From: a virus
Virus record (IMG/VR): IMGVR_UViG_3300013947_000375
Location: 1-49,477 of that record
Direction: 5' to 3' (one strand)
Length of the DNA stretch: 49,477 nucleotides
In this document: positions 1 to 49,477 of the stretch, piece by piece
Position numbering within the stretch: position 1 is the first letter of the stretch
How the letters are laid out: each line of letters begins with the position of its first letter
The notes under the pieces: model-generated
Told to the model about the DNA's origin: nothing
What the model saw: only the letters and a program-made list of their open reading frames with translations
The model's database searches: none
Position numbers and translations under genes: made by a program

Positions 1-6600: not shown

Positions 6601-8130
6601 ATGGTCGATATTGAAAGAGTGGATGTGGTGGCTTCTGGCCTTCGCATTCCCTATAGCCTTATCTCTGGGGAGCTAGAAGGTCTGTATGGATCCCGAGTTC
6701 TGGCTGAGATGGCTGAGATCATCGGATATTACGATGTATATGAACGGGGGGCTCAGTTCAAGTCCGAGGGATCCAGAAGTGACTATGTTCCTTCGAACCT
6801 AAGATTTAAACAGGCCTCTTCCCTTATCAATAAAGAGGCTCGTTTTCTCTTTTCCCATTCTCCCGATTTGTGGGTAGAGATTCCACACGATGAGAAAGAC
6901 CATGAGCAGGCTATGGTTCAGGGCTCTATTCTCCAAACTCTGGTGGATAACGTTCTTTCCCAGAATCATTTCCGCTCAAAATTGCTAAAGGCAGCTAAAG
7001 ACTGCTTCATCGGCAAGCGTGTGGCCTACTTTGTTAACTTCGATGAAGAGAAGCAGACCATTAAGGTTAATTTCATTCCTTCTTTGGAGTTCGTATACGA
7101 GACTGATGAAGATGATAGTGACCTTATCACCAAGATTGTGGCCTTTTATACTGTCATTGATTCCAAGACCAAGGCAGATCAAAGAATCTACAAGAAGAAG
7201 TACTGGATGAATAGTGGTTACTGCTGGATCAATGAGGCCATTTATGATGGTCTGGGAACTCTCATCGATGAGATTACCCCTGATAGACCTACTAAGTTTA
7301 ACTATATTCCCGCTGGGGTCATAGTGAATGATGGTCTAACCGGGGATATGCTTGGTGAGTCGGAGATCTCTAACCTAGAAGAGTTTGAGAGCTGGTTTTC
7401 TCGACTGTCCAATGCTGATATGGATGCTGAGAGACAGGGAATGAACCCTGTACGATGGGCTAGGGATATGAATCCTGAATCCACTAAAAACCTATCTATC
7501 GCAGCTGGTGCCTTTTGGGATCTTTCCACAGACCAGAACTCTGCTGAGGGGGTAACTGGTGAAGTTGGTGTTCTGGAAACCTCTATGAACTATACCAATG
7601 CCATTAGTTCCACTCTATCTCGAATCAAGTCCAGTATGTACGACACTGTGGATATGCCTGATGTGTCTCCTGAGGCCTTGAAGGGTGTAGTCTCCAGTGG
7701 CAAGACCCTAAAGGCTATTTACTGGGGCCTCATCGTTCGCTGTGATGAAAAGATGTTGGCCTGGAGACCCGCCCTAGAAAATATCGTAAAGATCATCATC
7801 GATGGGGCTAGGCTTTATCCTAATTCGGCTAAACCTTTTATTGAAGAGCCCATCCCCAATGTCCTCTTTGAGGTTAGGGTCGATAATCAGTACCCCCTGC
7901 CTGAGGATGAAGTGGAGGAGAAGCAAATTGACCTGGCTGAGGTTCAGGCTCAAACTATGTCCAAGAAGGCCTATATGAGAAAGTGGCGTAACCTCACTGA
8001 TGAGGAAGCGGATATGGAAATCAAACAGATTGCCCTGGAGAGACAAATTCTGGAGGATTCCTTTATGGGAATGGACTCTACTAACTCTATGGAGAATGAT
8101 GCTGAGGCTGAGGAGGTAATCAATGAATAA
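6601..8130 (+). CDS. portal protein (SPP1 gp6-like)
   Basis: size (509 aa), position after the terminase, acidic C-terminus, strong SD. Confidence 0.8.
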   Translation: MVDIERVDVVASGLRIPYSLISGELEGLYGSRVLAEMAEIIGYYDVYERGAQFKSEGSRSDYVPSNLRFKQASSLINKEARFLFSHSPDLWVEIPHDEKDHEQAMVQGSILQTLVDNVLSQNHFRSKLLKAAKDCFIGKRVAYFVNFDEEKQTIKVNFIPSLEFVYETDEDDSDLITKIVAFYTVIDSKTKADQRIYKKKYWMNSGYCWINEAIYDGLGTLIDEITPDRPTKFNYIPAGVIVNDGLTGDMLGESEISNLEEFESWFSRLSNADMDAERQGMNPVRWARDMNPESTKNLSIAAGAFWDLSTDQNSAEGVTGEVGVLETSMNYTNAISSTLSRIKSSMYDTVDMPDVSPEALKGVVSSGKTLKAIYWGLIVRCDEKMLAWRPALENIVKIIIDGARLYPNSAKPFIEEPIPNVLFEVRVDNQYPLPEDEVEEKQIDLAEVQAQTMSKKAYMRKWRNLTDEEADMEIKQIALERQILEDSFMGMDSTNSMENDAEAEEVINE

Positions 8131-8737
8131 GATCATTGTTCAGAAAGATCAAGCTCGGTTATATGGTCGACCTTACCCCATTCCCCAGGGTCAGTCTCAG
8201 TTCAGTGAGATTGAGTTCTCCTTTTCCGAAGAGTGGGCCAACCTGCGAAAGATTGCTCAGTTTGAGCAGAAGAGCGGCACATATAATGTCGATGTCTCCG
8301 ACAATAAGTGCTTCTGCCCGTCTGAGCTGGTCAAAGGCTGGGTAAATATTCGGGTCAAGGGTTATCCTGAAGACACGACCTCCCCCGTTATCGCTACAGC
8401 GAATGAAATCATCCTCCCCGTTTCTGTGGGCTTTAAGTCCGGTGGAACTCCCCCGGTTCCCCCTACTCCTGATTTGTATCAGAAGCTTGTTGAGGAGTTT
8501 TCTGATAAAGTCCAGTCAGACTGGAATCAGAATAACCCTAATGCAAAGGATTATATCAAGAACCGTACACATTGGGAGGATTCTGATGGGGGTGTTCATA
8601 CACTGGACGAAAAGTATTTAAGCCTTGTAGACGGGTATCAAGCCATTAAAGATCTTTCAGAGTTTGGTATAGTAACCCCTGCATATCAAGATGAGGTTAT
8701 GTATATCTCTCTAGAACGAGAAATTTACATCTTATAA
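8123..8737 (+). CDS. hypothetical virion-associated, fibre-like protein
   Basis: ORF with GAGGAGG SD; SDWNQNNPNAKDYIKNRTHWE motif of the kind seen in phage fibre proteins (recognition from memory only). Confidence 0.6.
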   Translation: MNKIIVQKDQARLYGRPYPIPQGQSQFSEIEFSFSEEWANLRKIAQFEQKSGTYNVDVSDNKCFCPSELVKGWVNIRVKGYPEDTTSPVIATANEIILPVSVGFKSGGTPPVPPTPDLYQKLVEEFSDKVQSDWNQNNPNAKDYIKNRTHWEDSDGGVHTLDEKYLSLVDGYQAIKDLSEFGIVTPAYQDEVMYISLEREIYIL

Positions 8738-8749
8738 AGGAGTGATATT

Positions 8750-9193
8750 ATGGCGGAATTTAAGTTCAAGAACCTCAATCAAATTGATACAGTAGAGAAT
8801 CCTGCTGAAGGTACAACCATAATGGGGTTTGAAAATGGTAACCCTATTCAAATGCCTATGAGTGCTGTAAGGGGTTCCGGTGGAGTATTTGTCATTAATC
8901 CCCAAGATGATGAGTTTAGTACCACCGATACTTCCTATGGTGATAAGGTTTTGGCTGCTTTACAAAGTGGTAAAACTGTATACTACTACTTTGACGAATA
9001 CAGTGGGGTTTATTCCCAAATTAGGGGGTTTTGGCTTCAGAACAATAGTGGGGATTGGAGTGTAGGGGTAATTCCTGAATTCCAACAATATCAGTCTTCA
9101 GGGGTTGATGAGGTAAGATATAATGGCGTAGGGAATACATGGATTGCGAATGGTGACTATACCTCCTTTGCAATTACCCCTTTGGTGACTTGA
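8750..9193 (+). CDS. hypothetical protein (147 aa)
   Basis: ORF with AAGGAG SD. Confidence 0.65.
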   Translation: MAEFKFKNLNQIDTVENPAEGTTIMGFENGNPIQMPMSAVRGSGGVFVINPQDDEFSTTDTSYGDKVLAALQSGKTVYYYFDEYSGVYSQIRGFWLQNNSGDWSVGVIPEFQQYQSSGVDEVRYNGVGNTWIANGDYTSFAITPLVT

Positions 9194-9892
9194 ATGTCAA
9201 TTGATATTCAAATCTATGGGGTACATGATAGGGATTTTATGATTTACCCTCTCAGAGAAAAGCTGAACTTAGATGAATCTTGTGTTCACTATGATGATAG
9301 ACCTAATGGGGGGATAACCCTATACACCGCTAAAAAAGCATGGCTGGCTCCCATTCCTAATGGCGTAACTCATAGAGTTGCTTTAGCTGATGATATTGAA
9401 GTGTGCAATAACTTCGGGGAAATCGTAACACAAATGACAGTTACACACCCACTGGACATAATCTCCCTTTTTCCTTATGAGTTTATGAAGAAAAACCCAG
9501 AGGTTGAAAATGTAGATACCCCATATTTTAAAGCCCATTCCCTTTTTGGTGCTGCCATTGTGATGCCTGTGGTATACATTGAACCTTGCTTTAGATATAT
9601 TAAAGAAAAGTTTAATGACAACATACCCGATGATGATGGCATTTTGGATTGGGCTTTAAGGAATCAGGTAAGAGTACTTACAACCATTCCCGCAACGGTA
9701 CAGCACATTGGGGATGAGAGTGTTTTGTGTCCCGGACGATCCATCAGACGAACTGAGTATTTTACCCCAGCTCCTGAAGCTAACTGGGGTAATAAAAAAG
9801 TTATGTCTTATTCTCGACAAGAGTGGTTTTTTTCTAACAAGGGTAGACCAAGAAAAAATAAGGGGGTGCTCAAAGTTGCTTTTGAACCTTGA
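9194..9892 (+). CDS. hypothetical protein (232 aa)
   Basis: ORF, ATG immediately after the upstream stop (translational coupling). Confidence 0.6.
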   Translation: MSIDIQIYGVHDRDFMIYPLREKLNLDESCVHYDDRPNGGITLYTAKKAWLAPIPNGVTHRVALADDIEVCNNFGEIVTQMTVTHPLDIISLFPYEFMKKNPEVENVDTPYFKAHSLFGAAIVMPVVYIEPCFRYIKEKFNDNIPDDDGILDWALRNQVRVLTTIPATVQHIGDESVLCPGRSIRRTEYFTPAPEANWGNKKVMSYSRQEWFFSNKGRPRKNKGVLKVAFEP

Positions 9893-10940
9893 GTATGCTA
9901 AAACTCTACTCAGTGGTTTATTCACTAAGCTTAGAGCTGTACAGAATCAAATAATCATAACCACAACAAGTCTTCAGAAATCTATAGACCAGAATAAAAA
10001 AGAGATTGACAAAGATTTGGTTGCTTTGGAGTCAAACCTGAGAAAACGAATCACTACAACAGCGGATTCAACTGCTGAAAATTATGGGATCCCCCTTTTA
10101 AAAGCAACTTGGATACAACGGGAAGGTACATCATACCCCCATATATACCCCTCGTTTGGTTTAGTGGAGGGAAGCACTTTTAGGGTGTTATTTTCTTCAA
10201 CTGGTCAGGCAGATCATTTTGCCAGGTATATCTATATAGGTAACACCCGAATTCCCCTGTATATAGAACCCCCTGTTGGGGAGAACTTAAATTATAATAA
10301 CATATTTATGACTCAGCAGGAAGCTGGGGTATGCTACCTTATAGTGTATAGAACAGGCGCTTGCTATATTCAGGGGGTACAATATGTGTATACAGACCTA
10401 TTAAGAACTGGCGCCCCCCAAATCAATAAGTACCTGAAGGGGGGGGGATATTGGAAAAACCCCGTAGTGGCAAAAACCCCTTCTGAGGTTTTTGCTGATA
10501 TTATGCCTTCAGTTACCGTTGCTGATAATGCTAAGCTCCTTGGGGTTTTAGCAGGAAAGTGGTCTGTAGTGGATCCCCCTACTTCTTTTGTGGTTGTTAT
10601 TACACCGAATGATTCTGGTGTGCTCTCAGCTGACAAAACCCTTACAGATACGTTGGCGGCTTGTAAGGCTGGTAAGGTAGTGAAGGCCAAGTTTGATACA
10701 GTTTCATTGGAACTTCCCTTAGCTGATTACAATGACTCCCAGATCGTATTCCGGGCACCCCAGTTTTCGGGTAATAGGCTCACTCAGTGGGCTCAGGTTA
10801 CAATGACTGCATCTGAAATTACAACCACGGCAATCCCCAACGATGTAGTAATTGCATCTTCCACGACTGGGTCTACTAAGCTGTTTAAGCTTACGGTTGA
10901 TGACTCTGGAACCATTTCGGCTACAGAAGTTACTTCCTAA
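9876..10940 (+). CDS. hypothetical structural protein with N-terminal coiled coil
   Basis: the frame is open from 9708, but TTG at 9876 follows AAGGGGG (9860-9866) and avoids a 185-nt overlap with the upstream gene. Confidence 0.55.
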   Translation: MLLNLEYAKTLLSGLFTKLRAVQNQIIITTTSLQKSIDQNKKEIDKDLVALESNLRKRITTTADSTAENYGIPLLKATWIQREGTSYPHIYPSFGLVEGSTFRVLFSSTGQADHFARYIYIGNTRIPLYIEPPVGENLNYNNIFMTQQEAGVCYLIVYRTGACYIQGVQYVYTDLLRTGAPQINKYLKGGGYWKNPVVAKTPSEVFADIMPSVTVADNAKLLGVLAGKWSVVDPPTSFVVVITPNDSGVLSADKTLTDTLAACKAGKVVKAKFDTVSLELPLADYNDSQIVFRAPQFSGNRLTQWAQVTMTASEITTTAIPNDVVIASSTTGSTKLFKLTVDDSGTISATEVTS

Positions 10941-10954
10941 GTAGGTGAGTTACA

Positions 10955-12607
10955 GTGCCAAAAATCAATCTTCAGGATGGTGAGCAGGCTAGACTATCCA
11001 TTACTAAAGAACAAGAAGTAGAGATCTCTAAACTGTATCACGAGGTCTATCTAAAGCTAAAGAAGCAGATGGATGCTCTCCCTTTACAGGGGGAGGGTAC
11101 AGCTTCCCAGTCCCTCCGAAAGACCTATCTCAATAAGCTTATCAAACAATTGAAGGCTGAATATAAGTCTTTAGGGGAAGGACTGGAGAAGCAGATCAAG
11201 AAGGGAATGAAAGATACCTCCTCATCTGTGGTTCAAGCTAACGATGACTGGCTTCAAAAAGTTGGTATCAGTATAAAGGGGGCTTACAGTTTTGTTCCCG
11301 GTGACATAGTGTCTCTGGTCTCCATGGGAAAGCTTTATGGTGAAGGATGGACCCTAAGTAAGGCTATCTGGGGGGAGTCTCAAAAACATGCTCATGACAT
11401 AGATAAGATTGTGGCTTCAGGTATAGCGGCCAATAAATCTGCTTATGATATAGCCAAAGACCTAGAGAAGTATGTTAATCCCTCTGCGAAGAAAGAGTGG
11501 GATTGGTCCAAAGTATATCCTGGAACTTCTAAGAAGATTGACTATAATGCTCAACGTCTGGCTAGAACCATGGTCTCTCATGCATATCAGCAAAGTCTAC
11601 TGGCCTCTACTAAGTATAATCCCTTTGTAAAAGGGTATAGGTGGAGATCAGCTCACTCTACTCGTACCTGTGAGCTCTGTAATAGTAGGGATGGCCAAAT
11701 CTATTCAGCAAACAATCTCCCTTTGGATCACCCCAATGGAATGTGTACCTTCATTGTGGAACTCACAGGGGACATGAACTCTATAGCTGAGAGGCTAGGT
11801 GACTGGGCCAATGGAAAAAAGGATCCAGACTTGGATAAGTGGGCTAAGAGTATGTTTTCCCATGGGGGGTTCAAATCCCCTAAGAAAGTAAAGGATTCTA
11901 TTTTAAAATCCCCTAAGGCTACTAAGGCTAAGAGACCTAAAAGGTCTTCTACTCCTAATATTAAAGAATGGATAGCTGGAGTAAAAAAGAATACCCAAAA
12001 GGGAATGCTGGATTGGGAGAATAAGGAGCTAATGAATCTTCCCCAAGAACAGCTAGATGCCCTAAGACTATATACAGGTAGTAGCTTCGAGGAGATGAAT
12101 GGGTATCTAAGACTTTTAGGAAGGGGCCTAAGCAAAGAACAGGCCATAGCTGACTCGGGAATTAGACCTAATCAGCTAGAGGCCATTGAAAAGGCCAAAA
12201 AGGGACTAAGCTCTATAAAGACCACAGAGTCTCTATACCTACGAAGGGGAACTAATCTTGGAGACCTGGCTGGCTTTATGCCTGGGGACTTTGATGATAA
12301 TGTGGACAAATTATCTCGACTTTCTGTGGAGGAGCTAAATAAAAAGTTCTCTGGTACGGTTGGTCTTTACAGTGGTTTTACTAGTACTTCCAGTCTTTGG
12401 GATAGGGGCTTTAGTAACCCGGTAGAGATAATCTTTCATGCCCCTCCAGGTACTTCAGCTTCATCCATTATGAACATATCCCACTATGGAACCAATGAGG
12501 GAGAAACCCTATTAAATGCTGGAACTATGGTTAGAATACTTTCTGTGGAAGAGTCTGATGGGCATATGTACTCCAGGATCAGAATCTTTATGGAGATAAT
12601 TCCCTAA
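10955..12607 (+). CDS. minor head (morphogenesis) protein, SPP1 gp7 / Mu F-like, fused to a C-terminal ADP-ribosyltransferase domain
   Basis: gp7-like NAQRLARTMVSHAYQQ and RTCELCNSRDGQIY; ART R-S-E triad LYLRRG, GFTSTSS, NEGETLL; GTG start after AGGTGAG. Confidence 0.8.
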   Translation: MPKINLQDGEQARLSITKEQEVEISKLYHEVYLKLKKQMDALPLQGEGTASQSLRKTYLNKLIKQLKAEYKSLGEGLEKQIKKGMKDTSSSVVQANDDWLQKVGISIKGAYSFVPGDIVSLVSMGKLYGEGWTLSKAIWGESQKHAHDIDKIVASGIAANKSAYDIAKDLEKYVNPSAKKEWDWSKVYPGTSKKIDYNAQRLARTMVSHAYQQSLLASTKYNPFVKGYRWRSAHSTRTCELCNSRDGQIYSANNLPLDHPNGMCTFIVELTGDMNSIAERLGDWANGKKDPDLDKWAKSMFSHGGFKSPKKVKDSILKSPKATKAKRPKRSSTPNIKEWIAGVKKNTQKGMLDWENKELMNLPQEQLDALRLYTGSSFEEMNGYLRLLGRGLSKEQAIADSGIRPNQLEAIEKAKKGLSSIKTTESLYLRRGTNLGDLAGFMPGDFDDNVDKLSRLSVEELNKKFSGTVGLYSGFTSTSSLWDRGFSNPVEIIFHAPPGTSASSIMNISHYGTNEGETLLNAGTMVRILSVEESDGHMYSRIRIFMEIIP

Positions 12608-12614
12608 GTCCTCA

Positions 12615-12643
12615 TTTACAATTCTCTCCTGTTGTGGTATAAT
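12615..12643 (+). promoter_or_regulatory. sigma-A-type promoter inside the head module
   Basis: TTTACA (12615-12620), 17-nt spacer, TATAAT (12638-12643). Confidence 0.6.
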
Positions 12644-12665
12644 ATCAGCGAAGGAGGAATAGCTT

Positions 12666-12869
12666 ATGAAAGACCTCAAAGCTCGAATTGAAAGTGAAGC
12701 TCGATCCATCACTAGAATCACCAACTCAATGCTACAGTGTAAAGATTGTAAGTTTCGGTTTGATGATTCTGAAGTATTTGGGAATACTTCTCAATGCGAA
12801 GAATACCCCCTAAAACCCAGTCGGGTTTTTAAAGGGGAAGACTGTCCTAAATATCAGAAGGGGAACTAA
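12666..12869 (+). CDS. small Cys-containing protein (67 aa)
   Basis: ORF with GAAGGAGG SD; CKDC...C...C pattern. Confidence 0.6.
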   Translation: MKDLKARIESEARSITRITNSMLQCKDCKFRFDDSEVFGNTSQCEEYPLKPSRVFKGEDCPKYQKGN

Positions 12870-12976
12870 CTGAAGAGTTATTTCTTCTTTTGTATGCCTT
12901 TTCACCAATTGCAGGCGTAAAAGAACAGTTAGGGTATCACAGACCAGAGCTGTCTCTCTGGGGAAAGGAGCTCAAT

Positions 12977-13630
12977 ATGGGCAATTACAATGAAAACACT
13001 CTCAGAAACATTGGACTTCAGTTTTTTGCTGAAGGTGGGGAAGATCCTGAAAACCAGGACAACCACAATGGGGATGAGGGTACTGGTAGTCAGTCCAGGA
13101 AAACCTTTACTCAGGAGTACGTAAATGCCCTCCTGAAGAAGGAGAAAGAGTCTGCCAAAAAGGCCCTCCTAAAGGAGCTTGGGGTTGAGGATGCCAAGTC
13201 TGCTAAAGATGGCCTAGCCAAGTACAAAGAGACCCTAGAGAAAGACAAAACCGACATTCAGAAGGCCCAGGACACTGTGGCTGCTGAGACTAAGGCCAAG
13301 CAGGAGGCTGAGAAGAGAGCCCTTCTAGCTGAAGCCAAGGTAGAGGTTCTGTCTGCTGGCTGTAAGCCTGAATACCTTGATGATGTCATTACCCTGGCCA
13401 TGGCCAAAGTGTCTGAGGATAAAGACCTAGCCACTGTGGTTAAGGAGATGAAGGAGGGTACTAAGTACTCGGCTTTTTTCGGAGACTTCGATTCTGGTTC
13501 TGGTGACAAGGGTACCGGAGGGGGGTCTGGGTTTAAGAGAAAGGAAGGCTCGGAGAAAAAGGGTGGTCTAGGTTCTCGTCTGGGGGCTCAGGCTATCCAC
13601 AATGCTAAAAATCCCTATTTTAACAATTAA
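12977..13630 (+). CDS. scaffolding protein
   Basis: ATG at 12977 after AAAGGAG; K/E/A-rich coiled-coil composition; position upstream of the capsid genes. Confidence 0.55.
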   Translation: MGNYNENTLRNIGLQFFAEGGEDPENQDNHNGDEGTGSQSRKTFTQEYVNALLKKEKESAKKALLKELGVEDAKSAKDGLAKYKETLEKDKTDIQKAQDTVAAETKAKQEAEKRALLAEAKVEVLSAGCKPEYLDDVITLAMAKVSEDKDLATVVKEMKEGTKYSAFFGDFDSGSGDKGTGGGSGFKRKEGSEKKGGLGSRLGAQAIHNAKNPYFNN

Positions 13631-13644
13631 AGGAGGAAGAAACA

Positions 13645-14049
13645 ATGCTCAATCAAACTGGAATCAAAAAGACTACCTATGGTAGCCCGGTTCAGATTCT
13701 GTTCAATGTTCAGAATCAGGTGTCTGTGGGAGTTCGGGTGGATGATGCTTACTCCATTACTCGTGATGGTCGTAAGATCGTTCCCGCGGGCACTCCGCTG
13801 AGCGGCGATCTAACCGCCCGTAATACGGCCTTCGTTAAGGCTGTGGATGAAAGTGCAGCCAGTAAGGGAGATGGTAAGGCCGCTACCGGCATCCTTCTCC
13901 ACGATGTGGATGTTACCGATGGAGATGCCAATGGTACCCTGCTCATCTGGGGTTTTGTTGATCTGACCAAGATCGATACTACCACTGCTACCCTTATCAC
14001 TGCCACTCGGATGACTGAGCTGGCCGGTAAGGTCACTTTCCTAAAGTAA
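13645..14049 (+). CDS. putative head decoration protein
   Basis: small protein immediately upstream of a lambda-E-like capsid gene (the lambda D-E order); strong SD. Confidence 0.4.
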   Translation: MLNQTGIKKTTYGSPVQILFNVQNQVSVGVRVDDAYSITRDGRKIVPAGTPLSGDLTARNTAFVKAVDESAASKGDGKAATGILLHDVDVTDGDANGTLLIWGFVDLTKIDTTTATLITATRMTELAGKVTFLK

Positions 14050-14083
14050 TTTCCCTAATAATTTATAAAGGAGGAAAATCTAA

Positions 14084-15124
14084 ATGCCCACTATTTTTGA
14101 CTTTGTCAATGCCAATGAGATGGTCTCCTATTGGGAGACTCTTACCAAAGATCGTCCGCCTTACCTGGGTGAGACCCTGTTTCCGGCCCAGAAGAAGCTG
14201 GGCCTCGACCTAAAGTGGATCAAGGGTTCTGCCGGTCTACCGGTGGTTCTGAAGCCCTCTGCCTTCGATGTGGGAGCGGTTCCCCGTCCGCGTATCGGCT
14301 TTGATCGTCTGACTGCGGAGATGCCCTTCTTCAAGGAGTCTCTGTATATCGATGAGGAGCTGCGCCAGCAGCTAAATATGGTCCTGGAGACTGGCAACCA
14401 GGCCTATATCGATGCGGTGCTGAATCGCATTTTCAATGATAACACGGTTCTGCTGGAGGGTGCTGCCGCTCGTCGTGAGCAGATGCGTATGATGGCCCTA
14501 ACTACGGGAGCTATCTCCATCACTGCCAACGGTCAGAACTACAGCTATGACTATGGCATTCCTTCGTCCCACAAGGTCACTGTGACTACCTCCTGGAGCA
14601 GTACCTCCGCTGACATTGGAGCCGACATTGTGGCTGGTCAGGACCTGATCGAGGATGATACGGGTGTTCGTCCTACTCGAGCGGTTTGCTCTCGTAAGAC
14701 CTGGGGCTATATGCTCAAGAATGAGATCTTTAAGAAGTCCATCTATGTTCTGTCCCAGGGCCAGGCTACCCTGACCGACTCTGTCCTGAAGCAGTATCTA
14801 CAGGACACTTATGGCCTGGAGGTTGTGGTCTATTCTAAGCGTTACAACAACGACTCTAAGTCGGCTACCAAGTATGTTCCCGATGACACCTTCGTTATGT
14901 TCCCTTCGGGTGCTCTGGGTACTACCTGGTTTGGCACTACCCCGGAGGAGTCTGATCTAATGGGCAAGGCTGTGGCCAATGTTTCCATTACCGATGTCGG
15001 TGTGGCGGTCACTTCCATCAACAAGGCTGATCCAGTGAATGTTGAAACCAAGGTGACCATGATCTCCCTGCCCTCTTTTGAGGCTGCTGATCAGGTCTAT
15101 ATTCTGGACGTTATTCACTCCTAA
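14084..15124 (+). CDS. major capsid protein (lambda gpE-like family)
   Basis: 346 aa; position; N-terminal pattern IFDFVNANEMVSYWETL...PPYLGETLFP typical of Phage_cap_E; elevated GC and biased codons. Confidence 0.75.
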   Translation: MPTIFDFVNANEMVSYWETLTKDRPPYLGETLFPAQKKLGLDLKWIKGSAGLPVVLKPSAFDVGAVPRPRIGFDRLTAEMPFFKESLYIDEELRQQLNMVLETGNQAYIDAVLNRIFNDNTVLLEGAAARREQMRMMALTTGAISITANGQNYSYDYGIPSSHKVTVTTSWSSTSADIGADIVAGQDLIEDDTGVRPTRAVCSRKTWGYMLKNEIFKKSIYVLSQGQATLTDSVLKQYLQDTYGLEVVVYSKRYNNDSKSATKYVPDDTFVMFPSGALGTTWFGTTPEESDLMGKAVANVSITDVGVAVTSINKADPVNVETKVTMISLPSFEAADQVYILDVIHS

Positions 15125-15141
15125 CCTAAGGGGGTAATACT

Positions 15142-15465
15142 ATGCTCAAAATTACCAATGGGGAACAGACTTTGATAGTCACTAAGGGGGCCTTCAAGGA
15201 GATGTACTCCCCCGCCGGCTGGGTTGTAGTGAATACTGCCCCCACTATGCCCCTTCAGGAGCTCGCTAAGGCCCTGGAAGAGGGTGGGGGCAGTAATCCC
15301 CCCTCTGACCAGGAGGACTCCCCTGAAGACCTCAGTGAGGAGGATACGCTTAAGAATATGTCCGAAGTGGAGCTTAAGCAGTATGCTTCCCTTTTAGGGA
15401 TTAAGACCAAGTCTCTTAAAACTCGGGAGGAGCTCATGGAGGCTATTAAAGCCCATAAAGAATAA
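15142..15465 (+). CDS. hypothetical protein with C-terminal HeH/Rho-N-like motif
   Basis: ELKQYASLLGIKTKSLKTREELMEAI helix-extended-helix pattern after an acidic linker. Confidence 0.6.
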   Translation: MLKITNGEQTLIVTKGAFKEMYSPAGWVVVNTAPTMPLQELAKALEEGGGSNPPSDQEDSPEDLSEEDTLKNMSEVELKQYASLLGIKTKSLKTREELMEAIKAHKE

Positions 15466-15479
15466 GGGGGTATACTCCC

Positions 15480-15731
15480 ATGTCTGATCTAGATAACCTA
15501 AAGCTCATTCTTAGAGAAGGGGAGATCCCCTTCTTTACTGATGAGCAGCTCAATTTTTATCTCGACCAAAATGGTGGAGATGTAAGAGCTTCGGCCTATC
15601 AATGTTTACTGGTTAAGGCTGAGGACACCACTCTTTCCGTAAGTGGCCTTTCCACAGCTGATACCAGTAAATACTTTAGGAGACTAGCTTCTCAGTATCG
15701 CCCCTTTAATTCCGGAATCCTTAAGGGGTGA
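15480..15731 (+). CDS. putative head-tail connector protein
   Basis: size and position after the capsid gene. Confidence 0.4.
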   Translation: MSDLDNLKLILREGEIPFFTDEQLNFYLDQNGGDVRASAYQCLLVKAEDTTLSVSGLSTADTSKYFRRLASQYRPFNSGILKG

Positions 15732-15736
15732 TATTG

Positions 15737-16096
15737 ATGAATATTAGTTTCGAAAGGTATAAGCTCATCCGGTTTATCCAGTCCCAGGGAAAAACCTATA
15801 CCTTTGTAGCCTATGGAAAAAACCAATTTGGAGAACCTGATGAAGTAGAGTATTCTGTGGACATTCCTGGGGTATATCACGAAACTCAGGGATATGTTAC
15901 TGGCTCTGCTTCTGATGGATCCAATGTTAAAACTAAGCCCGACTCCCTAATCATGTGTCTTTCCGAAGACTCTATGGAGCTTAGTGAAGGTATGGTAGTA
16001 ACCATAGAGGGTAAAGACTATAAGGTAATAGATCTACGAGATATAAACAACCTGGGCGTAGCCTGTGACATTTCCTTGGAGGTGGTCCTTAAATGA
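15737..16096 (+). CDS. putative head closure / head-tail adaptor protein
   Basis: position; ATG 15737 lies 8 nt after TAAGGGG (the track start at 15728 is a GTG inside the SD). Confidence 0.35.
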   Translation: MNISFERYKLIRFIQSQGKTYTFVAYGKNQFGEPDEVEYSVDIPGVYHETQGYVTGSASDGSNVKTKPDSLIMCLSEDSMELSEGMVVTIEGKDYKVIDLRDINNLGVACDISLEVVLK

Positions 16097-16449
16097 GTAA
16101 TTTTTCCCTAGATACCTCTAAGATGGAATCTTGGCTAGACTCCCTGGAGAGTAAGTCTGAACAGGCTATCCGAATGTATGCTGAAACCTCGGCTCTTAAG
16201 CTCCAGAACTATGCTAGAGATAAAGCTCCTTGGACTGATAGAACTGGTCATGCCAGACAACGCCTTACTGGTACTTCTGGTAAAGTTCAAAAGGGCTATC
16301 AATTAACCCTGGCCCATGGAGTGGACTATGGTATCTGGCTAGAGCTAGCCCATGAGAAAAGATTTCAGATAATCCCCCCGACCATTCAATATGTGGGACC
16401 TTCTGAGATTATGCCGGGATTCCAAAAGTTGTTAGAGAGGTTAAGCTGA
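16093..16449 (+). CDS. HK97 gp10-like neck/tail component
   Basis: ARDKAPWTDRTGHARQ motif resembling the HK97 gp10 family; overlapping TAAATG junction. Confidence 0.45.
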   Translation: MSNFSLDTSKMESWLDSLESKSEQAIRMYAETSALKLQNYARDKAPWTDRTGHARQRLTGTSGKVQKGYQLTLAHGVDYGIWLELAHEKRFQIIPPTIQYVGPSEIMPGFQKLLERLS

Positions 16450-16823
16450 TGCCAGAAAGTACAAGATACAAAGACCTATTTGTGTTTTTGAGGTCTAAGG
16501 GCTTTTCTGTGTACTCCCCTGCACAAAAGCAGGGGGAGTGCATCAGCCCCTATCTCGTAATTAAGGATGCAGGGGTATTACAATTTGGGGACTTTAGCTC
16601 AATTCAATGTCTTTATGACATTATGTGCTATGTACCCAAAGAAAAGTTTACCCAGCTAGAAGAGTACGTTCACTCGGTGGAAGAGGCTATGAAGGAGATA
16701 TATCCCATCTTTCGTTCGGCCCATTATAGAACGGCATCCTTTTATGATGATTCGGTTAAAGCACATATGGTCTCTACACAGTATATCAACTATCGTAAAT
16801 TTCACAATTATAAGGAGGAATGA
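16449..16823 (+). CDS. putative tail completion protein
   Basis: position; TGATG coupling with the upstream gene. Confidence 0.3.
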   Translation: MPESTRYKDLFVFLRSKGFSVYSPAQKQGECISPYLVIKDAGVLQFGDFSSIQCLYDIMCYVPKEKFTQLEEYVHSVEEAMKEIYPIFRSAHYRTASFYDDSVKAHMVSTQYINYRKFHNYKEE

Positions 16824-16825
16824 CA

Positions 16826-17440
16826 ATGGCAACCAAGAAGGGTCATGAGATCCCTACTATTGATGTTAACCTTGTCACCATTCAGGAAGTCGGTTCTGGA
16901 AAGGATGAGATTATCCTGGATACGGCTTCCCAAATTGAGGTCAACATCCAGTCTGAAACTGAGGATGCCGTTAAACTCATTGTAAAGGGTAGACTCATTG
17001 CTCAGAAGCCCTCTGTGACTACGGTCACGGGTAACACCATTACCCTTACCGACAACGTGTTCAATCCGGAGATCGTTGCTATTCTCCAGGGTGGCACGGT
17101 GAAGTATTGGGGTGAGACTGGCCACACTACCAAGGTCGATACAGACAAGGGCTTCGGAGTGGCCAGTTATACCCCCCCGGTTGCAGGTTCTACCGATAAG
17201 GGTAAGGTCTTCACTCTAAGAGCATATTCAGCTATCTACAATGCGGCGGGTCTGCTTACGGGATATGAGAAGATCCAGTACCCCAACTGCCAGGGTGTTC
17301 CGGTTGCATTCAGCAGTGAAGATGGGGCTTTTCGTGCCCCTGAATACACTATCAACTCGGCTCCTAATACCGGGGAAGCCCCGTATGAAATTGAGTACAT
17401 TGATGCTGCAGATCTTCCTGCAGTTAGTGGGGGTGAATAA
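16826..17440 (+). CDS. major tail protein
   Basis: position before the chaperone/tape-measure genes; ATG 16826 lies 7 nt after AAGGAGG; elevated GC. Confidence 0.5.
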   Translation: MATKKGHEIPTIDVNLVTIQEVGSGKDEIILDTASQIEVNIQSETEDAVKLIVKGRLIAQKPSVTTVTGNTITLTDNVFNPEIVAILQGGTVKYWGETGHTTKVDTDKGFGVASYTPPVAGSTDKGKVFTLRAYSAIYNAAGLLTGYEKIQYPNCQGVPVAFSSEDGAFRAPEYTINSAPNTGEAPYEIEYIDAADLPAVSGGE

Positions 17441-17442
17441 CA

Positions 17443-17847
17443 ATGGCAAGTAAATCTTCTCCGAAGGTTACTACCCTAAGTGACCTTCAACAGTATAGTC
17501 AGGGCCAGCTGGTTCAGCTTCCCAACTTCGCAGAGAATCAGCCCTTTGTGGCTCGACTTCGTAGACCCTCTATGATGGCTCTGGCCAAGACCGGAAAGAT
17601 CCCCAACTCCCTTTTGAATACTGCCAACTCCCTGTTTATGGGCAAAGGAGTGGACTCCAATAACGAGGGGGCTCTCAAAGAGGTGCTTTCCATTGTGGAC
17701 ATTCTTTGTGAGGCCTCTTTCGTTGAGCCCACTTACTCCCAACTAAAGGAAGCTGGAGTGGAACTAACTGATGAGCAATATATGGCCATTTTCAACTACA
17801 CTCAGCAGGGGATCAAAGCCCTTCAGCCCTTTCGTGGGGAGTCGTAA
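17443..17847 (+). CDS. tail assembly chaperone (gpG-like)
   Basis: position immediately upstream of the tape measure gene. Confidence 0.5.
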   Translation: MASKSSPKVTTLSDLQQYSQGQLVQLPNFAENQPFVARLRRPSMMALAKTGKIPNSLLNTANSLFMGKGVDSNNEGALKEVLSIVDILCEASFVEPTYSQLKEAGVELTDEQYMAIFNYTQQGIKALQPFRGES

Positions 17848-18043
17848 TATCCTAAGAATTCTGGGCATCGCTCAACGTTATAAAATAAGACCTTCTGAGC
17901 TAATGGGTGACTTGGACGAATATACAGCTTATTGCTTTGATGAAGCCTGTGCATATATTATGAACAGGGTAGATTCAGGGGAAGAGATCTATATTCGTAC
18001 CAAGTACACCTCATTTAGCGATATCTATTCCAAATACCAGTAA
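17771..18043 (+). CDS. tail assembly chaperone extension frame (gpT-like), probably reached by frameshifting
   Basis: overlaps the end of 17443-17847 in the +1 frame; no SD or plausible start codon near the overlap. Confidence 0.4.
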   Translation: MSNIWPFSTTLSRGSKPFSPFVGSRNILRILGIAQRYKIRPSELMGDLDEYTAYCFDEACAYIMNRVDSGEEIYIRTKYTSFSDIYSKYQ

Positions 18044-18055
18044 GGGGGTGGAAAC

Positions 18056-20659
18056 TTGATAAACATGGGAAGTGCAGTTGGTTATCTTCTCCTTGATACC
18101 ACTGGATTTAAGGATGGTCTCAAAGGAGCTATAAACCAACTGAAAGTTTTCAGTAATGAGCAGGCTTCCATCTCTGACAAGCTAACAGGGCTTGGAAGTG
18201 CCTTTACTGGAGCGGGAAAAACCCTCACCAAAAACCTTACTACCCCCCTTGTGGGTCTCGGTACTGTAGCTGTGAATACCACAGCCACTTTTGACTCTTC
18301 CATGTCAAAGGTTCAGGCAATCTCTGGAGCCGTAGGAGATGATTTTGATCGTCTTCGTGAAAAGGCCAAGGAGATGGGGGCCAAAACAAAGTTCAGTGCT
18401 TCTGAGGCTGCTGATGCCTTTACTTATATGGCAATGGCTGGTTGGAAAACCGAAGACATGTTGGATGGTATTGAAGGCATCATGAGCCTTGCAGCTGCCT
18501 CTGGTGAGGATCTAGCTGCAACTTCTGATATTGTCACGGATGCTCTAACAGCTTTTGGACTTACGGCTAAAGACTCGGCTCATTTTGCTGATGTATTAGC
18601 TGCTGCTTCCAATAGTGCGAATACCAATGTTAGCATGTTGGGTGAGTCCTTCAAGTATGTAGCCCCCGTAGCTGGTGCTCTGGGCTATACTGCCGAAGAT
18701 ACCTCTATAGCTCTAGGCCTAATGGCCAATAGTGGTATTAAAGCTAGTCAGGCTGGTACAGCCCTAAGAACCATACTGACCAACATGGCTGATCCCACAG
18801 ATACTGTGGCTTCTGCTATGGAGATCCTGAATGTGTCTCTCACTGATTCTGAAGGAAACATGAAGTCTCTGCGAGAGATTATGGAGGATCTCAAGGTAGG
18901 ATTTGGTAATCTAAGTGAAGCTGAGTCCGCTCAGGTGGCATCAATGCTGGCCGGTAAAGAGGGTATGTCTGGACTATTAGCTATAGTCAATTCCAGTGAG
19001 ACTGACTTTAATAAGCTGGCCGAGGCTATTGACAATGCCGATGGTACAGCGGAAAATATGGCCAACACCATGCTCGATAACCTTAATGGACAGCTAACCA
19101 TCCTTAAGTCTGCTCTAGAGGGGGCTGCAATAGCTTTCGGGGATCTACTCATGCCCCTGATTAGGGACCTGGTGAGTCTTCTTCAAGGGGCTGTGGACTG
19201 GGTAAATAACCTTACTGAGGCTCAGAAGGAAACCATAGTTAGAATAGCCGAAGTAGCTGCTGTGGTAGGGCCGGTCCTTCTGATTTTGGGAAAGGTAGTA
19301 AAGTCTATCACCTCTATCATATCCATAGTTAATAAAGCCAAGACCGTTATTTTGGCCATAAAGCCCGTTATAACAGCCCTGATGGCTACCCTAAAGGCTA
19401 ATCCCATTGGGCTGGTTATTACGGCTATAGCGGCCCTGGTAGCGGCCTTCACTTACCTGTGGAACAACTGCGAGTCCTTCCGACAATTTTGGATTAATCT
19501 CTGGGAAGGGATTAAGAGTACCTTTAGTTCAGTAGTTGAATGGTTCAATACCACTATAGCCAGTATCTCGGCCTGGTTTGAATCTATTCCAGAACGTATT
19601 CAAGCGGTATTCCAGAGCATTGGAGACTGGTTCAGTGGAATATGGACTTCCATTACCACTTGGTTTACAGAACTCCCTGGAAAGGTCTGGAATTGGCTTA
19701 CAAACACAGCTCAATCAATTATTGATTGGCTCACCTCTCTGCCGGAAACTGTGGCCTACTGGCTAGGGTATCTCGCGGGAAGTGTTGTTCAATGGGGAAT
19801 AGACCTTTATGATTCTATCACCCAATGGAGTACAGAAACCTATGAGAATATCTCAAATTGGGTTACAACCACTATTCAGAATATTGTCACTTGGGTCTCT
19901 GAACTTCCTGGTAGAATTTGGAACTGGCTTGTGGAAACTTATAATCAGATCAAGCAATGGGGTATCGACACTTATACCTCCATTAAAAATTGGATGGTCA
20001 ATACTCTCAATAGTGTAAGTACCTGGTTGTCTGAACTTCCTGGAAGGGTCTGGAACTGGCTCCTTAATACCCTAGGAAGGATTAAACAGTGGGGTTCTGA
20101 TACCTATAGTTCGGCTAAACAAATTATTTCCGACTTTATCAATAGAATCTCCACAGGGCTTTCTGAACTTCCTGGGAAATTCCGAGAGTGGTTTAATCAG
20201 GCCATATCCTATTTGTCTACCCTCCCCAGCCGAATGTGGCAAATTGGAAGAGACATCTTCAATGGACTCTGGGATGGACTTAAGTCCATTTGGTCGAACA
20301 TTAAAAGCTGGATAGAAGGAGTTAAGGAGAAAATTGCTAGTATCTTTAGTTCTGCTAAACAGGGTTATAAAGATGCTACTGCAGCAGCTTCTTCTACTAG
20401 ATCCAGTCGTTCAGAGGGATCCTATGCCTCTGGTTTGGATTATGTCCCCAGAGATATGTATGTTAAGGTTCATGAGGGTGAGCGTATCCTAACGAAACAG
20501 GAGTCTAAGAATCAAATCACCAATCAACCTCAACAACAAACAGTGAAACAACCTGTAAACATTGTTATGCAAGTTGATGGTAGAGAGCTCGGCTATGTGG
20601 CAATTGATAATATCAATACTATTACCGAGACAGATGGAACCGTTAAACTCAAGGTCTAA
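18056..20659 (+). CDS. tape measure protein
   Basis: 867 aa; TMP-like N-terminal region; central hydrophobic segments; W-rich 44-aa repeats; TTG 18056 or ATG 18065. Confidence 0.85.
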   Translation: MINMGSAVGYLLLDTTGFKDGLKGAINQLKVFSNEQASISDKLTGLGSAFTGAGKTLTKNLTTPLVGLGTVAVNTTATFDSSMSKVQAISGAVGDDFDRLREKAKEMGAKTKFSASEAADAFTYMAMAGWKTEDMLDGIEGIMSLAAASGEDLAATSDIVTDALTAFGLTAKDSAHFADVLAAASNSANTNVSMLGESFKYVAPVAGALGYTAEDTSIALGLMANSGIKASQAGTALRTILTNMADPTDTVASAMEILNVSLTDSEGNMKSLREIMEDLKVGFGNLSEAESAQVASMLAGKEGMSGLLAIVNSSETDFNKLAEAIDNADGTAENMANTMLDNLNGQLTILKSALEGAAIAFGDLLMPLIRDLVSLLQGAVDWVNNLTEAQKETIVRIAEVAAVVGPVLLILGKVVKSITSIISIVNKAKTVILAIKPVITALMATLKANPIGLVITAIAALVAAFTYLWNNCESFRQFWINLWEGIKSTFSSVVEWFNTTIASISAWFESIPERIQAVFQSIGDWFSGIWTSITTWFTELPGKVWNWLTNTAQSIIDWLTSLPETVAYWLGYLAGSVVQWGIDLYDSITQWSTETYENISNWVTTTIQNIVTWVSELPGRIWNWLVETYNQIKQWGIDTYTSIKNWMVNTLNSVSTWLSELPGRVWNWLLNTLGRIKQWGSDTYSSAKQIISDFINRISTGLSELPGKFREWFNQAISYLSTLPSRMWQIGRDIFNGLWDGLKSIWSNIKSWIEGVKEKIASIFSSAKQGYKDATAAASSTRSSRSEGSYASGLDYVPRDMYVKVHEGERILTKQESKNQITNQPQQQTVKQPVNIVMQVDGRELGYVAIDNINTITETDGTVKLKV
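19670..20300 (+). repeat. in-frame 132-bp (44-aa) degenerate repeats within the tape measure gene
   Basis: GAACTYCCTGG (ELPG) at 19670, 19901, 20033, 20165; the last three are exactly 132 nt apart. Confidence 0.8.
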
Positions 20660-20678
20660 CTTTAAGGAGGGTAAAGGT

Positions 20679-21035
20679 ATGACTTTTACAATTGATGGGG
20701 TTGATCTTTCCCCCTACCTGAAGGATAATAATCTATCCAGAGGATATACTGAGAGAAAGGCAAAATCCCGAATAGCCGTTGATGGAACTCTGTATATCAC
20801 AAAAGTCAGAAAATTGACTCTGGCAGTGGATTTTGATCCTATGCCGGAGTCAACCCTCCAAAGTGTTATCACGGCCATTAATAAAGACTATGTAACTTTG
20901 GTATATACTGATCCTGTAGATGGGCTAAGGACTCGGGTGTTTATTCCCTCTGTGGGGGATATTACCCTTGCTCTGGAAAATGTCAATAATACCAACTATT
21001 GGTCTGGGCTATCCCTGAGTTTGGAGGAACAATAA
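20679..21035 (+). CDS. putative distal tail protein (short)
   Basis: ATG 20679 after AAGGAGG; position after the tape measure; N-terminus MTFTIDGVDL. Confidence 0.4.
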   Translation: MTFTIDGVDLSPYLKDNNLSRGYTERKAKSRIAVDGTLYITKVRKLTLAVDFDPMPESTLQSVITAINKDYVTLVYTDPVDGLRTRVFIPSVGDITLALENVNNTNYWSGLSLSLEEQ

Positions 21036-22664
21036 ATGAGAACAGCCCCCAAAAACTGGAACATCCTTTGGGCCTCTAAAAATAGGGTTTGTTCCTATAA
21101 AATACAATTTACTGGCAAAAAGAACTCTCCCCTCTTTACTGATTCTCTGATTGAATCAGAGAGTATAAAATTTTCTGGGTCTATTTTTACCACTGATAAG
21201 CTTATAGGAAATACCCCTTGCATGGCGGTTGAATTCGTGCTTTATCAGCAAGATGTGGTAGTAGATTCGGGATCTGAAGTTGAGATTAGTGTTAAACTAG
21301 TCGATGAAACCCAGAATCTAGAGTCTGACTATCTATCCCTGGGTAAGTATTTGGTTTATACCCGTACCAATTACGAGGATGGATGGACCAAGTTTTTCTG
21401 TCGGGATAAGATGAACACTGCCAATCAGCCTTACATCCCTGCAGGAACGACAGTAGGAGAGTGGCCAAGGAGTATGTCAACGGTGATGACCGAATCTCTC
21501 GAACGAGTTGGACTTATCCTTGATCCAAGAGTTACAATTCAAGAAGGCGATGACTGGATCGTTCAACTCCCCACAGAATACACCATTCGGCAAGTTTGGG
21601 GGTTTATTGCAGCTGCACACGGGGGCAACTTTTACATTACCCCCCAGCAAACCCTTATGTTGTCTATCCCCCAAGTTGCTTCCTCTGGTACCTCTTTAGA
21701 TGGTAACTACACTGAAGCAAATACTGTAGGGGGTATGTACAAGGTTGGGCAGGTAATTCTGATTGTTGATGACAACAATTATGTGGCCAGTGGGGAATCA
21801 CTGGAACATGACCTATTGGCCGACTGTCCATATGCTACTCAAACTATAGCAGACTATGCCAAAAGTAAACTTACTGGAGACCTGTTTCAGGGAATCCATG
21901 TAAAGGACGTATTGGTCAACCCCCTTTTAGAGTGGGATGATACCCTTTCTGTGGACAGCAATCTCTTTAAAGTTGGAGACTATTCTATTGTTTACGATTT
22001 GGAACCTATTGGCAGTAAACTGTCTTCAAGTTCTATAAATGAGTCCTCGGATGAATATGGGTTTGAAGATACTGACACAGCCAAACTAAACCGTAAAATC
22101 AGAAATGCCTATGCTCAGATCAAACTTCAAGGAGACTCAATTGAGTCTACGGTTAGAGTTGTTCAGGAGAATAAAGCAGAATCTGATGGGAAATACGAAG
22201 ATCTGTCTAACAAACAACAGTCCACAGATAAAAAGTTAGACAACCTAGAGAACCAGACCAATAGTCTTGAAGGAGCTTTGAATAGTACCAATTCTGAGTT
22301 ATCCGGGAAACTGGAAAGCTTGGAAAAAGAAGTTTCTCTGAAGGTCACTCAGGACGATGTTTCAATCTCTATTTCGGAAGCCCTGAGTGATGGGGTTACT
22401 CGTGTAGATACCAAAACTGGTTATACCTTCAATGCTGATGGTATGACCATTGATAAAACGGATGCTAGTACTTCTACTACTGTGAATGAGAACGGTATGG
22501 TGGTTAATAGAAAGACGGGTTCCACTAAAGAAGCAGTGTTAACTGCTAACGATCAAGGCGTTGATGCAATCAACCTTACAGCGCATCAGTATCTAATCAT
22601 TGGTTCAAGAAGTCGTTTTGAGGATTATGGGAGTGACCGAACGGGTTGCTTTTGGATTGGGTAA
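21036..22664 (+). CDS. tail-associated (Tal-like) baseplate protein with C-terminal coiled coil
   Basis: 542 aa; position; heptad-like ESDGKYEDLSNKQQSTDKKLDNLENQTNSLEGALNS region. Confidence 0.45.
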   Translation: MRTAPKNWNILWASKNRVCSYKIQFTGKKNSPLFTDSLIESESIKFSGSIFTTDKLIGNTPCMAVEFVLYQQDVVVDSGSEVEISVKLVDETQNLESDYLSLGKYLVYTRTNYEDGWTKFFCRDKMNTANQPYIPAGTTVGEWPRSMSTVMTESLERVGLILDPRVTIQEGDDWIVQLPTEYTIRQVWGFIAAAHGGNFYITPQQTLMLSIPQVASSGTSLDGNYTEANTVGGMYKVGQVILIVDDNNYVASGESLEHDLLADCPYATQTIADYAKSKLTGDLFQGIHVKDVLVNPLLEWDDTLSVDSNLFKVGDYSIVYDLEPIGSKLSSSSINESSDEYGFEDTDTAKLNRKIRNAYAQIKLQGDSIESTVRVVQENKAESDGKYEDLSNKQQSTDKKLDNLENQTNSLEGALNSTNSELSGKLESLEKEVSLKVTQDDVSISISEALSDGVTRVDTKTGYTFNADGMTIDKTDASTSTTVNENGMVVNRKTGSTKEAVLTANDQGVDAINLTAHQYLIIGSRSRFEDYGSDRTGCFWIG

Positions 22665-22678
22665 GGGGGTAATTTGAT

Positions 22679-24349
22679 ATGGCAGTTTCACAGAGCTTAA
22701 CCCTTACTGAGTTATCTTATGACATTGAGTCCAATACTTCCCAGGTTCGTATCCTTTGGACTTCTACTCAGACAGGGGAGAGTCATAATAACAACACCCT
22801 ATCTGGTGCATATTGGGTGTCGATCAATGGGGCAACGGGTGTTCGTAATGATATTACCACAACACTTCCGGCCAATACCACCAAAACCATTGTAGACACA
22901 ACTCTAACTGTAACCCATAATTCCGATGGTTCAGGAAGTATTACTGTTGAATCTTCGATTGATACCAAGATTAGTGCAGGAGTTGTAAAAAAGAGTGCAT
23001 CCCTCACTCTTACAACCATACCCAGAGCATCTAAGGTGTCTGGTGTATCTGGAAATATTGGGTCTACGGTAAGAATCAACCTTACCCGCTATAGTTCTGG
23101 GTTTACTCACACCCTTACCTACTCTTTTGGCTCTTTACAGGGGACCATTGCTACAGGAGTCAAAGTCGATTATGTAGATTGGGTTATTCCCGATGCTTTC
23201 TACACGCAAATTCCCAATGCTACTGTTGGTATAGGTGGAATCTATTGTGCAACATACTCTGGCAGTACTAAAATTGGGGACACTCAAAGAGGTGACCTGT
23301 ATGCATATACAGTTGCTGATACTTGTATGCCCGATGTTGCTGCAACAATTGTAGATTCTAACACTACTACAATAGCCCTTACAGGGAATACTTCTATCCT
23401 GGTAAAAGGGGTAAGTACTGCTAAGGTAACAGTAACAGCCACAGCAAAGAAATCTGCTTCTATCAAAAGTTATGCAGTTCTCTGTGGGGATGGAAAAGCC
23501 CTGAATAAAGCATCAGGCACCCTATTAAATGTTGAAAGCGGGGATTTTTCTGTATCTGTAACTGATTCCCGGGGATATACCAAGAAACTCACTAAAAGCC
23601 TTACCCTGGTTCAGTACTTTGCTGTAACTTGTATTCTGGTGGTCACCCCTGTGGGGGGTGCTACTGGAATAGCTGAGTTGAACATTAAGGGAAATTATTT
23701 TAACGGAAGCTTTGGAACTGTACCCAATCAGTTAACCCTTCAATACAGATACAAAGAGGAGTACGGGGAATATTCGGAATGGACTAATATTACTCCCACC
23801 TTAAAGTCCAAGGAGTATTCTGCGACTGTAGAAATCCCCAATCTGGATTATACCAAAGGGTATGTATTCCAAGCAAGAGCAGTTGATAAATTGACTTCGG
23901 CGGTTACTAAGGAGTTGGCCAGTAAAACGGTTCCTGTATTTGATTGGGGAGAAGCTGACTTTAATTTCAATGTCCCTATTAAGGTCAAAAACACCCCTCT
24001 ATTGGACATCATATACCCCGTAGGAAGTATTTACGTGTCCACTAAATCAACTGACCCTCAAACACTCTTCGGAGGGACTTGGGAACCCATCAAGGACATG
24101 TTCTTACTGGCCGCAGGTACCATCTACAAAGCAGGATCCACGGGAGGTGAATCAGAAGTCACCTTAAATCGTTTTCAGATGCCCCCTGCGGTATGGGCTT
24201 CTGGTAGCGGTGATAATGTAATTGAGACCTCAACCAGTGGGGCTGCTGGTGTAGGTTATGGTATGTATACTCAAGCTGATAACTGGGGACAGCCTCATAA
24301 CAATATGCCCCCTTATCTTGCTGTGTATGTGTGGAAACGGACAGGTTGA
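22679..24349 (+). CDS. tail fibre / receptor-binding protein with C-terminal tail-collar motif
   Basis: 556 aa; T/S-rich beta-rich sequence; C-terminal GQPHNNMPPYLAVYVWKRT resembles the phage tail-collar domain. Confidence 0.55.
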   Translation: MAVSQSLTLTELSYDIESNTSQVRILWTSTQTGESHNNNTLSGAYWVSINGATGVRNDITTTLPANTTKTIVDTTLTVTHNSDGSGSITVESSIDTKISAGVVKKSASLTLTTIPRASKVSGVSGNIGSTVRINLTRYSSGFTHTLTYSFGSLQGTIATGVKVDYVDWVIPDAFYTQIPNATVGIGGIYCATYSGSTKIGDTQRGDLYAYTVADTCMPDVAATIVDSNTTTIALTGNTSILVKGVSTAKVTVTATAKKSASIKSYAVLCGDGKALNKASGTLLNVESGDFSVSVTDSRGYTKKLTKSLTLVQYFAVTCILVVTPVGGATGIAELNIKGNYFNGSFGTVPNQLTLQYRYKEEYGEYSEWTNITPTLKSKEYSATVEIPNLDYTKGYVFQARAVDKLTSAVTKELASKTVPVFDWGEADFNFNVPIKVKNTPLLDIIYPVGSIYVSTKSTDPQTLFGGTWEPIKDMFLLAAGTIYKAGSTGGESEVTLNRFQMPPAVWASGSGDNVIETSTSGAAGVGYGMYTQADNWGQPHNNMPPYLAVYVWKRTG

Positions 24350-24392
24350 TACAGCGAAAGCTGTCAACAATAAATCTAAGGAGGAATACACT

Positions 24393-24668
24393 ATGGAGAA
24401 CATTGGAATCGCAAGCGTAGCGGCCATCACGGTCATTGCCTACATCATCGGCGCGCTGGTCAAGCTCTGGCCGGCATGCCCTGATAAGGCTATCCCCGTG
24501 ATCTGTGGTCTGGTTGGCGCCGGTCTGGGTCTGCTGAGCCTGTACTGCGCGCCTATCCCGGATTTCCCGGCGGCGGATCCGATCACGGCCGCCGCTGTGG
24601 GCGTTGTGTCCGGTCTGGCTGCTACGGGTATTAATCAGGCGGTTAAGCAGCTGACTAAGGAGGAGTAA
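24393..24668 (+). CDS. holin (91 aa, two predicted TM helices)
   Basis: ATG 24393 after AAGGAGG; hydrophobic segments IASVAAITVIAYIIGALV and IPVICGLVGAGLGLL; immediately upstream of the endolysin. Confidence 0.7.
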   Translation: MENIGIASVAAITVIAYIIGALVKLWPACPDKAIPVICGLVGAGLGLLSLYCAPIPDFPAADPITAAAVGVVSGLAATGINQAVKQLTKEE

Positions 24669-24669
24669 C

Positions 24670-25371
24670 ATGAATATCATCGAGAAGGAGTACAATTGGG
24701 CGCACGAACTGTCCACCCGTCAGGTTACCAACCTGATCATTCTGCACCACGCAGCGGCCAAGTCCTGCACGGCATCGGATGTTCACAACTGGCACCTTAA
24801 CCGGGGCTGGGCTGGAATCGGCTACCACTTCTTTGTAGGCAAGGATGGTTCTGTTGTTCGTGGCCGTCCGCTCTGGGCAGTTGGCGCGCACGCCGAAAGC
24901 TGCAACTGGCGCTCTGTTGGTATTTGCTTTGAGGGTGACTATCAGACTGAGCAGGATATGCCCGCTGCGCAGCTGAAGGCGGGTCAGGAACTGGTACAGT
25001 ACCTCAAGAATAAGCTGGGGGTTAACCAGGTGGTAGGCCATCGTGATGTGGCTGTGGCTGGAACCAGCTGCCCCGGACAGTATTTTCCGTTTGAAGCGAT
25101 CTGCACGGCAATCACAGACAACAATACTAATACCGAGGAGGACATTATCATGGTAGCAACTCAGATGATCAGCAACGGCGACAGCGGCAACGCGGTGCGC
25201 AGTATGCAGGGTGCGCTCATCGCGCAGGGCTACAAGTGCGGCAGCTATGGCGCGGACGGAATCTGCGGCGCGGCGACCGTCGCGGCCATCCGCGCTTGTC
25301 AGGCGGCGAACGGTCTGACGGTTGATAGCATCTGCGGCCCTGATACGTGGGGTGTACTTCTGAAACCCTGA
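24670..25371 (+). CDS. endolysin: N-acetylmuramoyl-L-alanine amidase (Amidase_2/PGRP fold) with C-terminal PG_binding_1 domain
   Basis: ILHHAA, GIGYHFFV, GAHA, VVGHRDV...TSCPG motifs; C-terminal GDSGNAVRSMQGALIAQGY...DGICGAAT...ANGL pattern. Confidence 0.85.
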   Translation: MNIIEKEYNWAHELSTRQVTNLIILHHAAAKSCTASDVHNWHLNRGWAGIGYHFFVGKDGSVVRGRPLWAVGAHAESCNWRSVGICFEGDYQTEQDMPAAQLKAGQELVQYLKNKLGVNQVVGHRDVAVAGTSCPGQYFPFEAICTAITDNNTNTEEDIIMVATQMISNGDSGNAVRSMQGALIAQGYKCGSYGADGICGAATVAAIRACQAANGLTVDSICGPDTWGVLLKP

Positions 25372-25372
25372 T

Positions 25373-25726
25373 ATGGACAGTATCGTATTTGTCTGCGGGG
25401 TTATTGGTTGTTTGGTGGGAGTGGCAACCTTTGTAGTTGGGATGAACAGTCGAGCAAAGGCTGATGGGGAAGTAGTACAAAAACTAAATCAGGCCATTGC
25501 TGGAATCTCTGAACTTAAATCCGATGTCAAGGACATAAAGGCAAGTCAACAGGATCTTGCCCTATTGGTAAACTCCCACGAACAACAAATTAAAACCCTA
25601 TTCCACAATTTGCAGGATCTAAACAATACCCATCAAGTTTTGATAGAGCTTTTGAATCACCTTAAACAGATGGAGGTTGAATCGCATGGACACGCCCATT
25701 CGGGAATTGGGCACTCTGAGATCTGA
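25373..25726 (+). CDS. membrane-anchored coiled-coil protein (possible lysis accessory)
   Basis: N-terminal TM IVFVCGVIGCLVGVATFVVG followed by a heptad-rich region. Confidence 0.55.
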   Translation: MDSIVFVCGVIGCLVGVATFVVGMNSRAKADGEVVQKLNQAIAGISELKSDVKDIKASQQDLALLVNSHEQQIKTLFHNLQDLNNTHQVLIELLNHLKQMEVESHGHAHSGIGHSEI

Positions 25727-25955
25727 GGAAGATGCTCTAGATCAAAGTATTGCCCTTAATAAAATCACCATGAAACTTCTACAGGATAGAGCAGCCGATT
25801 GTAAAAGACTTTGGGTTGCTCTGGTCATTAGTATCTTGGTGAATCTAGCTTTAGTGGGTTCCTTTCTCTGTTATGAATCCAAATGGGATTATGCCACTGA
25901 AACTACAACTGTAACCCAGGACACCGGGGAAGGAACTGGAAACAATATATACTAA
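25686..25955 (+). CDS. membrane protein (helical N-terminal region, then one TM)
   Basis: ATG 25686 lies 9 nt after GGAGG; TM LWVALVISILVNLALVGSFL. Confidence 0.5.
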   Translation: MDTPIRELGTLRSEEDALDQSIALNKITMKLLQDRAADCKRLWVALVISILVNLALVGSFLCYESKWDYATETTTVTQDTGEGTGNNIY

Positions 25956-26014
25956 GCTGGAGAAAATGCTACCTACCATCAAGAAGCCCTTCAGGAAAAG
26001 GGGGGTGAGTAAGA

Positions 26015-26164
26015 ATGGCTAAACAAACGATAGTGGTAACTAGGACTACTAGAACCCGGTCTTCCTCTCACCCCTCTAAGTCTAATACCCCTAAAAACTC
26101 TAAACCCAAGGATAGTTCTCATCCCCGCTGCCCCACCTGTGGTCGATATGTGAATAAACCCTAG
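26015..26164 (+). CDS. small basic protein (49 aa, below the ORF-track cutoff) with C-terminal CPTCG motif
   Basis: translated by hand: MAKQTIVVTRTTRTRSSSHPSKSNTPKNSKPKDSSHPRCPTCGRYVNKP; G-rich SD upstream. Confidence 0.45.
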   Translation: MAKQTIVVTRTTRTRSSSHPSKSNTPKNSKPKDSSHPRCPTCGRYVNKP

Positions 26165-26176
26165 GGGGAATTCTCT

Positions 26177-26407
26177 ATGACTGAACATGTGGAAACCCGA
26201 AATAAACTTAGAAGTATAGTAGAGATACAAACCTTTTCTGATTTGTTAAATCGCTGTATACTATCTGAAGAAGATAAGCAGATTATGGAGCTCCATTATC
26301 TTCATGATAAGGACCTTCGTTATATTGCGGATTTTCTCGGATATAGTGAGGGAACCATCAAGAAAAGACATAGGAAGATCCTAAAGAAGCTAAAACAAAT
26401 ACTATAA
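26177..26407 (+). CDS. sigma-70 region-4-like HTH protein (76 aa, region 4 only)
   Basis: LSEEDKQIMELHYLHDKDLRYIADFLGYSEGTIKKRHRKILKKL matches the sigma region 4.2 / LuxR-type HTH pattern. Confidence 0.6.
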   Translation: MTEHVETRNKLRSIVEIQTFSDLLNRCILSEEDKQIMELHYLHDKDLRYIADFLGYSEGTIKKRHRKILKKLKQIL

Positions 26408-26410
26408 TCT

Positions 26411-26448
26411 AAAGGCCTCTAGTACATTTGTGCTAGGGGCCTTTTTTG
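26411..26448 (+). terminator. intrinsic terminator
   Basis: GGCCTCTAG...CTAGGGGCC stem followed by TTTTTTG. Confidence 0.8.
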
Positions 26449-26491
26449 TTGAGTTCTTTTCTAGACTTATGAAAGACCTTGTGTAGACCAC

Positions 26492-26520
26492 TTTTCATTC
26501 CCTTTCTGGTACAATATAAT
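26492..26520 (+). promoter_or_regulatory. sigma-A-type promoter for the accessory cassette
   Basis: TTTTCA, 17-nt spacer, TATAAT (26515-26520). Confidence 0.5.
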
Positions 26521-26546
26521 TACAAAGGAAAAGGGGGATTCAAGCT

Positions 26547-27260
26547 ATGTTCGGACAACCAGGATATACTCCTTATAATGGGTATATTAACCCTATGGCC
26601 CCAGCCCAGCAAAGACTAGCTCAAATGGAGGCTCAGTACCCTCAATTCTCCCAGGGTGGTGTAACCCCATGCCCCCAGGTAGGTGGTCCTCTAACTACTC
26701 CTCAGGGCTCCCAAACAGGTTTTATAAAGGGGAGGGTAGTTACCTCTATTGATGAAGTAAAGGGAGCTATGATTGATCTGGATGGGGGGATTCATGTCTT
26801 TACCGACTTTGGTAACCACAAGATCTATACCAAGCAAATTAATCTAGATGGAACAGCTACCATCAATACCTATGTTCTCGAAACACCTGCCCCTGTGAAA
26901 GAGGTGGAGACCGTAAATAAGGAAGAGTTTAACTCTGTGGTTCAAAGTGGGTGCTCCCTTACCCTAAATACAGCTAGCATTCGGGTGAACAAGTCTGGCC
27001 TATATCACCTTTCTGCTGATGTCACCTATACCCCCACAGCAGCTGGAGTGGCCATCATCCAACTCTACAAGGATGGAGTTGCCCTTCCCTGTGCTATCAG
27101 TCAAAGAACGGTTACTGCTGGAACAGTATACACCGACCATATCGAAACTGACCTATGCCTTACTACCTGCTGTGTGAATCGCCCCCTCATTACTCTAGAC
27201 ATTAGTGGGGTGGCTGGTACAGTCAACCATACCTGTGTAGGGATGGTCAAACTAGCTTAA
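26547..27260 (+). CDS. protein with Q/P/Y-rich N-terminus and possible BclA-C / C1q-like C-terminal domain
   Basis: C-terminal pattern NKSGLYHLSADVTYTPTAAGVAIIQLYKDGVALP...VGMVKLA resembles the BclA C-terminal jelly roll (by eye, weak). Confidence 0.35.
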   Translation: MFGQPGYTPYNGYINPMAPAQQRLAQMEAQYPQFSQGGVTPCPQVGGPLTTPQGSQTGFIKGRVVTSIDEVKGAMIDLDGGIHVFTDFGNHKIYTKQINLDGTATINTYVLETPAPVKEVETVNKEEFNSVVQSGCSLTLNTASIRVNKSGLYHLSADVTYTPTAAGVAIIQLYKDGVALPCAISQRTVTAGTVYTDHIETDLCLTTCCVNRPLITLDISGVAGTVNHTCVGMVKLA

Positions 27261-27276
27261 GTAAGGGGGTTTTCTG

Positions 27277-27876
27277 ATGGGAATGGATTCTAAGGCCCTG
27301 GGGGAAATGACCCATGAGGATATTTTTAGGGCTATACACGATCATCAAATTACAGCCCTTATGTTTCATTCTCAAATGGCTGACCTCTTTGACTTCCTGG
27401 GTCTCATGGGATTCAAGAGAATGCATGAATACCAATACTTTTCCGAATCGATTGAACATAGGGGGTTATGTCGATATTACATCAACCATCATAATAAACT
27501 CCTGGTCGGGGGACAACCCCAGGAACCCGAAGTCCTACCCACTGAGTGGGGACAATACACTCGATTCGATGTAACTCCCCAGGTTAGAAGACAAACTGTG
27601 GAGAAGGCTTTTAAAGAGTATCAGGAAGGGGAATCTAATACTAAGAAGCTCTATTCCCAATATGTCATAGCTCTTATTGATCTTGGTTACGTGGCGGATT
27701 CCAACAGGATTTGTAACCTAGTATCTGATGTGGATATAGAGCTTAAGTACCTGGATAGACTATACCTTAAACTTAAAGCCATATCCTTTGATGCTGTGGG
27801 AGTTATGGATATGCAAGAAGAACTCCATGAATATTATCGAGAGAAGACTAAGTCTCTCGGTATAGATATTCATTAA
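27277..27876 (+). CDS. possible ferritin-like four-helix-bundle protein
   Basis: LGLMGFKRMHEYQYFSESIEHRGLCRYYINHH resembles ferritin helix B (E..H); helical throughout; weak. Confidence 0.3.
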   Translation: MGMDSKALGEMTHEDIFRAIHDHQITALMFHSQMADLFDFLGLMGFKRMHEYQYFSESIEHRGLCRYYINHHNKLLVGGQPQEPEVLPTEWGQYTRFDVTPQVRRQTVEKAFKEYQEGESNTKKLYSQYVIALIDLGYVADSNRICNLVSDVDIELKYLDRLYLKLKAISFDAVGVMDMQEELHEYYREKTKSLGIDIH

Positions 27877-27915
27877 AAAAGGTCCCCACCCTTAAGTGGA
27901 TGGGGACCTTTTCTT
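27875..27915. terminator. bidirectional intrinsic terminator at the convergence point of the two arms
   Basis: GGTCCCCA (27881-27888) / TGGGGACC (27901-27908) stem flanked by an A-run on the left and a T-run on the right. Confidence 0.85.
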
Positions 27916-27917
27916 GT

Positions 27918-28346
27918 TTACTTAGTATGGGCCTTCAGGATGGATCTAGCCAGTTCCAGCTCAGACTTATGAAGATCCTTATCCCATTCCCAGCGGTTAC
28001 CCCCAAAGGGACGGGCAGCAGTTTCGTTTCTAAGAAGCCTTCTGGCTTTGGCAGTTTTCATATGGAACTCAGAAGCCAGTTCCTTCAGGGTAATCAGATT
28101 CTCCTCATTCTTTTCTACCTTAGGAGCTTTAGTCTTCTGGACCTTCTCCTTTAACTCCTTCTGATACTCCTCATTAGCTTTCTTAACAGCAGCTTCATCT
28201 TCCTGAGTCAGCTGAATATTAGTCAGCTCAGTGAGAAGGTCAGCCTTCTTCATGTTCCACCAGGACTTTACCTGGAACTCTTTAGCGAGGGTCTGCAGGT
28301 TCTTGAGGTTCAGGGTCTCCAGATTGATGTTAGTCAGATTAATCAT
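27918..28346 (-). CDS. hypothetical protein with HeH-like N-region and KAR+LLR...W.W C-terminal motif
   Basis: strong SD; LQTLAKEFQVKSWWNMKKADLLTEL; C-terminal KTAKARRLLRNETAARPFGGNRWEW. Confidence 0.7.
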   Translation of the reverse strand: MINLTNINLETLNLKNLQTLAKEFQVKSWWNMKKADLLTELTNIQLTQEDEAAVKKANEEYQKELKEKVQKTKAPKVEKNEENLITLKELASEFHMKTAKARRLLRNETAARPFGGNRWEWDKDLHKSELELARSILKAHTK

Positions 28347-28378
28347 TTTGTATTCCTCCTTAAGATTTTCAGTTGGTA
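28344..28378 (-). repeat. 35-nt leader/SD/start block identical to 46807-46841
   Basis: CATTTTGTATTCCTCCTTAAGATTTTCAGTTGGTA on the plus strand at both sites; 29272-29287 shares the first 16 nt. Confidence 0.85.
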
Positions 28379-28403
28379 AAGTGTATTGTTTGATTACAGT
28401 TAC

Positions 28404-28432
28404 ACTATAAGAGATTTCTAGATACTTGTAAA
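28404..28432 (-). promoter_or_regulatory. early promoter
   Basis: minus strand TTTACA, N17, TATAGT. Confidence 0.7.
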
Positions 28433-28440
28433 TGGGTAAA

Positions 28441-28890
28441 TTAAAGATTTTTCAAAAACTTTTTAATTGATCTAGCATCTTTCTTATTGGGCCATTTCCA
28501 AGTTCCATTTGGGGGCCGCTTACCTTTAGCCCTAAGAAGCTTTCTAGCCTTAGAAGGATCCATCCCAATTTCTCCACAAAGGTCGAGTAAGGTATACTCC
28601 TTGGTAATTTCTGGGGTTAGTTTCTGAACTCTAGCCCTTCTTCCTGAGACTGGGGCTCTTACCCGGATTGGCTCTCTCCGAAGAAGCTCCCTTTCCTCCC
28701 ACCTCATCTCCTGTGGAATGGTTATCTCTGAGTCTTGTACAGGTCCCAAACTGGGAATAAAAAATTTCTTCAAGGTGGATTGACCACAGTATCTTACATA
28801 AGGAAAGCAAGACAGGTATGGATGTTCAGACCCATGGTCTTCCATAACCTGATAAACTCTCTTAGAGTATTTATGCTTTACATATTCCAT
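28441..28890 (-). CDS. hypothetical protein; C-terminus paralogous to that of 27918-28346
   Basis: C-terminal DPSKARKLLRAKGKRPPNGTWKW. Confidence 0.7.
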   Translation of the reverse strand: MEYVKHKYSKRVYQVMEDHGSEHPYLSCFPYVRYCGQSTLKKFFIPSLGPVQDSEITIPQEMRWEERELLRREPIRVRAPVSGRRARVQKLTPEITKEYTLLDLCGEIGMDPSKARKLLRAKGKRPPNGTWKWPNKKDARSIKKFLKNL

Positions 28891-28912
28891 AGATTACTAC
28901 CTCCTTAAGTAT

Positions 28913-28941
28913 ATTATACCATAAAGAAGACCCCCAGTAAA
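28913..28941 (-). promoter_or_regulatory. early promoter with its -35 inside a terminator loop
   Basis: minus strand TTTACT, N17, TATAAT. Confidence 0.6.
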
Positions 28942-28950
28942 TGGGGGCCT
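28925..28950 (-). terminator. intrinsic terminator after 28957-29274
   Basis: minus strand GGCCCCC-ATTTACT-GGGGGTC, then a T-rich tract. Confidence 0.6.
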
Positions 28951-28956
28951 TTCTTG

Positions 28957-29274
28957 TTATTTGAGGAAGGGAAGGGCTACCATTGGACTCCAGAGTTCGA
29001 TATATTGCTTTTTCTCCTTATCCCAGATTCTGAAGGCCCAGTAGGGAACCTGGTCAGAGTCAGCCAGTCGAATGAAGTGAGCCTCCCAGGTGTCTAGTTC
29101 GAAAACCTCAGCTTTGGAGAATTCCCGATAGGTTCTGAGAATAAACTTACCAGATACCTTTACTTTGGATTTGAGTTCCCCCTGGTAAAGCCCCAGGCCC
29201 AGAGTAGAGAAGCATTCCAGATCGTTGAGTTCCTCGGTGGTGAGCTTCTGAAGAGTGGTGTTAGAAATCTTCAT
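28957..29274 (-). CDS. hypothetical protein (105 aa)
   Basis: ORF with SD and its own promoter. Confidence 0.7.
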   Translation of the reverse strand: MKISNTTLQKLTTEELNDLECFSTLGLGLYQGELKSKVKVSGKFILRTYREFSKAEVFELDTWEAHFIRLADSDQVPYWAFRIWDKEKKQYIELWSPMVALPFLK

Positions 29275-29316
29275 TTTGTATTCCTCCCAAAAAGTGTTGT
29301 TGTTTAGTATGGTTAT

Positions 29317-29345
29317 AATATATCACACTCTCAGGAGTTTGTAAA
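29317..29345 (-). promoter_or_regulatory. early promoter
   Basis: minus strand TTTACA, N17, TGA-TATATT (extended -10). Confidence 0.65.
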
Positions 29346-29353
29346 TGGGTAAA

Positions 29354-30901
29354 TCAAGATTTTTTCCAGAGGTTCTTCATAAGCTTGGTCTTGACTCTGA
29401 TGTTTTCGGCTATATCTTCATCTACGGTTCCCTCACACATCAGAACCACAACTTCCATTCGGTTCTTTTGGCCAGGTCTTTTGATTCGGGAGATAGCCTG
29501 CCAATAATCATCCGCACTGTGGTTAGTACTATAGAACATGACCGCATTTGCGGCCTGAAAATTTAGCCCTGTACTTCCCGAGTGTACTTGAAGTATAACT
29601 ATGTCTACCTTTCCCTTTTTGAAATCACTCTCGATCTTTTCCTTATTCCCTGAGTCCCGATAATTCTCAATTCTCTTCTTAGGGAAGGCTTTCTTCAGTT
29701 CCCTTTCTAGTAACCTTATTTCATCTACAAAGTTACAGAACACCACTGTGGGGAGGGTTCTCTCCCTTAGATAGTCTATAGCTAAGTTTAGCTTATCCCT
29801 ACCCATAGGAACTAGCTCCCCACTATCTAGCCTTAAGAATCCCCCCGTAAGTTGATGAAGCCTTATGAGCTTAGTAATTGTTAGGTCACAGGAAGCCACA
29901 TTTAGAAGGGACTCAGCTTTCAGAAGGAGAGATAGGTAATTTTCCCGGGGAGAGTAATCTATGTGGTTCTGCCTCAGAATGACTTTTAGACGACCTCTGG
30001 TGGCCTCTAGGGGTATCTGGGTATATAAGTCCTCATAGAGCTCTCCATACGCCCTCTGGGCATTTTCTGTGAGCTCACAGGTAAGATAGCGAATGTCCAG
30101 GGGGGGAAGGTCAATACAGTTCTCAATCTCCACTCGATAAGAGGTATTAGCTACTATGTCTTTAAGCTCATCTATATTCTGATACCCAACTATCTCTTTT
30201 CCCATATACCCCCCTTTGCGAATATACTGGGACTCGAAGTCTTTATAATCCCCCCCGAAGATCTCAGAATTCATGATCTTGTACTGCATAAATAGGTCTT
30301 CATATCCCTTCCCAATGGGGGTTCCACTCATTAGGAGTCGAGTAGAGCATCCCCTAGTAAGTCGATATATGGCCTTAGAGACCTGGGTATTCCTACCCTT
30401 AATTCTCTGGCTTTCATCCACAATGAGGGACTGTATCTTCATCCTTCTGAGCTCCGGCTCTAGTATCCTAGCTTTCTCATAGTTCACAAGAAGTATCATC
30501 AGGGGAGCCTTATGCCCTCTTACAATGTCCTTCTTTTTGGTTCCTAGTCCTAGTTCCTTAAGCTCGTCTAGGGTCCTTAACTCATAGTCGTATTTTAGAA
30601 AGTCATTGAGTTGATTCACCCAGTTTTTCTTTCCTTTCCCCTTCAGTCTCAGAACCTTGATCTCACTTCGGGAAAGCCAAGCCCACTCCTTAAGCTCCAG
30701 AGTCCAGTTGTAGAGAAGGTTATTGGGGGCAAAAACCACTACTCTATGGAGCCCTAGCCTCTTATACCTCTCCACTGTGGCTCTAATGGCTACTGCCGTT
30801 TTCCCGGTCCCCTGGTCCATAAACAAGGCGAAGAAGGGCTCCTGTAGAACCCTCCTTACGCCTTCTCTTTGGTGGGGATAGAGGTTATTCCTCTTCGCCA
30901 T
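29354..30901 (-). CDS. SNF2-family helicase/ATPase
   Basis: GTGKT Walker A, DESQRIKG (DExx box), helicase C motifs STGLNFQAANAVMFYS and QAISRIKRPGQ; ATG 30901 after GAGGAGGA is preferred over TTG 30931. Confidence 0.85.
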   Translation of the reverse strand: MAKRNNLYPHQREGVRRVLQEPFFALFMDQGTGKTAVAIRATVERYKRLGLHRVVVFAPNNLLYNWTLELKEWAWLSRSEIKVLRLKGKGKKNWVNQLNDFLKYDYELRTLDELKELGLGTKKKDIVRGHKAPLMILLVNYEKARILEPELRRMKIQSLIVDESQRIKGRNTQVSKAIYRLTRGCSTRLLMSGTPIGKGYEDLFMQYKIMNSEIFGGDYKDFESQYIRKGGYMGKEIVGYQNIDELKDIVANTSYRVEIENCIDLPPLDIRYLTCELTENAQRAYGELYEDLYTQIPLEATRGRLKVILRQNHIDYSPRENYLSLLLKAESLLNVASCDLTITKLIRLHQLTGGFLRLDSGELVPMGRDKLNLAIDYLRERTLPTVVFCNFVDEIRLLERELKKAFPKKRIENYRDSGNKEKIESDFKKGKVDIVILQVHSGSTGLNFQAANAVMFYSTNHSADDYWQAISRIKRPGQKNRMEVVVLMCEGTVDEDIAENIRVKTKLMKNLWKKS

Positions 30902-31469
30902 CCTCAGTTTCCTCCTCAGGAACCTCAGCAACAGAGGACTTCAGGGAAGTAATGGCCACAGCTACCTTAGCCTTGGGGAAACTATTGATAGTGGAGATTA
31001 GCTTCTCCCGGTTGGACTTGGGGTGGGCAGTTCCCCCCAGCTCAGAAATGATCTTAATAAGCTGTTTCTTGGTTAGATCATCCAGAGGGCCTTTCTCCTG
31101 GGCCTCAGCTTTTTCGACAGCAGCAGTAGCTTTGTCCTTATCCTTAGACTTCTTCCGCTTCTTCTTAGGCTTCTCCTCAAGAGAAGTAGAGGTAGCTCCC
31201 AGTTCGATGAGGAACATGTTGGAGTAGTTTGCCAGATCGGTTAGAGTGTCCACCAGAGACTCCCCATTGGAATCATCCAGACCAGCTCGAACCAGGGCCT
31301 TTACTCGGTTGAGCTTATCCTCCAGTCGAATAATTGCCACTGTGGGACCATACTCCGAAAAGGTCTTACCGAAGGCATCATCATATTTTTCATTCTTTTC
31401 CGAGTACAGAGCTTCCTGCTGAGAATGCAGAGTCTTTAGAATTTGGAGCTTTTCCTTGGTGCTAGCCAT
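30885..31469 (-). CDS. DUF1599-like (nucleotide-modification-associated helical domain) protein with K-rich linker and HeH-like C-terminus
   Basis: EKNEKYDDAFGKTF...IRLEDKLNRVKAL...ESLVDTLTDLANYSNMFLIEL fits the DUF1599 KN.DYG / DK..R / DL.NY pattern (from memory). Confidence 0.45.
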   Translation of the reverse strand: MASTKEKLQILKTLHSQQEALYSEKNEKYDDAFGKTFSEYGPTVAIIRLEDKLNRVKALVRAGLDDSNGESLVDTLTDLANYSNMFLIELGATSTSLEEKPKKKRKKSKDKDKATAAVEKAEAQEKGPLDDLTKKQLIKIISELGGTAHPKSNREKLISTINSFPKAKVAVAITSLKSSVAEVPEEETEDGEEE

Positions 31470-31768
31470 GTTTTCATTTCCTTTCTTAATTGAATTTTTG
31501 TATCCTCAGGAGAGGTAGACATAAATCCTACCCCCCCGTAAAGATTTATAAGGTTGAGGGTCTTTTGTTGGTTTTTGGTCAGAGTATCCTCCTTCCCAGG
31601 GCATTTAACTTCAATCCCAATGAATCGACCTTGGTGAACCCCCAAAATGTCCGGAAGTCCTACTCTTTGATATGGTCCTCCATGAGTTTTGAAATAAAAC
31701 CCTGGAAAGGAGGTTTTCAGCATATCCAGAATTCTCTTGACCACTAGAGTTTCTGGTTTACTGGCCAA
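31436..31768 (-). CDS. VRR-NUC domain nuclease
   Basis: GLPDILGVHQGRFIGIEVKCPGK (D...E.K catalytic pattern), about 110 aa. Confidence 0.65.
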   Translation of the reverse strand: MASKPETLVVKRILDMLKTSFPGFYFKTHGGPYQRVGLPDILGVHQGRFIGIEVKCPGKEDTLTKNQQKTLNLINLYGGVGFMSTSPEDTKIQLRKEMKTWLAPRKSSKF

Positions 31769-31773
31769 GGGGT

Positions 31774-32541
31774 TTACTCCTCATCGTCCTCTTCTAGCAT
31801 CTCGATGAGGTCATCCTTATCCATCCCCTTCTTGACCTTTAGGCCCCGATTTTTGCACTCAGCCTTCAGTTCGGACAGGGACATCTCTTCGTAGTCCTGC
31901 TCCTCCTCATCATCTTCCTCTTCTTCATCAGAGTCTTCCCCCAGAGCCTCCAGGATATCATCTTCATCGACAGAGTCCATAATGAGATTGATCAGAGCCT
32001 GGGCCTTCTTAGCCTTTTTGATATCGGAGGGGGAAATGTCCAGCTCTTTGGCCAGGTCCTTAAGCTCATCAAGATCCAGCTCAGACAGTTTATCCTCCAC
32101 AGACTCATCGTTGGAATCCTCATCAAATTCCTGGTTCTCCTCGGGATTGTTATACTGGAGGATACGGGCCCGCTTCTTACCCTCATAGGTTTCGTGTCCC
32201 ACCTCCACCTCACAAGTAAGACCAATAAGGTCTCTCAGGTTAAGATCGAAGGCCTTATTGGGGATATCCATCCCCAGAGCCAGGAGTACAGACTTAAGCT
32301 TGAATAGGGCCTGAGGCTGTAGAGAGCAGTTCTCATAGAGCTTAGCCCCCTTGTGGGTTCCCTCAGATACCTCAAATTCGAAAGCGATCATGGGATTACC
32401 GTCCCGAGAATCCTTCTGGGTAACCTCGTTGACTACAACCTCATAGGTACCTTCAGGGATAGCTTTACGGGCCACTTCCACTCCGGAAAGATCCACATTG
32501 ATAGAATTAGAGCTTCTACCCTTTCTAGATTTTGTTGCCAT
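31774..32541 (-). CDS. DUF669-like ssDNA-binding protein with acidic C-terminal region and two HeH motifs
   Basis: IPEGTYEVVVNEVTQKDSRDGNPMIAFEFEVSEG pattern; synteny with a Sak4-like ATPase; ATG 32541 after AAGGAGG (the 32571 start would lie inside the promoter). Confidence 0.5.
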   Translation of the reverse strand: MATKSRKGRSSNSINVDLSGVEVARKAIPEGTYEVVVNEVTQKDSRDGNPMIAFEFEVSEGTHKGAKLYENCSLQPQALFKLKSVLLALGMDIPNKAFDLNLRDLIGLTCEVEVGHETYEGKKRARILQYNNPEENQEFDEDSNDESVEDKLSELDLDELKDLAKELDISPSDIKKAKKAQALINLIMDSVDEDDILEALGEDSDEEEEDDEEEQDYEEMSLSELKAECKNRGLKVKKGMDKDDLIEMLEEDDEE

Positions 32542-32575
32542 GGGAAATACCTCCTTAAATTTTAGGTTCATACTG

Positions 32576-32604
32576 ATTATATCACATATAGAACCCTTTG
32601 TAAA
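32576..32604 (-). promoter_or_regulatory. early promoter
   Basis: minus strand TTTACA, N17, TGA-TATAAT. Confidence 0.7.
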
Positions 32605-33453
32605 TTACTTGCTGGACAGTTTTTTCTTCACAGACCCAGTTTTTTTCTTGATTCCTTTGGCTTCATTCCACTTACCCTTGACCACTTTCATGATATCTTG
32701 ATAGGTGGCATCCACTAGAAACTGAGGACAGGGTGTACCGAAAGGACGGGTAACCTTGGTAATGTAATAGGGGTTAGGTCCCAGTCTCAAACGAAACTCA
32801 ATGTTTCTCCTTACCTTGGCCCCATCCAGCTTTTCCACATTTTCGAATTGATAGGTCTGACCAATTACCCGGGAAGCAGCACATAGGGTACGAGCCACAG
32901 AGGGCATGAGACTGGGTCCTACCTCAGGAAGCAGTTGATCCTCCCCTTCCCCATCCCCAGACTCCATACGGTCCTGGCAGTTAAAGCAAGGGGTAATTCC
33001 CAGGTCGGTTAGCCCTTTATAAAGATTAATAACCTCTTTAAGATAGCCTCCGGCGGTACCATACATGCCCTGGGACATTCGACTCTTACCTTCTTCATCC
33101 ATGACCTTGTCATAGCAAAAATCCTGAAGGGCAGTCATGTGGTCGATTACCACGGATTTAAAGCGGTCGGGATGGTCCTTGATATAGTCATAGAGGTCAT
33201 AGATCTCATCGAACTCCTCTAGCTCGAAGACAGTAATATCCCCAGGCTCTAGGTCTTCCCTCTTACCAGAATCCGTACCCTTATCCTTTATATCGATTAG
33301 GAGCAGGGGTTTGGGTAAGGTACAGGAAATAGTGGTTTTACCCGTACCAGGCCTCCCATACAGAGTAATAATAGTGGGGGTGTCCATATCCAGTAGGTCT
33401 TGAAAGCGTTCTTCTAGTCCTGACCCCTTAGGGGTTTTCTTCTTCGTGGCCAT
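32605..33453 (-). CDS. AAA_24 / Sak4-like RecA-fold ATPase (recombination)
   Basis: Walker A GRPGTGKTT followed by PLLLIDIKDKG; synteny with DUF669. Confidence 0.6.
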   Translation of the reverse strand: MATKKKTPKGSGLEERFQDLLDMDTPTIITLYGRPGTGKTTISCTLPKPLLLIDIKDKGTDSGKREDLEPGDITVFELEEFDEIYDLYDYIKDHPDRFKSVVIDHMTALQDFCYDKVMDEEGKSRMSQGMYGTAGGYLKEVINLYKGLTDLGITPCFNCQDRMESGDGEGEDQLLPEVGPSLMPSVARTLCAASRVIGQTYQFENVEKLDGAKVRRNIEFRLRLGPNPYYITKVTRPFGTPCPQFLVDATYQDIMKVVKGKWNEAKGIKKKTGSVKKKLSSK

Positions 33454-34396
33454 CTGGCCTTCCCTCCTTTTCAGCTATCTCAAATTGTTTTTTACGGATA
33501 AACTCAGTATCAAGCCCCATTAGGTCCGCTTGGCATAGGGGTTTATAATCACACCAAGCACACCCTTTTCCAAGGTTTCTGTCACTAAGTTTATCACCAG
33601 ACTTCATGATCTCCTTAGCAGTGGATTTGAAATCATCCATAATCCCCTTGACCACTGTGGAATTGACCCTTATTGGATAACGCCTAAAATAATCCTCATA
33701 AGAGACTTTGGCCAGTAGATCCTTATAGTCTTCAGGATTTTGACCCATTTCTCTCAGGGCCTTTTTAACTGTATAGGGGGTAGAGTCTATCCCCCTCTTT
33801 GAGACTTTCCCATCCTTAAGAAATTGTGGTCTACCGGGTTCCTTAGCCCGAATAATATCCCACAGAGTACCTTTGGGGGAGTAGCCCATTTCTGCTACTG
33901 CCCAGGTATAGAGAGCTGATTGAGTATTGAGGAGAAGGAAGTCGTAGTCAGGATTTCTCTTGTAGGTTTTGGTCTCTTTAGGCCAAACTGATCCCTTTTC
34001 ATCTTCAACCAGGGCATCCAGGTAACCTTCTATGACCACCCCAGGCATAAGGGGCAGCTCAAAGTGAAGCTCATTTCCTAGATAGATAAGACCATCATTT
34101 TCATAAAGGACTTGATAGTTCTCCATCAGTTCCTCTACCATTCGGGGAATGTCCCCCATTTCTATGATCTCCTCCTTGAAGGTTTCCTCATAGAACTGTT
34201 TAGCGAAGGCCTTATAGGGTTTTCTCCAGGACCTACCCGAATCATAGGCCTCTATGCACTCATGGATGATAGAGCCTCTCCTAAGGGCTATACCCTTTTT
34301 CTTAGGACGAAGTTTAAGACCATACTTGTAATAGTAGGCCCTATGACACTTCCTCCAGGTAGTGACTTTGGAGTTAGACAGCTTCAGTGTTTCCAC
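33428..34396 (-). CDS. PD-(D/E)XK nuclease, Cas4/RecB-like, with C-terminal Cys cluster
   Basis: GYLDALVEDE...ETKTYK motif and CAWCDYKPLC; GTG start. Confidence 0.65.
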   Translation of the reverse strand: METLKLSNSKVTTWRKCHRAYYYKYGLKLRPKKKGIALRRGSIIHECIEAYDSGRSWRKPYKAFAKQFYEETFKEEIIEMGDIPRMVEELMENYQVLYENDGLIYLGNELHFELPLMPGVVIEGYLDALVEDEKGSVWPKETKTYKRNPDYDFLLLNTQSALYTWAVAEMGYSPKGTLWDIIRAKEPGRPQFLKDGKVSKRGIDSTPYTVKKALREMGQNPEDYKDLLAKVSYEDYFRRYPIRVNSTVVKGIMDDFKSTAKEIMKSGDKLSDRNLGKGCAWCDYKPLCQADLMGLDTEFIRKKQFEIAEKEGRPDGHEEENP

Positions 34397-34553
34397 TCTT
34401 CTTCATCCCCTTTTGAGAATGTCTCTTATTCCTGCACTCCGGGCATCTCTTAGGGAGCTTCAACCCCTTATCAAGAAACCATTTTTCATGCTCAGGGGTA
34501 AGAATAAATCCCTGACCACACTCAGTGCAAATCAAAACTTTAGCTTCAGCCAT
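34374..34553 (-). CDS. zinc-ribbon protein (59 aa, below the ORF-track cutoff)
   Basis: translated by hand: MAEAKVLICTECGQGFILTPEHEKWFLDKGLKLPKRCPECRNKR...; AAGGAGG SD; own promoter. Confidence 0.6.
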   Translation of the reverse strand: MAEAKVLICTECGQGFILTPEHEKWFLDKGLKLPKRCPECRNKRHSQKGMKKSGNTEAV

Positions 34554-34585
34554 TATGGTTTATACCTCCTTTTAATATATAAATT

Positions 34586-34614
34586 ATTATATCATAAAAG
34601 AACCCCCTTGTAAA
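34586..34614 (-). promoter_or_regulatory. early promoter with its -35 inside a terminator loop
   Basis: minus strand TTTACA, N17, TGA-TATAAT. Confidence 0.65.
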
Positions 34615-34621
34615 GGGGTTC
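34595..34621 (-). terminator. intrinsic terminator after the DNA polymerase gene
   Basis: GAACCCC (34600-34606) / GGGGTTC (34615-34621) stem; T-run on the minus strand. Confidence 0.7.
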
Positions 34622-34633
34622 TTTCTTGAGAAA

Positions 34634-37081
34634 TTATTTATTCAAGGAGTTTAAATAGTCTTGAATTTCCTGTTTCCAGGTATCATCTCCAGGATCCATA
34701 TGAAGCTCCTTACCTGCTCCCCAGGATTGTCCTATGGCTACATCCGCCACAATAGGAACATCGCTTTCGAAATGAAAAACTTCCTCTAGGGCTTTAGGGT
34801 GTTCTAGGATGTGTTTTGCCCTAGGGCAGAACTCCATTAAGTAGTCATTCCTTACCTCAAACAGGGTAGCATCATGAACAGTTCCTATAACGAAAAACTT
34901 ATCTTTGTCTAGCTTATAAGCTGGGTCATAGTACTGGGCATTTCCCATTATCTCGGACATTCCTAAGATGGTTAGGTCTGAGCCAAATCCCTGGACCGGT
35001 GAATTTATACTCTGTCTTTCAGCTTCAGCCTTCTTGGACTTGTCTGTGGAGTATATATCGGGAAGTCTCCGTATTCTCCCTATGGGACTCCTTACTTGGC
35101 CTATGGACTGGACTATTCTTCTTTGCTTAGAGTGCCATTTAGGTAGAGAATGGTAGGTTTCAAAAAACTTTCCCCGCCATTGCTCAGCTTCTTTATCGGT
35201 AAGATCTACCCCATAGTTATCTCGAGCGTATATCTTGAACTTTCTCCAGCCCATCCCATAGACGAATCCAAAGTTAACAGCCTTGGCCTTCTTTCTCTGT
35301 TCCTTTCGAATGTACTTATCATCCGAGACCTTCTCCCCAGTTATCATCTCAAAGGTGTGGGTGTGAATATCCCCGCCCGTTTGATAGATCCTCTTCATGG
35401 TCTCATCCCCAGACATTATGGCGGCTATTCTAAGTTCAGCTTGGGAATAGTCTATCTCTACCACAGACCAGCCTTCAGGGGCTCCTACTAGATTTCGGAT
35501 AATGGGATCCCGGGGAACTTGTTGAAGATTGGGATCAGTACAGGAGGTTCTCCCTGTTACAGTTCCATGGAGTTTAAAATTAGGAAATAGTCTTCTACCC
35601 CACATACGGTTGATCCACCCATCTATAAAATGAGAGATCTGTATATTCACCCCACGATACTTAAGGATAAGTTCCACTATGGGATGTTTATCCCTTAATT
35701 GCATTAAGGTAGCCTCACTTGTAGAGGGGGCTCCTGATTCGGTTCTCTCCAAAATAGGAAGTTTTAGTTCCCCATAGAGTAGCTTTTGGATCTGGGCCGG
35801 AGAGTTCCAATTGACCTCGTGTCCAGCTAGCTTAATGAGCTGTTTCTCTATTTTGGACTTCTCAGACTCCAGATGCTTTCTTACCTGTTTGAACTGTTGT
35901 GGATAGATAAACACCCCATGTTCTTCTACGGTCTCATAGGATATAATTCCCGGCATATAAAGGTGGTAGAAGAGTTTCATAAGGGCTCTATCTTGCTTTA
36001 ATTTCTTATGGAATACTTTATAGAGCTTATACTCATAGTAGACATCGTATCCCAAATAGGTAAGATACTCTTGATACTTCCCCCGGGTCTGGTATTGCCC
36101 CGTTTTCAGGGACTTATCGACATCCCACTCGGGGGCATTACATTCCAGAGCTGCATTCTCCTTAACACCATTGGGGGTATTCTCGTTGAGAATATGGGAG
36201 GCGAGCACTACGTCGAATGTAATATGGGGTTTAGTCCCAAAATGGTATTGAAGGAATAGATCATCAAACTTTCCATTACCAGCCACAAGAGCTTTAGCGT
36301 TAGTATTTAGCCACTTTATGCAGGCCCTTATAATTTTCCTTTGGGCCAGTCTTGCGCCCTTCAGCGGGCTGTAATTGGCCTCTAAGGGAATGATATATTG
36401 AACCTTATCATTTCCAAACCCAAATAGGTTGATCTCGTCCTCAAACCTAACTAGTCCTGTGGTCTCTATATCATAGCTCAGGTATAGATAGTCATTCTTA
36501 ATTAGGTGTTGAAAGGCCCTTCTCAGTTGTCTCATATTGGTGATAAGTCTAACATCCAGTTCTGGAAGTCCCTCTAGCTCTCCCTCTATCATAGCTTTGA
36601 AATTATTCATAGCCTTATCCACAAAGGGGGCCTTTCCCGGGTCTCGATAAACTACTCCCGGACTATAGGAGGGCATATACTTAATTCCACCCTTCTCAAC
36701 CATAATTCCATTGAGCTCCGTAATAGAGCCATCCACAGTTGCTTTAAGGGCCTGAGCCCCTAGAAGTAGAACAAACTGGGGTTTTACCTGAGCTATCTCT
36801 TGATCAAGATGAACTTTACATTTCTTAATATCCCCCACCTTGAACTTGGTACCCCTAGGGCAGGCACACTTGATAGCATTGGTGTAGTAAATCTTCTCAG
36901 GGTCTATTCCTATCTCCCGAAGTCTTTCTATGAGAGAGGACGGCATCACTGCCGCCCCCATCTCTTCATCATGCTCAGTAGCATAACTGTTTATGACCAT
37001 AACTTTAGCCTCGGGACTCCCAGAGCCCCAGATGCAAGAGGGATCTGAGAAGGAACAAAGGTTACAGTTATTACAGGTCAT
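34634..37081 (-). CDS. family A DNA polymerase (3'-5' exo + pol) with N-terminal UDG family-4-like domain
   Basis: exo motif YLSYDIETTGL; pol motifs DYSQAELRIAA, KAVNFGFVYGMG, VHDATLFEV; N-terminus CNNCNLC...WGSGSPEAKVMVI...NAIKCACP resembles family-4 UDG. Confidence 0.9.
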   Translation of the reverse strand: MTCNNCNLCSFSDPSCIWGSGSPEAKVMVINSYATEHDEEMGAAVMPSSLIERLREIGIDPEKIYYTNAIKCACPRGTKFKVGDIKKCKVHLDQEIAQVKPQFVLLLGAQALKATVDGSITELNGIMVEKGGIKYMPSYSPGVVYRDPGKAPFVDKAMNNFKAMIEGELEGLPELDVRLITNMRQLRRAFQHLIKNDYLYLSYDIETTGLVRFEDEINLFGFGNDKVQYIIPLEANYSPLKGARLAQRKIIRACIKWLNTNAKALVAGNGKFDDLFLQYHFGTKPHITFDVVLASHILNENTPNGVKENAALECNAPEWDVDKSLKTGQYQTRGKYQEYLTYLGYDVYYEYKLYKVFHKKLKQDRALMKLFYHLYMPGIISYETVEEHGVFIYPQQFKQVRKHLESEKSKIEKQLIKLAGHEVNWNSPAQIQKLLYGELKLPILERTESGAPSTSEATLMQLRDKHPIVELILKYRGVNIQISHFIDGWINRMWGRRLFPNFKLHGTVTGRTSCTDPNLQQVPRDPIIRNLVGAPEGWSVVEIDYSQAELRIAAIMSGDETMKRIYQTGGDIHTHTFEMITGEKVSDDKYIRKEQRKKAKAVNFGFVYGMGWRKFKIYARDNYGVDLTDKEAEQWRGKFFETYHSLPKWHSKQRRIVQSIGQVRSPIGRIRRLPDIYSTDKSKKAEAERQSINSPVQGFGSDLTILGMSEIMGNAQYYDPAYKLDKDKFFVIGTVHDATLFEVRNDYLMEFCPRAKHILEHPKALEEVFHFESDVPIVADVAIGQSWGAGKELHMDPGDDTWKQEIQDYLNSLNK

Positions 37082-37809
37082 TAGAATACTCCCTCCACGT
37101 CCTTATTGTATACATGCAGGGAGAAGATAGTGTGGGTAAAACTCCCCACAGGGTAGCCGGTTTTCTCAGCCACCCACTCCAGAAATCGAATGGCCAGGTA
37201 GACATCATTTCGAAAATGGGTAGCGAAGTCACAGGATCTCATTACATAGTGCAGATTGAGCTTCCCATCACGAACCTGAAGGCCATACCCCAGGGAACAG
37301 GGAACTCGAGAAATACCCCCCAAGAAGTTAGGATCTCTGGTGGGACTCCAAAGACTAATCCACAGTTGGCGAGAGTCAGGATCTTCCTTTAGACGATTGA
37401 TGATCTTAGTTACCTGGTCATTATTCCAGATGAGCTCGTTGTAGGTATAGGCCATTTTACCTTCGTGTAGATATTCGGTCCATACCTCTTTGCGTAGCTC
37501 CCAGGCCTTTCCAGGATTAAGAAAATGGGGGGAAAGGTAGTTAGCCTGACCATCAGAAGTACGGTTCCAAGGGTCAGTTACCCTCTCCTTGAACTCAGCA
37601 TCGGCCCAAGGCTGAGTAACCCCAGGAATGTCCTGGCTCTTGGCGTCGAGCAGACAGTAAGAATAATTCTGGAGCTCCCTAGTCTCGTAGTCAGGATTTC
37701 CTTTGACATACTTGTCCTGCATAGTGGCAGGTCTTACCACAATGCCCATCTCAGCAAGGTCCCGTTTGGTCTCCTCGATCATTTCCTCAGCATTAATGTA
37801 GATTCTCAT
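37081..37809 (-). CDS. thymidylate synthase (ThyA)-fold pyrimidine C5 transferase; candidate dCMP/dUMP hydroxymethylase or methylase
   Basis: RVPCSLGYGLQVRDGKLNLHYVMRSCDFATHFRNDVYL...SLHVY parallels the ThyA PCH...QRSCD...PFN...DxHxY core. Confidence 0.7.
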   Translation of the reverse strand: MRIYINAEEMIEETKRDLAEMGIVVRPATMQDKYVKGNPDYETRELQNYSYCLLDAKSQDIPGVTQPWADAEFKERVTDPWNRTSDGQANYLSPHFLNPGKAWELRKEVWTEYLHEGKMAYTYNELIWNNDQVTKIINRLKEDPDSRQLWISLWSPTRDPNFLGGISRVPCSLGYGLQVRDGKLNLHYVMRSCDFATHFRNDVYLAIRFLEWVAEKTGYPVGSFTHTIFSLHVYNKDVEGVF

Positions 37810-37812
37810 AGA

Positions 37813-38556
37813 TTATACCTCCAGTTCAAAGTCTTTATAGGTTATAGGTTCAAAAACCTTTCCCTCTCGGAGAGCATTAGCCACATCTTGCATTTTTTGA
37901 GCCGGGCTAAGTTTCTGGCGGGGGGAATTCTCTTGATAGTATTTATCATTGCGGTACCGAATAATTTTCCAATAGGGGTGAGACTCGGGATCTAGGTCTT
38001 CCATTCTTACTCCGAAGACAGATTCTACCAAGGGTATAACATACATCCCCGATTGATAGGCACTAGTAATGAAAAACTCGATACTAGAGAATTGGGAGTT
38101 GGGAACTTTGGAGAGTAAATGGTGTAGAAGTATAAGATCAGCGGCCCATCGCTTTTGCAACTCTGTAGCTCTCCAAATAACTGTGGCTTTGGTCCAGGGT
38201 TTTTTTCTACTATGCCTGGTAAGGATAACCTCCCTCATACAAGACCCGTTACCTGTATTCTTTCTCTTGAAATCGAAAGCTAGGGATATTCCTTTGGAAA
38301 TTTCACATAAATGGTAAAATTCCCTAAGTTTATCCCGGTCAATATAGGTTTTAACCAGATGATCCCATTTTCTAGAGGAGTACCCCAGGGGGGCTAGGTC
38401 CACTTTATCACAGATTATACTGTCGATTGTGATAAATAGGTCCTCTATGACCCCCCTGGTATTCTCCAGGTAATTTATCTGGTCGGGATGGAGAAGAATG
38501 TCCCTATTTAGATGAAAATAGGCCTCACTAAAATCTTTATAGTGTTTCTTCAGCAT
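37813..38556 (-). CDS. divergent second ThyA-fold-like paralog
   Basis: GSCMREVILTRH...ATVIWRATELQKRWAADLILLHHL has the same spacing as the Cys-strand / RS.D segment of the neighbour; weak. Confidence 0.35.
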   Translation of the reverse strand: MLKKHYKDFSEAYFHLNRDILLHPDQINYLENTRGVIEDLFITIDSIICDKVDLAPLGYSSRKWDHLVKTYIDRDKLREFYHLCEISKGISLAFDFKRKNTGNGSCMREVILTRHSRKKPWTKATVIWRATELQKRWAADLILLHHLLSKVPNSQFSSIEFFITSAYQSGMYVIPLVESVFGVRMEDLDPESHPYWKIIRYRNDKYYQENSPRQKLSPAQKMQDVANALREGKVFEPITYKDFELEV

Positions 38557-38569
38557 CCAGCTCCCCCCC

Positions 38570-39226
38570 TTAGTAATTACTTCTCTGGCGGAACATGTTA
38601 ACCTGAGACTTCTTCAGGTATACCTTAGCTATGCCTTCGGCATCCATACCAGAGACTACCAGAATAGTAATATAACAAGCCCAGGCATTAGTCAGTCTAT
38701 GATAAAAAGCTTCTCTATCAGTCTTCATCATAGACTGCTTCCAGGGCTTATTCTTCAGGCAGTTGCACATCATAGCCAGCTGTTCGATGAAACTAGAGAC
38801 CCAGTAATTCAAGTTATGATTACGGTCCTCAATTAGATTTCGGGAATTCTCCACCAAGTCCTCCAAGTGGTCCTCACTATAAAGAAGGGGGATACCCGAG
38901 GGAATAATGGTATCGTAGTTCTTACCAGCCAGAATAGTCAGCTCAGTCAGAAAATGAAGACCATCAATAAGCTCCTCTTGATAATGGTCTGAGTTAGTTC
39001 TAGCATCAAGGGCCTCCCCAAGCTCCTCAGTAACCCTCCAGGAAAAGTCCTTGATACGGGCTTGCCCCCTCTTATCATCCAGATTCACCGGGCAGTCTTC
39101 GGTCTGAAGTAGTCCAGACTTTAGTTCAATGTCATGGTACTTACCCATTAGGGATCTCTGTCGGTCAAAAATAGCCTTAAGCAGATCACCCTCAACCTTC
39201 TCCTCTACGGCATGGTTAATATTCAT
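38570..39226 (-). CDS. all-alpha NTP pyrophosphohydrolase (dimeric dUTPase/dCTPase-like, MazG superfamily)
   Basis: LKAIFDRQRSLMGKY..., TEELGEALDA, ELIDGLHFLTEL pattern typical of dimeric dUTPases. Confidence 0.5.
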   Translation of the reverse strand: MNINHAVEEKVEGDLLKAIFDRQRSLMGKYHDIELKSGLLQTEDCPVNLDDKRGQARIKDFSWRVTEELGEALDARTNSDHYQEELIDGLHFLTELTILAGKNYDTIIPSGIPLLYSEDHLEDLVENSRNLIEDRNHNLNYWVSSFIEQLAMMCNCLKNKPWKQSMMKTDREAFYHRLTNAWACYITILVVSGMDAEGIAKVYLKKSQVNMFRQRSNY

Positions 39227-39699
39227 TACTTTTCCTCCATTTCTGTGGTATAGTCGTATACTCGAATATCCCAGCCTCTAGTCTTGAGTTTCCACATTAG
39301 GTCATCCCAAGCAGCCAGGAGCTTCTCCTTGGTTTTAATTACCCCCTCCATCTGTTCTCGATCCCCAAAGTTAAAAATAACCTCAGAGGGAGGTCTGGTA
39401 TATACGATGGTGGGATGGAGATCTTTCAGAGACTCCATATAAGGATCATCCAGAGAATAGATGGGATCCCCCCGAAGAACCTTTCCATAGACCATTTCCT
39501 CGAAGGGAAGGAATCTATCGAAAAGGGTAGAGTTGGGGAAAGACTTCTCCCGGGTCATTTGGTCCAAAAACCAGATATGCTTCTCATCCTTACTATGGTC
39601 AGGCCCCAAGGACTTAACCACCGGAAGGTTGAGAGTCTTGGACACTTCATTCACCAAAGTGGTTTTTCCCGAATTGTCCATGCCAGTGAAAATCAACAT
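39226..39699 (-). CDS. P-loop nucleotide kinase (thymidylate/dNMP kinase-like)
   Basis: Walker A GMDNSGKTT resembles Tmk G.DG.GKTT; 157 aa. Confidence 0.45.
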   Translation of the reverse strand: MLIFTGMDNSGKTTLVNEVSKTLNLPVVKSLGPDHSKDEKHIWFLDQMTREKSFPNSTLFDRFLPFEEMVYGKVLRGDPIYSLDDPYMESLKDLHPTIVYTRPPSEVIFNFGDREQMEGVIKTKEKLLAAWDDLMWKLKTRGWDIRVYDYTTEMEEK

Positions 39700-39744
39700 T
39701 AACTGTTCCTCCTTATTTAGGATAGTTATATTATATCACAATAT

Positions 39745-41709
39745 TTAGCGTTTGGGAATGGTGTAACCCTTATTCATGGGAACTATTCTCTTGGATTTTA
39801 GCAGGTTGTCTAAAACCTTACGAGTAGTTTCGAAATTGGAACCTAAACCCTCCTTTATGGCTCTTTTAGTAACTGGGACATTAGAGGTTCTTAGCATATC
39901 CACAACCTCGTCCTCTAGAGTTTTAATGGTAACATGAGGTTCTCCTGCTGCTCCCACAGTAACTCTATATCTGGGATTTCCAATTTCCCCCATTTCGAAA
40001 TGAATGTCTAGTTCCGGGTAATTACCCGCCATTCGAAACTCCCTGCTAAGAGTTATGGTGGAGGATCCTGAGGACTCAGCTAGATCTACTTCTCTATTTG
40101 GGGGGGTTTCTTCATCTTCGTCGGATTTGGTAAGATACCAAGCAGACTCTACCCAGCCATATAGCATCACAGAACCAGCCATTCTAGCTCCTCCCCGAAG
40201 AACCTGTTGATTGCTACCTTTGTTATAGTGATGAATAACCATAACACTAGTCTTATACTGGGTCTTAAGACTAAGCAGCCAGTTAAGTACGGGATTCAAC
40301 TCTTTCGAAGAATTAAGATCTCCATCGAACATTAGGTATAGGGGGTCGAAAACCACAAGTACAGGCTTAATCTCTTTAATGAGGGACTCAATCTGTCTCC
40401 TGTGGTCCTCATTACTGAGGGTAAATCCCTGTTGGTTTAAAAAGGTAATAGGGAGATCAGGGGGAAATTCTACATGTAATTTTTTGGAGGATATTCTTTC
40501 CACTTCTCCTACTAGCCCTCTATCTAAAATGACCTTTTCTGTTCGATCCTTCATAATGTAGTCAGCATTCTCATTCTGAACTACTATCACTGGACCGGGG
40601 TCTAAAACTTGAAACCTACCCAAAAAGGGCTGACCACTAGCTACAGAGATTATTAAATCATGAACTAGGGTGGACTTAAAACATTTTGGCATTCCGGCCA
40701 CTATTCCATGAGACCTTCGTCCCCAAAATCCCTTGACCAACCAGCCCTCAAAGGTATTGCAATTTCCCATAACCTCTTCATAGTTAGAGGTTTTCATGAG
40801 TCCTATTTCTTCCTGTCCCGGATCAGGTATCTCCCCCGAGATAATCTTCTCCAGCTCTTTTTGAATTCGGGAGTCTTCATCCCTTCTACCTTTGTACTTG
40901 TTAAAGACACTGTTCTTGATTAGATATATAATCTCTTGAGGGGTCATTCCTAGCTCATGTAAGGAGTTCTCTACAAACCAAATAGTTCCAGATCGATCTA
41001 CCCCATTTAGAGACTCTAGGGCTAGAAGGTCTCTTACCTTTTTAGGGATGGAGTACTTAGCATAGATCTTTCTCTCCATTATTGTGGCCTCTTTAGAGGC
41101 CTCTGAGGGGTTGCTGGGGACTTTTTCTGGGGGAGGGGTAGTAACTATACCCCCCACAGCTTTACGGAGATTCTTGGGCTTATAAATGACCTTAGTGGCC
41201 TTTGGCATTCCTACTCTGGGGGAGTTTCGGTATTTGTGATTAATAGTTCCGGGAATTCGATAGACATGGGCAAAATCGAAACAGTCATCACACCCTATAT
41301 GGGTGGCTAGGGCCTTATTAAGGGGGGTATATTCCTTTTCATCGATGTATCGATCCAACTCCCACAGACCTTGATACTTGTTGGGAGAACTTTCCCAGAT
41401 ATAACTAGGTTTAGGGTCCAAAGTGGAGGGATCTTCACACTCATCTATATCTTGGGCCATAAACTTAGTATCAACGGAGTAGGAATTTTGTCTCTTAGGA
41501 TGACTAAAGGGCATAGGAGACCAATAGAGGTCATATTCCCCAGGGGGATAGGATTCAAAAAACCCCCTAAGCTTCTTTCTAAGGTCCTTACCAAATCGAA
41601 GGGGGACATCCCTCCAAAACTTCCCGTTTCTGGCGGCCAAGATAATGTAGTCCCCTGGCTCACACTGTTGAGAGAAGATGTGATTTAGAAATTTGATGGT
41701 TTCTCTCAT
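39745..41709 (-). CDS. primase-helicase (N-terminal primase/polymerase-like domain, C-terminal RepA/AAA_25 RecA-fold helicase, wHTH tail)
   Basis: GMPKCFKSTLVHDLIISVASGQPFLG Walker A region; VVFDPL Walker B; N-terminal DIDECED...YQGLWEL. Confidence 0.7.
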   Translation of the reverse strand: MRETIKFLNHIFSQQCEPGDYIILAARNGKFWRDVPLRFGKDLRKKLRGFFESYPPGEYDLYWSPMPFSHPKRQNSYSVDTKFMAQDIDECEDPSTLDPKPSYIWESSPNKYQGLWELDRYIDEKEYTPLNKALATHIGCDDCFDFAHVYRIPGTINHKYRNSPRVGMPKATKVIYKPKNLRKAVGGIVTTPPPEKVPSNPSEASKEATIMERKIYAKYSIPKKVRDLLALESLNGVDRSGTIWFVENSLHELGMTPQEIIYLIKNSVFNKYKGRRDEDSRIQKELEKIISGEIPDPGQEEIGLMKTSNYEEVMGNCNTFEGWLVKGFWGRRSHGIVAGMPKCFKSTLVHDLIISVASGQPFLGRFQVLDPGPVIVVQNENADYIMKDRTEKVILDRGLVGEVERISSKKLHVEFPPDLPITFLNQQGFTLSNEDHRRQIESLIKEIKPVLVVFDPLYLMFDGDLNSSKELNPVLNWLLSLKTQYKTSVMVIHHYNKGSNQQVLRGGARMAGSVMLYGWVESAWYLTKSDEDEETPPNREVDLAESSGSSTITLSREFRMAGNYPELDIHFEMGEIGNPRYRVTVGAAGEPHVTIKTLEDEVVDMLRTSNVPVTKRAIKEGLGSNFETTRKVLDNLLKSKRIVPMNKGYTIPKR

Positions 41710-41730
41710 AGACTACTTCTCCTTTGATAA

Positions 41731-41766
41731 AAAGAGGGGAGGATGAACTTTAGGTTCACCCCCCCC
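41731..41766 (-). terminator. imperfect hairpin + T-tract after 41794-42360 (possible leaky terminator)
   Basis: TGAAC (41744-41748) / GTTCA (41754-41758) core extended by G/C runs; no promoter seen before the primase gene. Confidence 0.35.
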
Positions 41767-41793
41767 ATTAGTATCTTGACCAAAGGAGTGGGA

Positions 41794-42360
41794 TTACTCC
41801 TTATCGTCCGCCTCCAGGGCCTTGACCATATCAGCCTTGGCCATTCCCTTGGTGACCTTGATGCCTCTGGTACGACACTCCTTCTTCAGATCCTTGAGAG
41901 CCCAGTCAGAGTAGTCCTCAGAGTCCTCATCGTCCTCATTGGATTCCTCCTCGAAATCCCCATCCTCATCATCTTCAGAGTCCTCATCGTCCTCGGGCTC
42001 AGCCTTCTTCTTAGACTTCTTAGAGGTCTTTTCCTTCTTAGACTTCTTAGGGGGCTTCTCCTCTTCCTCCTCCGGCTCCTTCGAATCATCGGAATCCTCC
42101 ATCATGGAGATCTCATTCTCATAAGCTCCCTTGATCTTATTCAGCGCCTCAGTCATGAGATCAGCAGCAGCTCTCAGAGACTCATCCACAGAAAGCGGGG
42201 CCTCTTCACCCGGCTGGCGGGAAATAAGCTCATCTGTGATTTTCAGAGCCTTATTGGTGGCCTTCTCATCCACCTCATCATCAGACAGGGTCTCCTTCAG
42301 CAGGGCCAGCAGATCAGGGGTCTCAGCCTCCAGAAACTTGGGCTTCTTGTTCTTAGCCAT
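41794..42360 (-). CDS. highly acidic protein with C-terminal HeH/SAP-like motif
   Basis: D/E/K low-complexity centre; C-terminal LKDLKKECRTRGIKVTKGMAKADMVKALE. Confidence 0.7.
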   Translation of the reverse strand: MAKNKKPKFLEAETPDLLALLKETLSDDEVDEKATNKALKITDELISRQPGEEAPLSVDESLRAAADLMTEALNKIKGAYENEISMMEDSDDSKEPEEEEEKPPKKSKKEKTSKKSKKKAEPEDDEDSEDDEDGDFEEESNEDDEDSEDYSDWALKDLKKECRTRGIKVTKGMAKADMVKALEADDKE

Positions 42361-42416
42361 TTTAATAATTCCTCCTTATTTTATTGTTGAATGGGTAGTT
42401 CCCTTGGAATGTTTAT

Positions 42417-42445
42417 ATAATACCATAAGAAAATATGGTTGTAAA
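42417..42445 (-). promoter_or_regulatory. early promoter
   Basis: minus strand TTTACA, N17, TATTAT. Confidence 0.6.
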
Positions 42446-42464
42446 TGAGCTAAACTCTTGAAAT

Positions 42465-43133
42465 CTATTCAGCTCTCTTGATATCCTCAAAAAATGCAGG
42501 ATAGTACATAACCAGGAGATCATAAACTTCTCCGGCCACCTCTACCATTTGGGGGTGTGGGGTACCGGCTACCCCTACCCATCTCATCTCCAAGAAATGT
42601 CTCCATTCTCTAACATTCATGGTAGCTACAATCTCGGTTTTAGTACTATTGGGTAGTACTGAACGAGCCTCCTCAGGGGTAGCCCCCAACTCGAGCATTT
42701 TCATATAGTGTCTTTCGGCATCACACATTGCACTCATCCACTCATTATATTTAGCCGTATCTTTTGGGTCATTTAGGTCATAATGAAACCCACTAGCCAA
42801 GTCAATGACTGTAATTTCACTTCCAAACTTTCCCTTGGAATAATTACAGTAACGAGTACTTTCCTGACAATATGAGGCCAGTCTATGTCGTACTAACTCA
42901 TGGGTTATTCCACGATCACAGACAATGCGGAGAGAAATATAGGCATGTTCTAGTACAGACCAATGTTTTCGTTTCATGAGCCTTTGGATAAATTTCTCTG
43001 TAGTATCTCCCTCTACCCTCTCTGACCGATAACAAGTTCTCCCTGCAGCCTCTACTAGAGAGTAAAGAGACTTTGGAGGAGGAAGGGGTTGATTAGGAAC
43101 AGCCGATACTACATAAGGGGTAATAATTTTCAT
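42465..43133 (-). CDS. thyX: FAD-dependent thymidylate synthase ThyX
   Basis: ThyX signature RHRLASYCQES (RHR..S....S) and 222-aa size. Confidence 0.9.
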   Translation of the reverse strand: MKIITPYVVSAVPNQPLPPPKSLYSLVEAAGRTCYRSERVEGDTTEKFIQRLMKRKHWSVLEHAYISLRIVCDRGITHELVRHRLASYCQESTRYCNYSKGKFGSEITVIDLASGFHYDLNDPKDTAKYNEWMSAMCDAERHYMKMLELGATPEEARSVLPNSTKTEIVATMNVREWRHFLEMRWVGVAGTPHPQMVEVAGEVYDLLVMYYPAFFEDIKRAE

Positions 43134-43681
43134 GTGTTTTCCTCCTGATAGTTAATATCAATTATAATATTCTTGCGAGAAGCAAGATAATCACAAATAT
43201 GAACGAAAGCTTGTAGAGTAGTCTTAGGCTGTGGAAGTTTTCCAAATTGATCCCACTTACCCATATGAGACTCAATTAAGGGAATTATCTCCTTAATAAT
43301 GTAGTAATAATCATCCATCAAAGGATCTAGAATGGCCTTAACCTCTATGGGGTGTAATTTACTGGGCTTGGCTATATCATGTAAAGCTAGGGCTGCCATG
43401 ACCAAGTCTTCTTCCTTTTCCGAAAGGTTATCAGTTTGAAATAGGGCTTTAGCCACTATCATAGCTGCCTTAGTATGTCTTACCAAACCCCCCACCCCAA
43501 GAGCATACCCCGGATGATACTTTCCCGAACTACTGGCGGGTTGAATAAAAAAGTCTATAGGAACACAAGACCTATAGGCTGATTCCACAAACTCAACATA
43601 ATCAGGACTGTGGAAAAATGATTCGAATGACATTAGGTTTATGGTCTGTTCGATTAGTTTGGTGTCTAAGGGTTCTATCAT
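43130..43681 (-). CDS. HD-domain phosphohydrolase
   Basis: SSSGKYHP...GGLVRHT...ALALHDIAKP (H...HD pattern). Confidence 0.6.
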   Translation of the reverse strand: MIEPLDTKLIEQTINLMSFESFFHSPDYVEFVESAYRSCVPIDFFIQPASSSGKYHPGYALGVGGLVRHTKAAMIVAKALFQTDNLSEKEEDLVMAALALHDIAKPSKLHPIEVKAILDPLMDDYYYIIKEIIPLIESHMGKWDQFGKLPQPKTTLQAFVHICDYLASRKNIIIDINYQEENT

Positions 43682-44042
43682 AGTTTTTCTCCTTTCTTAG
43701 TTTTAAAAGCTGTTGAGCCTTATTCATAATTTCCAAATTGCGAATGGGAAGATTAAAACCCGTACTACCATCAAAGCCTTGAAACTCCTCATCATAATCT
43801 ACTCGAGAAGATATGGCTGGATATTTCCTTTGAAGTTCTACTAGTTCTTTGGCCCATGTACTCCAGGTGGTGTCTAAAATCAGATTCTCATTAAACACAT
43901 AATAGATGCAGGAATGGACCAGGATTTGTAACCTCCTTCTAAGGATTAAGGCCCTAATGCTATCAGTCTCTACTCCAGCTTGAGTAAGGTAATATGTACC
44001 CCGAATGAGACTTGGGCTTATTTGAGTTTTAGATTTTCCCAT
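43602..44042 (-). CDS. hypothetical protein (146 aa)
   Basis: ORF with SD and own promoter; the 3' end overlaps the HD gene by 80 nt; the segment CIYYVFNENLILDTTWSTWAKELVELQRKYP loosely resembles the LigA Ia-domain pattern. Confidence 0.6.
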   Translation of the reverse strand: MGKSKTQISPSLIRGTYYLTQAGVETDSIRALILRRRLQILVHSCIYYVFNENLILDTTWSTWAKELVELQRKYPAISSRVDYDEEFQGFDGSTGFNLPIRNLEIMNKAQQLLKLRKEKNYDRTLRHQTNRTDHKPNVIRIIFPQS

Positions 44043-44063
44043 AGTCTTTCCCCCTTAATAATC

Positions 44064-44092
44064 ATTATATCTCAAGACTTGGTCTTTGTCCA
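44064..44092 (-). promoter_or_regulatory. early promoter
   Basis: minus strand TGGACA, N17, TATAAT. Confidence 0.6.
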
Positions 44093-44095
44093 TAT

Positions 44096-44127
44096 AAAAA
44101 CTCTAGAAGGGCCCGAAGGCCCCCTAG
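44096..44127 (-). terminator. intrinsic terminator after the SpoIIID-like gene
   Basis: CTAGAAGGGCC-CGAA-GGCCCCCTAG hairpin; T-run on the minus strand. Confidence 0.7.
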
Positions 44128-44129
44128 AA

Positions 44130-44354
44130 TTAGGTCCCCCCCCATCTTCGAGAGTTACCTTTAAGTATAGACTTAACCTGAGAAAATAGACTGGGACTTA
44201 AATCCTTAAGTCTATAGGTAAGATGCCACCAGACTGTAGCCTGAGGAATATTAAACTCATGAGCCACAGTGTAGGTCGAAGCCTTAGGAATCGATATCAA
44301 GGCCTGGGCCTCTTTCAGAACCTGTTCATCAGTATAAAGATATCTCTTGTTCAT
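44130..44354 (-). CDS. SpoIIID-like HTH transcriptional regulator
   Basis: TVAHEFNIPQATVWWHLTYRLKDLSPSLFSQVKSILKGNSRRWGG parallels B. subtilis SpoIIID IAKEFGVSKSTVHKDLTERLPEINPDLANEVKEILDYHKSIRHLRGG. Confidence 0.7.
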   Translation of the reverse strand: MNKRYLYTDEQVLKEAQALISIPKASTYTVAHEFNIPQATVWWHLTYRLKDLSPSLFSQVKSILKGNSRRWGGT

Positions 44355-44368
44355 TAGTGGTTCCTCCT

Positions 44369-45034
44369 TTAAGCAGTAATGGCCTTTTGATCGGCCCCCA
44401 GGTTTTTACCATCCAGGTAGCCCTTGGTATAGAGCCCCATGTCCCCAGAGCGATTAAGCTTCTTTCCAGTATTGGCTCTTTTCTTGGGGTCAGTAATATC
44501 CTTAGTCAATTGTTCTACTAAGGCATCCTTAACCAATACCAGGCCCCAGTTATTCCTATCTACCTGCTCCTTATACTTAGCCCTCAGGCCAGCGATGAAA
44601 CCAGCTGAATAGTCTCCAGAAATTCCATCAGTAGAAAGACCCTGCTTTCTATACTGTCTTCTGAGCTTCTTCATGTTCTTATCCAGAGTCTGGGCAGCGA
44701 AGGTGAAAACAGCCTTGCAGATGGCCACATCATCCTTGAGTCCCACAAAGACCAGGCCATAAGAGGGAGCCCTGAGAAGATTGCAGCGGAAGTTGTCACA
44801 AATGACCTTAGCCAGCATAATAGCCCAGTTGGTGTTGTGATACCCCTTTACATAGGTTTTAATGGCCTCCTTCTTCTCCTGGGGTCCTTCCTTGAACTGG
44901 GCTAGGTCCAAGTTATGCTCAGCCATCAACTTCTGAGCTTTAAGCATAGCCGCCTGGGCCTCAGCTTCTGAAGGGTTATTGCCAGCCAAGGCCAGCAGCT
45001 TCTCAACCTTGGAAATAATGTTCTTGTCAGTCAT
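44369..45034 (-). CDS. DUF2786-family protein
   Basis: N-terminal IISKVEKLLALAGNNPSEAEAQAAMLKAQKLMAEHNL is the typical DUF2786 signature. Confidence 0.65.
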   Translation of the reverse strand: MTDKNIISKVEKLLALAGNNPSEAEAQAAMLKAQKLMAEHNLDLAQFKEGPQEKKEAIKTYVKGYHNTNWAIMLAKVICDNFRCNLLRAPSYGLVFVGLKDDVAICKAVFTFAAQTLDKNMKKLRRQYRKQGLSTDGISGDYSAGFIAGLRAKYKEQVDRNNWGLVLVKDALVEQLTKDITDPKKRANTGKKLNRSGDMGLYTKGYLDGKNLGADQKAITA

Positions 45035-45082
45035 TAATGGTTCCTCCTGTTGGTAGAGTGTTGGTTAATTAATTACATTATC

Positions 45083-45111
45083 ATTATAAGAGAAACGTCG
45101 AAATTTGTAAA
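45083..45111 (-). promoter_or_regulatory. early promoter
   Basis: minus strand TTTACA, N17, TATAAT. Confidence 0.75.
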
Positions 45112-45132
45112 TGGGTTAGTCGAAAGTTTTTC

Positions 45133-45165
45133 AAAAAAAATGAGGCCCCCTTTAGGAGGCCCCAC
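45133..45165 (-). terminator. intrinsic terminator after the ARH gene
   Basis: GC-rich hairpin 45142-45164 followed on the minus strand by T8 (45133-45140). Confidence 0.65.
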
Positions 45166-45169
45166 TCTC

Positions 45170-45708
45170 TTAGTTTTTCATGAGCCAGTCAGCCATAACA
45201 TTTAGATCCATAACTACCTTAGGATCCAAAGTGTAGATCCACTTCTTGGGGATCAAGTCAGCCCCAAAGCGAGCTCCTGCAATTCCTCCAGCCAGAGCGG
45301 CTATAGTATCTGCATCCCCCCCATGATTTACAGGTCCCAGAATAGCCCCACTGAAACTCCGGGTATGATGAGCCCAGTAGATAGCATTATTCACAGAATT
45401 TCTTACATGGCCCGTAGGGTCCTTAGGACCACCCTTAAGCCACTCCACAAACCCGGTACAGCAATTGGAGAGAAAATTCTCTTTGCCCTTCATACGGGCT
45501 TTGGCCACAATGGTCATCATCTGGGTATCATCAGTTACTTCTCCCGGATTCAGGAAAAGCCACCCACCCCCAGAATATCAGTAACTTCTCCATATCGGGA
45601 CTGAATTTGGTCCTGGGTCATGAATTCTGTGGTTGCCCCCATGGCATCCCCAATAGCGAAGCCCAATAGGGAACCAAGGATACGATTGCGATTCTTAGTA
45701 TTTGTCAT
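45170..45708 (-). pseudogene. compact ADP-ribosylglycohydrolase (DraG/ARH family) interrupted by a frameshift at a G5 run
   Basis: frame A (45708-45550): MTNTKNRNRILGSLLGFAIGDAMGATTEF...; frame B (open from 45577): GGGWLFLNPGEVTDDTQMM...GGDADTIAALAGGIAGARFG; the frames overlap at 45550-45577 around the C5/G5 run 45567-45571. Confidence 0.75.
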
Positions 45709-45824
45709 CTTTTATTCCCCCCATCCAGATAGTCCACTACTTTCATGATTCCCCCAGTTAATGCAGCTGCTCCTGCCAGGATTACCAGGTAATAAAGTAC
45801 CTCTCTAGCTTGTTCGATAAACAT
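45705..45824 (-). CDS. small membrane protein (39 aa), ATGA-coupled to the ARH gene
   Basis: translated by hand: MFIEQAREVLYYLVILAGAAALTGGIMKVVDYLDGGNKR; GAGGAGGA SD. Confidence 0.5.
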   Translation of the reverse strand: MFIEQAREVLYYLVILAGAAALTGGIMKVVDYLDGGNKR

Positions 45825-45855
45825 TGTCGGATTCCTCCTCTTTTAGTATAATCTC

Positions 45856-45884
45856 ATTATAAGAGATAATGGCCAGTTTGTAAA
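45856..45884 (-). promoter_or_regulatory. early promoter
   Basis: minus strand TTTACA, N17, TATAAT. Confidence 0.75.
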
Positions 45885-45912
45885 TGGGGAGAAGGGGACT
45901 TAGCCCCTCCCC

Positions 45913-46809
45913 TTATCCCATCTTAGAGACAGCTCTCACGAAGTCGTTGATAGAGCCCTTCAGAGTAGTCTTGATAAAGTGATTTTCCTGAGCCTGGATA
46001 GTATCCTTCTTCAGGGGCTTGTGAGTAACGAAATCAGTATAGGCATTAACCAGTCCCCACTGGGTGCCGATGAAGTTCTGATTATCCTCAGCCTGATATG
46101 CAGCCAGGAATCTGTCCCTCTTCTCTTCCATTCTCCGAACCTGAGTAGGGTTAAACTCCTCTTTGATTTCGAAGATATCATCCAGCAGATGGTCTACCTG
46201 GGACTTAGAGACCTTCTTCTGAGCCAGCAGAATAGCCTCTTTCTGGAACTCAGAAATGTAGTCACTACTATGAATAAGAACCTCCTGAGCCGTATGAAGC
46301 TTACCCTTGATGGATTTGGTATGGCGAAGACTAATCTTGTTTGCCACCTTCCGGAAGGTCAGATTGAACTGATTCTCACAGACAATTCGGAGAGGAGCGA
46401 TAGTAGCTTTAAGAGTAGTATTGCCACTGTGAGAGTTCTGGAAGATGACATGAGGGGCTACCTTATCTCCCATCAGGTCAAACTCCGGAAGCTGGGCGAT
46501 GATGTAGATGAATTTGTGGTTCTCACCAGCCTTCAGGAACTTCAGGCCTTCAGGGATCATGGAGTTGATGAAGTCAAAACCCTCGATGTTCTGAACTATT
46601 TCGAACTGAGAACCAACTACTCCATAGGTCCAGTCAGAATTCTCCCTCTTGGTGCAGAAGGTACCAGGAATGGGGGTTCCATTCTCCAGGAAAACAGGAA
46701 CCTTCTCCACAGTGTAGTCGAGGTGAGAGAGTTTCAGGGCCTCCTCCACAGTGGTGGCCTTGGTGATGTTAGCTCCGATGTTGGTCCAAGTAGCAGTACG
46801 AGTAGTCAT
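45913..46809 (-). CDS. DUF932-family (phage/plasmid-like) protein
   Basis: N-terminal W.NIG...TVEEALKLSHLDYTVEKVPV and FEIVQN pattern typical of DUF932. Confidence 0.6.
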   Translation of the reverse strand: MTTRTATWTNIGANITKATTVEEALKLSHLDYTVEKVPVFLENGTPIPGTFCTKRENSDWTYGVVGSQFEIVQNIEGFDFINSMIPEGLKFLKAGENHKFIYIIAQLPEFDLMGDKVAPHVIFQNSHSGNTTLKATIAPLRIVCENQFNLTFRKVANKISLRHTKSIKGKLHTAQEVLIHSSDYISEFQKEAILLAQKKVSKSQVDHLLDDIFEIKEEFNPTQVRRMEEKRDRFLAAYQAEDNQNFIGTQWGLVNAYTDFVTHKPLKKDTIQAQENHFIKTTLKGSINDFVRAVSKMG

Positions 46810-46862
46810 TTTGTATTCCTCCTTAAGATTTTCAGTTGGTAGGTGTTATCCAGTATGGTTAT

Positions 46863-46891
46863 ATTATAAGACCCTCGTACGAGTTTGTAAA
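46863..46891 (-). promoter_or_regulatory. early promoter
   Basis: minus strand TTTACA, N17, TATAAT. Confidence 0.75.
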
Positions 46892-46912
46892 TGGTTTCGA
46901 GAAAAGTTTTTC

Positions 46913-46942
46913 AAAAAAAAGAAGAGGTCTTTCGACCTCCTC
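46913..46942 (-). terminator. intrinsic terminator after 46946-47335
   Basis: GAAGAGGTC (46921-46929) / GACCTCCTC (46934-46942) hairpin, then T8 on the minus strand. Confidence 0.7.
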
Positions 46943-46945
46943 AGA

Positions 46946-47335
46946 TTAGAATGGTGAATTAGAGATTATCTGGCCCTCTAGTATTCTTAGTATGTCCGGA
47001 GCTACCTTCCTTCTATGGGGTAAATCGGTAAGTCTCTTCCTGTGATAAGCCTTGAGCAATCTCTGACCGGGTAGTCTGTCTAAAGCCTCATCCTGTTCGT
47101 CTGTGAGATTTCGAGCTAGGTATAGTCTAGCGGCCCTAACTGTAGGGGTCTTTAATCCAGATAAAACTGCCATCCCCGAGTCCTTGTCAGAGATAACATA
47201 GGGCCACCCAGAGGGATGAGCCTTATGTATAAATAGGGTAGATCTACCCCACTGAAACTCCCCATAGGACCTAACCAGCTTCTTATACTCAATCCCTACC
47301 TCGCAGCATCTAATATAATTGTACTCCTTTTTCAT
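46946..47335 (-). CDS. hypothetical protein (129 aa)
   Basis: ORF with GGGGGTGA SD. Confidence 0.65.
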   Translation of the reverse strand: MKKEYNYIRCCEVGIEYKKLVRSYGEFQWGRSTLFIHKAHPSGWPYVISDKDSGMAVLSGLKTPTVRAARLYLARNLTDEQDEALDRLPGQRLLKAYHRKRLTDLPHRRKVAPDILRILEGQIISNSPF

Positions 47336-47395
47336 GAAGTATTCACCCCCTATTACTTATATTATATCACCAAATCTGGTAAAAAAGTCTAGTTT

Positions 47396-47965
47396 TTAGC
47401 TAGAGTAGGGATTTGGGAGTGACCAGTCCCAAAACTCAGTAGACCCCCATTCTGCTGTAAAATGGTTCCTTTCACCATCCCCAACGAAGTATAAGTACTC
47501 CTTAGGAATAACCCTACCCCCAGAGTATAGACCTACTTTTTCTTGAGTATAGGTAGTTACCACACTATTTACAATATTCACCATTCCTTGATCTACAGGG
47601 GTTGACTGGTAATAAGCCACCGCATTAGGATAGGTAACCACATCCTCGATCGTTGATCCCCAGTCCCCCTTGTCCAGGCGATTAAGGATTACCCAAACTA
47701 CTGCAGCTTGTTCCATTTCACTCTTCACCCCTCGAGCCTCAGCATACAGAACCTTGGCCATCATCTCTACTTCCTCATTAGTAAAGAGAACCGGAAGTTC
47801 TGGAGAAGTCTTTTCTTCAGGTTGATCCTCTACTATAGCCAGAGGCTCAGGCTCAGACTCAGACTCGGTGCTAATAGGACTATAGGCTCCGGTGGTAACT
47901 AGCACAAGTCCAAACAACCAAATCCAAAGAGCCAAAAATAAAGGTAAGTTAAATCTGTCTTTCAT
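47396..47965 (-). CDS. SleB/CwlJ-family cell wall hydrolase (Hydrolase_2) with N-terminal membrane anchor or signal
   Basis: MAKVLYAEARGVKSEMEQAAVVWVILNRLD matches the SleB-family core; N-terminal hydrophobic LPLFLALWIWLFGLVLV. Confidence 0.7.
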   Translation of the reverse strand: MKDRFNLPLFLALWIWLFGLVLVTTGAYSPISTESESEPEPLAIVEDQPEEKTSPELPVLFTNEEVEMMAKVLYAEARGVKSEMEQAAVVWVILNRLDKGDWGSTIEDVVTYPNAVAYYQSTPVDQGMVNIVNSVVTTYTQEKVGLYSGGRVIPKEYLYFVGDGERNHFTAEWGSTEFWDWSLPNPYSS

Positions 47966-48284
47966 CTTGCATTCTCCTTTTAGATATGTTCATAAGTTGC
48001 CTCCAATATTTAGGCATTTTATTTCTACAAATGGCCAATTCTCGTTCTGTGAGTTCTCCCCCATATTTAAGTCGAAGAGCCAGAGCAGTCATCATCTCAG
48101 CATCTACAGCCCCAAAGCCAACCCCATTATGATCAATTGTGGCCCCATAGGCTTTCTCCTCTGGGGTTTGTAAGTCGGCTATAAGGGTGATTGCCCTATA
48201 GAGAGCTTTCTTGTTGGTTCGAAGTAGATTCTGGAGATATTCTTTCCATTGGTTCTGATTTGTAAATTGTTCCCATGGCCTCAT
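47949..48284 (-). CDS. hypothetical protein (111 aa)
   Basis: ORF, ATGA-coupled to the upstream gene. Confidence 0.65.
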   Translation of the reverse strand: MRPWEQFTNQNQWKEYLQNLLRTNKKALYRAITLIADLQTPEEKAYGATIDHNGVGFGAVDAEMMTALALRLKYGGELTERELAICRNKMPKYWRQLMNISKRRMQDERQI

Positions 48285-49300
48285 TCACCATCATCTCCTG
48301 ACTGCCACTCTTCCCCTGTAACCTCTTTCCAGATTTTAGGACCAAGACCGGTCTCAATCTCATCACCATTCGATCGAATAGTCTGAACTATCTCATAGGG
48401 ACTATTTACCACGATCTCTTGACCAAATTCCTGGGAGTAAATCTCTACTAGGCCTTTACTCATTTTGATGTGGTGTCTTCCTATGTACTGAATAAGATCG
48501 AGACCCTCTATGGGAAGGGGTTCTTTCTTCCTTTTTCTAGAGGGCCTTTTTGGGAAATCCTCACTCGTTTTAAGAAGTGTTCCTATCTGAGAAGAGGGTT
48601 CCATTCCAAACTTACGATATAGAGATCTAACTTCTCTACTAGTGACTAAGGGAAACTTCTTTACTAAGTCCTTTAAGCCGTTAACCAGTCCTATCTCCCT
48701 ATGGTAGAAAATGGCTCCCTGTACTTTCCCATTTGGGCTATAGTGTTTACCAGCTGCCTCAAAGTCCTCTAGGTCAAAATCTGTATATTCCCCACTGATT
48801 TCTACAGGGGTATACTTATTCTGATTGTTCCACGAGTAAGCTTGCCCAATAGTATAGGTATTAATTTCCCCGAAAAGGTATAAAGCCAGTCCCGCCACAT
48901 CCGCAGTTACTACATTCCCGAAGCGATAGTAATATACCCCAGAATTTTTTTGATTGGTCTTTAAACCCTTCCTCTTAGATTTTTTCATTGGGGGGGTATA
49001 TTTACCCACTATTTCAAAATCTGGAGTTATTCTCAAAGAGTTATGAGGATCATAAGCCATCTGAAATTTTCCCTCTTTGAATTGAATATAAGCTCTTCCC
49101 CTCTGCTGTATAGCTCTAAAGAGATACTCATCCCAATTAGAGGACAGCCCAGGCCCTGAGAGAAGGTCCCTTTTAACTCTCCTCATTTGAAAGTCCCAGG
49201 GGTTTTCTTTACCTTCTCGAACCTCAAAGACATTACCTTCCCCAAGATCCAAAAGCTCCCACATAATTTGGTTTTTATTATATGGTATCCATTCCTTCAA
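48281..49300 (-). CDS. hypothetical protein (339 aa), first gene of the leftward early arm
   Basis: TTG start after AAAGGAG; no recognisable motif. Confidence 0.65.
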   Translation of the reverse strand: MKEWIPYNKNQIMWELLDLGEGNVFEVREGKENPWDFQMRRVKRDLLSGPGLSSNWDEYLFRAIQQRGRAYIQFKEGKFQMAYDPHNSLRITPDFEIVGKYTPPMKKSKRKGLKTNQKNSGVYYYRFGNVVTADVAGLALYLFGEINTYTIGQAYSWNNQNKYTPVEISGEYTDFDLEDFEAAGKHYSPNGKVQGAIFYHREIGLVNGLKDLVKKFPLVTSREVRSLYRKFGMEPSSQIGTLLKTSEDFPKRPSRKRKKEPLPIEGLDLIQYIGRHHIKMSKGLVEIYSQEFGQEIVVNSPYEIVQTIRSNGDEIETGLGPKIWKEVTGEEWQSGDDGE

Positions 49301-49335
49301 GAATTTCTCACTCCTTTCCTTATTAAATTAGTTAT

Positions 49336-49364
49336 ACTATATCACTATGCACTTATAATGTAAA
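49336..49364 (-). promoter_or_regulatory. first leftward early promoter
   Basis: minus strand TTTACA (49359-49364), N17, TGA-TATAGT (49336-49341). Confidence 0.65.
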
Positions 49365-49410
49365 TAGTTTTACTCTTGTATCAAGAAAATAGGTCCTTAT
49401 TAATATAATA

Positions 49411-49477
49411 GGTGAGGAGTTAGTCTAAACCTCACTAATATAATAGGTGAGGAGTTAGTCTAAACCTCACTAATATA
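49411..49477. repeat. 67-nt exact copy of nt 1-67 (direct terminal repeat or circular-assembly overlap)
   Basis: compared base by base; joining the ends without overlap would break the 35-bp period by 3 nt, whereas overlapping them is exact. Confidence 0.9.

What the first reader, a model, noticed from the sequence alone, without database searches (positions are those of the whole stretch)
11972..12607. ADP-ribosyltransferase toxin domain fused to the gp7-like internal head protein
The C-terminal ~210 aa carry a complete R-S-E ART triad in the correct order and spacing (LYLRRG, GFTSTSS, NEGETLL), as in C3/VIP2-type exoenzymes. The domain is attached to an SPP1 gp7 / Mu F-like minor head protein. 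gp7-type proteins are packaged in the capsid, so the ART is likely delivered with the DNA and would act immediately on host targets, analogous in logic to T4 Alt.
Basis: partly seen in the sequence, partly recalled or inferred. Interest (0 to 1): 0.75.

Follow-up and report, generated by a model that had tools for sequence, protein, structure and literature searches.

The report
Phage head protein carrying ADP-ribosyltransferase toxin
A phage minor head protein (MuF/SPP1 gp7 type) really does carry an intact C3/VIP2-like ADP-ribosyltransferase at its C-terminus, but this fusion belongs to the already described "MuF polymorphic toxin" family, so it is a well-formed new member and not a new kind of system.

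Summary
Gene 10955-12607 (+, 550 aa) has an N-terminal MuF/gp7-type domain and a C-terminal ADP-ribosyltransferase (ART) domain. The ART matches PF03496 at E=1.6e-17, is modelled at pLDDT >90, and hits C3, VIP2, Certhrax, CDTa and Listeria Lmo0066 in Foldseek at about 1e-11. R431, S477-T-S and E515-x-E517 are invariant in 44 homologues.

The fusion is not new. MuF-toxin fusions, including ARTs, are described (Jamet 2017; Iyer 2022), and two MuF-ARTs, EFV and Bxa, have been tested experimentally.

What I add:
- The linker, ART and a downstream 67-aa four-cysteine ORF (12666-12869) form one swappable cassette (11815-12883). Close relatives carry another ART, a metallopeptidase or nothing in that place.
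- The small ORF follows 24 of 26 ART-bearing MuF genes and none of about 43 ART-less ones. A conserved sigma-70-like promoter precedes it. It is a candidate inhibitor or immunity protein.
- A sister clade adds an ADP-ribosylhydrolase directly downstream, as in Bxa/Bsi/BAH. This window holds only a broken remnant of that hydrolase (45170-45708, minus strand).
- The phage looks virulent: no integrase was found, and it has its own replication and nucleotide-metabolism genes.

Packaging into the virion and injection remain inferred.

The parts
10955..12607 (+). MuF-ART gene (550 aa, GTG start, stop included)
   Evidence: ORF list. SD AGGTGA upstream. Identical or near-identical 550-aa proteins occur on other contigs.
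10955..11857 (+). N-terminal MuF / SPP1 gp7-type minor head domain (aa 1-301)
   Evidence: PF04233 aa 149-260 at E=7e-7. PHROG 1657 aa 11-298 at E=2e-64. TIGR01641 at 38.5 bits. Nucleotides 10964-11814 form a conserved DNA block shared with relatives.
11858..11947 (+). Disordered, Lys/Arg-rich linker (aa 302-331)
   Evidence: AlphaFold pLDDT <50 for aa 302-331. 11 K/R in the 35 residues aa 301-335.
11954..12604 (+). C3/VIP2-type ADP-ribosyltransferase domain (aa 334-550)
   Evidence: PF03496 at E=1.6e-17. pLDDT >90. Foldseek against PDB: 8za7_B, Certhrax, Plx2A, C3bot, C3stau, CDTa, Ia, VIP2 and C2-I at E 1e-11 to 1e-9, TM on target up to 0.83.
12245..12247 (+). Codon of catalytic Arg R431 (LYLRRG)
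   Evidence: Invariant in 44 sequences. Aligns with the catalytic Arg of solved ARTs. Codon checked.
12383..12391 (+). Codons of the S477-T478-S479 (STS) motif
   Evidence: S477 is invariant; T478 and S479 are at least 90% conserved. Aligns with the STS/STT motifs of C3larvin, Lmo0066 and Plx2A.
12497..12505 (+). Codons of E515-G-E517 (ExE, ARTT loop)
   Evidence: Both Glu are invariant. They align with the E-x-E of Lmo0066 and the Q-x-E of the C3-likes.
11815..12883 (+). Swappable cassette: linker + ART + promoter + small ORF
   Evidence: blastn against 8 relatives: similarity stops at 11814-11866 and resumes at 12834-12895. Between these points relatives carry nothing, an HExxH domain or a different ART.
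12615..12643 (+). Sigma-70-like promoter (TTTACA-17-TGgTATAAT, 11/12 plus extended -10) between the ART stop and the small ORF
   Evidence: Consensus scan. TATAAT is invariant, the -35 is largely conserved and the spacer varies in 9 relatives. It is a consensus match only; function was not tested.
12666..12869 (+). 67-aa ORF with four invariant Cys (C25, C28, C44, C60); candidate ART inhibitor or immunity protein
   Evidence: AAGGAGG SD. Four Cys invariant in 14 divergent homologues. Found downstream of 24 of 26 ART-bearing MuF genes and 0 of about 43 ART-less ones. Searching from the small ORF gives 15 of 15 loci with an ART directly upstream. No Pfam, PHROG or NCBIfam match.
45170..45708 (-). 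Decayed ADP-ribosylglycohydrolase (ARH) gene: two ORF fragments (45550-45708 and 45170-45520)
   Evidence: PF03747 profile positions 1-35 (E=3e-9) and 228-286 (E=9e-15) hit two different ORFs in different frames. Relatives have an intact 274-285 aa ARH. The DNA alignment shows a 1-nt deletion plus a 288-nt deletion that removes the LGNGxxMR and QGRLTHNN motifs.
6601..8130 (+). Portal protein (context; presumed docking partner of the MuF domain)
   Evidence: PHROG 64 portal at E=2e-33. Relatives carry PF05133 SPP1_portal at the same position.
12890..15124 (+). Scaffold (12890-13630), decoration-like (13645-14049) and major capsid (14084-15124) genes (context: SPP1-like head module)
   Evidence: PHROG 2303 scaffold, PHROG 29 major head protein. 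Weak HDPD hit.

Best explanation
The gene encodes a MuF polymorphic toxin or effector.

- Shown: the N-terminal MuF/gp7-type domain is the conserved part, and the gene lies in the head-gene cluster.
- Inferred from SPP1 gp7: this domain docks on the portal during procapsid assembly, so a few copies end up inside the head.
- Shown by prediction and conservation: a disordered Lys-rich linker tethers a catalytically intact C3/VIP2-type ADP-ribosyltransferase with an ExE ARTT motif.
- Inferred: the enzyme is arginine-specific.
- Inferred: the protein leaves the capsid with the DNA at infection and uses host NAD+ to mono-ADP-ribosylate host proteins at once. In this apparently virulent phage the purpose would be takeover or counter-defence. 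The target is unknown.
- Inferred from strict co-occurrence: in the producing cell the enzyme is held in check by the 67-aa four-Cys protein encoded just downstream, which has its own conserved promoter-like element.
- Shown: relatives also carry an ADP-ribosylhydrolase that could erase stray modification. In this genome that gene is decayed.
For: Domain identities. ART fold and catalytic residues. Head-module context (terS, terL, portal, MuF-ART, scaffold, decoration, MCP, with no prohead protease found in it). Polymorphic C-terminus on an N-terminus that is about 80% identical (this ART, another ART, an HExxH peptidase, or none). Cassette boundaries at DNA level. Small ORF linked to the ART (24/26 against 0/~43, and 15/15 from the reverse direction). 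Conserved promoter-like element. ARH directly downstream of the small ORF in 11 sister-clade loci. ARH found on 13 of 16 ART-positive and 0 of 18 ART-negative near-complete contigs (Fisher p=6e-7, not corrected for relatedness). Literature: MuF toxin family, with 14% of 191 being ARTs and EFV having tested ART activity (PMC5576092); Alt/VIP2 ARTs often fused to MuF (PMC9503650); Bxa is a MuF-ART that modifies arginines and is neutralised by the binder Bsi and the hydrolase BAH (PMC11699363); SPP1 gp7 is a low-copy portal-bound capsid protein (summarised in PMC10083569).
Against: No data show packaging or ejection for this or any other MuF toxin. The cited papers state that the role is unknown. 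Pairwise and profile comparisons with SPP1 gp7 are not significant, and the MuF half is modelled poorly (pLDDT 30-80). The portal gene is not adjacent: 2.8 kb with four unrelated ORFs lie between it and the MuF gene. If copy number is as low as for gp7, the dose per infection would be tiny. A folded 24-kDa domain would have to unfold to pass through the tail channel. The small ORF could not be modelled (pLDDT 41), so no structural support for binding exists. The promoter could equally serve the downstream scaffold and capsid genes. Arg specificity is inferred from the ExE motif only.
Confidence: 0.6

Rival explanations
1. Lysis-released toxin or fitness factor. The ART is made late and acts outside the infected cell after lysis, on neighbouring bacteria or on animal host cells, as reported for Bxa acting on epithelial cells. 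The MuF part would be irrelevant to delivery.
For: Bxa, a MuF-ART, ADP-ribosylates non-muscle myosin II in epithelial cells and aids gut colonisation (summarised in PMC10083569 and PMC11699363). Relatives of this window come from gut and faecal metagenomes and MAGs. The closest solved folds are exotoxins that act on eukaryotic targets (C3, CDTa, Ia, VIP2).
Against: No signal peptide or cell-entry (B) component is evident near the gene. An intracellular inhibitor and hydrolase partnership points to a target inside bacteria. A virulent phage gains nothing obvious from helping a host it has just killed.
Confidence: 0.15
2. Producer-cell enzyme. The ART works late in the infected cell on host or phage proteins, for example to shut down host functions during assembly. 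The fusion to MuF would only provide co-expression or localisation at the procapsid, and the enzyme is not injected.
For: It lies in the late head operon. The ARH of the window's clade sits in the opposite-strand replication module, which suggests temporal control of ADP-ribosylation within a single infection.
Against: A dedicated inhibitor with its own promoter directly downstream suggests activity in the producer cell is suppressed and not used. The conserved fusion to a capsid-internal protein across thousands of homologues would then be unexplained.
Confidence: 0.12
3. The domain is not a protein ART in practice. It could be a NAD+ glycohydrolase, could modify nucleic acid or a small molecule, or could be an inactive relic on its way to loss, as the ARH already is.
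For: The accompanying ARH is already a pseudogene. Close relatives have lost the domain altogether (P0098, 307 aa). Target class cannot be read from sequence.
Against: R431, S477, E515 and E517 are invariant, and the NAD-site residues N382 (invariant), Y373 and R386 (at least 90%) are also conserved, in 44 homologues that are 50-94% identical to the window protein. The fold is predicted with pLDDT >90. The nearest families are protein ARTs.
Confidence: 0.08

Closest known systems
MuF polymorphic toxins (Jamet et al. 2017, PMC5576092), including the ART member EFV of an Enterococcus faecalis V583 prophage
   Same: N-terminal MuF domain. Encoded in the head/packaging module. Variable C-terminal toxin domain exchanged between close relatives. 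Small ORF directly downstream. Firmicute host range. ART is one of the recurrent toxin types.
   Different: That survey found toxin-bearing MuF only in temperate phages and prophages. No integrase was found here, and the genome has its own PolA, primase-helicase, nucleotide-metabolism genes, a sigma factor and tRNAs.
Bxa / Bsi / BAH of Bacteroides stercoris prophage (PMC11699363)
   Same: A MuF-fused ART together with a small non-enzymatic binder and an ADP-ribosylhydrolase. The sister clade of this window has exactly that gene order: MuF-ART, small ORF, ARH.
   Different: The host phylum differs. The small protein here is 67 aa with four Cys and no detectable family, whereas Bsi is longer (residues up to at least 92 are cited). 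In this window the ARH is remote, on the other strand, and broken. No sequence comparison with Bxa, Bsi or BAH was possible.
C3 / VIP2 / iota-type R-S-E exoenzymes and Listeria Lmo0066 (PDB 8za7, an ART-ARH effector-immunity pair)
   Same: Same fold (Foldseek E about 1e-11, TM up to 0.83). Same R, STS and (Q/E)xE motifs. PF03496 membership. ExE as in the arginine-specific VIP2/iota/C2-I group.
   Different: 16-25% sequence identity. No secretion signal or B component. Fused to a phage head protein.
T4 Alt (capsid-packaged, injected RNA polymerase ADP-ribosyltransferase)
   Same: The logic is the same: an R-S-E ART carried in the head and proposed to act on the host as soon as DNA enters. Distant fold similarity to T4-like ARTs (BFVD E=1e-6; PHROG 802 E=1.4e-4 over aa 310-393 only).
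   Different: From established knowledge, Alt is targeted by a capsid-targeting sequence and trimmed by the prohead protease. Here the carrier is a MuF domain, and no prohead protease gene was seen in the head module. The sequence is much closer to C3/VIP2 than to Alt.
SPP1 gp7 (minor head protein bound to the portal)
   Same: Same Pfam/TIGRFAM domain family, with an equal TIGR01641 score (38.5 against 37.8 bits). Same head-module layout (portal, gp7, scaffold, decoration, MCP).
   Different: gp7 has no toxin domain. Direct similarity is not significant. In SPP1 gene 7 overlaps the portal gene, whereas here four ORFs intervene.

Membership tests
MuF polymorphic toxin family | N-terminal MuF (PF04233 / TIGR01641) domain | tested here: met
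   PF04233 at 30.4 bits, just above the 29.6 cutoff. TIGR01641 at 38.5 bits, just below its 39.65 cutoff, but SPP1 gp7 itself scores 37.8. PHROG 1657 at E=2e-64.
MuF polymorphic toxin family | Gene lies in the head/packaging module | tested here: met
   Order is terS, terL, portal, four ORFs, MuF-ART, small ORF, scaffold, decoration-like, MCP.
MuF polymorphic toxin family | C-terminal toxin domain is variable between proteins that share the N-terminal domain | tested here: met
   Relatives about 80% identical over aa 1-300 end in this ART, a divergent ART, HExxH domains or nothing. DNA breakpoints at 11814/11866 and 12834-12895.
MuF polymorphic toxin family | Small ORF (candidate immunity gene) immediately downstream that co-varies with the toxin type | tested here: met
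   The 67-aa ORF is present with 24 of 26 ART types and absent from all ART-less relatives. An unrelated 48-54 aa ORF follows most HExxH types. Immunity function itself was not tested.
MuF polymorphic toxin family | Carried by a temperate phage or prophage (reported as a property of the family, not strictly defining) | tested here: not met
   No integrase or recombinase appeared in the Pfam/PHROG scans, which covered every ORF of at least 300 aa other than the probable tape-measure ORF 18056-20659, which was not scanned. Only a faint excisionase-family hit was seen (E=3e-4). Matches in bacterial genomes are short MAG contigs, not integrated prophages. Absence of lysogeny cannot be proven from sequence.
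C3/VIP2-type R-S-E ADP-ribosyltransferases (PF03496) | ART fold | tested here: met
   AlphaFold pLDDT >90 for aa 334-550. Foldseek probability 1.00 to more than 50 solved ARTs.
C3/VIP2-type R-S-E ADP-ribosyltransferases (PF03496) | Catalytic Arg, S-T-S and (Q/E)-x-E in order | tested here: met
   R431, S477-T-S and E515-x-E517 are invariant or nearly so and align with the motifs of solved enzymes.
C3/VIP2-type R-S-E ADP-ribosyltransferases (PF03496) | NAD+-dependent ADP-ribosylation of a protein target | not testable with these tools
   Needs biochemistry.
T4 Alt-like injected ARTs | Presence in the virion and ejection into the host | not testable with these tools
   Needs virion proteomics and infection assays.
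T4 Alt-like injected ARTs | Sequence membership in the Alt family | tested here: inconclusive
   PHROG 802 at E=1.4e-4 over aa 310-393 only. BFVD T4-like ART at E=1e-6, TM 0.42.
SPP1 gp7 | Direct homology to gp7 and portal binding | tested here: inconclusive
   BLASTP E=0.16 and hhalign E=0.14, although the alignment is collinear (134-279 against 135-281). Both proteins hit TIGR01641 equally. Portal binding is not testable here.
ART / ARH toxin-immunity pairs (Bxa-BAH, Lmo0066 pair) | Intact ADP-ribosylhydrolase partner | tested here: not met
   The window has only two fragments of PF03747, with a frameshift and a 288-nt deletion. Relatives have intact genes.

The most novel reading that the evidence does not exclude
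The 67-aa four-cysteine protein would be a previously undescribed family of non-enzymatic inhibitors dedicated to C3/VIP2-type phage ARTs, expressed from its own promoter. This apparently virulent, probably DNA-modifying Clostridia phage would then use a capsid-delivered MuF-ART as a host-takeover or anti-defence effector and not as an inter-bacterial toxin, having dispensed with the hydrolase arm of the ART / binder / ARH module.
Probability: 0.4. Interest if true: 0.5.

Novelty: new member of a known kind. Interest (0 to 1): 0.3.

Why it matters
MuF-fused toxins are widespread in phages, yet nobody has shown what they do during infection. The literature says so explicitly.

This locus is a clean natural experiment. 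The same head module occurs in close relatives with this ART, another ART, a peptidase or no cargo. There is a strictly co-inherited small partner protein and a hydrolase that is intact in some genomes and decayed in this one. That makes the packaged-effector hypothesis and the two-tier immunity model (binder plus eraser) testable in a Gram-positive, apparently lytic setting.

It does not change what is known about ARTs or MuF proteins.

Tried and rejected
- DNA megablast of the gene against 50,697 phage records found no match. tblastn found only the MuF half in Clostridium and Clostridioides phages at less than 40% identity.
- Direct homology to SPP1 gp7 by BLASTP and hhalign was not significant. 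I rely on family profiles instead.
- The structure of the 67-aa ORF came out at pLDDT 41 from a shallow alignment, so I did no fold search on it. The word-indexed protein search returned only 7 close homologues and no names. Pfam, PHROG and NCBIfam gave nothing.
- A profile scan using the ARH alignment with the window fragments included failed. I repeated it without them.
- A literature search for Lmo0066 found nothing.
- The genome-contig scan gave only four short MAG contigs. These give a host hint (Oscillospiraceae, Ruminococcus, Clostridiales) but no prophage context.
- I rejected the idea that the ART triad is a chance motif match, given the profile, fold and conservation evidence. I also rejected the idea that the fusion is an ORF-calling artefact, because it is a single frame with no internal stop and is conserved as one ORF in all but one of the related loci examined (L081 has it split).
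Full report
**1. Observation**

The window holds one uninterrupted ORF at 10955-12607 on the plus strand. It is 550 aa, starts with GTG and has an AGGTGA Shine-Dalgarno 7 nt upstream.

Pfam places ADPrib_exo_Tox (PF03496) on aa 361-538 at E=1.6e-17 (64 bits, cutoff 23.4). It places Phage_Mu_F (PF04233) on aa 149-260 at E=7e-7 (30.4 bits, cutoff 29.6). PHROGs puts aa 11-298 in 'head morphogenesis' family 1657 at E=2e-64.

- LYLRRG, with R431.
- GFTSTSS, with S477-T478-S479.
- NEGETLL, with E515-G-E517.

In sequence alignments to solved structures these motifs align with the catalytic Arg, the STS motif and the Q/E-x-E of C3larvin (4xsg), Listeria Lmo0066 (8za7) and Plx2A (5urp). In a 44-sequence alignment of homologues that are 50-94% identical to the window protein, N382, R431, S477, E515 and E517 are invariant within the ART half.

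**2. Structure**

I ran AlphaFold2 with that alignment. It gave three regions:
- A confident C-terminal domain, aa 334-550, with pLDDT 90-97.
- A disordered, Lys/Arg-rich linker, aa 302-331, with pLDDT below 50.
- A poorly resolved, mostly helical N-terminal half.

Foldseek against the PDB returned only ADP-ribosyltransferases at the top. These were 8za7_B (the ART of a Listeria ART-ARH effector-immunity pair; E=1.5e-11, TM on target 0.83), Certhrax, Plx2A, C3bot, C3stau, CDTa, iota Ia, VIP2 and C2-I.

Against predicted viral structures the best matches are other 'minor capsid protein' or 'MuF-like' ART fusions and phage VIP2-like proteins. T4-type RNA polymerase ARTs score much weaker, at 1e-6.

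The ExE form of the ARTT motif is, from established knowledge of the family, the arginine-specific form found in VIP2, iota and C2-I. C3 enzymes have QxE. That specificity is an inference here.

**3. Link to gp7**

SPP1 gene 7 (L070:3802-4725) shows no significant direct similarity to the window's N-terminal 300 aa. BLASTP gave E=0.16 and hhalign gave E=0.14, although the alignment is collinear.

The TIGR01641 'phageSPP1_gp7' model scores the window protein 38.5 bits and SPP1 gp7 itself 37.8 bits. So the window protein is as good a member of the domain family as the namesake.

The head module also has the SPP1 layout: terS 4291, terL 5075, portal 6601-8130, then MuF-ART, scaffold 12890, a decoration-like gene 13645 and the major capsid protein 14084. 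No prohead protease is visible in it.

**4. It is a known kind**

The protein search found 3,720 homologues, most of them pre-annotated with PF03496 plus PF04233. The literature describes the architecture:
- Jamet et al. 2017 defined 'MuF toxins'. They found that 14% of 191 are ARTs, noted the tested ART EFV of E. faecalis V583, and proposed co-injection with DNA by analogy with T4 (PMC5576092).
- Iyer et al. 2022 noted that many Alt/VIP2 ARTs are fused to MuF (PMC9503650).
- Alexei et al. 2024 showed that Bxa, a MuF-ART of a Bacteroides prophage, ADP-ribosylates arginines. It is neutralised by a small binder (Bsi) and by an ADP-ribosylhydrolase (BAH) (PMC11699363).

It is reasonable but not new, and it is still undemonstrated.

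**5. What else is there: a cassette**

Close relatives whose first 300 aa are about 80% identical to the window protein end differently:
- The same ART.
- A strongly divergent ART (P0062).
- HExxH metallopeptidase-like domains (P0063, P0067, P0095, P0111).
- Nothing at all (P0098, 307 aa).

blastn of window 6000-16000 against eight relatives shows three conserved blocks: 6000-8063 (terL and portal), 10964-11814 (MuF N-terminus) and 12884 onward (scaffold through capsid).

Two variable blocks separate them. One, 8064-10963, holds four ORFs. The other, 11815-12883, contains exactly the linker, the ART and a 67-aa ORF at 12666-12869.

**6. The small ORF**

It has a strong SD (AAGGAGG) and four Cys (C25, C28, C44, C60). 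These are invariant in 14 homologues that are 30-66% identical to the window protein.

Across 69 related loci plus the window, a homologue lies just downstream of 24 of 26 ART-bearing MuF genes. The two exceptions are L015 and L021; L021 is a locus cut short and has only a weak ART match. None of about 43 ART-less MuF genes has it. The association holds for the divergent ART type as well.

Searching the viral collection from the small ORF's side gave 15 loci. All have an ART directly upstream, and in one of them (L081) the ART is a separate ORF.

A near-consensus sigma-70-type promoter lies in the 58-nt gap between the ART stop and the small ORF. It reads TTTACA-17-TGgTATAAT, an 11/12 match, at 12615-12643. 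In nine relatives the TATAAT is invariant and the -35 is mostly kept, while the spacer drifts.

This fits a cognate inhibitor or immunity protein with its own expression. The promoter could also simply serve the downstream scaffold and capsid genes. The protein matches no Pfam, PHROG or NCBIfam family, and its AlphaFold model was unusable (pLDDT 41).

**7. The hydrolase arm**

A PHROG hit led me to two adjacent minus-strand ORF fragments. One is 45550-45708 (52 aa) and the other is 45170-45520 (116 aa). They match the first 35 and the last 59 positions of Pfam ADP_ribosyl_GH (PF03747), at E=3e-9 and 9e-15.

Relatives carry intact genes of 274-285 aa. Protein and DNA alignments show two lesions in the window copy:
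- A 1-nt deletion that shifts the frame near the GGGWL motif.
- A 288-nt deletion that removes the conserved LGNGxxMR and QGRLTHNN segments.

So the window copy is a pseudogene. The single-base change alone could be an assembly error, but the deletion could not.

In a sister clade (L024, L026, L028, L029, L036-L038, L040, L045, L075, L081) an intact ARH lies immediately after the small ORF. The order there is MuF-ART, small ORF, ARH, which is the same logic as Bxa/Bsi/BAH.

Among near-complete contigs of at least 40 kb with a related MuF gene, ARH was detected on 13 of 16 ART-positive contigs and on 0 of 18 ART-negative ones. Fisher's exact test gives p=6e-7, but the counts are raw and not corrected for relatedness. 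ARH detection also depended on two exact peptide patterns.

**8. Phage context**

The first 60 nt of the contig recur at 49411, and a 35-bp tandem unit sits at both ends. This suggests a complete circularly assembled genome.

The genome encodes:
- A PolA fused to a UDG-superfamily domain, a primase-helicase, an SNF2 helicase, a PD-(D/E)XK nuclease, AAA_24 and DUF669.
- ThyA-like and ThyX-like proteins, dUTPase_2, a dTMP-kinase-like protein, dCMP deaminase, DUF1599 and an HD protein.
- A sigma factor, a Spo0A C-terminal-domain protein, a SpoIIID-like protein and four tRNAs.

No integrase turned up among the ORFs of at least 300 aa that I scanned, which is all of them except the probable tape-measure ORF 18056-20659, nor among the many smaller ORFs I scanned. 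It therefore looks virulent. That departs from the survey's finding that toxin-bearing MuF occurs only in temperate phages. MuF-ART fusions in lytic actinophages are, however, already annotated.

Bacterial-genome matches are short MAG contigs from Oscillospiraceae, Ruminococcus, Clostridiales and Ca. Fimenecus. The host is probably a gut Clostridia member.

**9. Mechanism**

Shown by computation:
- The domain identities.
- The intact and conserved catalytic set.
- The disordered tether.
- The cassette structure.
- The co-inheritance with the Cys4 ORF and, in relatives, with an ARH.
- The decay of the ARH in this window.

Inferred:
- Portal docking and encapsidation through the MuF domain.
- Exit with the DNA.
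- Arg-directed mono-ADP-ribosylation of host proteins early in infection.
- Inhibition by the small protein in the producer cell.

I put about 0.6 on this overall model and about 0.85 on the narrower claim that the domain is an active ART.

The rivals are:
- A lysis-released toxin acting outside the cell, as Bxa does on epithelial cells (0.15).
- A late-acting enzyme in the producer cell that is not injected (0.12).
- A NADase, a non-protein ART or a decaying relic (0.08).

**10. Verdict**

Novelty is low: this is a new member of the MuF polymorphic toxin family.

The modest added value is in three things. The cassette is precisely delimited. The Cys4 partner with its own promoter is uncharacterised. 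The ART, binder and ARH module is seen in different states of completeness across one phage lineage.

Interest is 0.3.

Noticed in passing
window 2902-3483 (+), 44130-44354 (-), 823-1371 (+): The phage encodes a stand-alone Spo0A C-terminal (DNA-binding) domain protein (PF08769 E=3e-36; TIGR02875 positions 143-258 only, so no receiver domain). It also encodes a SpoIIID-like protein (PF12116 E=5e-6) and a sigma-70-family factor. This looks like a set of sporulation-regulator mimics in a Clostridia phage.
   Followed up: partly
window 1617-2147, 9194-9892, 30885-31469, 34634-37081, 37081-37809, 38570-39699, 42465-43681: There is a dense nucleotide-metabolism or modification set: dCMP deaminase, ThyA-like, ThyX-like, dUTPase_2, dTMP-kinase-like, DUF1599 ('nucleotide modification associated'), an HD protein, a PolA fused to a UDG-superfamily domain, and a glucosyltransferase-like ORF (phrog_854). 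This suggests non-canonical or modified DNA.
   Followed up: no
window 1-77 and 49401-49477: A 35-bp unit, GGTGAGGAGTTAGTCTAAACCTCACTAATATAATA, is tandemly repeated 2.2 times at both contig ends, and the first 60 nt recur at 49411. The contig is probably a complete genome closed on a repeat, or one with terminal redundancy. The unit itself contains an inverted repeat (GGTGAGG...CCTCAC).
   Followed up: partly
window 8064-10963 (+): A second variable block lies between the portal and the MuF gene. It holds four ORFs (204 aa, 147 aa, 232 aa glucosyltransferase-like, and about 340 aa unknown). Relatives carry quite different genes there (a phage-fibre-repeat protein, an LRR_5 protein, or just one 67-72 aa ORF), whereas in SPP1 gene 7 overlaps the portal gene.
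   Followed up: partly
L081:1216-3406: In one relative the MuF part (503 aa) and the ART (232 aa) are separate, overlapping ORFs in different frames. This could be a genuine split, a programmed frameshift or a sequencing error.
   Followed up: no
P0010, P0022 and P0062 (relatives), between the MuF and toxin domains: Longer relatives (612-625 aa) carry an extra conserved segment of about 65 aa (…QKKWL..GFSP..LP..F.EW…HPYQELNKWY…) between the MuF domain and two different ART types. It may be a pre-toxin adaptor module. It is absent from the window protein.
   Followed up: no
window 3615-4021 (+): A cluster of four tRNA genes (Met-CAT, Gly-TCC, Gln-TTG, Leu-TAG) lies just upstream of the terminase genes.
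   Followed up: no
L038, L040, L045 (about 6670-6970): In three sister-clade loci an additional 80-95 aa ORF is inserted between the MuF-ART gene and the Cys4 ORF. It may be a second small partner or orphan immunity gene.
   Followed up: no

Follow-up and report, generated by a model that had tools for sequence, protein, structure and literature searches.

The viral window analysed here, a stretch of 49,477 nucleotides, represents a 49-kb siphovirus-type genome with a PolA polymerase. On its minus strand are four adjacent genes, P4, P3, P2 and P1, with a primase-helicase on one side of this cassette and a UDG-PolA polymerase on the other. The open reading frames lie exactly where the initial annotation had placed them, and these and the further genes relevant to nucleotide metabolism are as follows.

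1617..2147, plus strand: dCMP/dCTP deaminase-family protein (NCBIfam ComEB, E=7.7e-33)
30885..31469, minus strand: DUF1599 ('nucleotide modification associated domain 1') protein (PF07659, E=2.2e-5)
34634..37081, minus strand: UDG-3'-5' exonuclease-PolA fusion polymerase (PF03167, PF01612, PF00476)
37081..37809, minus strand: P1, ThyA homolog, 242 aa (Pfam Thymidylat_synt PF00303, E=1.2e-18)
37813..38556, minus strand: P2, divergent basic ThyA-superfamily protein, 247 aa (phrog_34294; AlphaFold and Foldseek)
38570..39226, minus strand: P3, all-alpha dUTPase_2 NTP pyrophosphatase, 218 aa (PF08761, E=8.6e-12)
39226..39699, minus strand: P4, YorR/Tmk-like P-loop kinase, 157 aa (phrog_761 'thymidylate kinase', E=2e-13)
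39745..41709, minus strand: primase-helicase ORF at the upstream end of the operon
42465..43133, minus strand: ThyX flavin-dependent thymidylate synthase (PF02511, E=9.5e-47)
43130..43681, minus strand: HD-domain phosphohydrolase (PF01966, E=3e-9; phrog_5889)

From P4 through PolA, neighbouring genes abut or overlap (1 to 13 nt). There is a 1-nt overlap between the P4 stop codon and the P3 start, and another between the P1 stop and the start of the PolA fusion; the polymerase lies directly downstream of P1 in the same operon. The primase-helicase shares about 68% DNA identity with the C. perfringens phage primase/helicase, and its L004 homolog has RepB_primase and AAA_25 domains. Spo0A_C and sporulation-type genes are also carried in the window, in which no genes for glycosyltransferases or other group transferases were found.

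The profile matches bear out the initial annotation's assignment of a ThyA-fold enzyme, a dUTPase/dCTPase-like NTPase, ThyX, an HD hydrolase, a dCMP deaminase and a DUF1599-like protein, the last scoring 25.1 bits against a gathering cut-off of 25 (its PHROG match, phrog_1485, has E=8e-24). The deaminase-family protein, which also matches an anti-phage dCTP deaminase (E=9e-28), is predicted to supply dUMP for ThyX, so that the two together would be the source of dTMP. The HD-domain protein is a possible nucleotide-pool enzyme, and L004 has an HD gene at the same position. No DHFR-like ORF was found in the phage.

Judged by its sequence, P1 is a bona fide ThyA homolog. Its residues Cys171, Arg168, Arg191, Asp194, Asp202, Trp110 and Tyr123 correspond respectively to C146, L143, R166, D169, N177, W80 and Y94 of E. 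coli ThyA, and all seven, including Asp202 and Arg168, are invariant in 41 clade members. An ungapped count had previously placed Asp, within FRND, at the position equivalent to Asn177. The MRSCD...FRND motif is indeed found in P1, and Asp rather than Asn occupies this position in every alignment (HMMER, MAFFT) with TS 6auj, E. coli ThyA, T4 dCH, RB69 gp48 and Xp12 TS. Since N177D has been tied to dCMP preference (PMC13326640, PMC8670742, 10.1101/2024.12.05.627091), the Asp at this position, present also in P2, reads as a dCMP signature. The alignment further shows that P1, an acidic protein of pI 5.3, ends just past an HVYNKD motif and lacks the C-terminal tail of TS. Its AlphaFold model (pLDDT 84) finds its best fold match in the CMP hydroxymethylase MilA, with a TM score of 0.76.

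These observations bear on an alternative explanation, in which there is no DNA modification and TS, dUTPase and Tmk serve salvage or housekeeping, boosting dTTP and excluding uracil. Homologs are annotated in databases as 'thymidylate synthase', 'dUTPase' and 'thymidylate kinase', and the UDG domain of the polymerase would suit a uracil-exclusion role. Yet Asn177 is invariably replaced by Asp, the TS equivalog models all score P1 far under their cut-offs, and ThyX, by supplying dTMP, would render an ordinary TS function of either P1 or P2 superfluous, as the initial annotation had argued; indeed, three pyrimidine C5 enzymes would be redundant in a 49-kb genome. We regard the housekeeping explanation as very unlikely.

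P3 matches phrog_12184 (E=4.8e-46) and belongs to the Pfam family of T4 gp56 dCTPase, which itself scores over the PF08761 cut-off; the pairwise alignment of the two is weak and C-terminal (E=1e-4). Plain dUTPases are also among the members of dUTPase_2. P3 is predicted to act as a dCTPase (and dUTPase), removing dCTP and feeding dCMP into the pathway. For P4 the proposal of a Tmk-like kinase stands, while the suggested parallel with T4 gp1 could not be demonstrated. Its best PDB sequence match is YorR (2axp), with which it has a DRF motif in common, but at E=0.64. It has the motifs G.DN[SA]GKTT, DR and VYG..R in common with gp45 of RB69, labelled 'nucleotide kinase' in the 5hoC cluster (PMC13326640). 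The predicted role of P4 is to turn the modified dCMP into its diphosphate.

Taken as a whole, the four genes probably constitute a T4-like pre-replicative nucleotide-pool module that replaces dCTP with a C5-modified dCTP, the most likely product being 5-hydroxymethyl-dC. The initial annotation's observation is confirmed and its interpretation supported, although sequence does not fix the product as 5hmC, 5mC or another derivative. In the proposed pathway P3 would convert dCTP (and dUTP) to the monophosphate, whereupon Cys171 of P1 would attack C6 of dCMP and the methylene of CH2-THF would pass to C5. The intermediate would most likely be hydrated to 5-hydroxymethyl-dCMP, because the phage lacks a DHFR and P1 lacks the TS tail by which the site is closed for hydride transfer. 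P4 would then make the modified diphosphate and host NDK the triphosphate, which the adjoining UDG-PolA polymerase would incorporate. dTMP would be made separately, from dCMP by way of the deaminase and ThyX, and P2, with its nucleophilic Cys, phosphate-binding Arg and cytosine-specifying Asp kept and its folate segment lost, would work alongside P1.

The prediction for P1, from these residues, is accordingly a folate-dependent enzyme that modifies dCMP at C5, most probably by hydroxymethylation. The same pathway might instead yield 5-methyl-dCMP as in Xp12, with P1 a dCMP methyltransferase and 5mC replacing C in the virion. Asp at N177 is common to methylases and hydroxymethylases, the window yielded no transferase that would use a hydroxyl, and, like Xp12-type phages, it carries a deaminase-family gene. 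Furthermore, the position of Ec L143, where Asp or Glu in published hydroxymethylases and hydroxylases is a marker of hydroxymethylation (PMC13326640), is occupied in P1 by the non-acidic Arg. The Xp12 methylase, however, has Asn there and no hydrophobic residue, so the marker does not settle the question in either direction. Against a methylated product, Xp12 TS has both a C-terminal tail and a DHFR neighbour, neither of which applies to P1, and ThyX renders a shortcut from 5mdCTP to dTTP unnecessary. In addition, gut phage DP SC_6_H4_2017 has a P1 ortholog (45% identity) with IspD-like and LicD genes lying after it; since their products need a hydroxyl acceptor, this linkage was counted in favour of a hydroxymethyl product. 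On balance 5-methyl-dCMP seems rather unlikely.

The second ThyA-fold paralog proposed in the initial annotation, P2, becomes visible only through structure prediction and weak profile-profile alignment. It has no Pfam or NCBIfam match, and its PHROG is annotated as function unknown. With its AlphaFold model (pLDDT 93), Foldseek retrieves ThyA-fold proteins only, the best being the HY126 dCMP hydroxylase 9iqu (E=2.5e-7), MilA and T4 dCH, with TM scores of about 0.5. Both hhalign and hmmsearch bring it into register with Ec C146, R166, D169 and N177, although the catalytic-half alignments are weak (hhalign probability 20%). The core residues Cys106, Arg129, Glu132 and Asp140 are kept, and are conserved at 96-100% across 102 representatives of a family of about 278, none of the 102 matching the Pfam TS model. 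P2 lacks the folate-binding segment of roughly 50 aa that bears Trp80/Tyr94, has extra C-terminal helices and is basic (pI 8.8; family median 9.15). Its gene is almost always wedged between those of the NTPase and P1.

With the W80/Y94 segment gone and the protein basic, P2 is, as far as its sequence indicates, not simply another dCMP hydroxymethylase. Our best guess is that it acts together with P1, as a hetero-oligomeric partner or as a second enzyme re-activating C6 of the modified cytosine. It is possible, if doubtful, that P1 and P2 make an undescribed cytosine derivative, or that P2 modifies cytosine in the polymer. The P2 Cys could re-activate 5hm-dCMP, with water eliminated and another nucleophile or hydride added, or the protein could, given its charge, act on DNA or RNA. 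Such novelty would fit the near-invariant Cys, Arg and Asp, the altered architecture, the contrast in pI with P1, the tight coupling to P1 (some phages have two P2 paralogs plus P1) and an N-terminal helix common to RB69 gp48/AfhB, which use flavin in place of folate. It lacks precedent, however, as well as a cofactor prediction for P2; the catalytic-half alignments are weak, as noted, and the basic charge may only reflect pairing with acidic P1.

That helix also raises the question of whether P2, in the manner of RB69 gp48/AfhB, hydroxylates dCMP at C5 with O2 and flavin, yielding 5-hydroxycytosine. AfhB (9iqu/9iqc) is the top Foldseek match of P2 and its sole PDB sequence match, and the P2-family HMM matches the RB69 gp48 N-terminus with 23.7 bits. 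Nevertheless, the diagnostic D169N position is Glu in P2, the segment missing from P2 is retained by RB69 gp48, and no glycosyltransferase was found. Moreover, the nearest isolates infect C. perfringens, a strict anaerobe, which together with the Spo0A_C and sporulation-type genes makes an O2-requiring P2 unlikely. A 5-hydroxylase is thus extremely improbable.

C. perfringens phages, Pseudomonas phage PMBT14 and Mycobacterium phage Muddy also carry this cassette, its order kept on unrelated phage backbones whose hosts span three phyla, and the UDG-PolA neighbour recurs in L003, L023, CPD4, PMBT14 and Muddy. We found no publications on DNA modification in C. perfringens phages, PMBT14 or Muddy. 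Sequencing and routine handling of Muddy and the C. perfringens phages have given rise to no report of modified DNA that we could find, which counts against the favoured dCTP-replacement module; neither 5hmC nor 5mC is an obstacle to Illumina sequencing.

Among known systems, the T4 pathway shares with the module a dUTPase_2-family NTPase, a ThyA-fold enzyme with Cys146, Asp169, Asp at N177 and an identical FRND motif, a kinase of its own, dTMP made by a separate route, a dCMP deaminase and a location within the replication module. However, identity between P1 and T4 gp42 is only about 25%, and P1 is matched with a better score by TS than by gp42; it has Arg rather than Asp at Ec143 and no C-terminal extension. 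Here, too, the kinase is YorR/Tmk-like, dTMP would come from ThyX instead of a Td of the ThyA type, glucosyltransferases were not found, P2 is additional and the backbone differs.

The RB69/HY126 AfhB cluster (PMC13326640; 9iqu, 9iqc) likewise has dCMP enzymes of ThyA fold that carry Asp at N177 and have no TS tail, a YorR/Tmk-like kinase (gp45) resembling P4 and, in common with P2, the N-terminal 'NREIL' helix. The diagnostic D169N is missing here (Asp in P1, Glu in P2), as are arabinose/sugar-activation and glycosyltransferase genes, and the host is probably anaerobic. Where P1 has Asp169 and Trp80, the flavin-dependent 5hodCMP synthase RB69 gp48 carries Asn and Ala; because P1 keeps Trp80, it is, unlike AfhB, probably folate-dependent. 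The Xanthomonas phage Xp12 module (TS homolog, dCMP deaminase, DHFR) resembles the present one in its deaminase-family gene and in a ThyA homolog that carries Asp169 as well as Asp at N177. It differs in that Xp12 TS, which makes 5mdCMP, has the full C-terminal tail and an adjacent DHFR gene, while the Xp12 region examined is without ThyX, a dUTPase_2 gene or a P2-like gene. Finally, MilA, a cytosine-specific ThyA-fold hydroxymethylase, is the nearest structure to the P1 model. It differs in belonging to bacterial secondary metabolism (mildiomycin biosynthesis), in acting on CMP and in having Asp at the L143 position (PMC13326640).

Four adjacent genes, as the initial annotation had proposed, occupy 37081-39699; they are on the minus strand, and profile matches with an assigned function were obtained for three of their products, P1, P3 and P4. 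Profile searches with the fourth, P2, matched no Pfam or NCBIfam model. The genes are closely packed: P4 and P3 overlap by 1 nt, gaps of 13 nt and 3 nt separate P3 from P2 and P2 from P1, and P1 overlaps the polymerase gene that follows by 1 nt.

The cassette and its flanking genes
39745-41709, primase-helicase, upstream of the cassette
39226-39699, minus strand, P4, 157 aa, kinase-like; phrog_761 'thymidylate kinase', E=2e-13
38570-39226, minus strand, P3, 218 aa, NTP pyrophosphatase; Pfam dUTPase_2, E=8.6e-12
37813-38556, minus strand, P2, 247 aa, divergent ThyA-fold protein; phrog_34294 (no function assigned) the only match
37081-37809, minus strand, P1, 242 aa, ThyA homolog; Pfam Thymidylat_synt, E=1.2e-18
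34634-37081, fusion of UDG, 3'-5' exonuclease and family-A polymerase, 815 aa, downstream of the cassette

The genes for ThyX, an HD protein, a dCMP-deaminase-family protein and a DUF1599 protein, reported at the same time from elsewhere in the genome, are all present. A stand-alone DNA-ligase N-terminal NAD+-binding domain (Nlig-Ia, 146 aa, 43602-44042) and the beginning of the HD gene (43130-43681) share about 80 nt, which points either to a true HD start further downstream or to translational linkage of the two genes. Between the primase-helicase and ThyX lies a highly acidic, lysine-rich protein of 188 aa (phrog_2250, 41794-42360). The UDG-superfamily domain is N-terminal on the replicative PolA (34634-37081) and starts with a Cys-rich stretch, MTCNNCNLCSFSDPSC. 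UDG-PolA fusions have been linked, in a 2025 preprint, to phages with modified thymidines; in the window such a fusion sits next to a predicted cytosine module.

P1 was aligned to thymidylate synthase (TS) structures with HMMER and, with MAFFT, to E. coli ThyA, T4 dCMP hydroxymethylase (its sequence checked residue by residue against PDB code 1b49), RB69 gp48 and Xp12 TS. The latter two are a 5-hydroxy-dCMP synthase and a 5-methyl-dCMP synthase, respectively. The register of the catalytic half of P1 was identical in all of these alignments. Cys171, Arg191-Ser192, Asp194 and Asp202 of P1 correspond to Cys146, Arg166-Ser167, Asp169 and Asn177 of E. coli ThyA, and Trp110, Tyr123, Arg147 and Arg168 to its Trp80, Tyr94, Arg126 and Leu143. 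The assignment of Asp to the Asn177 position, originally made by an ungapped count, thus holds in both the HMMER and the MAFFT alignments. None of these P1 residues varies in an alignment of 41 members, among them a gut-phage clade only 40-47% identical to P1; the P1 clade is acidic, with a median pI of 5.3.

Membership of P1 in the ThyA superfamily is evident from its fold, catalytic Cys and Arg166 equivalent, as seen by Pfam and AlphaFold/Foldseek. The AlphaFold model (pLDDT 84) has the CMP hydroxymethylase MilA as its nearest fold (TM 0.76), followed by TS and AfhB. Canonical ThyA has Asn at position 177 (E. coli ThyA numbering here and below), and both P1 and P2 have Asp. Nor does P1 resemble canonical ThyA at its C-terminus, which lies ten residues past the His of the HVY motif, directly after HVYNKD, with no TS tail, or in score, the best TS equivalog in NCBIfam giving 69 bits against a cut-off of 174.

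Published markers in this superfamily are N177D for dCMP specificity and D169N for flavin-dependent 5hodCMP synthases, and an acidic side chain at position 143 is held to correlate with hydroxymethylation (PMC13326640). Judged by these markers, the sequence of P1 is that of a predicted cytosine-specific enzyme and not of a 5hoC synthase. A folate cofactor is suggested by Asp169 and Trp80, both of which P1 keeps, whereas RB69 gp48 carries Asn and Ala at these positions. A thymine replacement by hmU was considered and rejected in view of the Asp at 177 and the presence of ThyX. The main alternative is that P1 methylates its substrate, giving 5m-dCMP instead of 5hm-dCMP. Here the marker at position 143 is ambiguous, being Arg in P1 and Asn, not a hydrophobic residue, in the methylase of Xp12. 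The C-terminal tail of TS closes the site for hydride transfer, and its absence from P1 favours hydroxymethylation over methylation. So does the genomic setting, since a DHFR lies beside Xp12 TS and no ORF in the window matched E. coli FolA or Xp12 DHFR at E<=10 in phmmer searches, which are of limited sensitivity.

P3 scores 46.1 bits against the PF08761 (dUTPase_2) gathering threshold of 22.9, a cut-off that T4 gp56 dCTPase/dUTPase also exceeds (25.4 bits), and gp56 is weakly alignable to the P3 C-terminus. P4 carries a P-loop and a DRF motif, gives no match to Pfam Thymidylate_kin and finds YorR as its best PDB kinase match at E=0.64 only. Its orthologs share the motifs G.DN[SA]GKTT, DR and VYG..R with RB69 gp45, which is listed as a YorR/Tmk-like 'nucleotide kinase' of the 5hoC cluster (PMC13326640).

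P2 had been called a second, divergent ThyA-fold paralog, and structure prediction bears this out: Foldseek searches of the PDB with its AlphaFold model (pLDDT 93, pTM 0.90) matched ThyA-fold proteins exclusively, albeit at TM of only about 0.5. The best match is AfhB, the dCMP hydroxylase of phage HY126 (9iqu, E=2.5e-7), followed by MilA, T4 dCMP hydroxymethylase and TS; the nearest models in BFVD are uncharacterised phage proteins (TM 0.7-0.77), one of them from Pseudomonas phage PMBT14. An exhaustive profile search of 1.84 billion proteins yielded 278 family representatives at E<=1e-3, and none of the 102 scanned matched the Pfam TS model. Among these 102, Lys63 (100%), Asp140 (98%), Arg129 (97%) and Cys106 (96%) are conserved, Tyr59, Tyr71 and Phe96 are each present in at least 93%, and Glu132 is found in 83%, with Asp or Gln elsewhere. 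The family is basic (median pI 9.15).

Comparison with ThyA sequences by hhalign gave nothing for a narrow P2 alignment, which as a query in the locus search also returned close relatives only; solely the 102-member profile gave a match, and a weak one (probability 20%, E=1e-3). Its register pairs Cys106 with Cys146, Arg129 with Arg166, Glu132 with Asp169 and Asp140 with Asn177, and forced hmmsearch alignments of P2 to T4 dCMP hydroxymethylase, P1, RB69 gp48 and Xp12 TS reproduce it. The sole self-standing sequence link is the N-terminal helix, which resembles that of RB69 gp48/AfhB (23.7 bits, common motif 'NREIL'). With the AlphaFold/Foldseek result and the hhalign register for C106 and R129, P2 is a real but very divergent member of the ThyA superfamily.

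The order of secondary structures in the two models shows P2 running from helix B straight to the helix before the dimer-interface strand. P1 has at this point some 50 residues, bearing Trp80 and Tyr94, for which P2 has no counterpart, and P2 has about 70 extra residues at its C-terminus. Equating P2 'LGYSSRKW' with TS 'VYGKQW' (Tyr94) was dropped, as by the RB69 gp48 alignment and the element order this stretch belongs to TS helix B; P2 lacks a Tyr94 segment altogether. P2 has probably kept the ability to bind or attack a cytosine nucleotide, and probably does so without TS-type use of folate.

A pathway can be proposed in which P3, a predicted dCTP hydrolase, would remove dCTP and yield dCMP, which P1 would turn into a C5-modified dCMP, most likely 5hm-dCMP. 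P2 would act with P1, as a subunit paired with it or by carrying out a second step of the chemistry. P4 and host NDK would then make the modified triphosphate for incorporation by the UDG-PolA polymerase, and the deaminase and ThyX would keep dTTP supplied. On balance we lean towards this scheme with 5hmC as its most likely product; that the modified base is 5hmC specifically is a more tentative proposition, whose chances we put a little short of even. No glycosyl-, carbamoyl- or other group-transferase turned up when the replication and early modules were scanned against Pfam and PHROG. Over the whole window, both strands, CpG-containing tetramers have low absolute counts (CGCG 24, ACGT 40). 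The analysis of palindrome and restriction-site avoidance is uninformative: no palindromic 4-mer is strongly avoided against Markov expectation (observed/expected 0.62 to 1.32 for all).

C. perfringens is the host of the closest isolates, and among the genes of the window are those for a SleB-type hydrolase, a sigma factor and a protein carrying the Spo0A C-terminal domain. We infer a host that is probably clostridial and hence probably anaerobic, which counts against O2-dependent hydroxylation; such a role for P2 was rejected on account of this probable anaerobiosis and of its Glu at 169. The Spo0A-domain protein (2902-3483, E=2.7e-36) and the sigma-70/ECF-type factor (823-1371) suggest phage manipulation of sporulation or transcription, the host being a Firmicute. 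Close by are four clustered tRNA genes (3615-4021; Met-CAT, Gly-TCC, Gln-TTG, Leu-TAG), overlapped by a probably spurious 164-aa ORF (3658-4152). Elsewhere, a 116-aa ORF (45170-45520) whose match to ADP-ribosylglycohydrolase is confined to the C-terminal part (positions 228-286 of PF03747) may represent a frameshifted gene or a fragment of one, and a 339-aa protein (48281-49300) matches nothing in Pfam or PHROG.

The same gene order, namely kinase, dUTPase_2 (or other NTP pyrophosphatase), P2-like, P1-like, is widespread. It is found in close and distant metagenomic relatives (loci L003, L004 and L023), on an unrelated backbone (L015) with RecA, trimeric dUTPase and dCMP deaminase, and in ten phages of C. 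perfringens (genes CPD4_72-75). It also lies beside PolA in Pseudomonas phage PMBT14 (gp50-47) and Mycobacterium phage Muddy (gp49-46), two cases in which HMM scans bore out the cassette; in the ThyA homologs of both, N177 is Asp and position 143 is Arg, and the C-terminal tail is missing. Some gut phages have two P2 paralogs before P1, and a few short contigs carry a P2-like gene without a neighbouring P1. In IMGVR_UViG_3300045988_141547, a close relative, another match to the ThyA family, a weaker one, lies at 1179-2018, about 4 kb upstream of the cassette, and may be a true ThyA in ThyX's place. In the human gut phage DP SC_6_H4_2017 (MT121964.1, 2685-9048) a trimeric dUTPase-like protein, dUTPase_2, two P2-like proteins (329 and 261 aa), a P1-like protein, an IspD-like cytidylyltransferase and a LicD phosphotransferase are encoded in a row. 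The IspD-like and LicD pair behind the P1 ortholog would need a hydroxyl acceptor, and the row suggests phospho-alcohol hypermodification on a hydroxylated cytosine. Our literature search found no report or test of DNA modification for CPD4-like phages, PMBT14, Muddy or other cassette carriers; an odd QueC-like PP-loop protein of Muddy is mentioned by Hutinet et al. 2019.

If the cassette replaces cytosine, modified DNA has gone unrecognised in a wide range of phages, Muddy and the C. perfringens phages among them. Muddy is given as compassionate-use treatment for Mycobacterium abscessus, and phages of C. perfringens have been developed for poultry biocontrol. Host range would be affected, the modification evading restriction and CRISPR yet being sensitive to Type IV systems and DNA glycosylases, as would immune sensing and the behaviour of the DNA in sequencing and engineering. 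The ThyA superfamily has so far comprised methylases, hydroxymethylases and, recently, flavin-dependent hydroxylases; P2 would be a new branch and a possible source of new nucleotide chemistry and new epigenetic-sequencing tools. A bolder reading, which we regard as rather unlikely, is that P2 represents a new basic clade of the thymidylate-synthase superfamily, without the folate segment, that with a P1-type dCMP enzyme makes an undescribed cytosine derivative or acts on cytosine in nucleic acid, the cassette marking an unrecognised DNA modification in many siphophages, including Muddy, PMBT14 and C. perfringens biocontrol phages. The interest of the cassette lies mainly in its direct testability in phages already cultured.

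Among known systems, the RB69/AfhB 5hodCMP synthases are set apart by the D169N signature, this residue being Asp in P1 and Glu in P2. Xp12 TS has a C-terminal tail and an adjacent DHFR, unlike the tailless P1, for which the phmmer search, within its limited sensitivity, found no DHFR-like ORF in the window. T4 gp42, to which P1 is about 25% identical, shares with it Asp at N177 and a retained Asp169 (Asp202 and Asp194 of P1), but the Asp/Glu at L143 of gp42-type enzymes (PMC13326640) is replaced by Arg168, invariant in the P1 clade. P1 is therefore no close member of any of these types. The literature searched describes neither the additional, obligatory gene of the ThyA superfamily nor the occurrence of the cassette in phages whose hosts span three bacterial phyla. 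The cassette as a whole follows the same functional logic as the T4 set, on a small siphovirus-type genome and with ThyX for Td and a YorR-like kinase.

Follow-up and report, generated by a model that had tools for sequence, protein, structure and literature searches.

The chromosomal SpoIIID proteins of C. difficile and B. subtilis are 64% identical (PMC3789822), and the basic C-terminal region helps SpoIIID to bind DNA (PMC3789822, PMC11180830). The annotation of SpoIIID in phages dates from Clostridium phage phi3626 (record NC_003524), where the gene is ORF42, and gp43 of vB_CpeS-CP51, a protein of Bacillus phage vB_BceM-HSE3 and the family PHROG 11726 have been annotated likewise. These phage proteins are 44-51% identical to B. 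subtilis SpoIIID and keep both VSKST and the full basic tail. With B. subtilis SpoIIID as the query, phage homologues were found only in Clostridium, Bacillus and Lysinibacillus phages or in faecal viromes. To our knowledge, such copies have been catalogued, but none with a tested function. A survey of gut phages of spore-formers found spoIIID (K06283), truncated spo0A and sleB/cwlJ to be enriched, and stressed that the function of phage sporulation-type genes is untested (Schwartz et al. 2023, PMC10294663). Here we describe a 74-aa protein that is one more divergent member of this known kind. It is encoded in a 49,477-nucleotide stretch of viral DNA, referred to below as the window.

A small gene of the SpoIIID family

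The gene runs from ATG to TAA at positions 44130-44354 on the minus strand and encodes the sequence MNKRYLYTDEQVLKEAQALISIPKASTYTVAHEFNIPQATVWWHLTYRLKDLSPSLFSQVKSILKGNSRRWGGT, which bears out the helix-turn-helix (HTH) ORF that an earlier note had proposed there. A Shine-Dalgarno sequence, GGAGG, can be read at 44363-44367 on the same strand, 8 nt 5' of the ATG and 1 nt past the stop codon of the preceding gene. Against relatives, dN/dS was 0.07-0.40 in the 6 of 15 pairs that gave an estimable dS, which was at or near saturation in these pairs. With a ribosome-binding site and homologues that carry the mark of purifying selection, the ORF is by these signs a real gene under such selection. The identical protein was found on seven metagenomic contigs, the longest of 49,494 bp. 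AlphaFold2 (pLDDT 85) predicts helices at residues 9-21, 27-34, 38-52 and 54-72.

SpoIIID was the sole Pfam family matched by the protein (PF12116, 27.0 bits, E 4.9e-6; residues 9-67 to profile positions 5-62 of 82), its only NCBIfam match and its top PHROG match (11726, 'sporulation stage III protein D', E 1.5e-5, 26.1 bits; residues 11-68 to 14-70 of 89). The best sequence match in the PDB was 2L0K (E 2.4e-4; residues 7-65 to 4-61), and a Foldseek search with the AlphaFold model also brought up this SpoIIID-DNA structure at the top (TM 0.75, rmsd 2.2, 66 columns), followed by a match at TM 0.49. The model has the SpoIIID fold, an HTH with a helical extension, although only the first part of that extension is present. 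When 1.84 billion representative proteins were searched exhaustively with phmmer, 30 matches were returned at E<=1e-3, mostly proteins of 66-94 aa, many of which end in ...KGGGR; P0031, a protein with the canonical SpoIIID C-terminal tail, was matched at 3.9e-4. Several of the matches were longer proteins (P0007, P0015, P0020, P0023, P0029 and P0030, of 208-413 aa) built from 3-6 tandem SpoIIID-like domains each.

Could the resemblance be due to chance, or to a likeness that any HTH protein would show, so that the family call is wrong? The Pfam score, borderline for a single sequence, stands exactly at the gathering cut-off of 27, a precomputed annotation flags the SpoIIID match as 'weak', the Foldseek E-value was 0.078 and just 30 matches came out of so large a protein set. 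Such an explanation is nevertheless very improbable, as no generic HTH family or other Pfam family was matched even at E<=10, and 2L0K came first by sequence and by fold with a clear gap to the next structure. Among 23 members of the clade to which the protein belongs, 18 matched PF12116, the best at 5e-10, and a few gave weak generic HTH matches (1e-4 to 7e-3). When the clade profile was compared by hhalign with a profile of 25 chromosomal-type SpoIIIDs, the probability was 99.1% (E 1.4e-18, 61 columns). Intermediates also bridge the clades: one is a protein of Clostridium phage CB452P1, which scored 70 bits on the chromosomal profile against 33 for the 74-aa protein, and the second is P0031. 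The 74-aa protein is thus assigned, from sequence and model, to the SpoIIID family as a small protein with a predicted four-helix HTH fold. The comparison with PF12116 that the earlier note had proposed came out in its favour, the only Pfam match being specific to SpoIIID.

Divergence from chromosomal SpoIIID

Chromosomal SpoIIID (B. subtilis P15281-type, PDB 2L0K; C. difficile CD0126) has the same Pfam family and fold as the phage protein and can be aligned with it through helices 1-4, residues 7-68. The two have in common T40, L-T-x-R-L, P-x-L...V..IL and a basic-GG motif. The pattern quoted for them earlier was inexact, as the phage protein has ATV in place of STV and HLT in place of DLT, and its IL stands 2-3 residues closer to R..GG than in SpoIIID. 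Identity to the chromosomal SpoIIIDs averaged about 31%, with a best value of 41.7% to P0031. By comparison, the 25 aligned chromosomal-type sequences, which come from Bacilli and many Clostridia and include P0031 as an outlier, averaged 55% among themselves, and the mean between the phage group and the chromosomal group was 26%. The protein failed the TIGR02844 equivalog with 24.7 bits against a cut-off of 111.5.

The recognition helix of the protein reads PQATVWWH (IPQATVWWH), where SpoIIID has SKSTVHKD ([IV]SKST[VI]H.D). SKST[VIL]H is kept in 24 of the 25 chromosomal-type sequences, all 24 with D two residues on, the exception being P0031 with SKSTVF. The short phage clade as a whole has PQ[SA]TVW[WHY]H, against SKST[VI]H.D in the chromosomal proteins of Bacilli and Clostridia. 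The DNA-reading surface therefore probably differs from that of host SpoIIID. At the C-terminus, all alignments to SpoIIID end at ...ILKGN. The phage protein closes with ...ILKGNSRRWGGT and stops at RRWGGT (SRRWGGT), a short basic-GG remnant, where SpoIIID continues ...RGGEATKLKYKKD; the basic C-terminal helix ERHxRGGxATKxKY (NKAERHxRGGxATKxKY) is reduced to that remnant. The basic tail of SpoIIID went unmatched in PF12116 (profile positions 63-82), in TIGR02844 and in hhalign. The earlier note had carried the SpoIIID match through both the HTH and this tail; it holds through the HTH and the following helix (PF12116, 2L0K), while no HMM matched the tail. By the same note, generic HTH families as best hits with no SpoIIID-specific match at the C-terminus would speak against its reading; the best matches are SpoIIID-specific, and the C-terminal match is absent.

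In a neighbour-joining tree of the SpoIIID family (82 columns, without bootstrap values), a comparison that had also been proposed earlier, the chromosomal SpoIIIDs formed one tight clade and the short phage clade, with the 74-aa protein, lay outside it; CB452P1 and P0026 were placed between the two. Because of the equivalog miss, the identity of about 31%, the altered recognition helix and the cut-down C-terminal helix, the protein is, as far as sequence comparison tells, a divergent, C-terminally shortened relative of SpoIIID and not a captured host spoIIID.

The chromosomal genes themselves held a separate observation. In uncultured gut Clostridia MAGs (L090, L093, L097 and L099-L102), spoIIID is interrupted right after ...SKS and before TVHKD. 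Upstream of its 3' half, and in the same frame, stands the C-terminal portion of a large conserved protein, YLKSIISNKKNFMKAVEKEF...EVRLKLLNEIG, which we take to resemble the end of a large serine recombinase, an arrangement that points to an intervening element of the skin type within spoIIID.

The phage genome and its relatives

The window is a complete phage genome of ~49 kb. It is circular or terminally redundant, since bases 1-77 and 49401-49477 carry the same 35-bp tandem unit and the ends overlap. In the divergent control region at 20-199, CCTCACTAATA occurs in 7 copies; the whole window has 8, where 1.3 would be expected. At the same junction place, relatives have arrays of other motifs, and these co-vary with a 339-aa protein (48281-49300) and with p91 (459-734). 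The plus arm encodes a sigma factor, dCMP deaminase, a Spo0A_C-only protein, the terminase subunits, a MuF-ADP-ribosyltransferase fusion and an amidase endolysin. The minus arm carries DUF932, DUF2786/DUF7168, SpoIIID-like, Nlig-Ia, HD, ThyX, primase-helicase, dUTPase, ThyA-like, UDG-PolA, exonuclease and SNF2 helicase genes. No integrase was found among the 51 ORFs scanned against Pfam, which cover only part of the plus arm.

Another sporulation-type transcription factor in the window, as claimed earlier, was confirmed in the Spo0A_C-only protein at 2902-3483 on the plus strand (193 aa, PF08769, E 2.7e-36), which has no receiver domain and matches the truncated phage spo0A of the survey (PMC10294663). 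Its gene lies behind a TGGACA-18-TATAAT promoter and is accessory, being present in 2 of 8 relatives checked; when viral contigs were scanned for Spo0A_C, a single contig came up, and it is unrelated. The phage sigma factor (823-1371, plus strand; Sigma70_r2 and r4_2, PHROG 351) had a homologue, 46% identical, only in L014 among five relatives checked. A SleB/CwlJ-type hydrolase domain (PF07486 Hydrolase_2, 30.5 bits) is encoded in the early arm at 47396-47965 on the minus strand, separate from the amidase endolysin at 24670-25371.

Several other features of the genome may be recorded. The MuF-ADP-ribosyltransferase fusion belongs to the head module (10955-12607, plus strand), and two minus-strand ORFs of 52 and 116 aa (45550-45708 and 45170-45520) are a split ADP-ribosylglycohydrolase, the gene for which is intact in relative L012 (283 aa); the two functions may be a toxin/antidote pair, or the latter a decaying gene. 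The nucleotide-metabolism set comprises a UDG-domain-PolA fusion, ThyX, a ThyA-like protein, dUTPase_2, dCMP deaminase and a DUF1599 'nucleotide modification associated domain' (ORFs at 30885-31469, 34634-37081, 37081-37809, 38570-39226, 42465-43133 and 1617-2147), and hints at modified DNA bases. A stand-alone Nlig-Ia, the NAD+-binding N-terminal domain of DNA ligase (146 aa, E 4e-28), is encoded at 43602-44042 on the minus strand; its ORF and the start of the HD gene share 80 nt, and the gene caller passed over it on the source contig.

In a profile search, the short clade of ~70-aa SpoIIID-like proteins turned up on metagenomic contigs alone, which were up to 56 kb long. Each of the 14 distinct related contigs that were inspected shares the gene order of the window and has the DUF2786 gene followed by the SpoIIID-like gene, down to a protein identity of 38%. 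Since this pair is present in all of them while the Spo0A_C and sigma genes come and go, being found in just some of the related phages, the SpoIIID-like gene is a core gene of the lineage rather than cargo. Its product is the least conserved and fastest-evolving of the neighbourhood, with 49-54% identity to the three closest relatives against mostly 57-90% for its neighbours. One relative came from a Hadza gut metagenome, and the clade member P0171 already bears the name 'stage III sporulation protein D [Caudoviricetes sp.]' in a public record. Positions 40000-49477 gave no match in a nucleotide search against isolate phages, and a scan of 185,579 species genomes with a narrow pattern found no relatives of the clade and no sign of a prophage copy. 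The closest cultured relatives of the phage are of the Clostridium perfringens CPD4/Clo-PEP-1 type, with PolA 55-56% identical, but CPD4, which has the closest replication module, lacks a SpoIIID-like homologue; for the SpoIIID-like gene, the closest cultured phage is C. butyricum phage CB452P1. The short clade is peculiar to one lineage of ~50-kb gut phages, whose closest cultured relatives infect Clostridium.

A shared transcription unit

The SpoIIID-like gene starts 14 nt past the stop codon of a gene at 44369-45034 on the minus strand, which encodes a 221-aa protein with DUF2786 and DUF7168 (Pfam; phrog_421, function unknown). No PDB relative of that protein and nothing on it in the literature was found, and its single-sequence AlphaFold model was unusable (pLDDT 43). 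The nearest minus-strand promoter-like site lies upstream of this first gene, so the SpoIIID-like gene appears to be without a promoter of its own. The site, at 45083-45111, is of the sigma-A type that we call class A (TTTACA-17-TATAAT, extended CCATTTACAAA); the promoter reads CCATTTACAAA-N-TCTTATAAT (45111-45083), with a terminator-like hairpin 5' of it, and three relatives have the very same -35 and -10 elements. At the other end, a putative intrinsic terminator at 44099-44131 on the minus strand, UUCUAGGGGGCC-UUCG-GGCCCUUCUAGAG followed by UUUUUAU, begins within the stop codon of the SpoIIID-like gene. The fold has -26.9 kcal/mol over an 81-nt stretch (z -2.2). Its GGGCC/GGCCC stem and T-run are kept in L006 and L007, two of three aligned relatives, and in further relatives, whereas L008 has a shorter, different hairpin.

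The two genes are accordingly predicted to have one shared sigma-A-type promoter and one terminator. The earlier note had given the SpoIIID-like gene a promoter/terminator unit to itself; the terminator (44131-44099), kept in relatives, stood up, while the promoter is shared with the DUF2786/DUF7168 gene. That note had also taken the protein for a mother-cell switch of the sigma-E and sigma-K regulons, complete with the two DNA-binding regions of SpoIIID. This reading is not supported, in view of the failed equivalog, the place outside the chromosomal clade, the different helix, the mostly absent C-terminal extension, and a predicted sigma-A-like promoter and co-transcription with another gene. 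As far as sequence prediction goes, the sole promoter-like site of the unit is of sigma-A and not sigma-E type. In sum, the observation was confirmed in part and its interpretation supported in part.

Candidate targets in the phage

Boxes of the kind bound by host SpoIIID were rejected as targets within the phage, as neither KRTAACARK (6 against 6.9 expected) nor RGACAAG (7 against 16.4 expected) is enriched in it. Spo0A boxes (TGTCGAA) numbered 1 against 2.35 expected. The junction iteron-like arrays were also rejected as targets of the SpoIIID-like protein, for their repeat motifs differ among relatives. The array motif tracks the 339-aa protein (63% identity to the same-motif L014, against 40-48% to others) and p91 (90% to L014, against 50%), but not the SpoIIID-like protein, with 52% against 49-54%.

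Two classes of promoter were recognized, both with the look of strong sigma-A promoters. Class A, CCATTTACAA, has 6 exact copies, and 18 with at most one mismatch against 3.8 expected; the CCATTTACAAA-type promoters lie at 351-382, 28404-28435, 29317-29348, 45083-45114, 45856-45887 and 46863-46894. The class B motif, AGAGTT-N5-6-TGGACAA-N17-18-TAnnAT, has 3 matches in the window against 0.05 expected, a chance estimate that is too generous because the motif was defined after inspecting the sequence. All three copies are at intergenic promoter positions and oriented with the downstream genes. One, at 44064-44104 on the minus strand (AGAGTT-N6-TGGACAA-N-TATAAT, with TGGACA-17-TATAAT at 44092-44064), stands directly past the SpoIIID-like gene and heads the Nlig-Ia/HD/ThyX/replication genes; the copy at 2826-2868 precedes the Spo0A_C gene, and that at 4114-4155 the terminase/structural operon. 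The core of TAGGACAAGC, the site of SpoIIID in B. subtilis (PMC11180830), is present within TGGACAAG.

The class B promoter upstream of terS is kept in 8 relatives, and the one directly after the SpoIIID-like gene in 11, all of which have a W[WHY]H helix. Four relatives have other helices, and in these a TTTACA -35 or no promoter follows the SpoIIID-like gene; one of the four has TTTACA at the terS promoter too. This correlation of helix type with promoter type runs parallel to phylogeny, which confounds it, and may reflect nothing but inheritance. The phage sigma factor is an unlikely reader of class B, since a search of 3-5 kb on the upstream side of terS brought up no sigma homologue in the 8 relatives that keep the motif. 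From sequence, we infer that class B promoters are a candidate target of the SpoIIID-like protein.

Possible functions

The protein is most likely a transcription regulator that binds DNA sequence-specifically. Our tentative reading, for which the chances are somewhat short of even, is that it acts on the phage's own promoters. It would be made early, as the second cistron of the unit that runs from the sigma-A-type promoter through DUF2786/DUF7168, 14 nt and the SpoIIID-like gene to the terminator, and would bind phage DNA sequence-specifically. Its preferred target may be the class B promoters (AGAGTT-N6-TGGACAA-N17-TAnnAT), which head three units, the replication/nucleotide-metabolism genes, the Spo0A_C gene and the terminase/structural operon, so that it could act as an early-to-later switch. 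The early timing, the transcription of the unit, the DNA binding, the regulatory role and the target are all conditional in this sense; the ORF, its family, fold, clade and gene order, and the promoter-like site and hairpin terminator with their conservation were shown by the analysis. Among the minus-arm genes behind class A promoters, the SpoIIID-like protein is the only recognizable DNA-binding protein (Pfam; ORFs >=110 aa). Regulation of phage promoters is a weaker proposal, though, in that class B promoters are near-consensus for sigma-A (11 of 12 matches) and need no activator.

Rather less likely, the protein is directed at the host: it may bind mother-cell promoters or compete with host SpoIIID and, together with the phage Spo0A-effector protein, derail the programme that leads from sigma-E to sigma-K, so that spore formation would neither trap nor abort the infection. 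A role in host sporulation is favoured by the occurrence of phage SpoIIID homologues in phages of spore-formers, which all isolate phages with such homologues infect, and by the enrichment there of spoIIID, truncated spo0A and sleB (PMC10294663). That SpoIIID is the sole family matched, that the same genome has a Spo0A_C-only gene and a SleB/CwlJ-like hydrolase, and that the closest cultured relatives infect C. perfringens and C. butyricum point the same way, and rapid evolution would also fit a protein that interacts with the host. Binding to the same boxes as host SpoIIID is doubtful, however, because the recognition helix differs where chromosomal SpoIIIDs are invariant and little is left of the basic DNA-binding extension at the C-terminus; the failure of TIGR02844 also tells against it, as does a SpoIIID-like gene that is core and syntenic while the phage spo0A-like gene is accessory. 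A distinctly unlikely alternative takes the protein out of transcription altogether and makes it a DNA-binding accessory of the DUF2786/DUF7168 protein in a process such as replication start, recombination or counter-defence. The two genes are invariably paired, 14 nt apart and under common signals, they stand just before the replication genes, and DUF2786 homologues are also present in phages of non-spore-formers (Listeria, Streptococcus, Lactococcus). Yet the junction arrays track other proteins, as noted above, and the sole characterized member of the SpoIIID family is a transcription factor.

Comparison with known phage systems

The SpoIIIDs of phi3626, CP51 and HSE3 are, like the present one, products of small SpoIIID-family genes in phages of spore-forming Bacillota or their relatives. 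The 74-aa protein is shorter and more diverged than these, and phi3626 and CP51 have integrase genes, whereas the window phage showed none among the ORFs scanned. The sole isolate-phage match to the 74-aa protein is WBK39635, a hypothetical protein of CB452P1 (90 aa, 37% identity). Both have a YSDE.VL.EA N-terminus and an IP.ST start of the recognition helix, but WBK39635 keeps a full-length tail, IKGGNCTKSRHKY, and its gene stands two genes ahead of that for the small terminase subunit, with no DUF2786 partner. The difference from chromosomal SpoIIID extends to setting, the one gene being phage-borne with a sigma-A-like promoter and the other having a sigma-E promoter.

With its fixed core gene, two-gene unit, altered helix, few candidate promoters and spo0A effector-domain gene, the lineage is a clean case in which to study whether phage 'sporulation genes' manipulate the host or were recruited for phage gene control, a distinction that affects how such matches in virome surveys are read. 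Meijer and colleagues (2005) reportedly found that phi29 uses host Spo0A boxes to silence its own promoters in sporulating cells. Phi29 is an analogy only, that of a virulent phage whose own promoters have sites for a sporulation regulator. As a long shot, the SpoIIID-like protein might be the lineage's core temporal switch and bind the three class B promoters at their -35 regions, which contain GGACAA; as these boxes resemble the site of host SpoIIID, the host protein could recognize the promoters as well in the mother cell. If that were true, phage development would be coupled to the sporulation state, and phi29/Spo0A-like logic would operate on a phage-encoded SpoIIID paralogue. Whereas phi29 makes use of the host protein and has no homologue in its genome, the window phage encodes a SpoIIID-like protein of its own, for which the sites in its genome are candidates.

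Follow-up and report, generated by a model that had tools for sequence, protein, structure and literature searches.

ADP-ribosylhydrolase (ARH) domains measure 290-360 aa and are built on a 13-helix core, and in DraG the adenine is positioned by Glu121 of the ExxA motif (PMC7050489). The DraG-type signature has been listed as Glu28, Asp60(/61) and Asp97, together with a C-terminal GGDxDT (PMC8120803). DraG itself, the dinitrogenase-reductase-activating glycohydrolase, is represented by the structures of R. rubrum (2WOC/2WOD) and A. brasilense (3G9D), and in Pfam by PF03747. Writer/eraser or toxin/immunity analogues of the locus reported here are DraT-DraG, Tre1-Tri1 of Serratia (6DRE/6DRH) and Lmo0066-Lmo0067 of Listeria, the last being an effector-immunity pair of ADP-ribosyltransferase (ART) and ARH (8ZA7). 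ARH genes are also documented in phages (phrog_6572), among them gp234 of Bacillus phage G and the ARHs of jumbo phages.

A second group of related systems comprises the MuF polymorphic toxins. In the available parts of Jamet et al. 2017 (PMC5576092) and Iyer et al. 2022 (PMC9503650), the immunity gene of temperate-phage MuF toxins is said to lie usually directly downstream, and MuF-ART fusions of the Alt/VIP2 type are characterised as proteins that are packaged in the head and injected. The only combination of this sort mentioned in these parts of the two papers is an ART-ARG pair of some Aeromonas phages; an ARH as a standing third component of the MuF-ART cassette is not described there.

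The DNA analysed here, called the window, comprises all 49,477 nt of the IMG/VR record IMGVR_UViG_3300013947_000375, and its source is an uncultured siphovirus of ~49.5 kb. On its minus strand, open reading frames and their translations reveal a DraG-type ARH whose coding is divided between two frames (Table 1). We regard this gene, with a probability of about three in four, as a young pseudogene of the DraG type (arginine-specific class) carrying two lesions. The ancestral gene would have encoded an ARH of ~277-281 aa and stood in a small early transcription unit in the order promoter, 39-aa membrane peptide, ARH and terminator. One lesion is the loss of a single nucleotide at a G-run, which stops translation after 52 codons, and the other the loss of exactly 98-100 codons directly after Asp97. 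A functional hydrolase would then no longer be made, and at the most traces of a core-deleted protein of 179 aa might arise when ribosomes slip by -1 on G_GGG_G, a rare spontaneous event.

Table 1. Positions of the features of the ARH and MuF-ART loci in the window
Feature	Position	Strand	Remarks
MuF-ART fusion (head-packaged ADP-ribosyltransferase)	10955..12607	+	PF04233 and PF03496; presumed partner of the ancestral ARH
67-aa Cys-rich ORF	12666..12869	+	Directly after MuF-ART; own exact TTTACA-N17-TATAAT promoter at 12615-12643
Intrinsic terminator, hairpin then U8	45133..45171	-	Hairpin base overlaps the TAA stop
ARH remnant, second frame (frame B)	45170..45577	-	-1 relative to the first; T59-D60-D61, D97, GGDADT
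In-frame deletion junction	45418..45419	-	...CCTAAGGAC / CCTACGGGC...; 98-100 codons (294-300 nt) fewer than in any relative
10-bp hairpin GCUUUUCCUG-AAUC-CGGGAGAAGU	45537..45560	-	6 nt after the G5 run; premature UGA at the stem/loop edge
ARH remnant, N-terminal frame (frame A)	45550..45708	-	52 codons; carries Glu28 of the DraG E-D-D signature
G5 run	45567..45571	-	Site of the 1-nt loss breaking the ARH frame
39-aa ORF, intact, one hydrophobic segment	45705..45824	-	TGA overlaps the ARH ATG as ATGA
Sigma-70-type promoter TTTACA-N17-TATAAT of the small-peptide/ARH unit	45856..45884	-	11/12 consensus positions

The split gene, its rebuilt product and its transcription unit

Frame A contains GFAIGDAMGATTEF and ends in ...DILGVGGFS, followed by a premature TGA at 45552..45550. 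Frame B is bounded upstream by a TGA at 45580..45578, is open from 45577 and closes with a TAA at 45172..45170; it encodes both GEVTDDTQM and GGDADTIAALAGGIAGARFG, and an ATG-initiated ORF of 116 aa (P0052) occupies 45520..45170 inside it. The overlap of the two frames is confined to 45550-45577. A -1 shift at the G5 run, which is equivalent to one extra G, yields DILGGGWLFLNPGEVTDDTQM, matching 'GGGWLRLKPGQITDDT' of DraG, and gives a product of 179 aa. The sequence-only reading had placed three ARH/DraG hallmarks in two frames that meet only at this overlap around the G5 run, with a -1 shift leading to the downstream frame and a product of ~180 aa, and all of this was borne out.

The ARH match of the split frames is more than chance. 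The rebuilt protein gives E=2.6e-34 with Pfam ADP_ribosyl_GH (PF03747, cut-off 26.2 bits), E=2e-31 with phrog_6572 and E=8e-36 with DraG (2woc), its best match among solved structures. Its N-terminal residues 1-97 and C-terminal ~80 residues align colinearly with DraG. The catalytic and metal signature of the DraG type is complete, spread over both frames (E28, T59/D60/D61, D97 and GGD132-A-D134-T135), and its residues are invariant in the homologue alignments and aligned to DraG; conserved are thus E28/D60/D97, including the DraG-specific Asp97, and the GGDxDT metal motif (PMC7050489, PMC8120803). In contrast to DraG, the window copy is frameshifted and has no equivalent of residues ~98-210 with the ExxA/Glu121 segment. 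It is moreover phage-borne, without DraT or nitrogenase context, and paired with a virion MuF-ART. The remnant also matches Tri1 (E=4e-21), although no Tri1-like N-terminal occluding extension is evident in it, and Lmo0067 (E=2e-12). The known phage ARHs belong to the same Pfam and PHROG families but are distant, with 29-35% identity over half the protein; tblastn of an intact relative against GenBank phages returned only ARHs at this distance, in jumbo and Streptomyces phages.

The expression signals of the ARH unit are all present, namely promoter, ribosome-binding site, ATGA coupling and terminator. The promoter is one of seven exact copies of the TTTACA-N17-TATAAT pattern in the window. 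The terminator hairpin has a folding energy of -24.7 kcal/mol (z -4.8), which none of 200 shuffles reached, while a second prediction called the site more weakly. For the 39-aa peptide, no family match was found in Pfam or PHROG. In the relatives L004, L005 and L006, the intact ARH is preceded by a homologue of this peptide with the same 4-nt overlap. The promoter and terminator that had been ascribed to the unit, and the coupling to a membrane peptide, are therefore confirmed by the TGA/ATG overlap, the single hydrophobic segment and the two signals of Table 1.

Two lesions and the constraint on the remnant

Comparison with related genomes, which had been set as a check beforehand, showed that all close relatives possess one uninterrupted ARH ORF of 274-290 aa, P0001 with 279 aa being one of the intact proteins. 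Relative to the window, they carry one base more at the G-run, where the nucleotide alignment of intact relatives reads CT[C/A]GGGGG[A/T]GG, and 98-100 codons more after Asp97. The blastn matches of the window to L004-L006 break exactly at 45419/45418. What is absent is the counterpart of DraG residues ~98-210, some 45% of the fold, and with it the Glu121 (ExxA) that positions the adenine; likewise, the Pfam ARH profile is covered only at positions 1-103 of 287 and in a C-terminal stretch, with ~104-200 absent. Hence the repaired protein, at 179 aa, is not a complete ARH domain (~290-360 aa, with 13-helix core and ExxA/Glu121 segment), and it is short because 98-100 codons have been lost exactly in frame at the 45419/45418 junction. 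The sequences flanking the junction, CCTAAGGAC and CCTACGGGC, are alike at 7 of 9 positions. A repeat-mediated (microhomology) deletion was considered and rejected; since both flanks are retained, no mechanism of this type can be deduced.

The gene had also been called a "mini ARH". It is true that the protein is shorter than typical ARHs, but a compact family is not found, the shortness being that of a deletion in the middle of the fold. Among the best-listed homologues from 5.8 billion clustered proteins, 119 of 120 have 255-308 aa, and the remaining one is the 116-aa fragment of the window itself (P0052). No end-to-end homologue of ~180 aa occurs among the 150 best matches from 1.84 billion representatives, almost all of which align in at least two stretches and so contain the segment missing in the window. 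The short matches P0256, P0331 and P0363 proved to be truncated fragments and a "mini-ARH" family was rejected; P0379, another short ARH match, represents a different rearrangement. Within the window, no second, compensating ARH copy was found.

Of the three options that the sequence-only reading had left for the split (sequencing error, pseudogene and slippage-controlled expression), the pseudogene is best supported, by two independent lesions, intact relatives and the lack of a ~180-aa family. The proper annotation is accordingly pseudogene, in place of a "mini ARH" or a pair of small ORFs.

Beyond the two lesions, the remnant shows no decay. It has no private substitution at any of 60 sites with a conservation of 95% or more among 119 homologues, and dN/dS between the remnant and intact relatives is 0.07-0.10, compared with 0.10-0.15 between intact genes. 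This absence of further decay would fit a very recent inactivation equally well, being compatible with one rather than proof of it.

Against the pseudogene reading run the absence of decay, the retention of the catalytic residues, the intact expression signals, a deletion that is exactly in frame, the confident AF2 model of the repaired protein and, after the G-run, a hairpin of unusual stability for this family.

The same lack of decay, together with intact upstream expression signals and the prediction of both pieces by gene callers in every assembly, would also be expected if the fragments had been neofunctionalised, i.e., if the 52-aa N-terminal peptide or the 116-aa protein starting at ATG 45520 had acquired a function unrelated to hydrolysis. 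We hold this to be quite improbable: neither of the two makes up a whole structural unit of the ARH fold, no ribosome-binding site was seen by eye before ATG 45520, and among the best-listed homologues the pieces are confined to one near-clonal lineage.

Spread of the allele and a possible recoding

The identical G5 run and deletion recur, base for base, in the assemblies ERZ27300217, ERZ808283 and SRR1747043, in which, as in the window, the ARH is not a single uninterrupted coding sequence. L001 and L003 have 100% identity to the window, and L002 shows a single difference over 5971 nt; in L001, L002 and L003 the gene callers predicted the 52-aa and 116-aa pieces separately. The 116-aa fragment is on record in six contigs, of which three independent assemblies were compared. 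The -1 shift and the deletion are shared only by near-identical copies of the same phage, while the diverged relatives are all continuous. A megablast search found no close DNA relatives among GenBank phages.

These data weigh heavily against the suggestion that the split is a homopolymer sequencing or assembly error, the true genome having G6 and a continuous 179-aa ORF. Although the break does fall within a homopolymer and the repaired frame reads perfectly, contigs built by different assemblers (MEGAHIT-style k119, SPAdes, Logan) for at least three other samples have the same G5 and deletion, the fragment is on record in six contigs, and the repaired gene would still be short of 100 codons. 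A 5-base run is not error-prone at the consensus level in short-read data. We consider an error so improbable that it may practically be set aside.

Scarcely more probable is a phase-variable switch, in which the G-tract of phage populations would change between an off state (G5) and an on state (G6). The lesion does lie within the G-run, and one base more restores the frame; however, all sampled assemblies have G5. An in-frame G5 at Gly-Gly-Gly codons is found in 10 of 82 relatives and all 82 are intact, which gives no indication of switching. Five bases are short for a contingency tract.

Another reading is recoding, in which a hairpin-aided -1 frameshift on G_GGG_G would produce a still-working, core-deleted ARH derivative of 179 aa. 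Downstream structures that stimulate -1 frameshifting are expected about 5-9 nt from the slip site. In the predicted fold the G-run itself is unpaired, and the 10-bp hairpin, 6 nt further on, starts ~4 nt after the nominal heptamer, a spacing compatible with stimulation. Over the 45-nt hairpin segment, 81 of 82 relatives fold less stably. With the shift, the ancestral peptide is recovered without change (…DILGGGWLFLNPGE… is the trans-frame peptide), every metal ligand is kept, the sequence has not decayed and the expression signals are intact. Finally, the AF2 model of the repaired protein (pLDDT 93.5, pTM 0.91) packs the retained halves in a DraG-like manner, with TM 0.89 when normalised on the query and 0.55 on the target, covering 55% of DraG.

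Other points speak against recoding. The slip site, CU_G_GGG_GUG, is not an X_XXY_YYZ heptamer, and only the P-site GGG can re-pair, whereas the A-site GUG cannot do so on GGU. The need for a frameshift is not conserved, as every diverged relative has a continuous ORF. The hairpin statistic (46-nt MFE -16.9 kcal/mol, z -2.45) is marginal and post hoc, and the segment of the intact relative L023 is equally stable. The AF2 model is uninformative on stability because its confidence derives from the alignment of full-length homologues. The deletion takes out about 45% of the fold and with it the adenine-binding ExxA segment, and the 150 best representative matches include no other end-to-end ~180-aa protein. 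A recoded mini-protein is therefore unlikely in our view, and so are the roles one might give it, for example binding or occlusion of the ART by the metal-binding remnant, or weak hydrolysis at a low dose. Slippage-controlled expression, as once proposed for this gene, is not supported, although the hairpin and the missing decay leave it a small probability. More doubtful still is its most specific form, in which low-level hairpin-aided -1 frameshifting would supply a 179-aa "half-ARH" to keep the virion ART in check, either as a dosed regulator or as an immunity factor that occludes it. Such a half-ARH would keep the whole di-metal site while the adenine-binding module is absent. If true, a fold of which no member below about 250 aa is otherwise seen would here have a naturally minimised form produced by recoding.

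The virion ART and the probable ancestral cassette

The MuF-ART fusion, whose ART domain comprises residues ~330-550, has all ART motifs, namely R (LYLRRG), STS (FTSTS) and ExE (NEGE), and matches PF03496 with E=1.6e-17. It aligns with the C3-like ART 4xsg and with Listeria Lmo0066 (8za7_B, E=1e-4); the ART and the ARH of the window thus match the two chains of 8za7. As in Tre1-Tri1 and Lmo0066-Lmo0067, an R-S-ExE ART is genomically paired with a DraG-like ARH. The window ART differs in being fused to a phage MuF head protein instead of acting as a secretion-system effector, and in the phage relatives ART and ARH are usually separated by a small Cys-rich ORF. The MuF polymorphic toxins, as described in the available parts of PMC5576092 and PMC9503650, share with it a MuF domain at the N-terminus, an ART toxin domain at the C-terminus and, directly downstream, a small ORF. 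The corresponding ORF of the window, the Cys-rich one of Table 1, gave no match in Pfam or PHROG.

Local tblastn against ARH loci was used to count neighbourhoods. Among the 75 evaluable IMG/VR relatives, 43 have the ARH directly downstream (<1.5 kb) of the MuF-ART gene, and in 34 of those 43 loci the Cys-rich ORF intervenes, its homologues sitting between MuF-ART and intact ARH. The window departs from this arrangement, with ART and ARH ~33 kb apart on opposite strands; in its clade, the hydrolase gene has been relocated to the early region, and the window's own copy is broken besides. In the wider phage group, ARH would hence be the third member of a cassette in the order MuF-ART, small Cys-rich protein, ARH. 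Because of this position, and judging from gene neighbourhood and homology, the most likely role of the ancestral ARH would be to erase, or protect against, arginine ADP-ribosylation by the phage's own head-packaged ART. The link to the virion ART, which had been put forward for the gene as it stands, is accordingly supported for the intact ancestral gene and does not extend to a working antidote in this phage.

As far as can be judged from their sequences, the ART and the Cys-rich ORF of the window are apparently intact. As the allele is carried in several independent samples alongside them, the ARH looks dispensable for this phage. Taken alone, the locus is an ordinary, recently inactivated gene; its value is that of a natural knockout. 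In a lineage present in several independent metagenomes, the head-packaged ART of Arg type, apparently active, and the Cys-rich ORF have been kept, but the DraG-type hydrolase is lost; most relatives still have it, many of them within the ART cassette. Two questions become testable with it: whether the ARH of MuF-ART phages is an eraser or immunity factor for their own toxin, and whether the Cys-rich protein is the primary immunity factor with the ARH only as back-up.

Of greater interest as a lead is the cassette of MuF-ART, Cys-rich ORF and ARH in phages of Clostridia. Bacterial loci with ARH relatives are mostly from Clostridia (Finegoldia, Parvimonas, Anaerococcus, Ruminococcus), and since a MuF-ART adjoins the ARH in only 3 of 79 of them, the cassette is chiefly a feature of phage contigs.

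A loss of the ARH after a change of ART subtype was also considered and rejected, as the same FTSTS/EGETL subtype occurs with intact ARHs in the pairs P0160/P0042, P0153/P0069, P0178/P0094 and P0213/P0063, each presumably from the same genome.

A split gene with a missing middle

The DraG-type ADP-ribosylhydrolase (ARH) gene belongs to a compact minus-strand unit in the order promoter, 39-aa ORF, ARH-like frame and terminator. Its first frame ends with the stop codon 45552..45550 after 52 aa (…GFAIGDAMGATTEF…DILGVGGFS*), and the -1 frame, open from 45577 to 45170, bears GEVTDDTQM and GGDADTIAALAGGIAGARFG. The two frames share only 45550-45577, a stretch that includes a G5 run (45571..45567) in which one extra G gives DILGGGWLFLNPGEVTDDTQM and a product of 179 aa. 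This repaired protein matches Pfam ADP_ribosyl_GH with E=2.6e-34 and R. rubrum DraG with E=8e-36. What the sequence-only reading had described of the split gene (frames, overlap, G5 run, promoter, terminator and ATGA coupling) was found to be accurate in every detail. At the G-run, intact relatives read CT[C/A]-GGG-GG[A/T]-GG[C/A]-TGG (Leu-Gly-Gly-Gly-Trp) and the window reads CT-GGGGG-TGGGTGG, one base fewer. The frameshift is a real loss of 1 nt.

Features of the hydrolase unit and of the virion ART region
Feature	Position	Strand	Remarks
MuF head protein with C-terminal ADPrib_exo_Tox domain	10955-12607	+	R (LYLRRG), STS (FTSTS) and ExE (NEGE) all present
Promoter of Cys-rich ORF, exact TTTACA-N17-TATAAT	12615-12643	+	inside late region
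67-aa Cys-rich ORF (CxxC…C…C)	12666-12869	+	directly 3' of MuF-ART
Near-consensus promoter TTTACA-N17-TATAAT	45884..45856	-	head of 39-aa ORF/ARH unit
39-aa ORF, one hydrophobic segment, Shine-Dalgarno ahead	45824..45705	-	
ARH-like frame, start ATG within ATGA overlap	45708	-	
Strong intrinsic terminator, hairpin -24.7 kcal/mol, z -4.8, then U8	45171..45133	-	end of unit

A one-off homopolymer error had been offered as an explanation of the split. It is excluded, since the same allele is shared by three near-identical loci, L001-L003, from other samples and assemblers (ENA ERZ27300217, ENA ERZ808283 and Logan SRR1747043). The window is identical to L001 and L003 across 6351 and 4666 nt, respectively, and differs from L002 at a single position of the 5971 nt compared. 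The 52-aa and 116-aa pieces were called as separate genes in L001, L002 and L003 alike, and six contigs are on record for the 116-aa C-terminal fragment (P0052). On these alignments, the split allele appears to be fixed in a near-clonal phage lineage recurring across samples.

In the alignment with DraG, residues 2-~110 of the repaired ARH correspond to chain positions 7-~115 and residues 100-176 to positions 216-292; therefore, about 100 mid-fold residues are absent. Alignment with the nearest homologues places the junction between …WLKGGPKD and PTGHVRNS…, where every relative has 98-100 additional residues between D97 and PTGH. The absent segment holds the motifs DVGG.C, LGNGA.MR and LTHNN, nearly invariant among homologues. 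At the DNA level the junction joins CCTAAGGAC to CCTACGGGC between 45419 and 45418, exactly where the blastn alignments with three intact relatives are interrupted; the loss amounts to 294-300 nt and is therefore in frame. ARH domains comprise 290-360 residues with a 13-helix core, and in DraG the adenine is positioned by Glu121 of the ExxA motif and stacks on Tyr212 (Rack et al. 2020, PMC7050489). The Glu121 equivalent falls in the deleted part, and His101 occupies the surviving Tyr212 position. The GGDADT motif is kept, as are E28, D60 and D97 of the DraG signature (PMC8120803).

The deletion also accounts for the shortness that had earned the protein the description "mini", and a family of mini-ARHs was rejected. 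Of the best 120 matches in a 5.8-billion-cluster database, only the fragment from the window itself falls outside 255-308 aa; many are on 47-53 kb contigs, the size of related phage genomes. When 1.84 billion representatives were searched exhaustively with HMMER, almost all of the best 150 matches were hit in at least two stretches, so nearly all of these possess the segment lost here. Among those 150, no protein of ~180 aa matched end to end; the few short matches either lack their C-terminal part or are rearranged in another way. Synteny is shared by L004-L006, the closest three relatives with DNA compared: the 39-aa peptide with its ATGA overlap is followed by an intact ARH (277-279 aa) and then by a DUF2786/DUF7168 gene.

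Pseudogene or recoded gene

We regard the window ARH, with a probability of roughly three in four, as a young pseudogene with two lesions, derived from a DraG-type hydrolase associated with ART. Of the options left from the sequence-only reading, decay is the most likely one. Slippage-controlled expression, by which -1 recoding at the G5 run would make the ARH product, we consider unlikely. The P-site can re-pair from GGG to GGG on the G-run, but the A-site codon GUG cannot, and the site is therefore not an X_XXY_YYZ heptamer. A 10-bp hairpin (GCUUUUCCUG-AAUC-CGGGAGAAGU, 45560..45537) begins 6 nt past the G-run, and the 46-nt segment with it folds at -16.9 kcal/mol (z -2.45). The 45 nt past the Gly codons are more stable in the window than in 81 of 82 relatives (-14.4 vs a mean of -7.6, sd 2.8); in intact relatives the G-run itself is paired and z-scores are about 0. 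The hairpin is a hint of recoding, but a post hoc and marginal one, and about 45% of the ARH fold would be missing even from a recoded product. The AF2 model of the repaired protein (pLDDT 93.5, pTM 0.91, dip at residues 91-110) fits DraG with a TM of 0.89 (query-normalised) or 0.55 (target-normalised); this confidence comes from full-length homologues and is no evidence that the repaired protein is stable. A genuinely recoded minimal ARH derivative seems more improbable still.

As to the age of the lesions, the window ARH has no private substitution at the 60 columns whose conservation across 119 homologues reaches 95% or more, where the other sequences have a mean of 0.32 and a maximum of 2. 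The dN/dS against L004, L005 and L006 is 0.07-0.10, and that among intact ARH genes 0.10-0.15, with synonymous sites saturated. Constraint on the retained codons is not relaxed, so the gene was under purifying selection along essentially the whole branch to the window phage. Two readings fit these data, two very recent lesions or a remnant still under selection; the databases searched hold no closer relative.

The hydrolase and the virion ART

The window encodes terminase, SPP1-type portal, major capsid protein and tape-measure protein and is the genome of a siphovirus. Its ADPrib_exo_Tox domain aligns with the C3-like ART 4xsg and Listeria Lmo0066. The Cys-rich ORF, for which no Pfam or PHROG family was found, may encode an immunity protein or a chaperone of the ART.

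The ARH alignment retrieved 80 IMG/VR loci in which the neighbourhood of intact genes was sampled; 75 of them extend far enough upstream to be assessed. In 43 of these 75, an ART domain is encoded within 1.5 kb 5' of the intact ARH, and a Cys-rich homologue was detected between the two in 34 of these 43 (e.g. L026, L034, L039, L050) and undetected in nine. The order is MuF-ART, Cys-rich ORF, ARH (e.g. L039:1148-3300; loci L012-L086). Of 79 loci in bacterial genomes that carry ARH relatives, only 3 have MuF-ART next to the ARH. The clade of the window (L004-L011) has its ARH in the early region instead of next to MuF-ART; co-occurrence of MuF-ART and intact ARH in this clade is suggested by the equal lengths of the longest source contigs (50332, 46213, 50098, 52144, 35722 and 47515) of the respective proteins. 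Solved ART-ARH pairs, Tre1-Tri1 (6dre) and Lmo0066-Lmo0067 (8za7), are analogues of MuF-ART with intact ARH; in the former, the DraG-like immunity protein reverses arginine ADP-ribosylation by the toxin (PMC8120803). The ARH had been proposed as antidote or regulator of the virion ART. For the intact ancestral gene a relation is supported by neighbourhood and homology; in direction it may be immunity while virions are assembled, erasure timed to follow injection, or lysogen protection.

The window ART is of the same subtype as in phages with intact ARH, the Cys-rich ORF is kept, no second ARH was found in the window, and the phage recurs in several metagenomes despite its broken copy. The simplest reading is that ARH is dispensable for this phage, its function perhaps being covered by the Cys-rich protein or by another factor. 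The small ORF after a MuF toxin is the classical place for an immunity gene (PMC5576092), and MuF-ART fusions are already known (PMC5576092, PMC9503650); no description of the three-gene cassette was found in the passages covered. The ARH fold, its catalytic signature and the pairing logic of ART and ARH are likewise known. The window locus, having neither the complete domain nor the intact ORF by which DraG-like membership is judged, is a new, degraded family member and not a new kind of enzyme. Its value is modest, mainly as a natural knockout, and the cassette is the most useful by-product of the analysis.

The MuF-ART closest to that of the window (94% aa identity) is on L166 (logan SRR32374833_210504), and the closest intact ARH, P0001, is on L004 (logan SRR32374833_155549), a different contig of the same sample; the two contigs may belong to one sister phage still with intact ARH. 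Among close MuF homologues (P0219, P0218, P0231; about 81% N-terminal-domain identity), some end after 307 aa and others have 504 aa with a non-ART C-terminus, a variation typical of polymorphic-toxin domain swapping. P0231 and the intact ARH P0025 have longest source contigs of equal length (48766), and ARH is therefore not strictly tied to ART-bearing MuF.

Promoters and flanks of the unit

The single-pass membrane peptide ATGA-coupled to ARH is intact in the window and kept in the three closest intact relatives (L004:2885-3004, L005:2885-3004, L006:2539-2658). Membrane sequestration regulates DraG itself, and by analogy a tethering role is conceivable for the peptide. Exact TTTACA-N17-TATAAT sites occur seven times in the window (+ 354, + 12615; - 46891, - 45884, - 45111, - 34614, - 32604) against a chance expectation of about 0.006 for the 12-base pattern on both strands, several sharing extended flanks (CCATTTACAAA…TCTCTTATAATGA). 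They resemble a family of phage promoters that the primary sigma factor of the host would recognise.

The gene upstream of the unit is mosaic (L004:1861-2430 vs window 45913-46809): DUF932 in the window and L006, a NUMOD3-type homing-endonuclease-like ORF and a 117-aa ORF in L004, and a 330-aa ORF on the opposite strand in L005. A secondary blastn match revealed a 42-bp direct repeat, 95% identical, at ~46800-46841, where the DUF932 gene region starts, and at the distant site 28337-28378.
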